Positions 1 through 40,681 of a stretch of DNA of 40,681 bases are shown piece by piece. The stretch is from positions 1-40,681 of the forward strand of contig JAEZIW010000249.1 in assembly GCA_023436525.1 (NCBI GenBank), given 5' to 3'. The stretch is from Bacillota bacterium (GTDB lineage: Bacteria; Bacillota; Clostridia; Christensenellales; SZUA-584). The translations under genes were made by a program, and so were the position numbers. Position 1 is the stretch's first letter. The number at the start of each line of letters is the position of its first letter. The notes beneath the pieces were generated by a model that searched no databases, had not been told where the DNA came from, and saw only the letters and a program-made list of their open reading frames with translations.

Positions 1-1281
1 TTGTGTATCACACGGGATGCAAGCAAGTGTATACTCTGCGGCGATTGCGTCCGTATGTGCAATGAAGTGCAGAACGTGGGTGCGATCGACTTTGCGCACC
101 GCGGTTCCCGAATGACAATCAGCGCGGCGTTCGAGCGTCCCATCGCGGATTCGCCTTGCGTGGGCTGCGGCCAATGCGCGGCAGTATGCCCGACCGGCGC
201 GATCGTGGTGAAAAACGACACGGACAAGGTATGGAAATTGCTGTCCGATAAAGACACAAAAGTGACGGTACAGATTGCGCCGGCTGTGCGCGTCACAGTC
301 AGCCGGGAGTTTGGTGATCCGTCAGATGTCAATACAATGGGCAAAATCATTTCGGCGCTGAGACGCATGGGCTTTGACGAGATATTCGACACGGCCACAG
401 GCGCCGATTTGTGTGTGCTCGAAGAATCCGGAGAGCTGCTCACCCACATCGAAAAAGGAAATGAGATGCCGCTGTTCACGTCGTGCTGCCCCGCATGGGT
501 GCAGTACTGCGAAAAAAACAACCCTGAGTTGCTTTCCCATGTATCCACCTGCCGTTCACCGATGCAAATGTTCGGCTCGGTTATCAAGGCGCAAAACGTC
601 GTCTCTTCGCGGCGTTGCGTGCATGTGGCTGTGATGCCGTGCACTGCCAAGAAATTTGAAGCTGCCCGCGATGAGTTCACCCAAGACGGCGAACCTGTTG
701 TGGATTATGTGTTAACCACTCAGGAGCTTATACGCATGATCAAGGAATCGGGCATTGTTTTTTCTGAGCTCGAACCCGAAGCAGTGGATATGCCCTTTGG
801 CACAACCACCGGCGCGGGGTTGATATTTGGTGTCACAGGCGGCGTTACCGAGGCAGTGCTTCGGCGTATTATGTTCGACAAAACGTCGACATCGCTTCAG
901 GCGCTCACGTTTACCGGCGTACGCGGTATGGAAGGGGTTAAGGAAGCGTCAGTTACCGTGGGTGACCGCGAGCTAAAAATTGCCGTGGTCAGTGGGCTAA
1001 AAAACGCAGCTGATCTAATTGCGCGCGTTAAGGCGGGCGCTCATTACGATTTTGTTGAAGTCATGGCGTGCCCCGGCGGCTGCGTAAGCGGTGCGGGTCA
1101 GCCTTTTGTCGCCGAAATTGAAAAAGAAAAGCGTGGCAAAAGGCTTTACAGCATCGACAAAATGAGCAGCATCAAACGCAGTGAAGAAAACCCGCTGATG
1201 ATGTCGCTGTACGGCGGGCTTTTAAAAGGCCGCGTCCATGAGCTGCTTCATGTGAGCTATGCCTCGGAGGAGAAAAAATGA
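1..1281 (+). CDS. hydA: [FeFe]-hydrogenase catalytic subunit, 5'-truncated by the window edge
   Basis: Two 4Fe-4S ferredoxin motifs (CILCGDCVRMC, CVGCGQCAAVCP) are followed by the three H-cluster signatures TSCCPAW, MPCTAKKFE and EVMACPGGCVSGAGQP, then a small-subunit-like C-terminal tail. The reading frame is open from nt 1, so the N-terminus lies outside the window. Confidence 0.9.
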   Translation: MCITRDASKCILCGDCVRMCNEVQNVGAIDFAHRGSRMTISAAFERPIADSPCVGCGQCAAVCPTGAIVVKNDTDKVWKLLSDKDTKVTVQIAPAVRVTVSREFGDPSDVNTMGKIISALRRMGFDEIFDTATGADLCVLEESGELLTHIEKGNEMPLFTSCCPAWVQYCEKNNPELLSHVSTCRSPMQMFGSVIKAQNVVSSRRCVHVAVMPCTAKKFEAARDEFTQDGEPVVDYVLTTQELIRMIKESGIVFSELEPEAVDMPFGTTTGAGLIFGVTGGVTEAVLRRIMFDKTSTSLQALTFTGVRGMEGVKEASVTVGDRELKIAVVSGLKNAADLIARVKAGAHYDFVEVMACPGGCVSGAGQPFVAEIEKEKRGKRLYSIDKMSSIKRSEENPLMMSLYGGLLKGRVHELLHVSYASEEKK

Positions 1282-1526
1282 TTGAGCTTAATGTTTGCAT
1301 CGGCAGTTCCTGTCACCTGAAAGGCTCATACAATGTGATACAAACTTTTATGCAGTTGATTGAGGAAAACAATTTGCATAATAGAATTGATTTAAAAAGC
1401 ACGTTTTGCGTGAAGCGCTGCGAATGTTCAGGTGTTGGGCTTTTTATTGACAACGAAGCGCACCATATACAGCCGGAATCGGCGAAAGAATTTTTTTCTA
1501 CGATGGTGCTGCCCAAGGTACTATAA
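1278..1526 (+). CDS. thioredoxin-like [2Fe-2S] ferredoxin (NuoE/HydC-type fold), 82 aa
   Basis: Cys pattern C-x4-C ... C-x3-C (CIGSSC ... CVKRC). The start overlaps the hydA stop (ATGA), which suggests translational coupling. Confidence 0.6.
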   Translation: MIELNVCIGSSCHLKGSYNVIQTFMQLIEENNLHNRIDLKSTFCVKRCECSGVGLFIDNEAHHIQPESAKEFFSTMVLPKVL

Positions 1527-1549
1527 TCCACAACGTAATAATCGCTCGA

Positions 1550-1584
1550 AAATAAGACGCTAAACTCAGCGTCTTATTTTTTTA
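1550..1584 (+). terminator. rho-independent terminator after the hydA operon
   Basis: Stem ATAAGACGC (1552-1560) pairs with GCGTCTTAT (1569-1577) across an 8-nt loop, followed by a T7 run. Confidence 0.7.
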
Positions 1585-1775
1585 CAGTGAAAGCGACAGC
1601 CAGATATCCCCAGACGACATGCCTATAGTTCGAAAACAAGCCAATGCAGGTAAAATCCTGTTTTTAGGGATATTTGAATCTCCATTCCATGTTAAAACGG
1701 TCAATCTAGTTATCGCCCAACTTTTTTTAGTCAATTTGAAAAGGAGTGTCCGCTCATAACCGCCCTTCTATAGGA

Positions 1776-1812
1776 GGATAAAAACAGACAGCCGTTGAAA
1801 ACCCGGCTGTCC
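1776..1812 (-). terminator. rho-independent terminator after metQ
   Basis: GACAGCCG (1787-1794) pairs with CGGCTGTC (1804-1811). On the minus strand the hairpin is followed by TGTTTTTAT. Confidence 0.6.
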
Positions 1813-1847
1813 GCTATATAAATAGTAATGGGAGGTTTCAGAAGCGT

Positions 1848-2756
1848 TTAAAACACAGGGATAACAGCGCCTTTAAAGGCGTCTTCGATATACTTCTTCG
1901 CTGCATCGCTTTGCAGCGCAGCCGCAAGCGCCGCCAATTCGGGTTTTTTCTCGTCTCCCGAACGCACTGCAACTATATTGGCAAATGTCGTCGCCGCAAG
2001 GGAATCAGCCGCTTCTTTAGCCAATGCGTCTGTGGCAGCGTTCAAGCCCGCTTCAATCGCGTAATTACCGTTGATCACTGCGATATCCACATCCTGAAGC
2101 GACCGCGGAATCTGTGCCGCTTCAATCTCAACGATTTTAAGATTCTTCGGGTTTTCCACGATATCTTTGACTGTCGCGGCAAGACCGACATCTGCTTTAA
2201 GCTTGATCAGTCCGTTGGCCTCCAGCAACAACAAAGCGCGCGCTTCGTTTGTGGTGTCGTTCGGCACAGCAACCTGCGCGCCGTCAGCAAGAGCATCTAA
2301 AGACGTGGTTTTCCCGGCATAAATGCCCAGCGGCTCAAAGTGAATCGCTGCCAAAGAAGCGATCTTGGTGCCGTTTTCGGCGTTGAAATCATCAAGGTAA
2401 GGCAGGTGCTGAAAATAATTTGCGTCGAGCGACCCATCCTCCAGCGCGAGGTTTGGCTGAACATAATCGGTGAACTCCACGATGTCAAGTTCATACCCCT
2501 GTTCAGCAAGTACCGGCTTGATTGCCTCAAGAATTTTTGCATGCGGCGCGGGAGATGCACCGACAACGATCTTCACAGGCTCTGCCGACGCAGACGGCTC
2601 TGCACTCGGTTCTACACTCGGTTCTGCGCTTACAGAAGCCGAAGCACTTTCCGACGCGGCAGCGCTCGGCGATTCGGAAACCGCCGCAGGAGCGCATGCC
2701 GCGAATAACGACAAGGCCAAGGCCAACACGAAAACTAACGATAAAACTTTTTTCAT
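1848..2756 (-). CDS. metQ: methionine ABC transporter substrate-binding lipoprotein (MetQ/NlpA family)
   Basis: Signal peptide with lipobox LFAAC, a Ser/Glu/Pro/Ala linker, then an NlpA-like body (KIVVGASPAPHAKILE..., FHFEPLGIY). It lies downstream of metN and metI. Confidence 0.9.
   Translation of the reverse strand: MKKVLSLVFVLALALSLFAACAPAAVSESPSAAASESASASVSAEPSVEPSAEPSASAEPVKIVVGASPAPHAKILEAIKPVLAEQGYELDIVEFTDYVQPNLALEDGSLDANYFQHLPYLDDFNAENGTKIASLAAIHFEPLGIYAGKTTSLDALADGAQVAVPNDTTNEARALLLLEANGLIKLKADVGLAATVKDIVENPKNLKIVEIEAAQIPRSLQDVDIAVINGNYAIEAGLNAATDALAKEAADSLAATTFANIVAVRSGDEKKPELAALAAALQSDAAKKYIEDAFKGAVIPVF
2598..2633. repeat. short tandem 12-nt repeat encoding the MetQ low-complexity linker
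   Basis: CTCTGCACTCGG / TTCTACACTCGG / TTCTGCGCTTAC on the plus strand, which encodes (EPS[AV])n on the minus strand. Confidence 0.5.
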
Positions 2757-2790
2757 TTGAAATTTCCTCCTAATAATATTGAAAACTTAA

Positions 2791-3450
2791 TTATTTTCGT
2801 TTGTCGCTCATACGAGCGATTTTCATTCCAATTCCCTGTAACACCTGAACCACTACTATTAATAAAGCCACTGTTACGAGCATGATATCTGTTTGGTAAC
2901 GATACAGCCCATAGCGTATTGCGATATCACCAAGACCGCCGCCGCCCACGATGCCGGCCATTGCCGAAAAGCTTAATACGGTGGTGACGGCGATGGCCGC
3001 ACCCACGATCAGTGACGGCCGGGCTTCGGGCAGCAACACTTTACAGATGATTTTCAGTGTTGGTGTGCCCATAGACTGCGCGGCTTCGATGACACCGTTA
3101 TCCACCTCTTTCACAGAGGATTCCACAATTCTGGCGATAAAGGGTGCCGCGCCGATAACCAAGGGCACCACTGTGGCTGTTGAGCCGATTGTCGTTCCTG
3201 TGATAAATCGTGTGATGGGCATCACGGCAATAAGCAGTATCAGAAACGGCACCGACCGAAGCACATTGATAATGACCTCGAGAATTCTGTTTGCTAAAAG
3301 ATGCGGGCGTATACCGTCTTTTTGCGTAACCACCAGCGCAATGCCTGCCGGCAAGCCCAGCACATATGCCAATACCGTGGATGCCAGCGTCATATACAGC
3401 GTTTCGAGCAGCCCTTCCCCCAGCATATTCAACACCGTTTCATCGAACAT
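2791..3450 (-). CDS. metI: methionine ABC transporter permease
   Basis: Multi-TM BPD-type permease. I moved the start to ATG 3450 (MFDETVLNML), which is preceded by GGAGGAGG. The longer ORF to 3486 would overlap metN by 47 nt. Confidence 0.9.
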   Translation of the reverse strand: MFDETVLNMLGEGLLETLYMTLASTVLAYVLGLPAGIALVVTQKDGIRPHLLANRILEVIINVLRSVPFLILLIAVMPITRFITGTTIGSTATVVPLVIGAAPFIARIVESSVKEVDNGVIEAAQSMGTPTLKIICKVLLPEARPSLIVGAAIAVTTVLSFSAMAGIVGGGGLGDIAIRYGLYRYQTDIMLVTVALLIVVVQVLQGIGMKIARMSDKRK

Positions 3451-4453
3451 AACCGTTCGCCTCCTCCACCGCCAGCCCTTTGGCACGCAGATATTTGATC
3501 ATTTTTTCAGCTATGGACGGCGCTTCGGGCAGCTGCAGAACAATCTGTCCGAAGGCTTTCCCGTCAATATCGCGCGTATCTGCAAACAGGATGTTTACAG
3601 GCTGCTGAAATTCCAGCACCATGCCCGCCACCACAGGCTCAAAAGACGAGCTGCCGTTAAATACGATTCGGCAACATCGGTCGCCCGTCACTGGCTCCAT
3701 GCTGTGCTCGTCGGTATAAACAAGCCGCCGCGCTGCTGCCGATTTGGGCCGGGCAAATATCTCCTCGACAGACCCGGATTCCACAATGTGCCCGTCATCA
3801 ATAATGGCAACACGCTTGCAAATGTGCTCGATAACGCTCATTTCATGCGTTATGACCACAATTGTCAGACCAAGCCGCTTATTGATGTCCTTTAACAGTT
3901 CAAGTATGCCCCGCGTGGTCGCGGGATCAAGTGCACTCGTGGCTTCATCACACAGCAACACCTTGGGATGTGTCGCGAGCGCCCTTGCGATGGCAACGCG
4001 CTGTCGCTGTCCGCCTGAAAGCTGCGAAGGATACGCCGCTTCTTTTTCTGACAGCCCCACAAGATTAAGCATTTCTTTGGCACGGCTCCGCGCTTCTTTT
4101 TTGGATACGCCCGAAATTTCTAGCGGAAAGAAGACATTATCCAGCGCCGTACGCTGCATCAACAGGTTGAAGTGTTGAAATATCATACCGATCGACCGGC
4201 GCGCCTGGTTGAGCATTTTGGTTGATAACGATTGCAGTTCATCTCCGTTGAAAAACACGTGCCCCATGGTGGGCTTTTCGAGCAGATTAATACATCTCAC
4301 AAGCGTGCTCTTCCCCGCACCGCTCATGCCGATAATGCCAAATACATCACCTTGCTCAATTTCGATAGTCATATCACTGAGCGCTCGAACTTCTCCGGCT
4401 GTGCTTTTGAATGTTTTGCTTAAGTTTTGAAGCTTAATAATTGCGCTGCTCAT
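3440..4453 (-). CDS. metN: methionine ABC transporter ATP-binding protein with C-terminal NIL domain
   Basis: Walker A GMSGAGKST, signature LSGGQRQRV, Walker B LLCDEATSALD, and a C-terminal NIL-like regulatory domain. Confidence 0.92.
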   Translation of the reverse strand: MSSAIIKLQNLSKTFKSTAGEVRALSDMTIEIEQGDVFGIIGMSGAGKSTLVRCINLLEKPTMGHVFFNGDELQSLSTKMLNQARRSIGMIFQHFNLLMQRTALDNVFFPLEISGVSKKEARSRAKEMLNLVGLSEKEAAYPSQLSGGQRQRVAIARALATHPKVLLCDEATSALDPATTRGILELLKDINKRLGLTIVVITHEMSVIEHICKRVAIIDDGHIVESGSVEEIFARPKSAAARRLVYTDEHSMEPVTGDRCCRIVFNGSSSFEPVVAGMVLEFQQPVNILFADTRDIDGKAFGQIVLQLPEAPSIAEKMIKYLRAKGLAVEEANGYVR

Positions 4454-5316
4454 CGATATTCTCCGGTTTGTTGATTCAATTGCCCGGCAAGTTTTAAAAG
4501 CCCCTGCTCAAAATTCACGCCGTAACGAACATCCGTCTTTGCCTGTTGTGTTCTTTTTATGCTGCCAACCGTGAAATCCACAGCGAACTGTGCTGCATGT
4601 GCTAAGCTATTGCCTTTCAGCAGTGCCGCCAGCAGGACGCTTGCGAATACATCACCTGTTCCGTGATAATAACCGGGGATTTTATCCGCGAAAGCATATG
4701 TAACCTCATCTGTGCGGCGGTCATAAGCGGCGGCTCCCAGCCTGTCGTCGTCAAAAAAGACACCCGTCAGCACCACCTGCTTTGGCCCCAGCTCTGACAG
4801 AGACACCAGAATATTTTCTATATACTCATCTTCGTATGGCCCTTCCCGGTACGGCTGTCCGAGCAGCAGCGAAGCTTCGGTCAGATTCGGCACAATGATA
4901 TCTGCTTTCGCGCAAAGCTTGCGCATACCTTGCGGAAAATCATCGGGGAATATTGCATAGAGCTTACCGTTGTCTGCCATAACCGGATCAACGAGTATCA
5001 CATTATCTTTTGTTTTGAATCGGCCAAACAGTTCCTCAATAATATCGATTTGTTTGAAGGAGCCAAGAAAACCTGAATACAGTGCATCAAACGCAAGGTT
5101 TAATGATTGCCAGTGGTCGGCAATGGGCAAAATGTCGTCTGTCAAATCGCGATATGTAAATCCTGAAAAGCCGCCCGTATGTGTGGACAGCACTGCCGTT
5201 GGCACCACGCTCGTTTCAATTCCCGCAGCTGATATGATGGGTAACGCAACGGTCAGCGAGCACCGCCCGAAACAGGATATGTCATGTATGGCAGCAACTC
5301 TTCTCTGAACACTCAT
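4450..5316 (-). CDS. pdxK: pyridoxal/pyridoxamine kinase (ribokinase superfamily)
   Basis: AIHDISCFGRCSLTVALPIISA, HTGGF and GTGDVF motifs. The preferred start is ATG 5316 (MSVQRR), with 5352 as the alternative. The stop overlaps the metN start (ATGA). Confidence 0.75.
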   Translation of the reverse strand: MSVQRRVAAIHDISCFGRCSLTVALPIISAAGIETSVVPTAVLSTHTGGFSGFTYRDLTDDILPIADHWQSLNLAFDALYSGFLGSFKQIDIIEELFGRFKTKDNVILVDPVMADNGKLYAIFPDDFPQGMRKLCAKADIIVPNLTEASLLLGQPYREGPYEDEYIENILVSLSELGPKQVVLTGVFFDDDRLGAAAYDRRTDEVTYAFADKIPGYYHGTGDVFASVLLAALLKGNSLAHAAQFAVDFTVGSIKRTQQAKTDVRYGVNFEQGLLKLAGQLNQQTGEYR

Positions 5317-5407
5317 TGACGCACTCTCTCTTTCAATACTTCGTATGATCATTCTAAAAACTTGTTTCTATACTTTTCATATATTTTTTATATGTTTTAT
5401 GTTGATT

Positions 5408-5436
5408 AATATATACCTTCTTTTCATATATGTCAA
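5408..5436 (-). promoter_or_regulatory. sigma-70-type promoter for pdxK-metNIQ
   Basis: On the minus strand: TTGACA (5436-5431), a 17-nt spacer, then TATATT (5413-5408), about 90 nt upstream of ATG 5316. Confidence 0.45.
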
Positions 5437-5499
5437 TACTGTTTTTAATATTTAAAGTGAATACTGAATATCGTATCATTGACATGCTGCTTGTATCAG

Positions 5500-5824
5500 T
5501 TTAAACTGACCGTCGCGCAAAAAAGCAATGCGATGGCTTACCGGATTCGAATGAAGGACTGAATCTTGCACATAGGTTGAGGATAACATAGCGCATTGCA
5601 ATCTTAAGCAATTCAGCACTGTGTTTATCCGGCGGCAACCATAAAAGTCATCACGGCAAAATGGCTGGGAGTCCGGCGCCAATGTATACATATTAGATGA
5701 GCCAACACGCGGTATTGGAGTCAGTGCGCGAAATGATATTTATCAACGCATGTTGTAATTTGTTCGTAACGGAACGTCAACTATATTAATTTCATCTGAC
5801 CCGGCTGAGTACTTTAAATTATAA
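5500..5824 (+). pseudogene. decayed C-terminal half of a sugar-type ABC transporter ATPase
   Basis: Hand translation gives NAMAYRIRMKD*, LSGGNHKS (5625-5645), then a frameshift, then ILDEPTRGIGVSARNDIYQRML*FVRNGTSTILISSDPAEYFKL*. For comparison, the intact gene at 37173..38672 reads LSGGNQQKV...IFDEPTRGIDVGAKAEIY...IIMVSSEMPE. There is an in-frame TAA at 5756, other stops and at least one frameshift. Boundaries are approximate. Confidence 0.6.
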
Positions 5825-5909
5825 TTGATATATCATGACGATACATAGATATTTCGAATGTCAATTTTAATTGTTATATATATGGAAACAAGTGCAATTT
5901 AGATTATGC

Positions 5910-5927
5910 TTGTCAAAATATTATCAA
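5910..5927 (+). promoter_or_regulatory. Rex-like operator inside the 9-bp inverted repeat GCTTGTCAA-N14-TTGACAAGC (5908-5939)
   Basis: TTGTCAAAATATTATCAA matches 12 of the 14 specified positions of the clostridial Rex consensus TTGTTAAnnnnTTAACAA. The right arm of the perfect 9-bp inverted repeat is also the -35 box. Confidence 0.4.
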
Positions 5928-5930
5928 TGA

Positions 5931-5959
5931 TTGACAAGCAAAATGGCGAGTGCTATATT
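5931..5959 (+). promoter_or_regulatory. sigma-70-type promoter of the ech-hyp operon
   Basis: TTGACA (5931-5936), a 17-nt spacer, then TATATT (5954-5959) with an upstream TG (extended -10). It lies about 58 nt upstream of the echA ATG, which follows the RBS GGGAG. Confidence 0.6.
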
Positions 5960-6016
5960 AGTCCGGTTATAGCCAGTCATTAATTAGACAGGCTGGCATG
6001 GAAATCAGGGAGATAT

Positions 6017-7915
6017 ATGTCACTGCTTGTATTACTCATTATAGTTCCTCTATTCGCTGCCGCATTGATGATATGCATCAAACACAACACCTTGCGCAAT
6101 ATCATTATCATTTTGTCCACGCTGGCCATAGCAGGCCTTTCAGTGATGCTGGCTGTTACACACTTTAACTCAGCGGAAGAATATTATCTTGTGCAGTCAA
6201 CCACGATCAATATCAGCCTGTTTGCCATAGAGGTTCTGATATCTCTCTACATTATATACATAACAGTACGCAGCAAAAAGTATTTGATCACGTTATTAAC
6301 GGCTGTCCAGTTGGCAGCGCTGACATTGTATGAGCTGTCAGGGCATCACTTAACAGAATCGCTGAGTCATCATTTCTTTGTGGATAGACTGAGCATCATG
6401 ATGGTCATCATCGTCGCTTTTGTCGGCGGGCTTATCTGTATCTATTCAATATCGTACATGAAGCATTACCATGCGAACCATAAGGACATAAAAGACCGTC
6501 GCCCTATGTTTTTTTCGGTGATCTTTTTGTTTTTTTCGGCGATGTTCGGCATTGTGCTCTCCAACGATCTCGTATGGGTGTTTTTGTTCTGGGAGATTAC
6601 CACAGTTTGTTCCTTCCTGTTGATTGGCTATACAAAATCGCCTGAAGCAAAAAAGAATGCATTTACAGCCCTGTTGTATAATACGATCGGCGGGGTATTC
6701 TTTGCAGCGGGCATCATATTCTTCGGAACGGTGATGCACGTTACGGAGCTAAAGGATATTTTAGAATCTCAAAATGCTCTGCTCGTTATTCCGGCTTTAT
6801 TTATCGCCATCGCCGGCCTGACGAAGGCCGCGCAAATGCCGTTTTCCAGATGGCTGCTGGGTGCGATGGTGGCACCCACACCCACATCGGCGCTGCTGCA
6901 TTCGTCAACAATGGTGAAAGCGGGTGTGTATATCATCATTCGCATCGCGCCGTTGCTGAAGGGGAACGCGGCCGGCTTCTTCGTGGTGCTGATAGGTGGT
7001 GTTACGTTTCTGTCGGCATCCATCATGGCCATTTCTCAAAACGATGCCAAAAAGGTGCTGGCCTATTCCACAATTGCCAATCTGGGGTTAATCGTGTCCT
7101 GCGCGGGCATCGGTACTTACGAGTCGTTATGGGCGGCTTTGTTCCTGATCATTTTCCATGCCGTATCCAAATCGCTGATGTTCCTGTCCGTGGGATCAGT
7201 TGAAGGGCTCTTGGGAAGCCGCGACATTGAAGACATGCACGGCCTTATAGTCAAGCTGCCGATGATGGCTATATTGATGACAGTCGGCATCGCGGGAATG
7301 TTCCTTGCGCCGTTTGGCATGCTGATATCCAAATGGGCGGCCATGAAGGCATTTCTCGATTCCAAGAACATGATTATGCTGCTGCTGCTCGTATTCGGCA
7401 GTGCGGCAACGCTTTTCTACTGGACCAAATGGCTGGGAAAATTGGTGGCAATACGGTCGCAGAGTGAACGGTTATCCGCAAAAGCGCCAAAAGCGGAACT
7501 GGTGGCGCTCTATTCGCTGGCGGTATTCACAATTGCCAACTGTCTGCTGTTTCCGATCGTCTCGCAATATCTGGTGGAGCCGTTTTTGACTCAGATGTAC
7601 GGAACCGCACATACGGTCATCAGCGAGGGCAACCAGCACATCATGCTGATGCTGCTCGCAATGATACTGCTGCTGCCGCTTGGCTTGCGCTTTTTAACCC
7701 GGGGCAAACTGACCACCGTCTATATGGGCGGCATAAACGCGGGCGATAACCGGCACTTTGAAGGCGCCGGCGGCGAAACAAAGAGGATGTATCTGTCCAA
7801 CTGGTATATGGAACGCTATTTTGGTGAACAGCGCCTGTTTAAGATCGCCGCGCTGATCTGTCTTGCGCTTTTGGTTTTTGCACTGATCTATCTGACAGGG
7901 AGTGTTTTGGGATGA
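6017..7915 (+). CDS. echA: Ech hydrogenase membrane subunit A (NuoL/Mrp antiporter-like)
   Basis: A 632-aa polytopic protein with NuoL/ND5-like motifs (WEITTVCSFLLIGY, TPTSALLHSSTMVKAGVY). It is the first gene of the six-gene ech set. Confidence 0.85.
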   Translation: MSLLVLLIIVPLFAAALMICIKHNTLRNIIIILSTLAIAGLSVMLAVTHFNSAEEYYLVQSTTINISLFAIEVLISLYIIYITVRSKKYLITLLTAVQLAALTLYELSGHHLTESLSHHFFVDRLSIMMVIIVAFVGGLICIYSISYMKHYHANHKDIKDRRPMFFSVIFLFFSAMFGIVLSNDLVWVFLFWEITTVCSFLLIGYTKSPEAKKNAFTALLYNTIGGVFFAAGIIFFGTVMHVTELKDILESQNALLVIPALFIAIAGLTKAAQMPFSRWLLGAMVAPTPTSALLHSSTMVKAGVYIIIRIAPLLKGNAAGFFVVLIGGVTFLSASIMAISQNDAKKVLAYSTIANLGLIVSCAGIGTYESLWAALFLIIFHAVSKSLMFLSVGSVEGLLGSRDIEDMHGLIVKLPMMAILMTVGIAGMFLAPFGMLISKWAAMKAFLDSKNMIMLLLLVFGSAATLFYWTKWLGKLVAIRSQSERLSAKAPKAELVALYSLAVFTIANCLLFPIVSQYLVEPFLTQMYGTAHTVISEGNQHIMLMLLAMILLLPLGLRFLTRGKLTTVYMGGINAGDNRHFEGAGGETKRMYLSNWYMERYFGEQRLFKIAALICLALLVFALIYLTGSVLG

Positions 7916-8775
7916 ACTGGCTTTACGCTTTGATTTATATCGTTTTAGCACCATTCTTAGGCGGACTGCTCGCGGGCACGGATCTTAAGATTACCGCGCG
8001 CATGCAGGGGCGGAAGGGGCCGCCGGTATTGCAGCCTTTTTACGATGTGATGAAGCTGTTCCGCAAGGAAGCGGTGGTGGTGAACCACGCGGAAACATTC
8101 CTTGTAGTGATGTTCCTGCTGTTTATGGTGGTGACGGGCGCGTTGTTCTTCTCTGGCGGAGATCTGCTGCTGGTCATCTTCGCGTTGACGCTGTCCAGCA
8201 TATTCCTGCTGATGGCGGCATACTCCACCAATTCGCCGTACAGTAATCTGGGGGCAGATCGCGAGCTGCTGGCCATGATGGCTTACGAACCGATGGTGCT
8301 TTTTATGGCCATGGGCCTGTATCTCTCAGACAGAACGTTTTCTGTGAGCGGAATGATGGTGTCGCAGCTGCCGTCTATCATCTATCTGCCCGGCGTTTTT
8401 ATCGGTTTTGTTTACATACTGACGTTCAAATTCCGCAAATCGCCATTTGATATCAGTACGTCGCATCATGCTCATCAGGAACTGGTCAGCGGCCTCACCA
8501 CCGAATTCGCCGGCCCCACGCTGGCGCTCGTGGAAATCACGCACTGGTATGAAAATATCATGCTGCTGGGCTTTGTCTATCTGTTCTTCGCTTGGGACGC
8601 GCCCATAAGCCCGCTGGTGGCGGTTTTCGCCTGTTTGTTTATCTACTTCCTGGAGATACTGATAGACAACTCCTTCGCGCGCGTGCGGTGGAAGTGGGCG
8701 TTAAAAACAGCTTGGGGCTTAACGATAACCATCGGCTTCTTGAATCTGGTTATACTCTCATTGATATTAAAGTAG
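7912..8775 (+). CDS. echB: Ech hydrogenase membrane subunit B (NuoH-like)
   Basis: NuoH/HycD-like TM protein (RMQGRKGPPVLQPFYDVMKLF). The start overlaps the echA stop. Confidence 0.85.
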   Translation: MNWLYALIYIVLAPFLGGLLAGTDLKITARMQGRKGPPVLQPFYDVMKLFRKEAVVVNHAETFLVVMFLLFMVVTGALFFSGGDLLLVIFALTLSSIFLLMAAYSTNSPYSNLGADRELLAMMAYEPMVLFMAMGLYLSDRTFSVSGMMVSQLPSIIYLPGVFIGFVYILTFKFRKSPFDISTSHHAHQELVSGLTTEFAGPTLALVEITHWYENIMLLGFVYLFFAWDAPISPLVAVFACLFIYFLEILIDNSFARVRWKWALKTAWGLTITIGFLNLVILSLILK

Positions 8776-8782
8776 GTGGACA

Positions 8783-9247
8783 ATGGGTTATTTCAGCAAA
8801 TCCCCTTGGGTAATACATTACAACGGTTCCAGCTGCAACGGCTGCGATATAGAAGTATTGGCGTGTCTCACGCCGCTGTACGATCTTGAACGCTTCGGCA
8901 TTATCAATACCGGCAACCCCAAGCACGCCGATATATTGCTGGTGACGGGCGGCGTTAACGCACAGGCCTTGAGCGTGCTGCAGCAGATTTATGAGCAGAT
9001 GCCGAACCCCAAGGCTGTGGTTGCCGTCGGCATATGCGCCACCAGCGGCGGCATATTTGCGGACTGCTACAATATCATAGGCGGTGCCGACAAGGCGGTG
9101 CCGGTAGACGTTTATGTGCCCGGCTGCGCGGCGCGCCCCGAGGCCATTATCGATGGCGTTGCCAAGGCGGCACATATTTTGGATGAGAAATACAAAAAAT
9201 CAAAACTGGCCAAAAAGAAAGCTAATAAAACGGGAGTGAACAAATGA
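8783..9247 (+). CDS. echC: Ech hydrogenase small subunit (NuoB-like, [4Fe-4S])
   Basis: CNGCDIE ... GICATSGG ... VPGCAARPE cluster ligands. RBS AGGTGGA. Confidence 0.88.
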   Translation: MGYFSKSPWVIHYNGSSCNGCDIEVLACLTPLYDLERFGIINTGNPKHADILLVTGGVNAQALSVLQQIYEQMPNPKAVVAVGICATSGGIFADCYNIIGGADKAVPVDVYVPGCAARPEAIIDGVAKAAHILDEKYKKSKLAKKKANKTGVNK

Positions 9248-9597
9248 AGCCCGATACTGAATTTATCAATATTTTGCCGATAGAGCTGCTCAACCGCGTG
9301 AGCGACCTCAAAGAACAAGGGTGCCGCCTGGTTCAGATTTGCTGTAGCAAATGCGGCGAGGCTCTGGAGCTGGACTACTCCTTCGACCGTTCCTATCAGC
9401 TTGTCGACCTTAAACTGTCGGTGTCTCCCGCTGATGAGATCGACAGTATCAGCGGCGTTTTTCCGCCGGCATTTTTATACGAAAACGAGATCGAATCCCT
9501 CTTTGGCTTGAAAGTGAAGCACAAGCTGGTTGATTTCGGGGGCAAGCTTTATCAAACGGCGACACCGACACCGTTTGCCGGAAAGGACGGCGAGTAG
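9244..9597 (+). CDS. echD: Ech hydrogenase subunit D (short NuoC-like)
   Basis: A 117-aa protein between the small- and large-subunit genes, overlapping the echC stop. The assignment rests mainly on position, plus the NuoC-like segment FLYENEIESLFG. Confidence 0.7.
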   Translation: MKPDTEFINILPIELLNRVSDLKEQGCRLVQICCSKCGEALELDYSFDRSYQLVDLKLSVSPADEIDSISGVFPPAFLYENEIESLFGLKVKHKLVDFGGKLYQTATPTPFAGKDGE

Positions 9598-9599
9598 AT

Positions 9600-10679
9600 A
9601 TGGGCAAGAGAAGCGTTATTCCGTTCGGCCCTCAGCATCCGGTGCTGCCGGAGCCCATCCATCTCGATTTGGTAATAGAAGATGAGCGCGTGGTTGAAGT
9701 GGTTCCTTCCATCGGCTATATTCATCGCGGCCTTGAAAAGCTGGCTGAAACCCGCGATTTTGTCGATTACGTTTACGTTGCCGAGCGCGTCTGCGGTATA
9801 TGCAGCTTTATGCATGGCATGGGCTATTGCATGGCCATAGAAGATATCATGAAGCTGGACCTTCCCCCCCGCGCGCTTTACCTGCGTGTGGTATGGGCGG
9901 AGCTTTCGCGTATTCACAGCCACCTTTTGTGGATGGGTCTGCTGGCAGATTCATTCGGGTTTGAAAACCTGTTCATGCAATGCTGGCGTCTGCGCGAGAA
10001 GGTGCTCGATATCTTTGAGATGACAACGGGCGGCCGTGTGATATTCTCGGTATGTAAGGTGGGCGGCGTCCGCAAGGATATGGATAAGGACAGCCTCAAC
10101 ACCATACTTTCGACATTGGAGGAGGTTGGGCGCGAGTTCAAAGTGCTTGAGACCACCTTCCTGAATGATAAATCAGTGCTCCACCGTTTGAAGGGCATTG
10201 GTGTGCTAACGGCAGACGAAGCCCTGACCCTTGGCGCGGTGGGCCCCATGCTGCGCGCCAGCGGCGTGGAGCAGGATATGCGCAAGACGGGTTACGCGGT
10301 TTATGATGAGCTTGATGTGCCGGTCATCACCAGCCCGGACGGAGACAGCTATGCCCGCTGCGCAGTCCGCATGGGCGAAATTCATACGTCTATCGATATC
10401 ATCCGGCAGGCGATCGGCAAGATGCCGGAAGGCGAAATCGCCGTGAAAGCAACAGGTACACCCAACGGGCAAAGCTTTATCCGCGTGGAGCAGCCGCGCG
10501 GCGAAGCATTCTATCATGTACGCGCCAACGGCACAAAGTTTTTGGAGCGTTTTCGTGTGCGCACACCCACGTTTGCGAATCTGCCCGCACTGCTGAAAAT
10601 ACTTGAAGGGCGCAGCCTGGCCAACGTGCCGGTTCTCATACTCACGATCGACCCGTGCGTCAGCTGCACAGAAAGGTAG
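9600..10679 (+). CDS. echE: Ech [NiFe]-hydrogenase large subunit (NuoD-like, group 4)
   Basis: N-terminal Ni-Fe ligand motif RVCGICSFMH and C-terminal DPCVSCTER. The ORF stops directly after this motif, so there is no cleavable extension. Confidence 0.92.
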   Translation: MGKRSVIPFGPQHPVLPEPIHLDLVIEDERVVEVVPSIGYIHRGLEKLAETRDFVDYVYVAERVCGICSFMHGMGYCMAIEDIMKLDLPPRALYLRVVWAELSRIHSHLLWMGLLADSFGFENLFMQCWRLREKVLDIFEMTTGGRVIFSVCKVGGVRKDMDKDSLNTILSTLEEVGREFKVLETTFLNDKSVLHRLKGIGVLTADEALTLGAVGPMLRASGVEQDMRKTGYAVYDELDVPVITSPDGDSYARCAVRMGEIHTSIDIIRQAIGKMPEGEIAVKATGTPNGQSFIRVEQPRGEAFYHVRANGTKFLERFRVRTPTFANLPALLKILEGRSLANVPVLILTIDPCVSCTER

Positions 10680-10685
10680 ATCTCG

Positions 10686-11024
10686 ATGTCTGTTATGAGT
10701 TTTTCTAAAAGTGCGCTTAAAAACCTGACTCATAAGCCCGCAACGCTGATGTATCCGTTCAAGAAACGGGTGTTCTTCGACCGCACACGCGGCCATATCG
10801 ATATCAGCATTGCGGATTGTATCTATTGCGGCATCTGCCAGAAACGCTGCCCCACCGACAGCATTCATGTTGTTAAAGCGGATAAACACTGGGAGATTGA
10901 ACGCATGAAGTGCATTCAATGCAACTCATGTGTAGAGAATTGCCCCAAGAAATGCCTCGTGATGAAAAGCGATTACACCACGCCCGGTGTGGAGAAACAG
11001 ACGGACGACTTCACCGGTGCATGA
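10686..11024 (+). CDS. echF: Ech hydrogenase 2x[4Fe-4S] subunit (NuoI-like)
   Basis: CIYCGICQKRCP and CIQCNSCVENCP. Confidence 0.88.
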   Translation: MSVMSFSKSALKNLTHKPATLMYPFKKRVFFDRTRGHIDISIADCIYCGICQKRCPTDSIHVVKADKHWEIERMKCIQCNSCVENCPKKCLVMKSDYTTPGVEKQTDDFTGA

Positions 11025-11394
11025 GTATCCCATCACGCTGGAGATCATCCGCATCGCGGTGAAAACGGCAAAAGAGAAAAACGCACAGCACGTGGATAAA
11101 ATCGCGCTGGTGATCGGTGATCTGTCGGGATATGTGGGTGAAAGCGTCCACATGTATTTCGATGAGATATCGAAAGGGACGGCCTGCGAGGGCTGCCGAC
11201 TGGAAATCACGCGCGTAAAGCCCCAGGTGAAATGCACGGTCTGCAGCGAGGTTTTTGAGCGAAAGCCGTTCTCATTCGAGTGCCCGGTGTGCAAAGGTCA
11301 GGCGGGCCCCACTAATATCGGAACGGAATTTTACATTGACCATATAGAAGTCAGCCGAAATAAAGGAGTCAAAGATGGAAACGGAACGGATTGA
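11017..11394 (+). CDS. hypA: hydrogenase nickel-insertion protein HypA
   Basis: A GTG start at 11017 gives MHEYPITLEII, overlapping the echF stop. Zn site CTVCSEVF...CPVCKG. The ATG at 10987 would put 10 extra codons inside echF. Confidence 0.85.
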   Translation: MHEYPITLEIIRIAVKTAKEKNAQHVDKIALVIGDLSGYVGESVHMYFDEISKGTACEGCRLEITRVKPQVKCTVCSEVFERKPFSFECPVCKGQAGPTNIGTEFYIDHIEVSRNKGVKDGNGTD

Positions 11395-12034
11395 CGTCAA
11401 GCAATCCATATACGATAAAAACGACCGAATTGCCGAAGATGTGAACCGGGGGATGTCGGCCAACGGTACACTGCTCATCAATGTCATGGGCGCGCCGGGT
11501 GCCGGTAAAACCTCGGTGATCCGCCGCGTTGTTGAAGGGTTGTCACTGCCCGCCGCCGTGATAGAGGGCGACATCGAGTCGGATATCGACACCAAGGCGC
11601 TGGAAGCTATCGGCATCAGCACGCACCAAATCAACACGCACGGCGCGTGCCATTTGGACGCGCCGACCATTCAGACAGCGGTCAGAGAATTCACTATTCC
11701 GCAGAACGGCGTGGTGTTCATTGAGAACATTGGCAACCTCGTGTGTCCGGCGGAGTTCACCATCGGCGAACACGCCAAAATGCTGATTGTCACCGCAACG
11801 GATGGCAGCGACAAGCCTTATAAATATCCGCTGGCGTTTGAAAAAGCGGATATCATCGTGCTGAACAAGGCGGATCTGCTGCCATATGTGGATTTTGATG
11901 AGAGCTTTTTCATGGCGGGCGTAAGGGCACTGAACCCGGCAGTCCCTGTCATGAAGGTATCTGCCCGGGCCGGTGAAGGTGTGGACGGAATCATACAATG
12001 GATAAAAGAGAAGAAAAACAGCCTCGGGGCTTGA
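11375..12034 (+). CDS. hypB: hydrogenase nickel-incorporation GTPase HypB
   Basis: P-loop GAPGAGKTS, ENIGNLVCPAEF and NKADL motifs. There is no His-rich N-terminal stretch. Confidence 0.9.
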   Translation: METERIDVKQSIYDKNDRIAEDVNRGMSANGTLLINVMGAPGAGKTSVIRRVVEGLSLPAAVIEGDIESDIDTKALEAIGISTHQINTHGACHLDAPTIQTAVREFTIPQNGVVFIENIGNLVCPAEFTIGEHAKMLIVTATDGSDKPYKYPLAFEKADIIVLNKADLLPYVDFDESFFMAGVRALNPAVPVMKVSARAGEGVDGIIQWIKEKKNSLGA

Positions 12035-14274
12035 GAATCAAATTATATGGGATTGTGCAGGGGGTGGGTTTCCGCCCCTTTGTGGTTAAGCTGGCTTTTT
12101 CTCTGGGACTAACGGGCAAGGTGAAAAACAGCGGCGGATTGTTGGACATCACAGTCTGCGGAACCGCGGCGCAGCTCGACGCATTTCAAAAGCGGCTGTT
12201 CGAGGAAAAGCCGATGAACGCGCTGATCGTGCATTACGAAACAGAAAACAGTCCATACACGTGCGACTCTTCCTTTACCATTGAAACGAGCGGCGAAGCC
12301 GAAGGCCCGGTTTTCATACCACCCGATCTGTGCGTTTGCGACGCGTGCCTTGATGAGCTATCCAACGAACAGGACCAACGGTTTGCGCATCCCTTCATCA
12401 GCTGCATGGCATGCGGCCCGCGATACAGCATCATTGAGGCCGCGCCTTACGACCGTGATACCACAACAATGCGCGATTTTGATATGTGCGATGCCTGCCA
12501 TGCACAATACACAAACCGTGAAGACAGGCGCTTTCACGCGCAGACGATCTCCTGCCACAGCTGCGGCCCTTTTCTTATTTATAAAGACAGCATCGGCACT
12601 GAGACCACGCATGAGACAGCTTTTAACGATGCGGCAAAAGCGCTGCGTACGGGTGGCGTGGTCGCCGTGAAGGGCATCGGCGGCTATCACCTCTGCTGTG
12701 ACCCATTTGACCAAAAAGCGGTGCTGCGGCTGCGTGAGCTGAAAAGCCGTGAATTAAAGCCGTTCGCGGTGATGTTTCCGAACTTGGATGATTTGAGGCA
12801 TTATGCCCTTGTATCGCCGCAGGAGGAAGCGCTGCTGGTCTCCCCCGCGCGGCCCATTGTGCTGCTGAAACAAAAGCAAAATGACCTCGCGTCTGCGGTG
12901 TGCGGCGACAGCCTGCTGCTGGGCGCGTTTCTGCCGTATACACCCCTGCAGGCCATGCTGGTGCAAGCAGCCGGCCCTTTGGTGATGACAAGTGCGAACG
13001 TATCGGACGCGCCTATCGTCAAGGATGACGCATCCATGCTTGCATGGACGGGCCTTGATGGCGTGCTGTACAACACGCGGCGCATCGCCGCGCGTGTGGA
13101 CGATTCGGTGGCGAAGGTTTTGGCGAATAAGACGCAGATGATTCGCCGGTCCCGCGGGTACGCGCCGTTGCCGGTTATACTACGCGGCGAGCCCCAAGGT
13201 GCGTTGTTTGCCGCAGGCGGACAGCTCAAATCCGCGTTTTGCCTCGCGTCCGGGCGGTTCGCGTATGTGGGGCCGCACATCGGCGATCTGGATAACGATG
13301 ACTGTATCCGCGCCTATCGTGAAAGCCTCGAGCGGCTGCAACAGCTGCTGCGTTTGTCGCCCAAGCTGGCCGTATGCGATATGCACCCCGGCTATGCGTC
13401 CACGGCACTGGCGGAGGAAACGCAGCTGCCGCTGCTGCGCGTGCAGCACCATCATGCCCATATCGCATCCGTGATGGCGGAACACGGTCTTGATGAGCCG
13501 GTTATCGGCGTTGCTTTTGACGGTACGGGCTGGGGATGTGACAACGCCGTATGGGGCGGGGAGTTTCTTGTTTTCAGGGCTAACACCTTTGAACGGGCAG
13601 GGCACATCAAAGCCGTACGTTTTTTAAGCGGTGACGCGGGCATGAAGGATGCGGCTAAGAGCGCCATGTGCTACCTGCACGATGCGGGACTGGACGCACA
13701 TATCCGCGATGACCGCTGGCCGCTGATACGGGCAGCGCTGGATAATGATGTGAATGTGCACCGCAATTCCGGCATGGGGCGTCTGTTCGACGCGGTGAGC
13801 GCGATACTGGGTGTCTGCACGTACAACCGGTACGAAGGCGAGTGTGCCATTCTGCTGGAAAATCTCGCGGCGCGGGCGCTGGCACAAGGCATGGAACCCG
13901 CCCAAATGGCATTTGCGGTTTCACAGAAGGATGGTATACTGGTGGCGGATGCTACGCCGGTGATTTTGACGCTGACCCAATGCGGCAAAAGCCAAGAAGC
14001 GCTGGCGCTGGGGTTCCACCAAGCAGTGTCAAACATGGTCGTCGATATCTGCGTTCGATTGCGCGAGCAGACGGGCATCGGCTCGGCGGCGCTCTCCGGC
14101 GGTGTGTTTCAGAACGCCGTGCTGTTTGAGGATATACTGAGTAAGCTGACTGCGAAGGGCTTCGATGTATATACCAATGAGATAGTGCCGCCCAACGACG
14201 GGGGAATCAGCCTGGGGCAGGCGCAGATTGGCCTTTGGCACTTAAACGGAAAGGAATACAAACCATGTGTATAG
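11998..14274 (+). CDS. hypF: carbamoyltransferase HypF
   Basis: Acylphosphatase-like N-terminus (GIVQGVGFRPF), two Zn-finger pairs (CDACLDEL...CMACGPRYS; CDACHAQY...CHSCGP), and YrdC-like and Kae1-like domains. The start could instead be TTG 12031. Confidence 0.92.
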   Translation: MDKREEKQPRGLRIKLYGIVQGVGFRPFVVKLAFSLGLTGKVKNSGGLLDITVCGTAAQLDAFQKRLFEEKPMNALIVHYETENSPYTCDSSFTIETSGEAEGPVFIPPDLCVCDACLDELSNEQDQRFAHPFISCMACGPRYSIIEAAPYDRDTTTMRDFDMCDACHAQYTNREDRRFHAQTISCHSCGPFLIYKDSIGTETTHETAFNDAAKALRTGGVVAVKGIGGYHLCCDPFDQKAVLRLRELKSRELKPFAVMFPNLDDLRHYALVSPQEEALLVSPARPIVLLKQKQNDLASAVCGDSLLLGAFLPYTPLQAMLVQAAGPLVMTSANVSDAPIVKDDASMLAWTGLDGVLYNTRRIAARVDDSVAKVLANKTQMIRRSRGYAPLPVILRGEPQGALFAAGGQLKSAFCLASGRFAYVGPHIGDLDNDDCIRAYRESLERLQQLLRLSPKLAVCDMHPGYASTALAEETQLPLLRVQHHHAHIASVMAEHGLDEPVIGVAFDGTGWGCDNAVWGGEFLVFRANTFERAGHIKAVRFLSGDAGMKDAAKSAMCYLHDAGLDAHIRDDRWPLIRAALDNDVNVHRNSGMGRLFDAVSAILGVCTYNRYEGECAILLENLAARALAQGMEPAQMAFAVSQKDGILVADATPVILTLTQCGKSQEALALGFHQAVSNMVVDICVRLREQTGIGSAALSGGVFQNAVLFEDILSKLTAKGFDVYTNEIVPPNDGGISLGQAQIGLWHLNGKEYKPCV

Positions 14275-14492
14275 CGGTGCCCGGGCGGGTTCTTTCTATA
14301 TCGAATGGCCGAGCCAAGGTGGATTTTTCGGGCAACATTGTAGAGGCCGACATGCGGCTGGTAGATGCTGAGGCGGGCGACTACGTGCTGGTGCACGCGG
14401 GCTGCGCCATAGAGGTGATGAAACCGTCGCAGGCGCAAGATCTGGCTGCCCTGCTGGAAGAGATCGGGGCACTTGCGAATGAGCGGCCTTGA
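14265..14492 (+). CDS. hypC: hydrogenase assembly chaperone HypC
   Basis: The start was moved to ATG 14265 to give the invariant N-terminus MCIAVPGRV. It overlaps the hypF stop. Confidence 0.88.
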   Translation: MCIAVPGRVLSISNGRAKVDFSGNIVEADMRLVDAEAGDYVLVHAGCAIEVMKPSQAQDLAALLEEIGALANERP

Positions 14493-15516
14493 ACACATGC
14501 TCGGCTCTGTTCGAGAATACAATGGCCCGCCGGTGCGCATTATGGAGGTTTGCGGAACGCATACCGCAACGGCAGCCAAAGCAGGGCTGCGCTCAATGCT
14601 GCCCGCAGGCATACGGCTCATATCCGGGCCCGGATGCCCTGTTTGTCTGGCTGCGTCCGCATATATCGATAGGCTCTGCGCTCTCGCGGCGGACAATTGC
14701 ATCATCGCGTCGTTTGGCGACCTTCTGCGTGTGCGCGGTAAGAACGGGAGCCTGCTGGACAGAAAAGCGCACGGCGCGCGCGTGGATATGGTCTACTCGC
14801 CCTTGGATGCGCTGAAGCTGGCGCAGGCTCATCCCGAAAGCACCGTGGTGATGGCTGCGGTGGGATTTGAAACCACCGCCCCGGCTTATGCGCTGGCGCT
14901 GGAAACGGCGCAGACGGAAAACATAACAAACTTTAAACTGTTGACCGCGCTTAAACGCTTAATCCCTGCAATGGAAACGCTTTGCGCTGACGACAGCATA
15001 GATGCGTTTATTACGCCGGGGCATGTGGCCGCCATCATCGGCAGCGACGTATTTTTGTCGCTGGCGGAGCGCTTCCGAAAGCCAATGGTGGTAACAGGTT
15101 TTAAGGCTGAGGATATGATAGCGGCAATCTGCCTGCTTCTTTCAAAGCTGAACATGGGTTATGCGGCCAATCTTTACGGAGAGGTTGTTCGTCCTCAGGG
15201 CAATACAAAGGCGCTCAAATTGTTAAACAAATACTTCGAGCCGTCAGAAGCCTACTGGCGCGGCCTGTCGGTGATACCGGACTCTGGCCTTTATTTAAAG
15301 ACCGACTATGCGGCATTTGATGCCGGAAGCCACGGTTTAACAGACAACGCGGCAGACAGCGGCGGCTGCCGCTGCGGCGAGGTGCTGACCAGCCGAATCG
15401 CCCCGCATGAATGCCCGCTGTATGGCAAGACCTGTACGCCAGAGAATGCGTTCGGGCCATGCATGGTCACGGCCGAAGGGGCCTGCGGCATACGGTATGC
15501 CGGGGAGGATTTTTAA
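14473..15516 (+). CDS. hypD: hydrogenase maturation factor HypD
   Basis: MEVCGTHT, GPGCPVC and PGHV motifs. An alternative start is ATG 14497. Confidence 0.9.
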   Translation: MRMSGLEHMLGSVREYNGPPVRIMEVCGTHTATAAKAGLRSMLPAGIRLISGPGCPVCLAASAYIDRLCALAADNCIIASFGDLLRVRGKNGSLLDRKAHGARVDMVYSPLDALKLAQAHPESTVVMAAVGFETTAPAYALALETAQTENITNFKLLTALKRLIPAMETLCADDSIDAFITPGHVAAIIGSDVFLSLAERFRKPMVVTGFKAEDMIAAICLLLSKLNMGYAANLYGEVVRPQGNTKALKLLNKYFEPSEAYWRGLSVIPDSGLYLKTDYAAFDAGSHGLTDNAADSGGCRCGEVLTSRIAPHECPLYGKTCTPENAFGPCMVTAEGACGIRYAGEDF

Positions 15517-16493
15517 TGATTAGAATGGCACATGGCAGCGGCGGCAAAGAGACAGAGGCGCTTGTGAAAAGCATATTCCTTAAGCATTTTCAGAATAATG
15601 CGCTGGGGCGTCTCGAAGACGCCGCCGTGATTGAAATGAACGGCAAAGCCGCCTTCACCACCGATTCGTTTGTTGTCACCCCGCTGTTCTTCAAGGGCGG
15701 CGACATCGGGCGGCTCGCTGTATGCGGCACTGTGAACGACCTGCTGATGATGGGCGCACGGCCTCAGTATCTGTCCGCCGGGTTTATCATTGAGGAGGGG
15801 TTGCCAATGGAAGCGCTTAATAATGTGGCGGCATCCATGGCACACACGGCTGCGGAGGCAGGCGTGGCTATCGTGGCGGGTGACACCAAAGTGATCGAAG
15901 GCCGGGGCGGACTGTATATCAACACATCCGGCATCGGTACGATTCCAAACGGGCGCGATATCGGCGCGGCACAGTGTACTTCAGGCGATGTGATACTGGT
16001 GTCAGGGAACCTCGGGGACCACCACGCCTGTATACTGAGCGCGCGAATGAACATTGAGAACGGCATTGCGTCGGACGCGATGCCGTTGAACAGGCCGGTA
16101 AACGCTCTGCTGAGCTGTGGTGCGCACGTGAAGGCGATGCGCGACGTGACGCGCGGCGGACTTGCAACGATATTAAATGAGCTGTGTGCAGCCTCGGGCA
16201 CAGGCGCGATTCTGGAAGAAGTGTCGCTGCCCGTATCGTCGCAAACGGCGGCATTCTGCGAAATATTAGGGCTGGATTCGTTATATATGGGCAATGAGGG
16301 CAAGTTCGTCGCCATAGTAAAAGGCGACGACGGCTCAAAGGCGCTGGATGCACTGAGGGGCACACCGGAAGGGCGTTCCGCCATGATAATCGGACACATG
16401 ACGGATGGAAAAGGCGTTACACTGCATACGAAACTTGGCGGGCGGCGCAGACTGAGCGTGCTGACAGGCGAGGGCCTGCCGCGCATCTGCTGA
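15516..16493 (+). CDS. hypE: hydrogenase maturation factor HypE
   Basis: The start was moved to ATG 15516 (MIRMAHGSGG), sharing TAATG with the hypD stop. AIR-synthase-like fold, ending in the characteristic C-terminal PRIC. Confidence 0.9.
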   Translation: MIRMAHGSGGKETEALVKSIFLKHFQNNALGRLEDAAVIEMNGKAAFTTDSFVVTPLFFKGGDIGRLAVCGTVNDLLMMGARPQYLSAGFIIEEGLPMEALNNVAASMAHTAAEAGVAIVAGDTKVIEGRGGLYINTSGIGTIPNGRDIGAAQCTSGDVILVSGNLGDHHACILSARMNIENGIASDAMPLNRPVNALLSCGAHVKAMRDVTRGGLATILNELCAASGTGAILEEVSLPVSSQTAAFCEILGLDSLYMGNEGKFVAIVKGDDGSKALDALRGTPEGRSAMIIGHMTDGKGVTLHTKLGGRRRLSVLTGEGLPRIC

Positions 16494-16528
16494 ACCCGCA
16501 GTAATATTTTTTTAGGATAAATGAGAAC

Positions 16529-17140
16529 ATGACAACAAATCTCAACGCGAAGAGCGTTATTCAACATGACGTTAAAGCCTACTTCGACAGTCAGGCAGGT
16601 CACTGGGATGCGCATTCCCACCATGAACCGGGCAAGCTGCGCCGGATTATCCGTGCATGCGATCTGCATTCGGGACAAAGGGTTCTGGACGTAGCCTGTG
16701 GAACGGGTGTGCTGTTCCCGTGGCTGCTGGCATACGATCCGTCCTTGCTGATGGGCATCGATCTGTCTGAGAGGATGACGCAGATCGCCCGTGTAAAGCA
16801 TCGGGATAAGAGACTCAAAATCGTAACAGCGGATTATTATCAATTGGCAGCGGGCGGGTTCGACCGTATCATCATATACAACGCCTATCCCCACTTCTTT
16901 GATAAGGCACGTTTCGCGGAAAAGACGCGGGATCTGCTCATACCGGGCGGGCGATTTGTGGTGGCGCATAACAAGGGACGGGAAAGCCTCAATGAGATGC
17001 ATGAGGCGCGCGGGGCTCATCAATACAGCGTGCCGTTAAACGCCGTCGCCGAAGAAAGCCGTTGGTTTGATCCGTACTTTGAAATCGACCATTGTATCGA
17101 TGCTAATGATATATTTATACTATCCGGAAAAATTGTTTGA
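16529..17140 (+). CDS. class I SAM-dependent methyltransferase
   Basis: SAM-binding motif VLDVACGTGVL. It starts 35 nt after hypE on the same strand. Confidence 0.75.
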   Translation: MTTNLNAKSVIQHDVKAYFDSQAGHWDAHSHHEPGKLRRIIRACDLHSGQRVLDVACGTGVLFPWLLAYDPSLLMGIDLSERMTQIARVKHRDKRLKIVTADYYQLAAGGFDRIIIYNAYPHFFDKARFAEKTRDLLIPGGRFVVAHNKGRESLNEMHEARGAHQYSVPLNAVAEESRWFDPYFEIDHCIDANDIFILSGKIV

Positions 17141-17273
17141 AGGAAGAATCGTTCCTGTGCGGCATGCCTGAGCTATAAAATACACTTATTAGCCACAAGT
17201 CTTATGGGTATGTATGCTTCTTGCGCAAAGGTGCCTTACACAGGTTCCGCCAGCGCCACTGCGGCTACACATA

Positions 17274-17525
17274 TTACCCTTGCAGGCCTCTTTCCTGACG
17301 TTCCATATTCTCCACCACAATGTCGTAAATGTCGCCAAGGGAAGCGCAGTAGGCCAGCACCGCCCATGGTGCGTTGGTGTGATAATGAATCTTGATTAAA
17401 TTCTCATCACCTACGGCAATCAGGCAATCGCCTTCGAACTTTTCTGTTATATGTCTGTTGATTTCATCCTCAGAAAGATTTTGCCCTTCAATCAGCAGTT
17501 GGGTATCAAATTTGAATTCCAGCAT
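17274..17525 (-). CDS. FakA/YloV-like middle-domain fragment (83 aa), possibly a gene remnant
   Basis: GDCLIAVGDENLIKIHYHTNAPWAVLAYCASLGDIYDIVVENMERQ resembles the segment after the Dak2 domain of fatty-acid kinase FakA. The RBS is strong (AAGGAGAAGG). There is no Dak2 domain upstream, and a stop lies 4 codons upstream. A shifted frame downstream reads VICVAAVALAEPV*, which resembles the next FakA block. Confidence 0.4.
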   Translation of the reverse strand: MLEFKFDTQLLIEGQNLSEDEINRHITEKFEGDCLIAVGDENLIKIHYHTNAPWAVLAYCASLGDIYDIVVENMERQERGLQG

Positions 17526-17713
17526 AGCCTTCTCCTTTTAAATAAATCTTTCGTTCGTTTTAATAGCTTATCAGCGTATCCCATTTTATCATAACAGCAT
17601 CGACAATATACGGGTCGTACATCATATCGCATTTATTTTCGGTATTCCTCAAATGTTAAAGGTTTGCGATAAGACCGTTCTCGCTCATCATGGCACGCTT
17701 ATACCATATGCTT

Positions 17714-18577
17714 TTATTCGGCGTCACCTTGCGCAGACTCTTCATCCGCCTCGAACGCATACTGCTCCGCAAAGCTCGTTTTTTGGCCTCTGAAGTGAAA
17801 GCCAATCAGCGTGTCTAAATTCACGTTATGTATGCTGTTAAATATGTTGCTGTCAACAGACGGATTCGACAGACGCAGCTTTTTAATCAACTGCTTTGTC
17901 TCCTGCCGTTTTGAACCCATACCCCCGTCGTCCAGCACACAATTTTCCGTTAACCGACAGGCACACTGAATAAACTTTAAATCGTTGTAATTCTTCCAGG
18001 CAACGATATCCTTTTCCTTCACACGGTACATCGGGCGGATTAACGCCATGCCCTCCCAGTTCGTGCTTTTGAGCTTTGGCATCATCGTTTTAAACTCACC
18101 GTTGTAAAACAGGCTCATCAACACCGTTTCAATCACATCGTCAAAATGATGCCCCAGCGCAATTTTGTTACACCCGAGCCGTTTCGCCTGCTTGTATAGA
18201 TACCCTCTGCGCATGCGCGCGCAGATATAACACGGGTATTTTTCGAGCTTGGCGACATAATCAAAAATCGGTGCGGGAAACACCTGTATCGGAATATTCA
18301 GAAACGCCGCATTTTCTTCAATCAGCCGCTTGTTCAAGTCGTTGTAACCCGGGTCCATCACGAGGAAAACCAACTCAAACGGGAACTTGCTGTAACGGTG
18401 AAGCTGCTGCATGCACTTGGCCATCAGCATCGAATCCTTGCCGCCGGACATGCAGACGGCGATTTTGTCGCCTTCTTGAATCAGCTCATAGGCCTCAATG
18501 GCTGAGATGAACTTCTGCCATATCTCACGCCTGTACTTTTTTATAATGCTTCTTTCGGTTTGGGCACAGTCACTCAT
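17714..18577 (-). CDS. ttcA: PP-loop ATPase of the TtcA family (tRNA thiolation-type)
   Basis: PP-loop CMSGGKDS, CYIC (CxxC), GHHFDDVIETVLMSLFYNG, and a second Cys block CACRLTENC. Confidence 0.7.
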   Translation of the reverse strand: MSDCAQTERSIIKKYRREIWQKFISAIEAYELIQEGDKIAVCMSGGKDSMLMAKCMQQLHRYSKFPFELVFLVMDPGYNDLNKRLIEENAAFLNIPIQVFPAPIFDYVAKLEKYPCYICARMRRGYLYKQAKRLGCNKIALGHHFDDVIETVLMSLFYNGEFKTMMPKLKSTNWEGMALIRPMYRVKEKDIVAWKNYNDLKFIQCACRLTENCVLDDGGMGSKRQETKQLIKKLRLSNPSVDSNIFNSIHNVNLDTLIGFHFRGQKTSFAEQYAFEADEESAQGDAE

Positions 18578-19722
18578 AGGGTTCCTCTGTATTTCTCAAG
18601 ACTATCTTTAAGACACTGTATAAACAAGCCAATATCCTCCTCGGTTGTTAAATGGCTGAGGCTGATGCGCAAGGCGGACAATGCCGCCTTCTTGTTATGT
18701 GTCAGCGCGTAGACGGGACGCGAGACCGTCCCCGGTGCACAACAGGCTGACCGCGTCGCGACATAAATCCCCTTTTCGCCGAGACGTGCTTGAATTATAT
18801 CTGTTTTGATGCCCGGCAGGCTTAAGTTGACAATGTGCGGCACCGAGGCTGTGGTGCTGTTGATGAGAACGCCGGGCAGATTTCGCAGTGCAGCTATAAG
18901 CTGAGCATTCAACGCATGAACGGTTTGATAACGCGATTGCAGCTCAGATAATGCGATTTCCAATGCCGCTTCCGCCGCGACGGCCAGCTCCAGCGCGGGT
19001 GTTCCGCTGCGAAACGGCGTACTGCTGATGCCGCCGTGTATCTGCGGCTCCAAAACCACATTCTCGCCGCAAACCAGCATACCGCTGCCGCACAGCCCGT
19101 AAAACTTATGCGGTGCAAACGAGGCAAGGCCGATACCGTTCAGGCTGATTGGAATTTTACCCACAGCCTGTGTTGCATCTGTATGAAACACACAGTGCGG
19201 ACGACCGCTGAGCACAGCCGAAATATCGTTAATCGGCTGCACGATGCCCAGCTCACTGTCTACCCAGCATATTGAAACGAGTATCGTATCCTGACGCAGC
19301 AGCGATTTCAAATGACCGATATCCACTGTGCCGTCGCTATTGAGCTCACAGTAGTCAATCTCAAACCCCTGCTGCTGCAAATAAGCAAGCGGCCCATTCA
19401 CCGACGAATGCTCAAGCGGCGTGGTTATAATATGCTTTCCGTATCGCTTGTTGTTCTCCGCCACGCCTTTAATCGCAAGATTGTTCGATTCAGACGCGCC
19501 CGATGTAAAAACAATCCCGTCCGGCTTGACATGCAAAAGAGCCGCGATTTTCTCTGCCGCTTCCCGAAACCGCGCTTTTGCTGCTTGTCCCGGCGGGTGC
19601 GGCGAATTCGCGTTTGCGGTGAAGCTTTGCGCTGCGGCGATAAACGCGCTTAAAACCCTATCATCCGCAGGTGTATGTGCCGCATAATCGAGATAGATAT
19701 GTTCCTTATTCTTTTGCTGCAT
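18574..19722 (-). CDS. cysteine desulfurase (NifS/IscS-like class-V aminotransferase)
   Basis: PLP-Lys context SFAPHKFYG and active-site loop ATRSACCAPG. The stop overlaps the ttcA-like start (ATGA). The start is uncertain: ATG 19722, 19740 or 19785. Confidence 0.8.
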   Translation of the reverse strand: MQQKNKEHIYLDYAAHTPADDRVLSAFIAAAQSFTANANSPHPPGQAAKARFREAAEKIAALLHVKPDGIVFTSGASESNNLAIKGVAENNKRYGKHIITTPLEHSSVNGPLAYLQQQGFEIDYCELNSDGTVDIGHLKSLLRQDTILVSICWVDSELGIVQPINDISAVLSGRPHCVFHTDATQAVGKIPISLNGIGLASFAPHKFYGLCGSGMLVCGENVVLEPQIHGGISSTPFRSGTPALELAVAAEAALEIALSELQSRYQTVHALNAQLIAALRNLPGVLINSTTASVPHIVNLSLPGIKTDIIQARLGEKGIYVATRSACCAPGTVSRPVYALTHNKKAALSALRISLSHLTTEEDIGLFIQCLKDSLEKYRGTL

Positions 19723-20323
19723 CAGCTTGTTCCCGGCCATCGGAGGCGGCATTTCCAGCAATGCCAATTTGCTCTGCCACAGCACGCATTCCCATAATCG
19801 TATGCTCTATCAAATCATCAAGTGTCATGCCCAGCATAGCGGCGCCGTCCAAAATCACATCGCGGTTGATGTTCGCGGCGAAGCCCTTCTGCTTCCATTT
19901 CTTCTTGACAGAGCTGACCTCCATATCCAGTATGCTCTTGCTCGGGCGCATCAGTGCCGTTGCTGCAATCAACCCGGTCAGTTCGTCCGTTGCGTACAGC
20001 ACCCTTTCCATCACATGCATTGGCTGCACATCATTAACCAGTTTGTACCCGTGACTCTCAACGGCACGCATATAGTCCTCCGGATAGCCCTCCGGCTCCA
20101 GCAGTTCACGCACCTTTTGGCAATGCTGCTCGGGGTATTTTTCAAAATCGATATCGTGAAGCAGCCCGATGACCGCCCACTTTTCGGCTTCCTCTTCGCA
20201 ATAAATGGCCGCAAAATGCCGCATGACGGCTTCCACCGTCAACGCGTGGCGCAATAAGCTTTCCTGCTTCACATGTGTGTACAACACCTTTAAAGCCGAT
20301 TCTCTGTCTGGCACAAATGCCAT
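19706..20323 (-). CDS. HD-domain metal-dependent phosphohydrolase
   Basis: HD motif GLLHDIDFEKYPEQH. The start was moved to ATG 20323 (MAFVPDRES), preceded by AAAGGA. Confidence 0.7.
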   Translation of the reverse strand: MAFVPDRESALKVLYTHVKQESLLRHALTVEAVMRHFAAIYCEEEAEKWAVIGLLHDIDFEKYPEQHCQKVRELLEPEGYPEDYMRAVESHGYKLVNDVQPMHVMERVLYATDELTGLIAATALMRPSKSILDMEVSSVKKKWKQKGFAANINRDVILDGAAMLGMTLDDLIEHTIMGMRAVAEQIGIAGNAASDGREQADAAKE

Positions 20324-20391
20324 GCCGCTGTCCTTCTTTCGTTTGTTAATCAATCGATCAGTTTTGTTTTTGCCGTCATGATAACATGTCC

Positions 20392-20512
20392 ATCCCGGCA
20401 ATGCAAGCAGGGCAGTTTAGCAGCGTACGTCCCCCGGGCGCGCCGCAACACCTGCGTATCCGGTATCAGTTCATCGGCCGCAAACCGGGGGCGGCTTACG
20501 CATACCGATATC
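20392..20512 (-). promoter_or_regulatory. GC-rich, highly self-complementary 5' leader upstream of the HD-domain gene
   Basis: On the minus strand, CCCCCGG (plus-strand 20485-20491) is complementary to CCGGGGG (20431-20437). GCGGCG (20441-20446) can pair with CGCUGC (20420-25) using one G-U. There are CCGG/CCGG and GGUAU/AUACC alternatives. No convincing ORF is present. Confidence 0.3.
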
Positions 20513-20544
20513 AAAAAACGCTTACTTTGGGCACAAAAACAACT

Positions 20545-20592
20545 GTACAAGAAAAGCGGCAAACACAGGTGGAAACTGCATTTGCCGCTTCG
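20545..20592 (-). terminator. probable terminator after secF
   Basis: AAGCGGCAAA (20554-20563) pairs with TTTGCCGCTT (20581-20590), and the minus strand continues TTTTCTTG. The loop is long (17 nt) but has an inner CAG/CTG pairing. Confidence 0.5.
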
Positions 20593-20627
20593 TTCATTGT
20601 ATCAATTTTTTGCCTTTCAGCTTTGCG

Positions 20628-21548
20628 TCAGGCTTGTCGTTTTTTCCACATCACCCAGAGCGGGCCTGCTATGCATATTGTCGAGTAGCAGCCGCTGATG
20701 GCACCGATGGCCATGGGCAGCGCGAAGCTCTGCACGGCGTCAAGGTTCTGCGCGAACGCGAGAATATACACAAGGCTCACGCTGATCAGCACAGCAACGT
20801 TGGTATTCACAGAGCGCGTTAAAGACTGTGATATCGACAGGTTCGTGATCTCCTCGATAGGCATTTTGGTATGAAGCCTGTTGTTTTCGCGTATGCGGTC
20901 ATAGATCACGATGGTGTCGTTGATGGAATAGCCGATGATGGTGAGCGCGACGGCCACGAACGAATCCCCAATCGGTATGCGGAATATCACGCATGTGAAG
21001 AACACCACAAGCAGATCGTGAAACAAAGCAGCCAGCGCCATCACGCCCGCGGACAGCCCGCCAATACGGCGGAAACGCACCCAGACGTACAACACCACCA
21101 GCACACAGGACAGCAGCAGCGCCGTGATGCCGGAGGTTAAAAATTTCTGCCCGAAAAATGGCTGCACCATAGAGGATTCAGCCAGCGACAGCTCGCTTTG
21201 AGGATAAGCCTGTTTGAGCGCGGCATCGAGTTCCTCCTGCTGCCCCGCCTCCAAACCGTACTCGCCGGCGATATTGATGACGAGCTGTTTCTGGCTCGAT
21301 AGCAGGTCGGTTGTCGTCTGTGTGGTCACTGGACGCTCGAGTAGCTCTGTCGCCATATCCGCTGCCTGCTGCGCGTCCATATCGCCCGTATAGGTATACT
21401 TCAGCAGCGCGCCGCCCTTGAACTGAATGTCCAGATGGACGCCGTTGATGAAGATGAAAGCGATGCCGATCAGCATGATCAGCGCCGATATGATAAAGAA
21501 CACGCGCCGTTTCTCATAAAACTTGAATACCTTTCTGTCCTTTTTCAT
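20628..21548 (-). CDS. secF: protein translocase subunit SecF
   Basis: A 306-aa protein with six TM segments and a SecD/SecF C-terminal domain. The start overlaps the secD stop. Confidence 0.9.
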   Translation of the reverse strand: MKKDRKVFKFYEKRRVFFIISALIMLIGIAFIFINGVHLDIQFKGGALLKYTYTGDMDAQQAADMATELLERPVTTQTTTDLLSSQKQLVINIAGEYGLEAGQQEELDAALKQAYPQSELSLAESSMVQPFFGQKFLTSGITALLLSCVLVVLYVWVRFRRIGGLSAGVMALAALFHDLLVVFFTCVIFRIPIGDSFVAVALTIIGYSINDTIVIYDRIRENNRLHTKMPIEEITNLSISQSLTRSVNTNVAVLISVSLVYILAFAQNLDAVQSFALPMAIGAISGCYSTICIAGPLWVMWKKRQA

Positions 21549-22825
21549 AGTGATACCCCCTTCGACAAACTGGTATACAGCTTCGGTTTGCTGAACAGCT
21601 TATATTCGCTGAGCGAGCGAATCATCAGCCGCGATGCCGTAACGCCCGCGATAAAGTTGAATATGATGCCGATAAGCAGCGAGTACGCAAAAGACAGCAG
21701 CGTGCCCGACCCAAAGCTCATCAGTATCACCGCGACGATCAGCACCGTGATATTGCCGTCGAACACGGAAGAAAAAGCATTTTTAAAGCCCGACGTGATC
21801 GCCGCGCGCAATGTCTTACCGGACCGCAACTCGTCGCTGATACGCTCAGATATGATCACGTTGGCATCTACACCCATGCCGATGGTGAGGATGATACCCG
21901 CAATACCCGTGATGGTCAGTGTGATTTCCGCCAGCGCAAGCACGAGCACCTGCCCGCTGATCTGTATAAGCAGCGCGATGCTGGCTACGAACCCGGACAT
22001 TCGGTAATACACAATCAGCAGCACGCATATCACACAAAAGGCGATGAACCCCGCCTGCAGCATGATATTGAGCGCGCTTTCACCCAGCGTGGGGCTGATA
22101 ATGGAATGGTTCTTAGTGACCATGGAAAAAGGCAGCGCGCCCGAGTTTATTTTATCCGAAAGCTCCTTGGCCTCTTCGGGGCTTTCCATGTTGTTGATAA
22201 CGGCCTGGCCTCCCGCGATATGCTCCTGAACGGTGGCGGACTGTATCATCGTATCGTCCATAAATATGTTGATCCTCTGGCCGACAAGACGTTTGGTGGC
22301 ATCGCCGAAAAGCTTGGTGCCCTCGCTGTTGAACTTCAGCCCCACCATGATCTCACCGGTATTCGGGTCGGTTTGCACCGAGCTATTCTCCACATCTTTG
22401 CCCTCTACAAGCACCGTACCCTTATCGTCCCGAAACGTGAGCATGGCAGTCTCCCCCAGCTCAGCCAGCGCGCTCTGCGGGTCAAATTCGGTCTCGCCCG
22501 ATTTCCACGGAAAACGCACGAGCACAAAGCCGTTGGTCTCGTCAATCGTCACCTCGCGGTCGAGAATGTTGTTCTTATCGAGCCGCGTTTCAATAATGCT
22601 ACGCGCCGCTTCCAGCTCGCTGGTTGTGGGTTTTCTGTCAAGCCCCGTCGGTTCGTATACGGCATCCACACCGCCGCGGATATCAATACCCAGCCGGATA
22701 TCCTGCGCGCCCGGGAAGTGAAAAATATAGATGCCAAATGGAATCGTGACGCTGAAGATTGCACAGTAGGCCATGATGAGCGCAATAATCAGCACGACGG
22801 GAAATACAAATTTCCTTTTCATCAT
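21545..22825 (-). CDS. secD: protein translocase subunit SecD
   Basis: N-terminal TM segment, a large periplasmic-type domain, then a C-terminal TM bundle (GIAGIILTIGMGVDANVII). Confidence 0.9.
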   Translation of the reverse strand: MMKRKFVFPVVLIIALIMAYCAIFSVTIPFGIYIFHFPGAQDIRLGIDIRGGVDAVYEPTGLDRKPTTSELEAARSIIETRLDKNNILDREVTIDETNGFVLVRFPWKSGETEFDPQSALAELGETAMLTFRDDKGTVLVEGKDVENSSVQTDPNTGEIMVGLKFNSEGTKLFGDATKRLVGQRINIFMDDTMIQSATVQEHIAGGQAVINNMESPEEAKELSDKINSGALPFSMVTKNHSIISPTLGESALNIMLQAGFIAFCVICVLLIVYYRMSGFVASIALLIQISGQVLVLALAEITLTITGIAGIILTIGMGVDANVIISERISDELRSGKTLRAAITSGFKNAFSSVFDGNITVLIVAVILMSFGSGTLLSFAYSLLIGIIFNFIAGVTASRLMIRSLSEYKLFSKPKLYTSLSKGVSL

Positions 22826-22837
22826 TTATCCTTTCCG

Positions 22838-22880
22838 TTGCCGAGGCAAATACGCCTTGGCGTGCCGTCGGCAAATTTTT
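22838..22880. other. extended GC hairpin in the secD leader
   Basis: TTGCCGA (22838-44) pairs with TCGGCAA (22868-74), with inner GGCA/TGCC and GCC/GGC pairs. A T-run (ATTTTT) follows only on the plus strand, where there is no upstream gene. Confidence 0.4.
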
Positions 22881-22990
22881 ATAATATTATTTACTGAGAA
22901 AGCTTAACAATTCGAACGTTAAAACACCATAACAAAACACCGCTTAAATAAGGGCTCTACGTGATACCATGACATGTTTGCTAATGTGTT

Positions 22991-23401
22991 TTATACGCGA
23001 AAAAATGGAGGCGCATGCCCTCCAATTGAAATGGAGATCGGGCTGATACGGATTATGGCCTTGGAAAGATGGCACCGCCGGCCGTGGGTTTTCAGTAAAG
23101 CAAAAGCCAAAACCATTATGATAGACAGCTGCAAAAAATGTAATGAGTGCTTTAAACTGCGCTCCGCAAGCGATATGCCATTCTGCTCTGCCGCCTTAAA
23201 GCTGACATTCAGCGGGCTTATGATATCGAGCATAACAGAGCCGCTGACCGATTCACCCGGCGACATGCCGGAAAGACCGGTTTCATCGGATATATTCGCA
23301 TATATGCTGATAAATGGCATTGTCAAGAATAACAAAACGGCGAAAATGACCAAAACAGCAACCGTGCTATTCGACTGATGGGCTTGGTTTCGAGTTTTCA
23401 T
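22991..23401 (-). CDS. small hypothetical membrane protein (two predicted TM segments)
   Basis: Excellent RBS (GAAGGAGGTGTAGC) before the ATG. Hydrophobic segments VAVLVIFAVLLFL and LSIIMVLAFALL. I recognised no family. Confidence 0.5.
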   Translation of the reverse strand: MKTRNQAHQSNSTVAVLVIFAVLLFLTMPFISIYANISDETGLSGMSPGESVSGSVMLDIISPLNVSFKAAEQNGISLAERSLKHSLHFLQLSIIMVLAFALLKTHGRRCHLSKAIIRISPISISIGGHAPPFFRV

Positions 23402-23432
23402 GCTACACCTCCTTCAATGTGGATTTGGTTTA

Positions 23433-23461
23433 ACATTACTGCAAAACCGCTGCTGTGTCAA
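23433..23461 (-). promoter_or_regulatory. candidate promoter for the membrane-protein gene
   Basis: On the minus strand: TTGACA (23461-23456), a 17-nt spacer, then TAATGT (23438-23433). Confidence 0.4.
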
Positions 23462-23659
23462 TGAAGCGCCACGCAATATCAATATTTTACACGTGTATTG
23501 TTTTGGTGACGTGGAATGCGCCACATGTAATTATGATACGGCCCCGTAGAAACGGCAATATGACCGTTCCGAAGCTTTTGGGCATCGGCTGAAAGAGCTA
23601 TCTGAAAAGGCAACTCCATATATTATCCGGTTTTATTATATAATCCGCCTGAAAAGTCA

Positions 23660-23688
23660 TTGCAAATAATATTTGTATGTATTATATT
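23660..23688 (+). promoter_or_regulatory. candidate tetR promoter with an overlapping palindromic operator
   Basis: TTGCAA (23660-65), a 17-nt spacer, then TATATT (23683-88). The perfect palindrome CAAATA-A-TATTTG (23663-23675) overlaps the -35 box and spacer. Confidence 0.45.
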
Positions 23689-23757
23689 TTATTTGATAAT
23701 AAATTAACAAAGTCTATTGTGAGTGATTAGTATATCTTTAAGATAGTGAGGAGCAAC

Positions 23758-24372
23758 GTGAAAAAGGCTGCATCAAAAAGCGCTAACTTAAAAGACGATA
23801 TCTGCTCGGTGGCATTAAAGCTTTTTTCAGAAAAAGGCTATGAGGCTACCAATATGTCAGAGGTTGCGGAAATACTCGGTATAACCCGTACGCCGCTGTA
23901 TTATTACTATAACGACAAAAAAAGCCTTTATTCCGAAGCCATCAAAAAGCATCTCGCAAAAAAGCGGGATCTCTATACGCAGATGGCCGCCGAAGATAGC
24001 GATATCTTTACGTGGCTGCGTCAGCATATTGAATTTGCATGCAGCAACACAACAGATACTGTTTTGTTTAACGTTTTAGGTTACGAAGAATTCCGATCAT
24101 TATCCGACCTTAACGATGAGACATGCCGCTATATATATGCATTGAAGCACCGCCGTGTTGCACGCGCCATCGAGACGGGCGAATTGCCGCCCGACACAGA
24201 CATCGACCTCTTCCTTTCCAACGTCTATGTCATGAGCTATGGATTTTCCTATGTGATCAATCAGTCAATACTCAGCCAGGATCTAAAGAGCAATCCAAAG
24301 AAAATAGCTGATCTGACCGATTTGTTTGTTCAGGAAATCAAATGCATGCATACCTTAAATAACGCCGAATAA
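23758..24372 (+). CDS. TetR/AcrR-family transcriptional regulator
   Basis: N-terminal HTH: ICSVALKLFSEKGYEATNMSEVAEILGITRTPLYYYY. GTG 23758 follows GAGGAG. The alternative GTG at 23746 has no RBS. Confidence 0.85.
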   Translation: MKKAASKSANLKDDICSVALKLFSEKGYEATNMSEVAEILGITRTPLYYYYNDKKSLYSEAIKKHLAKKRDLYTQMAAEDSDIFTWLRQHIEFACSNTTDTVLFNVLGYEEFRSLSDLNDETCRYIYALKHRRVARAIETGELPPDTDIDLFLSNVYVMSYGFSYVINQSILSQDLKSNPKKIADLTDLFVQEIKCMHTLNNAE

Positions 24373-24374
24373 CC

Positions 24375-24409
24375 AAAGAGCACTTATCATTGCAAGTGCT
24401 CTTTTTTTG
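24375..24409 (+). terminator. rho-independent terminator after tetR
   Basis: AAAGAGCACTT (24375-85) pairs with AAGTGCTCTTT (24394-24404) across an 8-nt loop, followed by a T-run. It may also stop the convergent minus-strand operon that ends at 24508. Confidence 0.75.
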
Positions 24410-24507
24410 CTCCGTTTTATTTTTCTGCCAAACCTTGCCCGGCGCCGTGCACGTTCAAGCAGCATTAGATATCCCTTTTTGTAAATATCCTTTTTGCGCT
24501 TGCCGCA

Positions 24508-24780
24508 TCAGCAATATCTGTCTCGCCGGGGCTTTATTTGCCCGGGCAGCGATACGATGGCATGATGTACCGCTTTGTGCCGCGTGATGCAGCCCCGCGC
24601 CGTATCGATGTGTTCAGGGCTCACGAGCAGCGACATGCCGCAGGAAAGCTCCCCCAGTATCGAGCGCGGCGCAGGCGCAATGCGGTGAGGTATCCCCTCT
24701 GCCAGCAATAATTCATGCAGCGCCATGCCGTGGGTATAGTTTTCAAAGAGTATGTAGTATTGCAACCCCGGTTCAGTCAT
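24508..24780 (-). CDS. DUF3343-type putative Se/S carrier protein (copy 2)
   Basis: YILFENYTHGMALHELLLAEGIPHRIAPAPRSILGELSCGMSLLV. The start ATG 24780 overlaps the stop of the upstream reductase gene by 8 nt. Confidence 0.65.
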   Translation of the reverse strand: MTEPGLQYYILFENYTHGMALHELLLAEGIPHRIAPAPRSILGELSCGMSLLVSPEHIDTARGCITRHKAVHHAIVSLPGQIKPRRDRYC

Positions 24781-26047
24781 TAAGCATTTCAATAAACGCC
24801 CCAATACGGGTGCGCAGCTGCTCGGCATCTGTGTCGGTGTAATCCGTTTCGAGGCTTAGTACCGGCACACCGGCTTCCTTAAGCGCCTTCGACACGGAAT
24901 ACTTCTCGGTATCGTACAAACAGCAGAACTTCAAGCTGCAATCAATGACGCCGTCAGCCTTGTATTCCTTCACCATGCGCAGTATATCGTCGATGCGGCC
25001 GGTATTGGGCGTAAAACACGCGCAGTTGTTCTTCATGTACCGTTCGGATAGCGCCATGTACTGCCCTTCAAGCGTGGTCTTCGTCTCGTCCACCAGATTC
25101 TCAAAATAACGGGTGCCGGTGCACATCTCCTCGCAGACCACCGCTGCGCCGCTGGTTTCAATGATGTTGTGCAGCTTCCAATTGGGCACTGCCAGCGGCG
25201 TACCGGTCACAAGTATACGCTTGGTTCCTGCGGGTACCACGCTGACACCGTCCTTAATCCGCTGCTCCAGCTCGTCTGCCAGCCGGTTGCACATCTTTGC
25301 GCAGCGCTCCGGGTCGTCGAAGAAGGCGATCTGTATCATCAGCAGCGCGTCCCGGCCGGAGATTGGCAGGCATTCTGATTTGCGTGCGTCATACACACGC
25401 TGGATTGCTTTGCGTTTCTCGTTGACGATTCGGATGGCATCGGCCAGCTTTTCGACCGTGATTTCGTTGCCGGTGAGTTTCTCAACCACCTTGGCGAAAT
25501 CCGCAATTTCGTCCTTCCACTTGAGAATATCCTTCTCCCGCTTCATCTGCGGAACGTCCATAATATGCATGGGCACGTCGTCGCCCAATATCTCATACGC
25601 CTTCTTTTTCCCGTCGCAGGTGGTCTCCCCCACGTACATATCGGCGATTCGGAAGAACGGACAGGTTTTGCCCAGCCGCGCGCCCACCGACGCCTTAATT
25701 AACGAACAAGTGCTCTTGGGCAGCACCGCCTCGCCCGCAGGCACCCAGAACTGCGAGCCGCCGCAAAGGCCGGTCACAATGCCGTTTGCCGCAATAACCA
25801 CTTCATCCGGCACAAACACACAGAACGTACCGAACACCTTGCGCCCCTGCTTCTGCGCTTCCACCAGCTCTGCGGGGCGTATGCCGTGCACCTCCGAGAT
25901 CACCAGATCCCAAAAGTCCATGCCTGTCGGTCTATTCTCCTGCGACATAAAAACATCGCCCACTGCGGTGGGCAGCACCTGACACAGCAAATCGTGTGTC
26001 TCCAGGTCCATACCAAGGTGCTTCCACATTTGTACGTAATCCGACAT
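24773..26047 (-). CDS. single-subunit 2-hydroxyacyl-CoA-dehydratase-fold protein (HgdB/BcrC family; double-cubane-cluster reductase type)
   Basis: A 424-aa Cys-rich protein (FCVFVPDE, GLCGGSQ, KSTCSLIKAS, GKTCPFF, GETTCDGKKK, CEEMCTGTRYF, NNCACFTP, KFCCLYD). There is no partner alpha/beta subunit, and a cognate activase gene lies in the same operon. Confidence 0.65.
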   Translation of the reverse strand: MSDYVQMWKHLGMDLETHDLLCQVLPTAVGDVFMSQENRPTGMDFWDLVISEVHGIRPAELVEAQKQGRKVFGTFCVFVPDEVVIAANGIVTGLCGGSQFWVPAGEAVLPKSTCSLIKASVGARLGKTCPFFRIADMYVGETTCDGKKKAYEILGDDVPMHIMDVPQMKREKDILKWKDEIADFAKVVEKLTGNEITVEKLADAIRIVNEKRKAIQRVYDARKSECLPISGRDALLMIQIAFFDDPERCAKMCNRLADELEQRIKDGVSVVPAGTKRILVTGTPLAVPNWKLHNIIETSGAAVVCEEMCTGTRYFENLVDETKTTLEGQYMALSERYMKNNCACFTPNTGRIDDILRMVKEYKADGVIDCSLKFCCLYDTEKYSVSKALKEAGVPVLSLETDYTDTDAEQLRTRIGAFIEMLND

Positions 26048-26079
26048 TCAAACTCCTCCTCACATATATTAACGGTCTG

Positions 26080-26316
26080 TCAAACCATCAGCTCAAACCA
26101 TCCGTCTGTCTCAATACCGGCCTCGTGTGCCGTCCTTTCTACCGCATCCCGCGCATCCGGCGGCGCGCTCCACGCCATGCCGCAGCCTGCGGTGATGTCG
26201 CGCGGCACAGGTATCAGCCGCCCGGGTACGTCTCGCTCCGCGCACACCTTTTCCATCGCTATCGCCGCTGTTGTGGTGTGAAACGTTACAATCAGCCGAA
26301 GCTGCTTCATCCTCAT
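26080..26316 (-). CDS. DUF3343-type putative Se/S carrier protein (copy 1)
   Basis: LIVTFHTTTAAIAMEKVCAERDVPGRLIPVPRDITAGCGMAW. The start overlaps the stop of the desulfurase gene (ATGA). Confidence 0.65.
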   Translation of the reverse strand: MRMKQLRLIVTFHTTTAAIAMEKVCAERDVPGRLIPVPRDITAGCGMAWSAPPDARDAVERTAHEAGIETDGWFELMV

Positions 26317-27449
26317 TCCGCCAGCTCCTTGACGGCGGACACCGCCGCATCCACATCCTCAGCTTCGTTAAACCATCCAAAGCTGAACCTCACCGCTCCC
26401 TGCTCCGTGGTGCCGAGCGCCTGGTGCATACGCGGGGCACAGTGTGCGCCGGGGCGTGTGGCAATGCCGTATGCTTGCGACAGCTCATCGGCCACCGCGC
26501 CGGAATCGAAACCGCGTATGTTCAGCGCCACCACCGGTGCGTGCTGAACCGCAGTAAAATCGCCGTATACCGTTGCACCGTCAATCTGCGAAACGCCGTC
26601 CACAAAGCGCCGTGTTAAAAAATCCTCTTTGGCTTGTATGGCTTCGATTCCCACCGAATTGATATAATCCACCGCCGCCGACAGCCCCGCGATGCCGTGC
26701 CCGTTCAGTGTGCCTGCCTCCAGCAGCGTCGGCAGTTGCTCAGGCTGCGTTTGGCTGTACGTCTGCACACCGGTGCCGCCCACCGTCCACGGCCTAATGT
26801 TCACGCCCTCGCGGATGCACAAGCCGCCCGTACCTTGCGGGCCCATCATCGCCTTATGCCCTGTAAAGCAGAGGATATCAATGTTCATCGCTTCCATGTC
26901 AATCGAGGCGCACCCCGCCGTTTGGGACGCATCCACCATAAATAGCAGACCATGTTTCTTTGCAATCCGGCCCACCCGTGCCACATCCACCATGTTGCCA
27001 GTCAGGTTAGACGCGTGCGTGCAAACGATGGCTTGTGTATTGGGGCGAATCAGCTTTTCAAAATCCGCATAATCAATCGTACCGCGCTTATCCGCTGCGG
27101 CAAAGCTTAACTCAACCTGTTTCTCCGCCTGCAGACGATAAAGCGGCCTCAAAACAGAGTTGTGCTCAAGATCAGTTGTTATGACATGGCTGTCAGGCTT
27201 AATAACGCCATTGATGGCGATATTCAAGGCTTCCGTCGCATTGCACGTAAACACCACATGGTCGGCGCGCTTGCAGCCAAACAACGCTGCCAGCTTAACG
27301 CGCGCTTGATAAACGGTGCGCGACGCATCAAGGCTGCTGGCATGCGTCCCGCGTGACGCGTTGCCCAGCGCGTTCATCGCATGCATAACCGCTTGCGTTA
27401 CCTGCGGCGGTTTGCGCAGCGTTGTGGCCGCGTTATCAAGATATATCAC
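26313..27449 (-). CDS. class-V PLP-dependent cysteine desulfurase / selenocysteine-lyase-like enzyme
   Basis: MIYLDNAATT start, PLP-Lys context FTGHKAMMGPQGTGG, catalytic loop ATRPGAHCAPRMH. It overlaps the yedF stop. Confidence 0.8.
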   Translation of the reverse strand: MIYLDNAATTLRKPPQVTQAVMHAMNALGNASRGTHASSLDASRTVYQARVKLAALFGCKRADHVVFTCNATEALNIAINGVIKPDSHVITTDLEHNSVLRPLYRLQAEKQVELSFAAADKRGTIDYADFEKLIRPNTQAIVCTHASNLTGNMVDVARVGRIAKKHGLLFMVDASQTAGCASIDMEAMNIDILCFTGHKAMMGPQGTGGLCIREGVNIRPWTVGGTGVQTYSQTQPEQLPTLLEAGTLNGHGIAGLSAAVDYINSVGIEAIQAKEDFLTRRFVDGVSQIDGATVYGDFTAVQHAPVVALNIRGFDSGAVADELSQAYGIATRPGAHCAPRMHQALGTTEQGAVRFSFGWFNEAEDVDAAVSAVKELAE

Positions 27450-28060
27450 GGCTTGATCACCTTAGCCGCGCCGCTCAGCATCTCGACAATGCTGTACATG
27501 TTGGCGATCTGCCCGACTGCCAGCTTCTCCGTCAAGCCATAAAAATTCAGACAGGTGCCGCAGGTCATAATTTCTACGCCTTGCGCCTCCATGCTTTTCA
27601 GGTCTTCCACGCTGACGGATCCTTCTATGGGGATACTGGCACCGCCGTTGTAGAAAATAATCGTCTTCGGCAGCTCATCGAGCTGAGACAGCGCGTATAT
27701 GAACCCTTTCATCAGCGTCTTGCCCAGTTCGTCGTCTCCGCGTCCCATAACGGCGGTGTCGATAGCCACCACGGTGTTGCCTCTGATATCCGGGACGCAG
27801 GCGGGCTCGGGTTCCGCAGCGTTCGCGTTCGGCAGCGCGGAAACCTCCATGGTAATAACAAAATGCTTGTCGTCCAGCTTTTCGCTCTTCGCCGCATGCC
27901 CCTTGCCCATGGCCAGCCGCATCACGTTCTGCACGGCAATCTCGTTATCCACGTGCACTTCCAGTTCACCGGCTTGCTTCATTCCGCCCAGCGCCTTTGT
28001 CGCTTTGACAACCGGGATCGGACACTGTTCGCCCACCGCGTTTACGATTACCTTTGCCAT
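27446..28060 (-). CDS. yedF: selenium-metabolism protein YedF (TusA/SirA-like N-domain + DsrE-like C-domain)
   Basis: CPxP motif VGEQCPIPVVKATKAL, a linker, then a DsrE-like domain (VVAIDTAVMGRGDDELG ... TCGTCLNFYG). Confidence 0.8.
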   Translation of the reverse strand: MAKVIVNAVGEQCPIPVVKATKALGGMKQAGELEVHVDNEIAVQNVMRLAMGKGHAAKSEKLDDKHFVITMEVSALPNANAAEPEPACVPDIRGNTVVAIDTAVMGRGDDELGKTLMKGFIYALSQLDELPKTIIFYNGGASIPIEGSVSVEDLKSMEAQGVEIMTCGTCLNFYGLTEKLAVGQIANMYSIVEMLSGAAKVIKP

Positions 28061-28129
28061 TTTATTTCCTCCGGTTCATTCGTGTATATATCGGGAAGGC
28101 AGCAGATTCCTTTCCATGCTTCCCGTATC

Positions 28130-28897
28130 TCAGCGTGCTTTCATGGCGCAAAGCGCCGCGCCAACGGCCCCCGCATACCGCCCGTGTTCGTTCGAAATCA
28201 CTTGTGCTGCCAGTGCAGCAGACAGCGCGCCGATGATATAAGCGCTGTCGCACAAGCCGCCTGTCAAACAAACGGCACCGGCACCGCCAAGCAGCCTTTT
28301 GGCCTGCGAAGCCACCTTCTGCACAATCGAATCGACCACCGCGAACGCGATGTTTTCCTTCTTTTCTCCGCGCCCAATCAGGCTGATGACCTCGGATTCG
28401 GCGAAAACCGTGCACATGGAGCTGATAGATGTATCGCGGCCCTGAGCGGCCAGCTCACAGAGTTCCACCGGGCTCACGGCCAGCGTGTTCGCCATCACTT
28501 CCAAAAAGCGGCCCGTCCCTGCTGAGCACTTGTCGTTCATGATGAAATCCTTCACCACGCCGCCTTCAATGCTGATGATCTTGGTATCCTGACCGCCGAT
28601 ATCGATCACCGTTAAATCGCTGCACGAAAAAATCTCACAAGCCCCTTTGGCATGGCAGGTGATTTCCGTCACAGCCTTATCGGCATACGGAACCGCCGCC
28701 CGGCCATATCCGGTGGACACGCAAGGCGTTTGCACTGCATCAATTCCGCTATCCTTCAATTTTATACGGATCGCTTCCGCCGTATCCACGCTGCTCCAGC
28801 CGGTTGGCTGTACGAATTGCAGCAAAAGCTTCCGGCCTTCATACATCACCGTTGTTTTGGCACAGGTCGATCCGATATCAATCCCGATGTATTTCAT
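28130..28897 (-). CDS. BcrAD/BadFG/HgdC-family ATP-dependent activase ([4Fe-4S] electron-transfer ATPase)
   Basis: Actin-fold ATPase signatures MKYIGIDIGSTCAKT, DIGGQDTK, DKCSAGTGRFLE. ATG 28897 follows GAGGG. The GTG at 28903 is less likely. Confidence 0.8.
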   Translation of the reverse strand: MKYIGIDIGSTCAKTTVMYEGRKLLLQFVQPTGWSSVDTAEAIRIKLKDSGIDAVQTPCVSTGYGRAAVPYADKAVTEITCHAKGACEIFSCSDLTVIDIGGQDTKIISIEGGVVKDFIMNDKCSAGTGRFLEVMANTLAVSPVELCELAAQGRDTSISSMCTVFAESEVISLIGRGEKKENIAFAVVDSIVQKVASQAKRLLGGAGAVCLTGGLCDSAYIIGALSAALAAQVISNEHGRYAGAVGAALCAMKAR

Positions 28898-28965
28898 TTT
28901 CACCCTCTGTGACCATTATAAAAACCAATATGAAAATACGCCAATTCAAATATCAGATAGAACAA

Positions 28966-28990
28966 TAGATTCTATCGGTAATAGCGATGA
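28966..28990 (-). promoter_or_regulatory. LysR-type (ATC-N9-GAT / T-N11-A) box upstream of the activase operon
   Basis: The plus strand reads ATAGATTCTATCGGTAATAGCGATGA, with ATC at 28974-76 and GAT at 28986-88. It matches the box at 31031-31057 at 20 of 27 positions and lies upstream of a putative TTGGCG-N18-TATAAT promoter (28944-28915). Confidence 0.5.
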
Positions 28991-29007
28991 ATGCGCGTAT
29001 TCTGATG

Positions 29008-29904
29008 TTAAAATGTTCTTAAGTGATTCAATATGTATTCGCGGAAGGCTTTGGCTGTGTTTGTCAGCCTGCGGTCTTTGGGGGTTATCATATAAAGGCA
29101 GCGCACTGTGCTCTTTCCGTCCAGCGGAAAACAAAGCACATTTTGAGCCATCCTTGCGGCCAATTCGGATACGATGGCGACACCCAGCCCCTGCGCCACG
29201 GCGCGCAGAATGGTGTCGTGGTTGTCCATACGCGCCACAACATGAATGTTTTCTGTGCGTATGCTGTTTTCGCACAGGAACTTGTCGACAGCCTGCTGCG
29301 TTCCGGATCCCAGCTCACGGAAAATCAACGGCTCACCAAGCAGCGCATTGCCGCTTGCCCCTGCACTTTTCTGCGTCCGGTATTTCTCGCTATCCGGGGT
29401 CAGCAGCACCAGATTGTCTTCACGGAGCAGATCGTAAACAAGCTCCTTGCGGTTCATCACTGCGCCCACAAAGCCAATCTGCGCGTCACCGTCCAGCACC
29501 AAATCGTGAACGCTTGTGCTGTCTCCGCCGCGCAGCGTAAACCGGCACTGCGGCATCTCTTGTGCAAATCCGGCAATCAGTTCAGGCAGCAGGTAACTCA
29601 TCGGAATCGTGGAAGCCGCGAGTACCAGCTCCTGCGACGTCCGTTCCTCAAGCTCCTTTGAAAGCTGGTCACAGCTTTGGAGAATGGCTTTGGCATGAGC
29701 ATAAACGCGCCGTCCTTCTTCCGTCAGAATAATCTTGCGCTTGCCGGTACGCACAATCAACGGCACACCGATGTCCTTCTCCATAGCGGCCACGTGGCCG
29801 CTGATGGTCGATTGTGCCAGATACAATTTGTCTGCCGCAGCGGTGAAACTGCCGTTCTCAACAACAGCGGCAAATGCCTCCAGCTGTTTCAGATTGTAGT
29901 TCAT
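29008..29904 (-). CDS. LysR-family transcriptional regulator
   Basis: HTH: MNYNLKQLEAFAAVVENGSFTAAADKLYLAQSTISGHV. The start ATG 29904 lies 4 nt after the selD stop, so the gene is probably co-transcribed with selD. Confidence 0.88.
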   Translation of the reverse strand: MNYNLKQLEAFAAVVENGSFTAAADKLYLAQSTISGHVAAMEKDIGVPLIVRTGKRKIILTEEGRRVYAHAKAILQSCDQLSKELEERTSQELVLAASTIPMSYLLPELIAGFAQEMPQCRFTLRGGDSTSVHDLVLDGDAQIGFVGAVMNRKELVYDLLREDNLVLLTPDSEKYRTQKSAGASGNALLGEPLIFRELGSGTQQAVDKFLCENSIRTENIHVVARMDNHDTILRAVAQGLGVAIVSELAARMAQNVLCFPLDGKSTVRCLYMITPKDRRLTNTAKAFREYILNHLRTF

Positions 29905-29908
29905 CACA

Positions 29909-30946
29909 TCACTCCAAAATGATTCTGTTGCCGCCGCTGTACGCACATACCCTCCCGATGCGCTGCGCGGACGGAACGCATGCCTTCAGCGCCTCAAGCA
30001 GTGCATCAGCATCTTTTGGGCTGACGCAAATCACCAGCCCGCCGGATGTCTGCGGGTCAAACAGCAGATCGGCCTTTTCCAGCGGAATGTCTCCCTGTTC
30101 CACGCAAGCCTCGGCAAAGCTGCGGTTGCGGTACATACCGGCGGGAAGCACGCCCATCCGGGCAAGTTCAATAGCTTCGGGAATCATGTCAATGCCGTTG
30201 ACATCCACGCGAATCTGTACATCGCTGCCCTGTGCCATCTCCAGCAGATGCCCCATCAGGCCAAATCCGGTTACATCCGTGCACGCGTGAACATCAAATT
30301 TTATCATCGTATCCCTTGCCGGCTTGTTCAGCGTTGTCATCAACCCGAAGGCGAGCCTCTCTGTTTCTTCGCTGACGAGCTGCGCCTTCATCGCGGATGT
30401 CAGCACGCCAATGCCGATCGGCTTCGTCAGCAGCAACACGTCTCCAGGCCTCGCGCCGGCGTTCGTCAGCACCTTATCAGGATGCACAAACCCGGTCACT
30501 GCCAAGCCGTATTTGGGCTCCTCGTCGTATATACTGTGCCCGCCGGTAATCAGCGCCCCGGCTTCATACACCTTATCATAGCCGCCCCTCAATATTTCAT
30601 GAACCGTTTCCTTGGGCATGTCTTCCGGCACAGCCATGATGTTAAGCGCCAATTTGGGTTCTCCGCCCATTGCGTAGACATCCGACAGCGCGTTCGTCGC
30701 AGCTATGGCACCAAACGTATACGGATCGTCCGCAATCGGCGGGAAGAAATCAACCGTCTGCACCAACGCCAAGTCATCGCTGATTTTATAGACGGACGCG
30801 TCATCACTGCGTTCAAACCCGACCAATAGATTCGGGTCGTTATGAACTTTAATATCCTCCAAAAGCTGCGACAGCACACCGGCTCCCACTTTTGCCCCGC
30901 AGCCGGCGCACTTGGCCAGCTTCGTCAGCTTGATATCTTCTTTCAA
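29909..30946 (-). CDS. selD: selenide, water dikinase (selenophosphate synthetase), Cys-type
   Basis: N-terminal LTKLAKCAGCGAKVG (compare E. coli GAGCGCK) and an AIR-synthase-like fold. The start was moved to TTG 30946, 7 nt after GGGGAGG. The ORF-track start at 30976 has no RBS. Confidence 0.88.
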   Translation of the reverse strand: MKEDIKLTKLAKCAGCGAKVGAGVLSQLLEDIKVHNDPNLLVGFERSDDASVYKISDDLALVQTVDFFPPIADDPYTFGAIAATNALSDVYAMGGEPKLALNIMAVPEDMPKETVHEILRGGYDKVYEAGALITGGHSIYDEEPKYGLAVTGFVHPDKVLTNAGARPGDVLLLTKPIGIGVLTSAMKAQLVSEETERLAFGLMTTLNKPARDTMIKFDVHACTDVTGFGLMGHLLEMAQGSDVQIRVDVNGIDMIPEAIELARMGVLPAGMYRNRSFAEACVEQGDIPLEKADLLFDPQTSGGLVICVSPKDADALLEALKACVPSAQRIGRVCAYSGGNRIILE

Positions 30947-31032
30947 TTCAGCACCTCCCCTGGCGAAACAAGACAATTAATCGATTCCACATAATCATAT
31001 CATAAAAATGGAGAAAACGCCAAAACGGCCGA

Positions 31033-31057
31033 TAAATTCTATCGGCATTTTCGATAA
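31033..31057 (-). promoter_or_regulatory. LysR-type (ATC-N9-GAT) box upstream of selD
   Basis: The plus strand reads TAAATTCTATCGGCATTTTCGATAA, with ATC at 31041-43 and GAT at 31053-55. It overlaps the dyad GCCGATA-N5-TATCGGC (31028-31046) and lies 17 nt upstream of a putative TTGGCG-N18-TATGAT promoter (31023-30994). Confidence 0.5.
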
Positions 31058-31396
31058 CTTACAGCCAGTTTATACGGTTGCCTTTGATATGAGCATATAT
31101 CAGATAGCGAGAATTAAAAGAAATGGTGCCGGCACAGGAACAATGGTCGATGTGCATCCTCTTATTTGGTTAACAATGACGACCAAATCGTTATATAACC
31201 ACTCTTAGATGACATTAATGAAATTTGATGAAATGAAAAATAGATCATGAGCAAGCATAGCGATAATACTACAAAAGAACGAGATACATTCAATGCAAAA
31301 AATATTGCTCTGCCCAAAATCATAACACGAATCTATGATTTATCTGTTGTTTGTTTTGATACAAGACAAGACTCATTGAGCGTAAAAAAGCCGTCT

Positions 31397-31927
31397 TTAC
31401 ATCTCTTTTCGGTTTGTTTTTTTGATCGTTTCTTCAATCGTATTCAGCAGTTCCCGCTGCTTTGGCAGCATCATACGTTTTGGCGTTCGCTTCAGCATGT
31501 CGGTGCGCGCTGACATAAGCTTATCTGAAGACGCATATGGCAAAAGCGGCGCACAAAGATATTCCGAAATACTGAGGTACCAATCCGTTGTCGTTTTCTC
31601 TCGTCTTGGTTTTGGTGCCAGCATAATATCGAGCGCCTTAGCCGCAATAGCCTCGGACGCATCGGGTGTTTTGTTTTTCATATTTTCCAAAACAGCAGCC
31701 ATCTTTGCAACAATACGCTGAACTTCGCTTAAAAAGGCCTCATTCACCGGCTGAGTTGTCAGCGGATCAAAACCGGAAAACCATTTTTTAAACAAGCGGG
31801 TTATCCGCTGCCTCGATTTTGGCTCTTCCGTGTCCGCTTGCGCGTAGCTAGAATAGACGTCTTTTAAGCTTTCTATCAAACGGGCTACCTCTTGTTCATG
31901 CGTATCTGGCCGGCGCACTTTCTCCAT
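31397..31927 (-). CDS. hypothetical protein (176 aa, predicted helical, Lys/Arg-rich C-terminus)
   Basis: ATG 31927 is preceded by GAGGAGGAG. The longer ORF to 31999 would run through a terminator hairpin. I recognised no family. Confidence 0.5.
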   Translation of the reverse strand: MEKVRRPDTHEQEVARLIESLKDVYSSYAQADTEEPKSRQRITRLFKKWFSGFDPLTTQPVNEAFLSEVQRIVAKMAAVLENMKNKTPDASEAIAAKALDIMLAPKPRREKTTTDWYLSISEYLCAPLLPYASSDKLMSARTDMLKRTPKRMMLPKQRELLNTIEETIKKTNRKEM

Positions 31928-31971
31928 CGCAGGCTCCTCCTCAATACTGATTTTCCCCGCTCCGAACCCTT

Positions 31972-32012
31972 TGTAAACCAAACATAGCCGTGGAGCCATG
32001 CCGCCGGCTATG
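31972..32012 (-). terminator. rho-independent terminator after rpiB
   Basis: On the minus strand, CATAGCCG and CGGCTATG flank a 14-nt loop, followed by TTTGGTTT. Confidence 0.6.
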
Positions 32013-32095
32013 CTCGATTGCGTTTATCGTTGAGCCTTATGCATATTGTATGGCTCATCCCCCATAAAATCAATGGCTGTTGGGTTTTCTTCAAA

Positions 32096-32539
32096 TCACC
32101 CACAGCTGACTTCGTATTCTCTGATGCGGTCAACCTTGGGTTGGGACGCGCTTCCGGGCTCGAATTCTGATGTTAAAAATACCAAAGCCAGCTTCTCCAT
32201 CAGCTTAATTCCCGTAGTAAACGCGCCAAAACAGGCGATGTTCGCATCGTTGCTCATCCGCGCGCGCTCAGCCGAATACACATCCGAAATCAACGCGGCG
32301 TATGCCCCTTTCACCTTGTTGGCCGCCAGCGACACACCGATACCTGTACCGCAAATCAGCACACCTCTGTCGTATTCCTTATTCGCTACCACAGTTGCCA
32401 CCTTGATGGCGATATTCGCGTAAATCGGGTCATGGATGCCAAAATCGGTGACGTTAAATCCCTTCTCGGTCAGCATTTTAATGATGGCTTGCTTCGCGTC
32501 TTCTGCATTCGGGTCGCACCCGATTGCTATCTTATACAT
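32096..32539 (-). CDS. rpiB: RpiB/LacA/LacB-family sugar-phosphate isomerase
   Basis: MYKIAIGCDPNA ... GVLICGTGIGVSLAANK. Last gene of the polyol operon. Confidence 0.85.
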   Translation of the reverse strand: MYKIAIGCDPNAEDAKQAIIKMLTEKGFNVTDFGIHDPIYANIAIKVATVVANKEYDRGVLICGTGIGVSLAANKVKGAYAALISDVYSAERARMSNDANIACFGAFTTGIKLMEKLALVFLTSEFEPGSASQPKVDRIREYEVSCG

Positions 32540-32558
32540 TTAAACCCCCGCCTTTCCG

Positions 32559-33203
32559 TCAGTCTTCCAGCACCTGTTTCATTCCGTCGGCCATGGCCTG
32601 CAGTATGATGCAGCACGAGGTTGCCCCCGCATCCAGCACGCCGCGTGAACGTTCTCCAAGGCGTGCCGACCGCCCGTATTTCGCCACAAGATCTTTGGTA
32701 GACTCCTTGCCTGCTTCGGCGGCTGCTTTCATATCGTCCAGCGCTTCAGAGAAGCTCTTTGAGCTGCTGATGGCCGATTTGACAGCCTGCAGCGCCGGAT
32801 AAAGCGTATCCACCAGTGTCTTGTCGCCGGGGCGTGCATTCACAATGCCATACAGGCCGTCAAGTCCCGCTTCAAGCATGTCCGCAAACACGCTAAGCGT
32901 GATGTCCTCTTCATCCTCTGCCTTTTCCGACATGTCCATGAAAACCGTTCCGTAAATCGGCCCCATTGAGCCGCCTATCTTGTTTAAAAGCACGGTGCCC
33001 AAATCGAACAATCCGTCCGTCAGCGAGGTTTCACCGTCGCCCAGCTGTTCACCATACATCGTGAAGCCCTTGTTCATGTTCATGCCGTGGTCACCGTCGC
33101 CGATCAGGCCGTCGACATCGCCAAGGTACTGTTTGTTGGCTTGAATGGCTTTAACCATGCTGAGCAATATCTCACGCCCGTTTTTATTCTTTACGACTGA
33201 CAT
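32559..33203 (-). CDS. dhaL: dihydroxyacetone-kinase-family nucleotide-binding subunit DhaL
   Basis: The DAK2 motif DGLIGDGDHGMNM. The start ATG 33203 is preceded by AAGGGGGAG. Confidence 0.85.
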   Translation of the reverse strand: MSVVKNKNGREILLSMVKAIQANKQYLGDVDGLIGDGDHGMNMNKGFTMYGEQLGDGETSLTDGLFDLGTVLLNKIGGSMGPIYGTVFMDMSEKAEDEEDITLSVFADMLEAGLDGLYGIVNARPGDKTLVDTLYPALQAVKSAISSSKSFSEALDDMKAAAEAGKESTKDLVAKYGRSARLGERSRGVLDAGATSCCIILQAMADGMKQVLED

Positions 33204-33217
33204 TGCCGTCTCCCCCT

Positions 33218-34231
33218 TTAAAACTGTTTTAACCCCGTGCAATAAGCATCGGCATCCATCAGTTCTTTAAGCTCATCATCGAGCTTCATCACCGTCAGCG
33301 TTGCACCCATCATATCCAGCGAGGTGAAATAGTTGCCCACGTACGAACGGTAAACCTTGATGCCCTGCGCACTTAAAAGCTGTTCGATTTCGTTGTATAA
33401 TACATACAGCTCCATAATCGGCGTTGCCCCCAGCCCCGATACGAGCACGGCCACCTCATCGCCCGCCTGATACGGATAATCCGGGACCACCACATCCACC
33501 ATGCGTTTGGCCATACCTGCCGCGGATTCCAGCGCACAAACCTCTATGCCCGGCTCACCGTGATGCCCGATACCAACCTCCATCGTGCCGTCTTCTATCT
33601 GAAAGTTAGGGTGACCCACCGCAGGTAATGTGCACGGCGTCAGCCCTATGCCAATGCTGCGTGTGTTGTCAATCGCTTTCTGAGCCGTTTCAATCACCTC
33701 ATCCAGCGAAGCGCCCGCAGCCGCTTTGGCACCGCCGCATTTCCACATGAATATCTCACCTGCCACACCACGGCGTTTTTCTCTTTCGTCCTTCGGTGCC
33801 GATGCCACGTCGTCGTTGGCGATAACGGTTTTTACAGTGATGCCCTCGCGCTTGGCCATTTTCACAGCCATCTTCACATTCATGTTGTCGCCCGAGTAGT
33901 TGCCGTAAAGGCACGCAATGCCCTCACCGCCGTTCGCGGCCCGAAAGGCCTCTAAAAAAGCGAGTGCTGTGGGAGACGAGCAGATCTCACCGACCGCCGC
34001 CGCATCGCACATGTTTTTGCCCACATAACCGATAAACGCCGGCTTATGGCCCGAGCCGCCGCCTGTAACAACGCCGACCTTGCCCGCCTTGGGCGCATCC
34101 ACGGCCGCCACCACACCTCTTGCGTTATCTTCGCTTGTTTTCACCCTCTTGACGATATCGCTGTGACATTTCACAAAGCCATCCAGCATTTCATCGACAA
34201 TGTTGTCAGGGTTGTTCAAAATGCGCTGCAT
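33218..34231 (-). CDS. dhaK: dihydroxyacetone-kinase-family substrate-binding subunit DhaK
   Basis: GGGSGHKPAF and GIGHHGEPG motifs. Confidence 0.88.
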   Translation of the reverse strand: MQRILNNPDNIVDEMLDGFVKCHSDIVKRVKTSEDNARGVVAAVDAPKAGKVGVVTGGGSGHKPAFIGYVGKNMCDAAAVGEICSSPTALAFLEAFRAANGGEGIACLYGNYSGDNMNVKMAVKMAKREGITVKTVIANDDVASAPKDEREKRRGVAGEIFMWKCGGAKAAAGASLDEVIETAQKAIDNTRSIGIGLTPCTLPAVGHPNFQIEDGTMEVGIGHHGEPGIEVCALESAAGMAKRMVDVVVPDYPYQAGDEVAVLVSGLGATPIMELYVLYNEIEQLLSAQGIKVYRSYVGNYFTSLDMMGATLTVMKLDDELKELMDADAYCTGLKQF

Positions 34232-34249
34232 ATCTGTTCCTCCAATTTG

Positions 34250-35017
34250 CTATTTAATCGTAAATCCGCCGTCAATGAGCAGGTTGTGCCCTGTGATCAT
34301 GCCGGCTCCCTTGCTGCAAAGGAAAGCAATGCAGGCTGCAATCTCTTCAGGTTCCGCAAAACGCTCGGAAGGCATTTCTTTTTTAAACGCATCGCCCACA
34401 GGGCCGTCCCACGCCTTGTGCCCCAGTTCTGTCAGCACAACGGTTGGTGACACTGCATTGACGCGAATGCCGAATTTTCCCCATTCCATCGCGAGCACCT
34501 TGGTCATCGATATGATGCCGCCCTTGCTTGCGCAATAGGCCACATGCTTATCAAGAGCAATCACACCAGCCTGAGATGCCATGTTAACGATGCTTCCGCC
34601 GATGCCATTATCAATCATGTATTTGCCTACGGCCTGGGCCATAAAAAAGCTGGCCGACAGATTGATGCTGATGGTTTTGTGCCAGTAATCGGCGCTGATG
34701 GTTTCGGCGCTTTCCAGCGCAACAATGCCCGCGCTGTTCACCAGTATATCGATCTGCCCGAATGCCTTGACGCCCGCCTCAATCACCTTGGCCGGGTAGT
34801 CACCGTCGCAAATGTTACCGGCAACGCCGATGCAGTTGTCGCCCAGCTGCTTTGCAATTTCATCCACTTTGGGGTTCAAATCGGCCAAAATGATATTTAC
34901 ACCTTTTTCATGAAAGAACTTTGCGGTGGCATAACCGATGCCCGCCGCGCCGCCGGTGATGACCGCCGTTTTACCGCTCAGAGAAAAATCCGTATCGACA
35001 CCTTCGTATTTAAGCAT
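34250..35017 (-). CDS. short-chain dehydrogenase/reductase (probable polyol dehydrogenase)
   Basis: Cofactor motif TGGAAGIGYA and catalytic YCASKGG. Confidence 0.85.
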   Translation of the reverse strand: MLKYEGVDTDFSLSGKTAVITGGAAGIGYATAKFFHEKGVNIILADLNPKVDEIAKQLGDNCIGVAGNICDGDYPAKVIEAGVKAFGQIDILVNSAGIVALESAETISADYWHKTISINLSASFFMAQAVGKYMIDNGIGGSIVNMASQAGVIALDKHVAYCASKGGIISMTKVLAMEWGKFGIRVNAVSPTVVLTELGHKAWDGPVGDAFKKEMPSERFAEPEEIAACIAFLCSKGAGMITGHNLLIDGGFTIK

Positions 35018-35048
35018 TTTGCTTTTCCTCCCGTCACATTTTTATGAA

Positions 35049-35078
35049 AGGCGGACGGGCATTCAGCGCCGCCCGCCT
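35049..35078 (-). other. GC-rich intercistronic hairpin after the binding-protein gene
   Basis: On the minus strand, AGGCGGGCGG pairs with CCGTCCGCCT (10 bp including one G-U). Only TT follows, so this looks like an attenuator or mRNA-stabilising element rather than a full terminator. Confidence 0.4.
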
Positions 35079-35109
35079 CTCAGCATGTTTATTCTATAAC
35101 CGTGTGCTT

Positions 35110-36120
35110 TTAATATCTGCCCACATAATCAGCCGCGTTGTCGGGCGTGATCATTTCGAACGGAATCCAGTAGAACTTCTCTACCGCTTCGCCTTTGATG
35201 GCCTTCACAGCCGTATCAAGAGCGCCTGTCATCTGGCCTTCAGCGTTCTGGAAGTCGCTCGCGATCATTCTGCCTTCCTGAATCGCGGTCACAGCGTCGG
35301 TGATGCCGTCGATTCCGATGCACGGAATGTCTTTGCCTGCGGCTTCAATGGCTTCTCTCGCACCGAGTGCCATCTCGTCGTTTTCTGCAATCACAGCGGT
35401 GATGTCGTCACCGTATGTGCTGAGCCATGTTTCCATCAATGTCATCGCTTCCGCACGAGACCAGTTGGCTGTGTTACGGGCAAGCTCTTTGATATTGGGG
35501 TAATTGGCCAGTACGTTTTCAATACCTTCAATACGCTGAAGCTGCGCAGACTGACCCATGGGCCCTTCAATGATCACGATGTTGAACGCGTCTTTTCCAA
35601 GATAGTCGATCATGAACTTCATGATGTCTTCACCGGCCGAAACGTCCTGAGAACCCACATACGATGTTAACAGATCGCTTTCCACCATTGTGTTCACGCC
35701 CACCACCGGAACTCCGGCTTCGTGTGCCAGTTCCACAGCGGCCGCACAAGCCACCGCATCCTGAGGATTCAAGATAATGGCATCGCAGCCGTCGGCGATC
35801 ATCGTTTCAACTTGAGAAAGCTGTGTTGCAGCGTCATAGTTGCCATCGTACGATGTGTAGTCCACATTGTTTTCCGCAGCCCATTTTTTAGCCGCATTGT
35901 CCATACGCATGGTGAACTCGTTTTGGAGACTGTAGAAGGTGGCGCCAATTTTCAGCGTATCCGAAGCCGACTCAGAGGGTTCCTCTGATACCTCAGCACT
36001 GGGCTTTTCAGAAGGCTGTTCTGACGATTGCGCCGGTGCTGTGCTTGCGCAGCCAACAAGAGCAAATACAAGTGACAGCATAACCATTAGCATCGCTAAA
36101 GCTTTCATCGATCTTTTCAT
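35110..36120 (-). CDS. sugar/polyol ABC transporter substrate-binding lipoprotein (RbsB-like)
   Basis: Lipobox LVGCAS, a Ser/Glu/Pro linker, and a periplasmic-binding-protein type I fold. The start ATG 36120 follows GGGAGGA. Confidence 0.85.
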   Translation of the reverse strand: MKRSMKALAMLMVMLSLVFALVGCASTAPAQSSEQPSEKPSAEVSEEPSESASDTLKIGATFYSLQNEFTMRMDNAAKKWAAENNVDYTSYDGNYDAATQLSQVETMIADGCDAIILNPQDAVACAAAVELAHEAGVPVVGVNTMVESDLLTSYVGSQDVSAGEDIMKFMIDYLGKDAFNIVIIEGPMGQSAQLQRIEGIENVLANYPNIKELARNTANWSRAEAMTLMETWLSTYGDDITAVIAENDEMALGAREAIEAAGKDIPCIGIDGITDAVTAIQEGRMIASDFQNAEGQMTGALDTAVKAIKGEAVEKFYWIPFEMITPDNAADYVGRY

Positions 36121-36180
36121 TTTTATTCCTCCCAATATTTTTTACTTCACACGATTTACGTATGAATTATTAAATTCTGA

Positions 36181-37161
36181 TTAATTGTCCGAGCTCAGGC
36201 CGTCCAGCATCACCGCGCCGATAACGACGAAGCCCTTGATAATGAGCTGATAATACGCGTTGATACCCAGCATATCGAGACCGTTTGTCAGGCATTGCAG
36301 CAACAGTATACCGATGATTGTTCCCCACAAACGCCCCCGGCCGCCCGCGAGACTTGTCCCGCCGATAACCACCATGGCGATAGCATTGGTTTCATAGCCG
36401 TCTCCTGTGGAGGTGACACCCGAGGTCACACGCGCTGTGGTGATGACACCGGCCAAAGCGGCCAGAATACCGGAAATGATGTAAACGCTGCAGATGATCC
36501 ATTTGGTGTTAATACCCGAGACATGTGCCGCATTTAAATTGCCGCCCACAGCGAATATATAGCGCCCATAGCGTGTCAGATAAAGCAGCGTGAAGCAAAT
36601 CAGCAGCACCACAATCATGATCACAATGGGGATTGGCAGCCAACCGCCGATGCTCCCGCCGCCAATGGCTTTAAACTCGGCATTCAGGCTCGGTATCGGT
36701 TTCGCATCCGTCAGCAGAAAGGTTAAGCCTTTTGCAATGCTCATGGAACCGAGCGTACCCACAAAAGCCGGAACCTTCAAATACGATATGCAAAGACCGT
36801 TAAACAAACCGATCGCAAGCCCGATTCCAAGACCCACCAGCACGCCGATATACCACGGATAACCCATGCTGTTTTGGGCAAAATAGGCCGAGAACATACC
36901 GGCACATCCCATAATGGCACCCACCGAAAGGTCGATTCCGCCGGTCAGCACCACGAATGTCATGCCGATAGCCAGCAGGCCGTTGATGGATGCGATACGC
37001 AGAACGTTGCGGATGTTTTCTCCGCTCAAAAAATTCGATTTGAGCGCCGACATGATGATGATCAATATAACGAGCCCAATCAGCGACCCGAAAATGGATA
37101 CAAATTGTTTGGGGGACATCCTGTTCTTACTCACAGCCAGGTTGGAAGCTTGATTATTCAT
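36181..37161 (-). CDS. sugar ABC transporter permease (RbsC-like)
   Basis: A 326-aa polytopic protein of the BPD_transp_2 type (GGIDLSVGAIMG). Confidence 0.85.
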   Translation of the reverse strand: MNNQASNLAVSKNRMSPKQFVSIFGSLIGLVILIIIMSALKSNFLSGENIRNVLRIASINGLLAIGMTFVVLTGGIDLSVGAIMGCAGMFSAYFAQNSMGYPWYIGVLVGLGIGLAIGLFNGLCISYLKVPAFVGTLGSMSIAKGLTFLLTDAKPIPSLNAEFKAIGGGSIGGWLPIPIVIMIVVLLICFTLLYLTRYGRYIFAVGGNLNAAHVSGINTKWIICSVYIISGILAALAGVITTARVTSGVTSTGDGYETNAIAMVVIGGTSLAGGRGRLWGTIIGILLLQCLTNGLDMLGINAYYQLIIKGFVVIGAVMLDGLSSDN

Positions 37162-37172
37162 TCCTATCGCTC

Positions 37173-38672
37173 CTATCGTTCGAATATTTTTTTCATATGC
37201 TTATAGTGCATCTGCACAATGCTCTGTTGAGAGAACTCATCGCGGTGCATTTCGCCGCTCATCTCATGGTTGCTTAGCACGATGATTCGGTCAGACATGC
37301 CCATCGCTTCGGGCATTTCGGATGAAACCATGATGATGGAATATCCTTGCGACACATACTCACCCATGATCTTATAGATTTCGGCCTTCGCCCCCACGTC
37401 GATACCGCGTGTCGGCTCATCGAATATGATGATTTTCGGCGCGGTGATCATCCATTTGGCAAGCACCACCTTCTGCTGGTTGCCGCCCGACAGTGATTTG
37501 ACCGACTGCCGCGGGCTTTTCACCTTAACCCCGAGCGCCTTCACCTGTTCGTCAACCACCGCCGCTTCCCTCAGCTGCTGCAGCAGGCCGGTTTTGGTGA
37601 AGCTTTTTAATGAGGAGAGCGTCATGTTATGATGCACGCCCATCGGAAGAACAAGCCCTTCACCTTTGCGGTCTTCCGTTACATAAGCCATACCGTTTTT
37701 TATGGCTTCCTGCGGCTTTTTAAACTGAACCTTTTTTCCGTTGAGATAAATTTCTCCCGAATCGGGATGCGTCAAGCCGAATATCGAATGCATCAGCTCG
37801 GTTCTTCCGGACCCCACCAGACCGACAAACCCCAAGATTTCGCCTTTGTGAAGCTTAAAGCTGATATTCTCATACTGTTTGGCTTTGCACAAATTCTTAA
37901 CTTCAAGCACCGTCTCGCCGATTGGCACCTGCCTTTTGGGAAACTGCGCTTTGAGCTCACGGCCAACCATGCTCTTTATCAACGTGTCAGAATCCACATC
38001 GCCGGCTTCCCATGTGTTCACATTGGCCCCGTCGCGCAGCACGGTAATTTCGTCTGCGATACGGAAAATTTCATCCATCTTGTGAGATATGTAAATAATG
38101 CCGGTGCCGCGTGATTTTAGCCCCTTGATCATTCGAAACAGACTTTCCACTTCATGATCCGTAATCGCCGATGTCGGCTCATCCATAATCACAATACGCG
38201 CGTTCTGAGAAAGCGCCTTGGCAATCTCGACCATCTGCTGGTCGGCCACCCTCAAATTTTTCATTTTTGTTTTCGGGTTGATGGTGATGTTCAGCTCTTC
38301 CAGCAGCTCACTCGTGTTTTTGTACAGCTGTTTGTAGTTGATGATACCCATCTGCACCGGCTCGCGGCCAAGAAATATATTTTCGGCAACAGACATCTCG
38401 GATACCGCAGACAGCTCCTGATGGATCATAGCCACGCCCAGCAACCTTGCTTTAGACGGCGAGTCGATTTCCACAGGTTTTCCGTCTATTTTGATGGAAC
38501 CCGAATCACACCGGTGAACCCCGGCAATCACCTTCACAAGCGTTGATTTCCCCGCACCGTTTTCGCCCATCAGCGCATGAACGGTTCCTGCTCTCAAACA
38601 AAAATCGACACCGTGAAGCACTTCAAAGCCGTAATAGCTTTTTCGAATTCCATTCATCTCGACCAGATTCAT
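37173..38672 (-). CDS. sugar ABC transporter ATP-binding protein (duplicated ATPase, RbsA-like)
   Basis: Walker A GENGAGKST, IIFDEPTRGIDVGAK, LSGGNQQKV. Two fused nucleotide-binding domains. Confidence 0.9.
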   Translation of the reverse strand: MNLVEMNGIRKSYYGFEVLHGVDFCLRAGTVHALMGENGAGKSTLVKVIAGVHRCDSGSIKIDGKPVEIDSPSKARLLGVAMIHQELSAVSEMSVAENIFLGREPVQMGIINYKQLYKNTSELLEELNITINPKTKMKNLRVADQQMVEIAKALSQNARIVIMDEPTSAITDHEVESLFRMIKGLKSRGTGIIYISHKMDEIFRIADEITVLRDGANVNTWEAGDVDSDTLIKSMVGRELKAQFPKRQVPIGETVLEVKNLCKAKQYENISFKLHKGEILGFVGLVGSGRTELMHSIFGLTHPDSGEIYLNGKKVQFKKPQEAIKNGMAYVTEDRKGEGLVLPMGVHHNMTLSSLKSFTKTGLLQQLREAAVVDEQVKALGVKVKSPRQSVKSLSGGNQQKVVLAKWMITAPKIIIFDEPTRGIDVGAKAEIYKIMGEYVSQGYSIIMVSSEMPEAMGMSDRIIVLSNHEMSGEMHRDEFSQQSIVQMHYKHMKKIFER

Positions 38673-38827
38673 GATTTACCCCCTCACTTGCTTGTTAACA
38701 GCTTTGCCATCATTATTGCAGATTTCAGCCGCAAAACGGTGACTTAAATACACCCCTATGTGCAGCGCTTTCACGCCGCAGTCGGCCATGTCAACGTTTT
38801 TTTCCTTTTTGTTTTTGTTCAGCTTAG

Positions 38828-39838
38828 TCAGCCACTATGATTGCCACAAGCAAAATCATTTAAGGCGACTGGATACGCAGGAATATCCAGCAACCGCGTT
38901 AATTCGTCATCAAGGCTCATCACCGTCAGCGTTACGCCCATCATATCAAGCGATGTGAAGTAGTTCCCGATATACGCACGATGAATGCCTATTTTTTTCT
39001 CTGTGAGCACGTCGTCAATACGGCTGTAGAGTATATTCATTTCACTGAGCATGGTGTTGCCAAGACCCGAGATCATAACAGCGGCTTTGTCTCCGCTGCC
39101 CATAGGCATATCTTTGAGTATCTCCTCCACCATGATGTCGGCGGTGGCATTGGCTGTTTTTAGTTTACAGGTATCCATACTCGAAAACCCGTGATGCCCC
39201 ACACCGATCTCCATTGTTCCCAGCTCAATCACATAGTTTGGGCGGCCTACCTCGGGAATAATGCAGCTTGCCAGGCCGATGCCGATGCTGCGCATGCGGC
39301 GAAGCGCCTTATTCGTTACAGCTTCAACGTCGTCCAGCTGGTATCCCAAAGACGCGGCGGCTCCGCCTATTTTCCAGAGCAGAACTTCGCCCGTCATACC
39401 CCGTCTTACCTCGGGGTCGCTGTCGGAAACATCCTCATTGGCCATCACCATCTTAACGGCAATACCGTCCTTTTCGGCAAGCTTAGCGGCTGCGCGCACG
39501 CTGGCGATATCCTTTGGATAATTGCCAAACAAGCAGACAACACCCTGGCCGGCATTCGCTTCTTTGAATGCCATGTAAAAAGACTCGACGGACGGAGGCA
39601 TGAATACATCTCCGATGGCAACGGCATCCAGCATGTTTTTTCCGATATAACCCATAAACGCAGGGTCGTGGCCCGATCCGCCGCCGCTGACTATGCCCAC
39701 CTTGCCCGCCACCGGAGCGGCTTTATACTTGATGGTACGAGAGCAGCCTGTATGGGTTACCTGATTGCGATAACATTTGACAAAACCGGCAATCGATTCG
39801 TCGACCATGCTCGCCGGATTATTGTACAGCTTTTGCAT
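38828..39838 (-). CDS. second DhaK-family paralog with no adjacent DhaL
   Basis: GGGSGHDPAF and GVGHHGFSS (the co-operonic DhaK has GIGHHGEPG). It aligns with DhaK at 33218..34231 along its full length. Confidence 0.8.
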   Translation of the reverse strand: MQKLYNNPASMVDESIAGFVKCYRNQVTHTGCSRTIKYKAAPVAGKVGIVSGGGSGHDPAFMGYIGKNMLDAVAIGDVFMPPSVESFYMAFKEANAGQGVVCLFGNYPKDIASVRAAAKLAEKDGIAVKMVMANEDVSDSDPEVRRGMTGEVLLWKIGGAAASLGYQLDDVEAVTNKALRRMRSIGIGLASCIIPEVGRPNYVIELGTMEIGVGHHGFSSMDTCKLKTANATADIMVEEILKDMPMGSGDKAAVMISGLGNTMLSEMNILYSRIDDVLTEKKIGIHRAYIGNYFTSLDMMGVTLTVMSLDDELTRLLDIPAYPVALNDFACGNHSG

Positions 39839-39861
39839 ATTTCCTCCGCTTGGCCTGTTCT

Positions 39862-40443
39862 CTAATTTTCTGAAACTGTCTTGTAATAGCTGATATAAAC
39901 CGCAATCTCTTTGTCGCTGAATTTTTTGCTTTTCTTACCGACGAAAACGAATGGCTTCATCATTTTATATGTGTTTTTGTGTTTATTCATATTGAGAAAC
40001 TCTGACTTCCCTTCGGCAGCGGCACTGATATGGTTAAACAGAGCAGCCGTGTCAAGCTCCTTTTGAGTAATCAGCTCGTCCAGCCGAATCACGGACGCGT
40101 CCAAACCATCAAGCCCCATTTCGGCTTCTTTTTCGGCTATCAGATCCACCAGCGCCACATAGATTTTGATAAACGTTGTGATTCTTAAATCATTGCTTCG
40201 GCTGTATTTCTGATTAAACCCCGCCGGATCCCACCCGATATGTTTACTGATTTCTGCATTGCTGATACCATACCGGCCCGAAATAACATTCAGCCGCGTA
40301 TAAACGCAGTCAATCAAATAATCTTTTGTAATTTTCTTTAATGCCAGTTCCTCAAACTCTGTCACGTTAACCTCCCGCAACTGATGTATAACATTGCGGA
40401 CAAACCCCAGCAGCAATGCATATTGGCCTTGAAGCATCACCAT
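39862..40443 (-). CDS. uncharacterised HTH (XRE-like) DNA-binding protein, probable operon regulator
   Basis: HTH-like segment RLNVISGRYGISNAEISKHIGWDPAGFNQKYSRSNDLRITTFIKIYVAL, followed by an unrecognised C-terminal half. The start codon is uncertain. Confidence 0.55.
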   Translation of the reverse strand: MVMLQGQYALLLGFVRNVIHQLREVNVTEFEELALKKITKDYLIDCVYTRLNVISGRYGISNAEISKHIGWDPAGFNQKYSRSNDLRITTFIKIYVALVDLIAEKEAEMGLDGLDASVIRLDELITQKELDTAALFNHISAAAEGKSEFLNMNKHKNTYKMMKPFVFVGKKSKKFSDKEIAVYISYYKTVSEN

Positions 40444-40681
40444 TCAATACAAAGAAATGAGCCACAGTGTATCTTGGAAACCCGGCATACGCCGTTTCAT
40501 GAGTACACTATATCATGCTGTACTTTGTATGCGAATGCGCCTAAAACACATGATATGAGCTTATTCGCAAAGTATTAATTTGTATTATTATTGAGTTGTT
40601 TCCGCGAGATTATGCTTTTAAGCAGGTGGCAGGCCAGCCGAATCAGGCAGTTTTTCATTCATTTATCACTTATTATATGGT

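Follow-up and report, generated by a model that had tools for sequence, protein, structure and literature searches.

A locus in contig JAEZIW010000249.1 of a Bacillota bacterium (the window, i.e., the whole stretch of 40,681 nucleotides that was analysed) is proposed to be a selenium-supply module controlled by a LysR_Se regulator, with the reductive step assigned to a double-cubane cluster protein (DCCP) and to its activase, a [4Fe-4S] protein that hydrolyses ATP. This reductase pair probably functions in selenium trafficking rather than as a dehydratase of CoA esters. The more specific mechanism, in which ATP drives the reduction of zero-valent selenium on a carrier to the selenide used by SelD, is put forward tentatively, with somewhat less than an even chance of being right. 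If correct, the proposal would offer a testable idea for the job of the DCCP enzyme class and for the way in which gut anaerobes make selenide.

The operon consists of six ORFs on the minus strand (24508-28897), and the ORFs, coordinates and gene assignments given in a preliminary description of this DNA were all found to be correct by an ORF check and profile searches. Wherever a curated model exists, the gene products score above its cut-off, and the reductase and the activase fall within the HgdB-fold and activase families as anticipated (Table 1). The successive junctions are a 69-nt gap, two 4-nt overlaps, a 32-nt gap and an 8-nt overlap. Directly upstream lie selD and lysR, the latter beginning 4 nt past the selD stop codon. 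SelD has a Cys-type active site (KCAGCGAK), and its gene probably starts at a TTG codon preceded by a GGAGG ribosome-binding site. A terminator-like hairpin between the end of the operon and a convergent TetR gene was detected by consensus scan only.

Table 1. Features of the selD-lysR region and the adjacent six-gene operon.
Feature	Position	Strand	Basis
selD promoter region	30994..31107	-	box 2 CTATCTGATAT 31097-31107; box 1 31032-31045; TTGGCG-18-TATGAT 31023-30994
selD, selenide water dikinase	29909..30946	-	TIGR00476 410 bits (cut-off 125)
lysR, LysR_Se regulator	29008..29904	-	NF040786 LysR_Sec_metab 276 bits (cut-off 250); PF00126 + PF03466
Operon promoter region	28915..28978	-	box 1 CCGATAGAATCTAT 28965-28978; box 2 CTATCTGATAT 28950-28960; TTGGCG-18-TATAAT 28944-28915
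ATP-dependent reductase activase (DCCP-R or HgdC type)	28130..28897	-	PF01869 167 bits; TIGR00241 217 bits (cut-off 125)
YedF, TusA-like + DsrE-like domains	27446..28060	-	TIGR03527 209 bits (cut-off 110); PF01206 + PF02635
SclA-family (EF2568-type) class-V PLP enzyme	26313..27449	-	TIGR01977 432 bits (cut-off 377)
DUF3343, a-type carrier	26080..26316	-	PF11823 84 bits
Class-I DCCP	24773..26047	-	NF040772 491 bits (cut-off 350); PF06050 411 bits
DUF3343, b-type, reductase partner	24508..24780	-	PF11823 52 bits
Terminator-like hairpin	24375..24404	.	consensus scan only

The activase matches 1HUX (E = 3e-48) and 7YYL_E (E = 1.5e-35), and its Cys124 and Cys162 align with both ligands of the bridging [4Fe-4S] cluster. 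YedF carries the CPxP motif of its TusA-like domain at Cys13. The class-V PLP enzyme is, according to TIGR01977, a group II cysteine desulfurase or selenocysteine lyase-like protein of the SclA/EF2568 family, with the PLP lysine at Lys199 and a catalytic Cys337 (GAHCAP). The a-type DUF3343 protein has the single family cysteine, Cys45 (AGCGMAW), and lacks a cysteine at the C terminus.

The operator box that had been described as common to the selD and operon units is real, and a second box and phylogenetic footprints were added to it. Box 1 (CCGATAGAATYTAT) occurs exactly twice in the 40.7 kb, its chance expectation being 0.38 even when two mismatches are permitted. Box 2 is an 11-mer with a chance expectation of 0.00, and both box pairs adjoin a promoter-like site (Table 1). 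At the selD side, box 1 is the core of a palindrome, CCGATA-N5-TATCGG, which is kept in the related genomes L001-L003, and, at the operon promoter, a block of approximately 45 nt is identical between L001 and L002, while the flanks are divergent. Both boxes are retained as footprints in related genomes. These two shared operator boxes and the similar promoters point toward co-regulation of the operon with selD. Minimal operons with no selD close by likewise have a divergent regulator of the LysR_Se family (270-319 bits; cut-off 250).

The lone HgdB-fold subunit paired with an activase had been interpreted as a double-cubane protein, and this is borne out. The reductase is matched by NF040772, the model for the "double-cubane-cluster-containing anaerobic reductase," and aligns along its entire length, at 48% identity, with the crystallised DCCP of Carboxydothermus hydrogenoformans (PDB 6ENO/7YYL; E = 1e-138, residues 3-422 aligned). 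All seven motif cysteines (76, 95, 114, 144, 309, 342, and 375) are kept, as are two further conserved cysteines and the class-I N-terminal lid, and, as for DCCP-R, an ASKHA-type activase with both cluster cysteines is encoded next to it. However, the lid of the window's reductase contains Cys22, one helical turn past the universally invariant His18-Asp19. This residue is present in all 80 members of its clade that were compared (the closest 80 of at least 587 relatives), whereas it occurs in none of 118 members of the crystallised-DCCP clade, 116 of which have Leu at this position, in none of ten class II paralogues, and in none of the lid-bearing 50%-identity representatives. Cys22 in the channel-closing lid is a new feature, specific to this reductase clade alone. 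The crystallised-DCCP clade also differs in its loci, which contain a bare DCCP with its activase: in four of four loci examined, no carrier genes were found, and DUF3343, SclA-like, YedF, LysR_Se and selD genes are missing. The C. hydrogenoformans protein offers no function that could be transferred to the window's reductase. A search for fusion proteins revealed no DCCP fused to a sulfur- or selenium-relay domain.

The second distinctive feature is found in the b-type DUF3343 protein, whose gene overlaps the reductase stop codon by 8 nt. Translation probably begins at Met17 of the 106-aa ORF, giving a 90-aa product with two cysteines, Cys47 (SCGMS) and Cys90, that are invariant in 37 homologues. 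The protein ends in ...RRDRYC-COOH, and this tail is predicted to be disordered (AlphaFold pLDDT <50). A Cys-ending DUF3343 with the motif R-[DN]-[RK]-[YF]-C is encoded beside the reductase in 75 of the 80 loci, again among the closest 80 of at least 587, and none of the a-type copies has a C-terminal cysteine when their tails are compared across loci. The disordered R-D-R-Y-Cys-COOH tail on the reductase-adjacent DUF3343 is a new feature. It is reminiscent of DsrC, which operates with DsrAB: DsrC is a small protein with two conserved cysteines, one of which ends a flexible C-terminal arm that reaches the active site of the reductase, bearing the chalcogen in a trisulfide-type adduct. The resemblance is a functional analogy by Cys pattern and tail disorder only, with no homology; the AlphaFold model of DUF3343 shows a ferredoxin/PII-like β-α-β-β-α-β fold, and the reductases also differ in cofactor and ATP dependence.

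Conservation of the gene neighbourhood was analysed in 80 species genomes with orthologues of at least 69% identity. This set is the nearest part of a group of at least 587 genomic relatives, and its members are not phylogenetically independent. The activase gene is located within 5 kb of the reductase gene in 49 of 50 loci, and a TIGR01977-family (SclA-like) gene is nearby in 39 of 50. The association is maintained in about 10 different gene orders and is far beyond chance. The conserved core consists of the SclA-like enzyme, the DCCP, the Cys-tailed DUF3343 and the activase. The selD gene lies within 10 kb in 11 of 41 loci, roughly 40 times the 0.7% or so expected for a random gene; selD and YedF (20 of 50 loci) are frequent yet facultative neighbours. 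In Coriobacteriia-type loci, selA, selB, and YedE also adjoin, YedE being present in only 4 of the 80 loci. No dedicated selenium gene lies within 10 kb in 26 of the 41 loci with full flanks, and sulfur chemistry or cofactor maturation would match the invariant core too. Considering the difference from the crystallised-DCCP clade discussed above, the association with selenium genes is a property of one DCCP clade, not of DCCPs generally.

A link between DCCPs and selenium was partly anticipated, and its novelty was overstated in the preliminary description, the interpretation of which is partly supported overall. A preprint reported co-occurrence of DCCPs with SelD, 955 of 970 NF040772 proteins being found in SelD-positive assemblies against a background of 38% of assemblies, and speculated about processing of selenium compounds or a selenium-bridged cofactor (Haft, 2022; bioRxiv 10.1101/2022.07.06.499078). 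These numbers speak against the module being just as common in genomes lacking selD. The same NF040772 family is concerned, but that work deals with DCCP adjacency to an SAO locus with ABC-transporter and MerB-like genes, which is absent from the window, and DUF3343, YedF, cysteine desulfurase and LysR have zero occurrences each in the preprint. It found no sequence signature dividing the DCCP subgroups, whereas Cys22 together with the Cys-tailed partner is such a signature. The other families were described as a SelD-associated set comprising YedF, the SclA/EF2568-type Sec lyase, DUF3343, LysR_Se, and YedE (Lin et al., 2015; PMC5322559), which resembles the window in the clustering of these families with selD, the LysR_Se regulator and the conserved DUF3343 cysteine. 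However, the published models do not include a reductase; a single table (Table 1 of that paper) has activase and HgdB-like genes, unnamed and undiscussed, among the STRING neighbours that YedF, DUF3343, and LysR have in Slackia, and the split between a Cys-tailed, reductase-partner DUF3343 and a tail-less, YedF/lyase-partner form is not made there.

DCCPs are reported in the literature to require ATP and an activase and to act on small molecules as very-low-potential reductases. Those of class I reduce acetylene, azide, and hydrazine; CoA esters are too large for their channels, and neither dithionite nor Ti(III) citrate can reduce the cluster. In the proposed mechanism, for which the carrier order and all chemical steps, including the chalcogen species reduced, are inferred, the SclA-type enzyme would strip selenium from selenocysteine to form an enzyme-bound perselenide, formally Se(0), which YedF and the a-type DUF3343 would relay on their cysteines. 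It would then arrive on the b-type DUF3343, where the loop Cys47 and the last-residue cysteine of the flexible, basic tail could hold it as perselenide or selenotrisulfide. The tail would enter one of the narrow reductase channels, passing Cys22 of the lid and Cys95, a conserved residue that is not a ligand, the ATP-energised [8Fe-9S] cluster would reduce the bound selenium to HSe-, and SelD would convert the latter into selenophosphate. The earlier suggestion that the reductase acts on a carrier-bound species gains new support from the Cys-tailed DUF3343 and Cys22, whilst the chemistry stays conditional. Calculation from tabulated potentials gives about -0.7 V for Se(0)/HSe- (pH 7, 1 M) and about -0.27 V for S(0)/HS-, so that an ATP-energised electron would be sensible for selenium, not for sulfur. 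Against the proposal, perselenides on thiols are reduced in vitro by ordinary thiol or NADPH systems, so that the need for an ATP-driven step is not obvious. Also, the family that contains SclA includes cysteine-acting enzymes, and the window's enzyme scores 372 bits with the SclA "exception" model NF040779, under its cut-off of 525.

That last score would suit a system handling only sulfur, in which the cysteine desulfurase, the TusA/DsrE/DUF3343 carriers and the reductase form a persulfide/polysulfide relay and the link with selD reflects merely a common anaerobic lifestyle and carriers that do not discriminate between sulfur and selenium. The TusA, DsrE, class-V desulfurase and DUF3343 families indeed belong to sulfur relays, selenium genes are missing from the surroundings of most core loci, and DUF3343 is also present in SelD-lacking organisms and forms no selenium-specific branch (PMC5322559). 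Yet, this possibility is quite unlikely considering the LysR_Se-family regulator and the operators shared with selD, the physical adjacency of selD, selA, selB, and YedE in several independent arrangements, the co-occurrence with SelD, a YedF score above the selenium-specific TIGR03527 cut-off, and a sulfur potential that makes the ATP-energised electron unnecessary. Alternatively, the SclA-like enzyme and the Cys-tailed DUF3343 may serve the reductase itself by delivering the bridging chalcogenide, sulfide or selenide, of its cluster, and the true substrate would then lie outside selenium trafficking. A core of a NifS-family enzyme, a reductase, a small Cys protein, and an activase does resemble dedicated assembly genes of the nif type, selD and YedF accompany this core only facultatively, and the selenide version, Haft's "selenium-bridged analogue" and a formal possibility in that preprint, could account for the SelD co-occurrence. 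Nevertheless, cofactor maturation is considered unlikely. Loci of the crystallised-DCCP clade lack these genes, and the crystallised DCCP described by Jeoung and Dobbek in 2018, although produced heterologously, reportedly holds a full [8Fe-9S] cluster without such helpers. In addition, the operon lacks a scaffold protein of the NifU, IscU, or Suf type, the shared operators point to SelD, and the 8-nt overlap implies translational coupling in a 1:1 ratio, which, together with the flexible Cys tail and the lid cysteine, suits a partner in turnover better than a factor used once for assembly.

Of comparably low probability is reductive cleavage of a C-Se or Se-Se bond in a free, small organoselenium or inorganic selenium compound such as methylselenol, dimethylselenide, selenocyanate, or colloidal Se(0), with Cys22 and the DUF3343 tail catching the product for YedF and SelD. 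Carriers as product acceptors would match the Cys features equally well, the channels of class-I DCCPs are narrow and suit small molecules, the calculated Se(0)/HSe- potential is very low, and a parallel exists in the ATP-dependent, nitrogenase-like C-S cleavage for sulfur salvage. However, no transporter, methyltransferase, or other substrate-specific gene was found to be conserved with the core in the neighbourhoods, YedE being rare, and the near-constant Sec-lyase-type enzyme would be left unexplained. A conventional 2-hydroxyacyl-CoA dehydratase or benzoyl-CoA-reductase-like pair that merely lies beside selenium genes is very improbable. Many homologues bear the database name "2-hydroxyacyl-CoA dehydratase," and HgdAB/HgdC, HadBC/HadI, and BcrABCD belong to the same superfamilies, PF06050 and PF01869, and share the "archerase" type of ATP-driven electron injection. 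These enzymes, however, are heterodimers with an α/β pair, whereas the window encodes one subunit, and CoA-transferase or acyl-CoA genes were not conserved in the neighbourhoods surveyed. The reductase has the seven-Cys double-cubane motif and an N-terminal lid that closes the CoA funnel, and the window's proteins are far under the cut-offs of the equivalog models of these systems, those for HadC and Bcr/Bzd giving 70-125 bits against cut-offs of 420-700.

Six co-directional ORFs occupy positions 24508-28897 on the minus strand of the window. In the order of transcription, the genes for the activase and YedF are 69 nt apart, those for YedF, the PLP enzyme and the first DUF3343 overlap by 4 nt at each junction, and a gap of 32 nt then precedes the reductase gene, which overlaps the second DUF3343 gene by 8 nt. 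Directly upstream lies selD with a LysR gene, the start of which is located 4 nt past the selD stop codon. ORF calls and profile scores agree on this arrangement, which is that of the preliminary description, and the families it had expected were also recovered: PF06050 and PF01869 match the reductase and the activase, respectively, and matches were also obtained for PF11823, TIGR03527 and TIGR00476 (see the table).

By its profile, the activase is of the acyl-CoA-dehydratase type. Its Cys124 and Cys162 align with the HgdC ligands of the bridging [4Fe-4S] cluster, and its matches in the PDB are HgdC (1HUX) and DCCP-R (7YYL_E, E = 1.5e-35), the activase of the crystallized double-cubane cluster protein (DCCP) of Carboxydothermus hydrogenoformans. 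YedF consists of a TusA-like CPxP domain, in which Cys13-Pro-Ile-Pro is kept, fused to a DsrE-like domain. The PLP-dependent enzyme belongs to the EF2568/SclA family and retains the PLP-binding Lys199 and the catalytic Cys337. Because its score in the SclA model NF040779 (372 bits) is below the cut-off of 525, it is classified, as far as profiles can tell, in the TIGR01977 family and not as SclA itself. SclA of Enterococcus faecalis is a lyase that prefers selenocysteine and is encoded in a selD operon (PMC13188914). The two DUF3343 proteins score 84 and 52 bits in PF11823 (cut-off 25), a family now named Se_S_carrier, and their conserved Cys-Gly loops read AGCGMAW and LSCGMSL, respectively. 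YedF, DUF3343 and the LysR_Se regulator have been put forward as components of selenium trafficking on the basis of comparative genomics (PMC5322559).

Coordinates of the selenium-related genes and of other features in the window
Feature	Coordinates	Strand	Profile or annotation
DUF3343, b-type	24508-24780	-	PF11823
Reductase (DCCP)	24773-26047	-	PF06050 411 bits; NF040772 491 bits (cut-off 350)
DUF3343, a-type	26080-26316	-	PF11823
PLP enzyme	26313-27449	-	TIGR01977 432 bits (cut-off 377)
YedF	27446-28060	-	TIGR03527 209 bits (cut-off 110); PF01206 and PF02635
Activase	28130-28897	-	PF01869 167 bits; TIGR00241 217 bits (cut-off 125)
LysR_Se regulator (lysR)	29008-29904		NF040786 (selenium-associated LysR model) 276 bits (cut-off 250)
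selD	29909-30946	-	TIGR00476 410 bits
200-aa ORF upstream of selD, same strand	31397-31999	-	no significant Pfam/NCBIfam match
PP-loop ATPase, then second class-V aminotransferase/cysteine desulfurase	17714-19785	-	PF01171; PF00266
Methionine-type ABC importer, NlpA lipoprotein	1848-2756		Pfam/NCBIfam
Methionine-type ABC importer, ATPase with NIL domain	3440-4453		Pfam/NCBIfam
[FeFe]-hydrogenase fragment; group-4 (Ech/Mbh-like) [NiFe]-hydrogenase module; hypB/F/D/E maturation genes	1-1281 and 6017-16493	+	

The 424-aa reductase can be aligned gap-free with the crystallized DCCP over everything but its first two residues (6ENO/7YYL; E = 1e-138, 48% identity) and exceeds the cut-off of NF040772, the equivalog model for double-cubane-cluster-containing anaerobic reductases. 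Its cysteines 76, 95, 114, 144, 309, 342 and 375 correspond one-to-one to those of 6ENO and are fully conserved in 80 orthologues. In this motif, six cysteines ligate the cluster and one adjoins it as a non-ligand (PMC7317905); the latter is Cys95 here. In class I DCCPs, by definition, the CoA funnel is closed by helices added at the N-terminus, which sets this class apart from the YjiM-type class II, and this lid is included in the gap-free alignment. The operon contains no second PF06050 gene, which leaves one catalytic subunit with an ASKHA-type activase. Judged from its sequence, the reductase is a class I DCCP in fold, seven-Cys motif, lid and subunit composition. DCCPs require MgATP and their activase, as neither dithionite nor Ti(III) citrate alone can reduce them, and they reduce acetylene, azide and hydrazine, but their physiological substrate is not known (PMC9351452; PMC7317905).

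Other assignments were considered as well. A 2-hydroxyacyl-CoA dehydratase needs two PF06050 subunits and an open funnel, whereas a single gene and a lid are found here, and the HadC model NF052456 gives 125 bits where 700 would be needed. A class I benzoyl-CoA reductase is built from two PF06050 and two PF01869 subunits, and the models for BcrC, BzdN, BcrA, BcrD and BzdQ yielded 70-120 bits against cut-offs of 313-578. The selenocysteine-assisted organometallic (SAO) locus has nine sao genes beside a DCCP, among them those for a MerB-like SaoL and an ABC transporter; neither a MerB-like gene nor anything like the sao cassette was detected with Pfam/NCBIfam among the main window ORFs, i.e., those outside 35110-40443. 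The annotated ORFs outside the operon encode hydrogenase, Hyp and housekeeping functions and a single methionine-type ABC importer.

In a scan of 185,579 species genomes, the reductase had at least 587 relatives, of which the best 80 (at least 69% identity) were analyzed. These derive from Clostridia, Coriobacteriia, Megasphaera and a few, possibly mis-binned MAGs assigned to other phyla (Bacteroidota, Melainabacteria and a methanogen) and are not phylogenetically independent. Six-frame ORFs of the related loci were compared with the window's proteins by phmmer, and the counts refer to loci with enough flanking DNA. The activase lies within 5 kb of the reductase in 49 of 50 loci, YedF is nearby in 20 of 50, and an enzyme of the TIGR01977 family, membership of which was checked for three arrangement types, in 39 of 50. 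The preliminary description had placed the module in a selenium-trafficking context next to selD. This association is indeed above chance, as selD is found within 10 kb in 11 of 41 loci, where well under 1% would be expected for a random gene. Any dedicated selenium gene (selD, selA, selB, yedE, yedF or LysR_Se) is present in 15 of 41 loci and none is nearby in the other 26. Gene order varies in approximately ten ways, e.g., SelD-LysR-Act-YedF-NifS-d-DCCP-d, SelD-YedF-d-Act-NifS-DCCP-d, NifS-DCCP-d-Act, and DCCP-Act-DCCP2-NifS-d-YedF beside selA-selB-selD (Act, activase; NifS, class-V PLP enzyme; d, DUF3343). An association that survives rearrangement is a classical sign of functional coupling. 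A reverse search from three distant DUF3343 homologues led to an Act-NifS-DCCP-DUF3343 operon with a divergent regulator in all five places examined, and the regulators tested, which came from three of these loci, all passed the LysR_Se model with 270-319 bits. When greedy, non-overlapping ORFs of the related loci were clustered, no further conserved partner, such as a ferredoxin or a transporter, emerged; the exceptions were lineage-specific housekeeping neighbors, i.e., an ECF transporter, truA and an H+-PPase. Four loci resemble those of Clostridia or Coriobacteriia but are labeled as Methanocorpusculum (L025), Bacteroidaceae (L062), Alloprevotella (L070) and Melainabacteria (L071) MAGs, so that either the MAGs were mis-binned or the module has been transferred horizontally.

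The reductases of the window's clade are distinguished by a cysteine at position 22, which is present in 80 of 80 sequences, whereas 116 of 118 members of the crystallized-DCCP clade have Leu in this position. Among representatives of the whole family at 50% identity, no lid-bearing sequence has a Cys at position 22, and in class II paralogues the region around this position is missing altogether. Residue 22 is located within the N-terminal helical extension, one helical turn past His18-Asp19 and before Pro26, all three of which are invariant in both clades. In the crystal structure, the extension closes the CoA funnel, leaving two narrow channels (PMC7317905). The clades also differ in genomic context, as the loci of the crystallized clade contained only DCCP and activase genes in 4/4 cases examined, i.e., Carboxydothermus islandicus (96% identical to 6ENO), Thermincola potens, Desulfosporosinus youngiae and Carboxydocella. 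In C. islandicus (L081:2688-9510), the pair is followed by gcvT, gcvH, gcvPA, gcvPB and lipoate-related genes; this glycine-cleavage context, unlike that of the window's clade, may bear on the function of the crystallized enzyme itself.

The DUF3343 proteins fall into two kinds. The a-type adjoins YedF or the PLP enzyme, and none of its copies ends in Cys. The b-type goes with the reductase: most loci encode it immediately 3' of the reductase gene, and some at another position in that operon. Its loop cysteine, Cys47, is fully conserved, and a second cysteine forms its very last residue, at the end of the basic tail R-[DN]-[RK]-[YF]-C-COOH. Such a Cys-tailed copy is encoded in 75 of 80 loci, with a variant tail in four and no copy in one, and Cys47 and Cys90 are invariant in 37 database homologues. 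One subfamily is therefore defined jointly by Cys22, the partner with the Cys tail and the genomic context of selenium carriers. The variant tails (...RRIPHV, ...HHTW and ...GKSIW) occur in L039:3228-3503, L040:4808-5092, L072:11143-11526 and L079 (~5560-5900), and the reductases of these four loci still have Cys22. A selenocysteine hidden after the tail Cys was rejected, since the next stop codon was TGA in 39, TAG in 18 and TAA in 18 cases, without preference for TGA. Also, no UGA-terminated ORF replaced Cys22 or the tail Cys among the orthologues. The AlphaFold model of the b-type protein (mean pLDDT 79) predicts a beta-alpha-beta-beta-alpha-beta domain with Cys47 in the loop before strand 3 and a disordered tail of ~10 residues (pLDDT around 50 or lower). 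Sequence searches of the PDB gave no match for the b-type and only noise for the a-type, and Foldseek with the b-type model retrieved only generic PII/ACT-like ferredoxin folds (TM ~0.5). The b-type protein was therefore not considered a homologue of DsrC/TusE, although its swinging arm with two cysteines resembles, in function only, DsrC acting with DsrAB.

The operon and selD also appear to be connected at the level of regulation. The window contains just two copies of CCGATAGAATYTAT, one ahead of the activase gene and one ahead of selD, and a second shared sequence, the 11-mer CTATCTGATAT, is likewise confined to these two promoters. The promoters read TTGGCG-18-TATAAT or TTGGCG-18-TATGAT, and both operator blocks are conserved footprints in related genomes. 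Thus, the common LysR-type box noticed earlier is borne out. The window's operator sequence was not found in the distant loci L084-L088, where other palindromes are present instead, and beyond the operator the sequence upstream of selD is not conserved in the related loci L001-L004. The palindrome of the selD operator, GCCGATA-N5-TATCGGC (31028-31046), was also scored in a terminator scan as a plus-strand hairpin followed by a T-run, and it might also serve antisense transcription in the manner of a terminator.

Altogether, the reductase pair is probably a working part of selenium trafficking. For its specific role, a route can tentatively be proposed, of which we infer all chemical steps. The PLP enzyme would take selenium off selenocysteine as perselenide, and YedF and the a-type DUF3343 would relay it to the b-type protein, which may hold it between or on Cys47 and Cys90. 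The flexible tail of the latter could then bring the selenium through the reductase channel, past Cys22 and Cys95, and the ATP-energized double-cubane cluster would reduce it to HSe- for SelD. For the Se/H2Se couple, E0 is about -0.40 V and the pKa is 3.9 according to tabulated values, from which a potential for Se(0)/selenide of roughly -0.7 V at pH 7 and 1 M, or about -0.55 V at 1 uM selenide, can be calculated. As this is far lower than the -0.27 V of the sulfur couple, an ATP-boosted electron makes sense for zero-valent selenium but not for sulfur. It is rather doubtful that the Cys22 clade represents the missing selenide generator of anaerobes in the full sense, i.e., an ATP-driven enzyme that takes Se(0) from a two-Cys, swinging-tail DUF3343 and hands HSe- to SelD. 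That the cluster itself would carry selenium, transiently or permanently, at its bridging position is quite improbable.

The invariant core of a NifS-like enzyme and a small Cys protein would also suit maturation of the cofactor, including Haft's Se-bridged cluster. However, the DCCP of the 2018 structure study reportedly assembled its cluster in a heterologous host, the helper genes are absent from the loci of its clade, the operon encodes no scaffold protein, and operators are common to the operon and selD, all of which makes maturation an unlikely explanation. The narrow channels of the enzyme would, in turn, suit a small selenium compound that is cleaved in its free form, the product being accepted by the carriers, but there is little reason to expect this, since the constant presence of a Sec-lyase-type gene would have no explanation and the core lacks a conserved transporter. 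Sulfur instead of selenium chemistry would be in line with the pedigree of the carrier families and with the 26 loci that have no selenium gene nearby. It is, nevertheless, improbable considering the LysR_Se regulator, the proximity of selD, selA, selB and yedE in several independent arrangements, and the 955 of 970 NF040772 proteins that come from SelD-positive assemblies, compared with a background of 38% (preprint counts; bioRxiv 10.1101/2022.07.06.499078). A conventional CoA-ester dehydratase or reductase is hardly credible, given the single subunit, the Cys motif, the lid and equivalog scores below threshold.

The preliminary description had further stated that no described selenium pathway includes an ATP-driven reductase. 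This is upheld for the module itself, as full-text literature searches revealed no description of it and nothing relevant that ties dehydratase or activase genes to selD or selenophosphate, but the link with selenium was foreshadowed. Haft (2022), who built NF040772 and noted that DCCPs co-occur with SelD, found no signature in the sequences by which DCCP subgroups could be told apart; DUF3343, YedF, cysteine desulfurase and LysR do not appear in that preprint (bioRxiv 10.1101/2022.07.06.499078). Lin et al. (2015) listed a "CoA-substrate-specific enzyme activase" and a "2-hydroxyglutaryl-CoA dehydratase subunit" as STRING neighbors of YedE, YedF, LysR and DUF3343 in Slackia, but left them undiscussed, and their model contains no reductase (PMC5322559). 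The structural papers on DCCPs discuss neither genomic context nor selenium. The parts are of known kinds, but the whole operon, its confinement to one DCCP clade, the operators in common with selD, the carrier with the Cys tail and Cys22 do not seem to have been described before.

Since 2018, DCCPs have been characterized structurally and mechanistically as nitrogenase-like, ATP-driven reductases without a known natural substrate. A second question touched upon here is how bacteria pass the reactive and scarce selenide to SelD amid sulfide. With one DCCP clade, a selenium regulator, a Sec-lyase-type neighbor and a dedicated two-cysteine carrier, the operon yields a concrete and falsifiable pathway with Cys22, Cys47 and Cys90 as diagnostic residues, and it makes DCCP function directly testable with existing DCCP assays. 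Should the Cys22 clade indeed generate selenide, a natural function would be known for the [8Fe-9S] cofactor for the first time, and selenium assimilation would include a step that consumes energy and had gone unrecognized. Clostridia and Coriobacteriia of the human and animal gut, including cultured strains, commonly carry the module, which is therefore relevant to how microbes compete for dietary selenium.

A second DCCP paralogue is encoded a few kb from the main one in ten loci, mostly in the same operon or selenium island (L047:10528-11850, L007:6872-8041 and L044:7367-8530; also L012, L026, L030, L052, L062, L073 and L076). The three that were scanned (L047, L007 and L044) are considered class II, YjiM-like, because they are lid-less, with ~384 aa and NF040772 scores of 499-543 bits. 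All ten have Cys at position 283 and Val instead of Cys at position 344. Two DCCP classes may operate side by side in selenium loci. In Pfam scans of ten long DCCP-containing representatives, no S/Se-relay domain was fused to a DCCP; DCCP-activase fusions in both orders, tandem DCCPs, an FHA fusion and a PucR-type HTH fusion were found (examples among the 50%-identity representatives are P0367, P0417, P0369, P0388, P0390, P0440 and P0376). The last type suggests a DCCP-like domain acting as the sensor of a transcription factor. The 624-aa homologue P0082 was dismissed as a fusion, as its N-terminal extension is unrelated.

Elsewhere in the window, the PP-loop ATPase and the second class-V enzyme, ~5 kb from the operon, form a separate sulfur-relay pair, possibly with a role in tRNA thiolation. 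The hydrogenase and hyp genes mark the host as strictly anaerobic and ferredoxin-based, and such a host could supply the activase with low-potential electrons.
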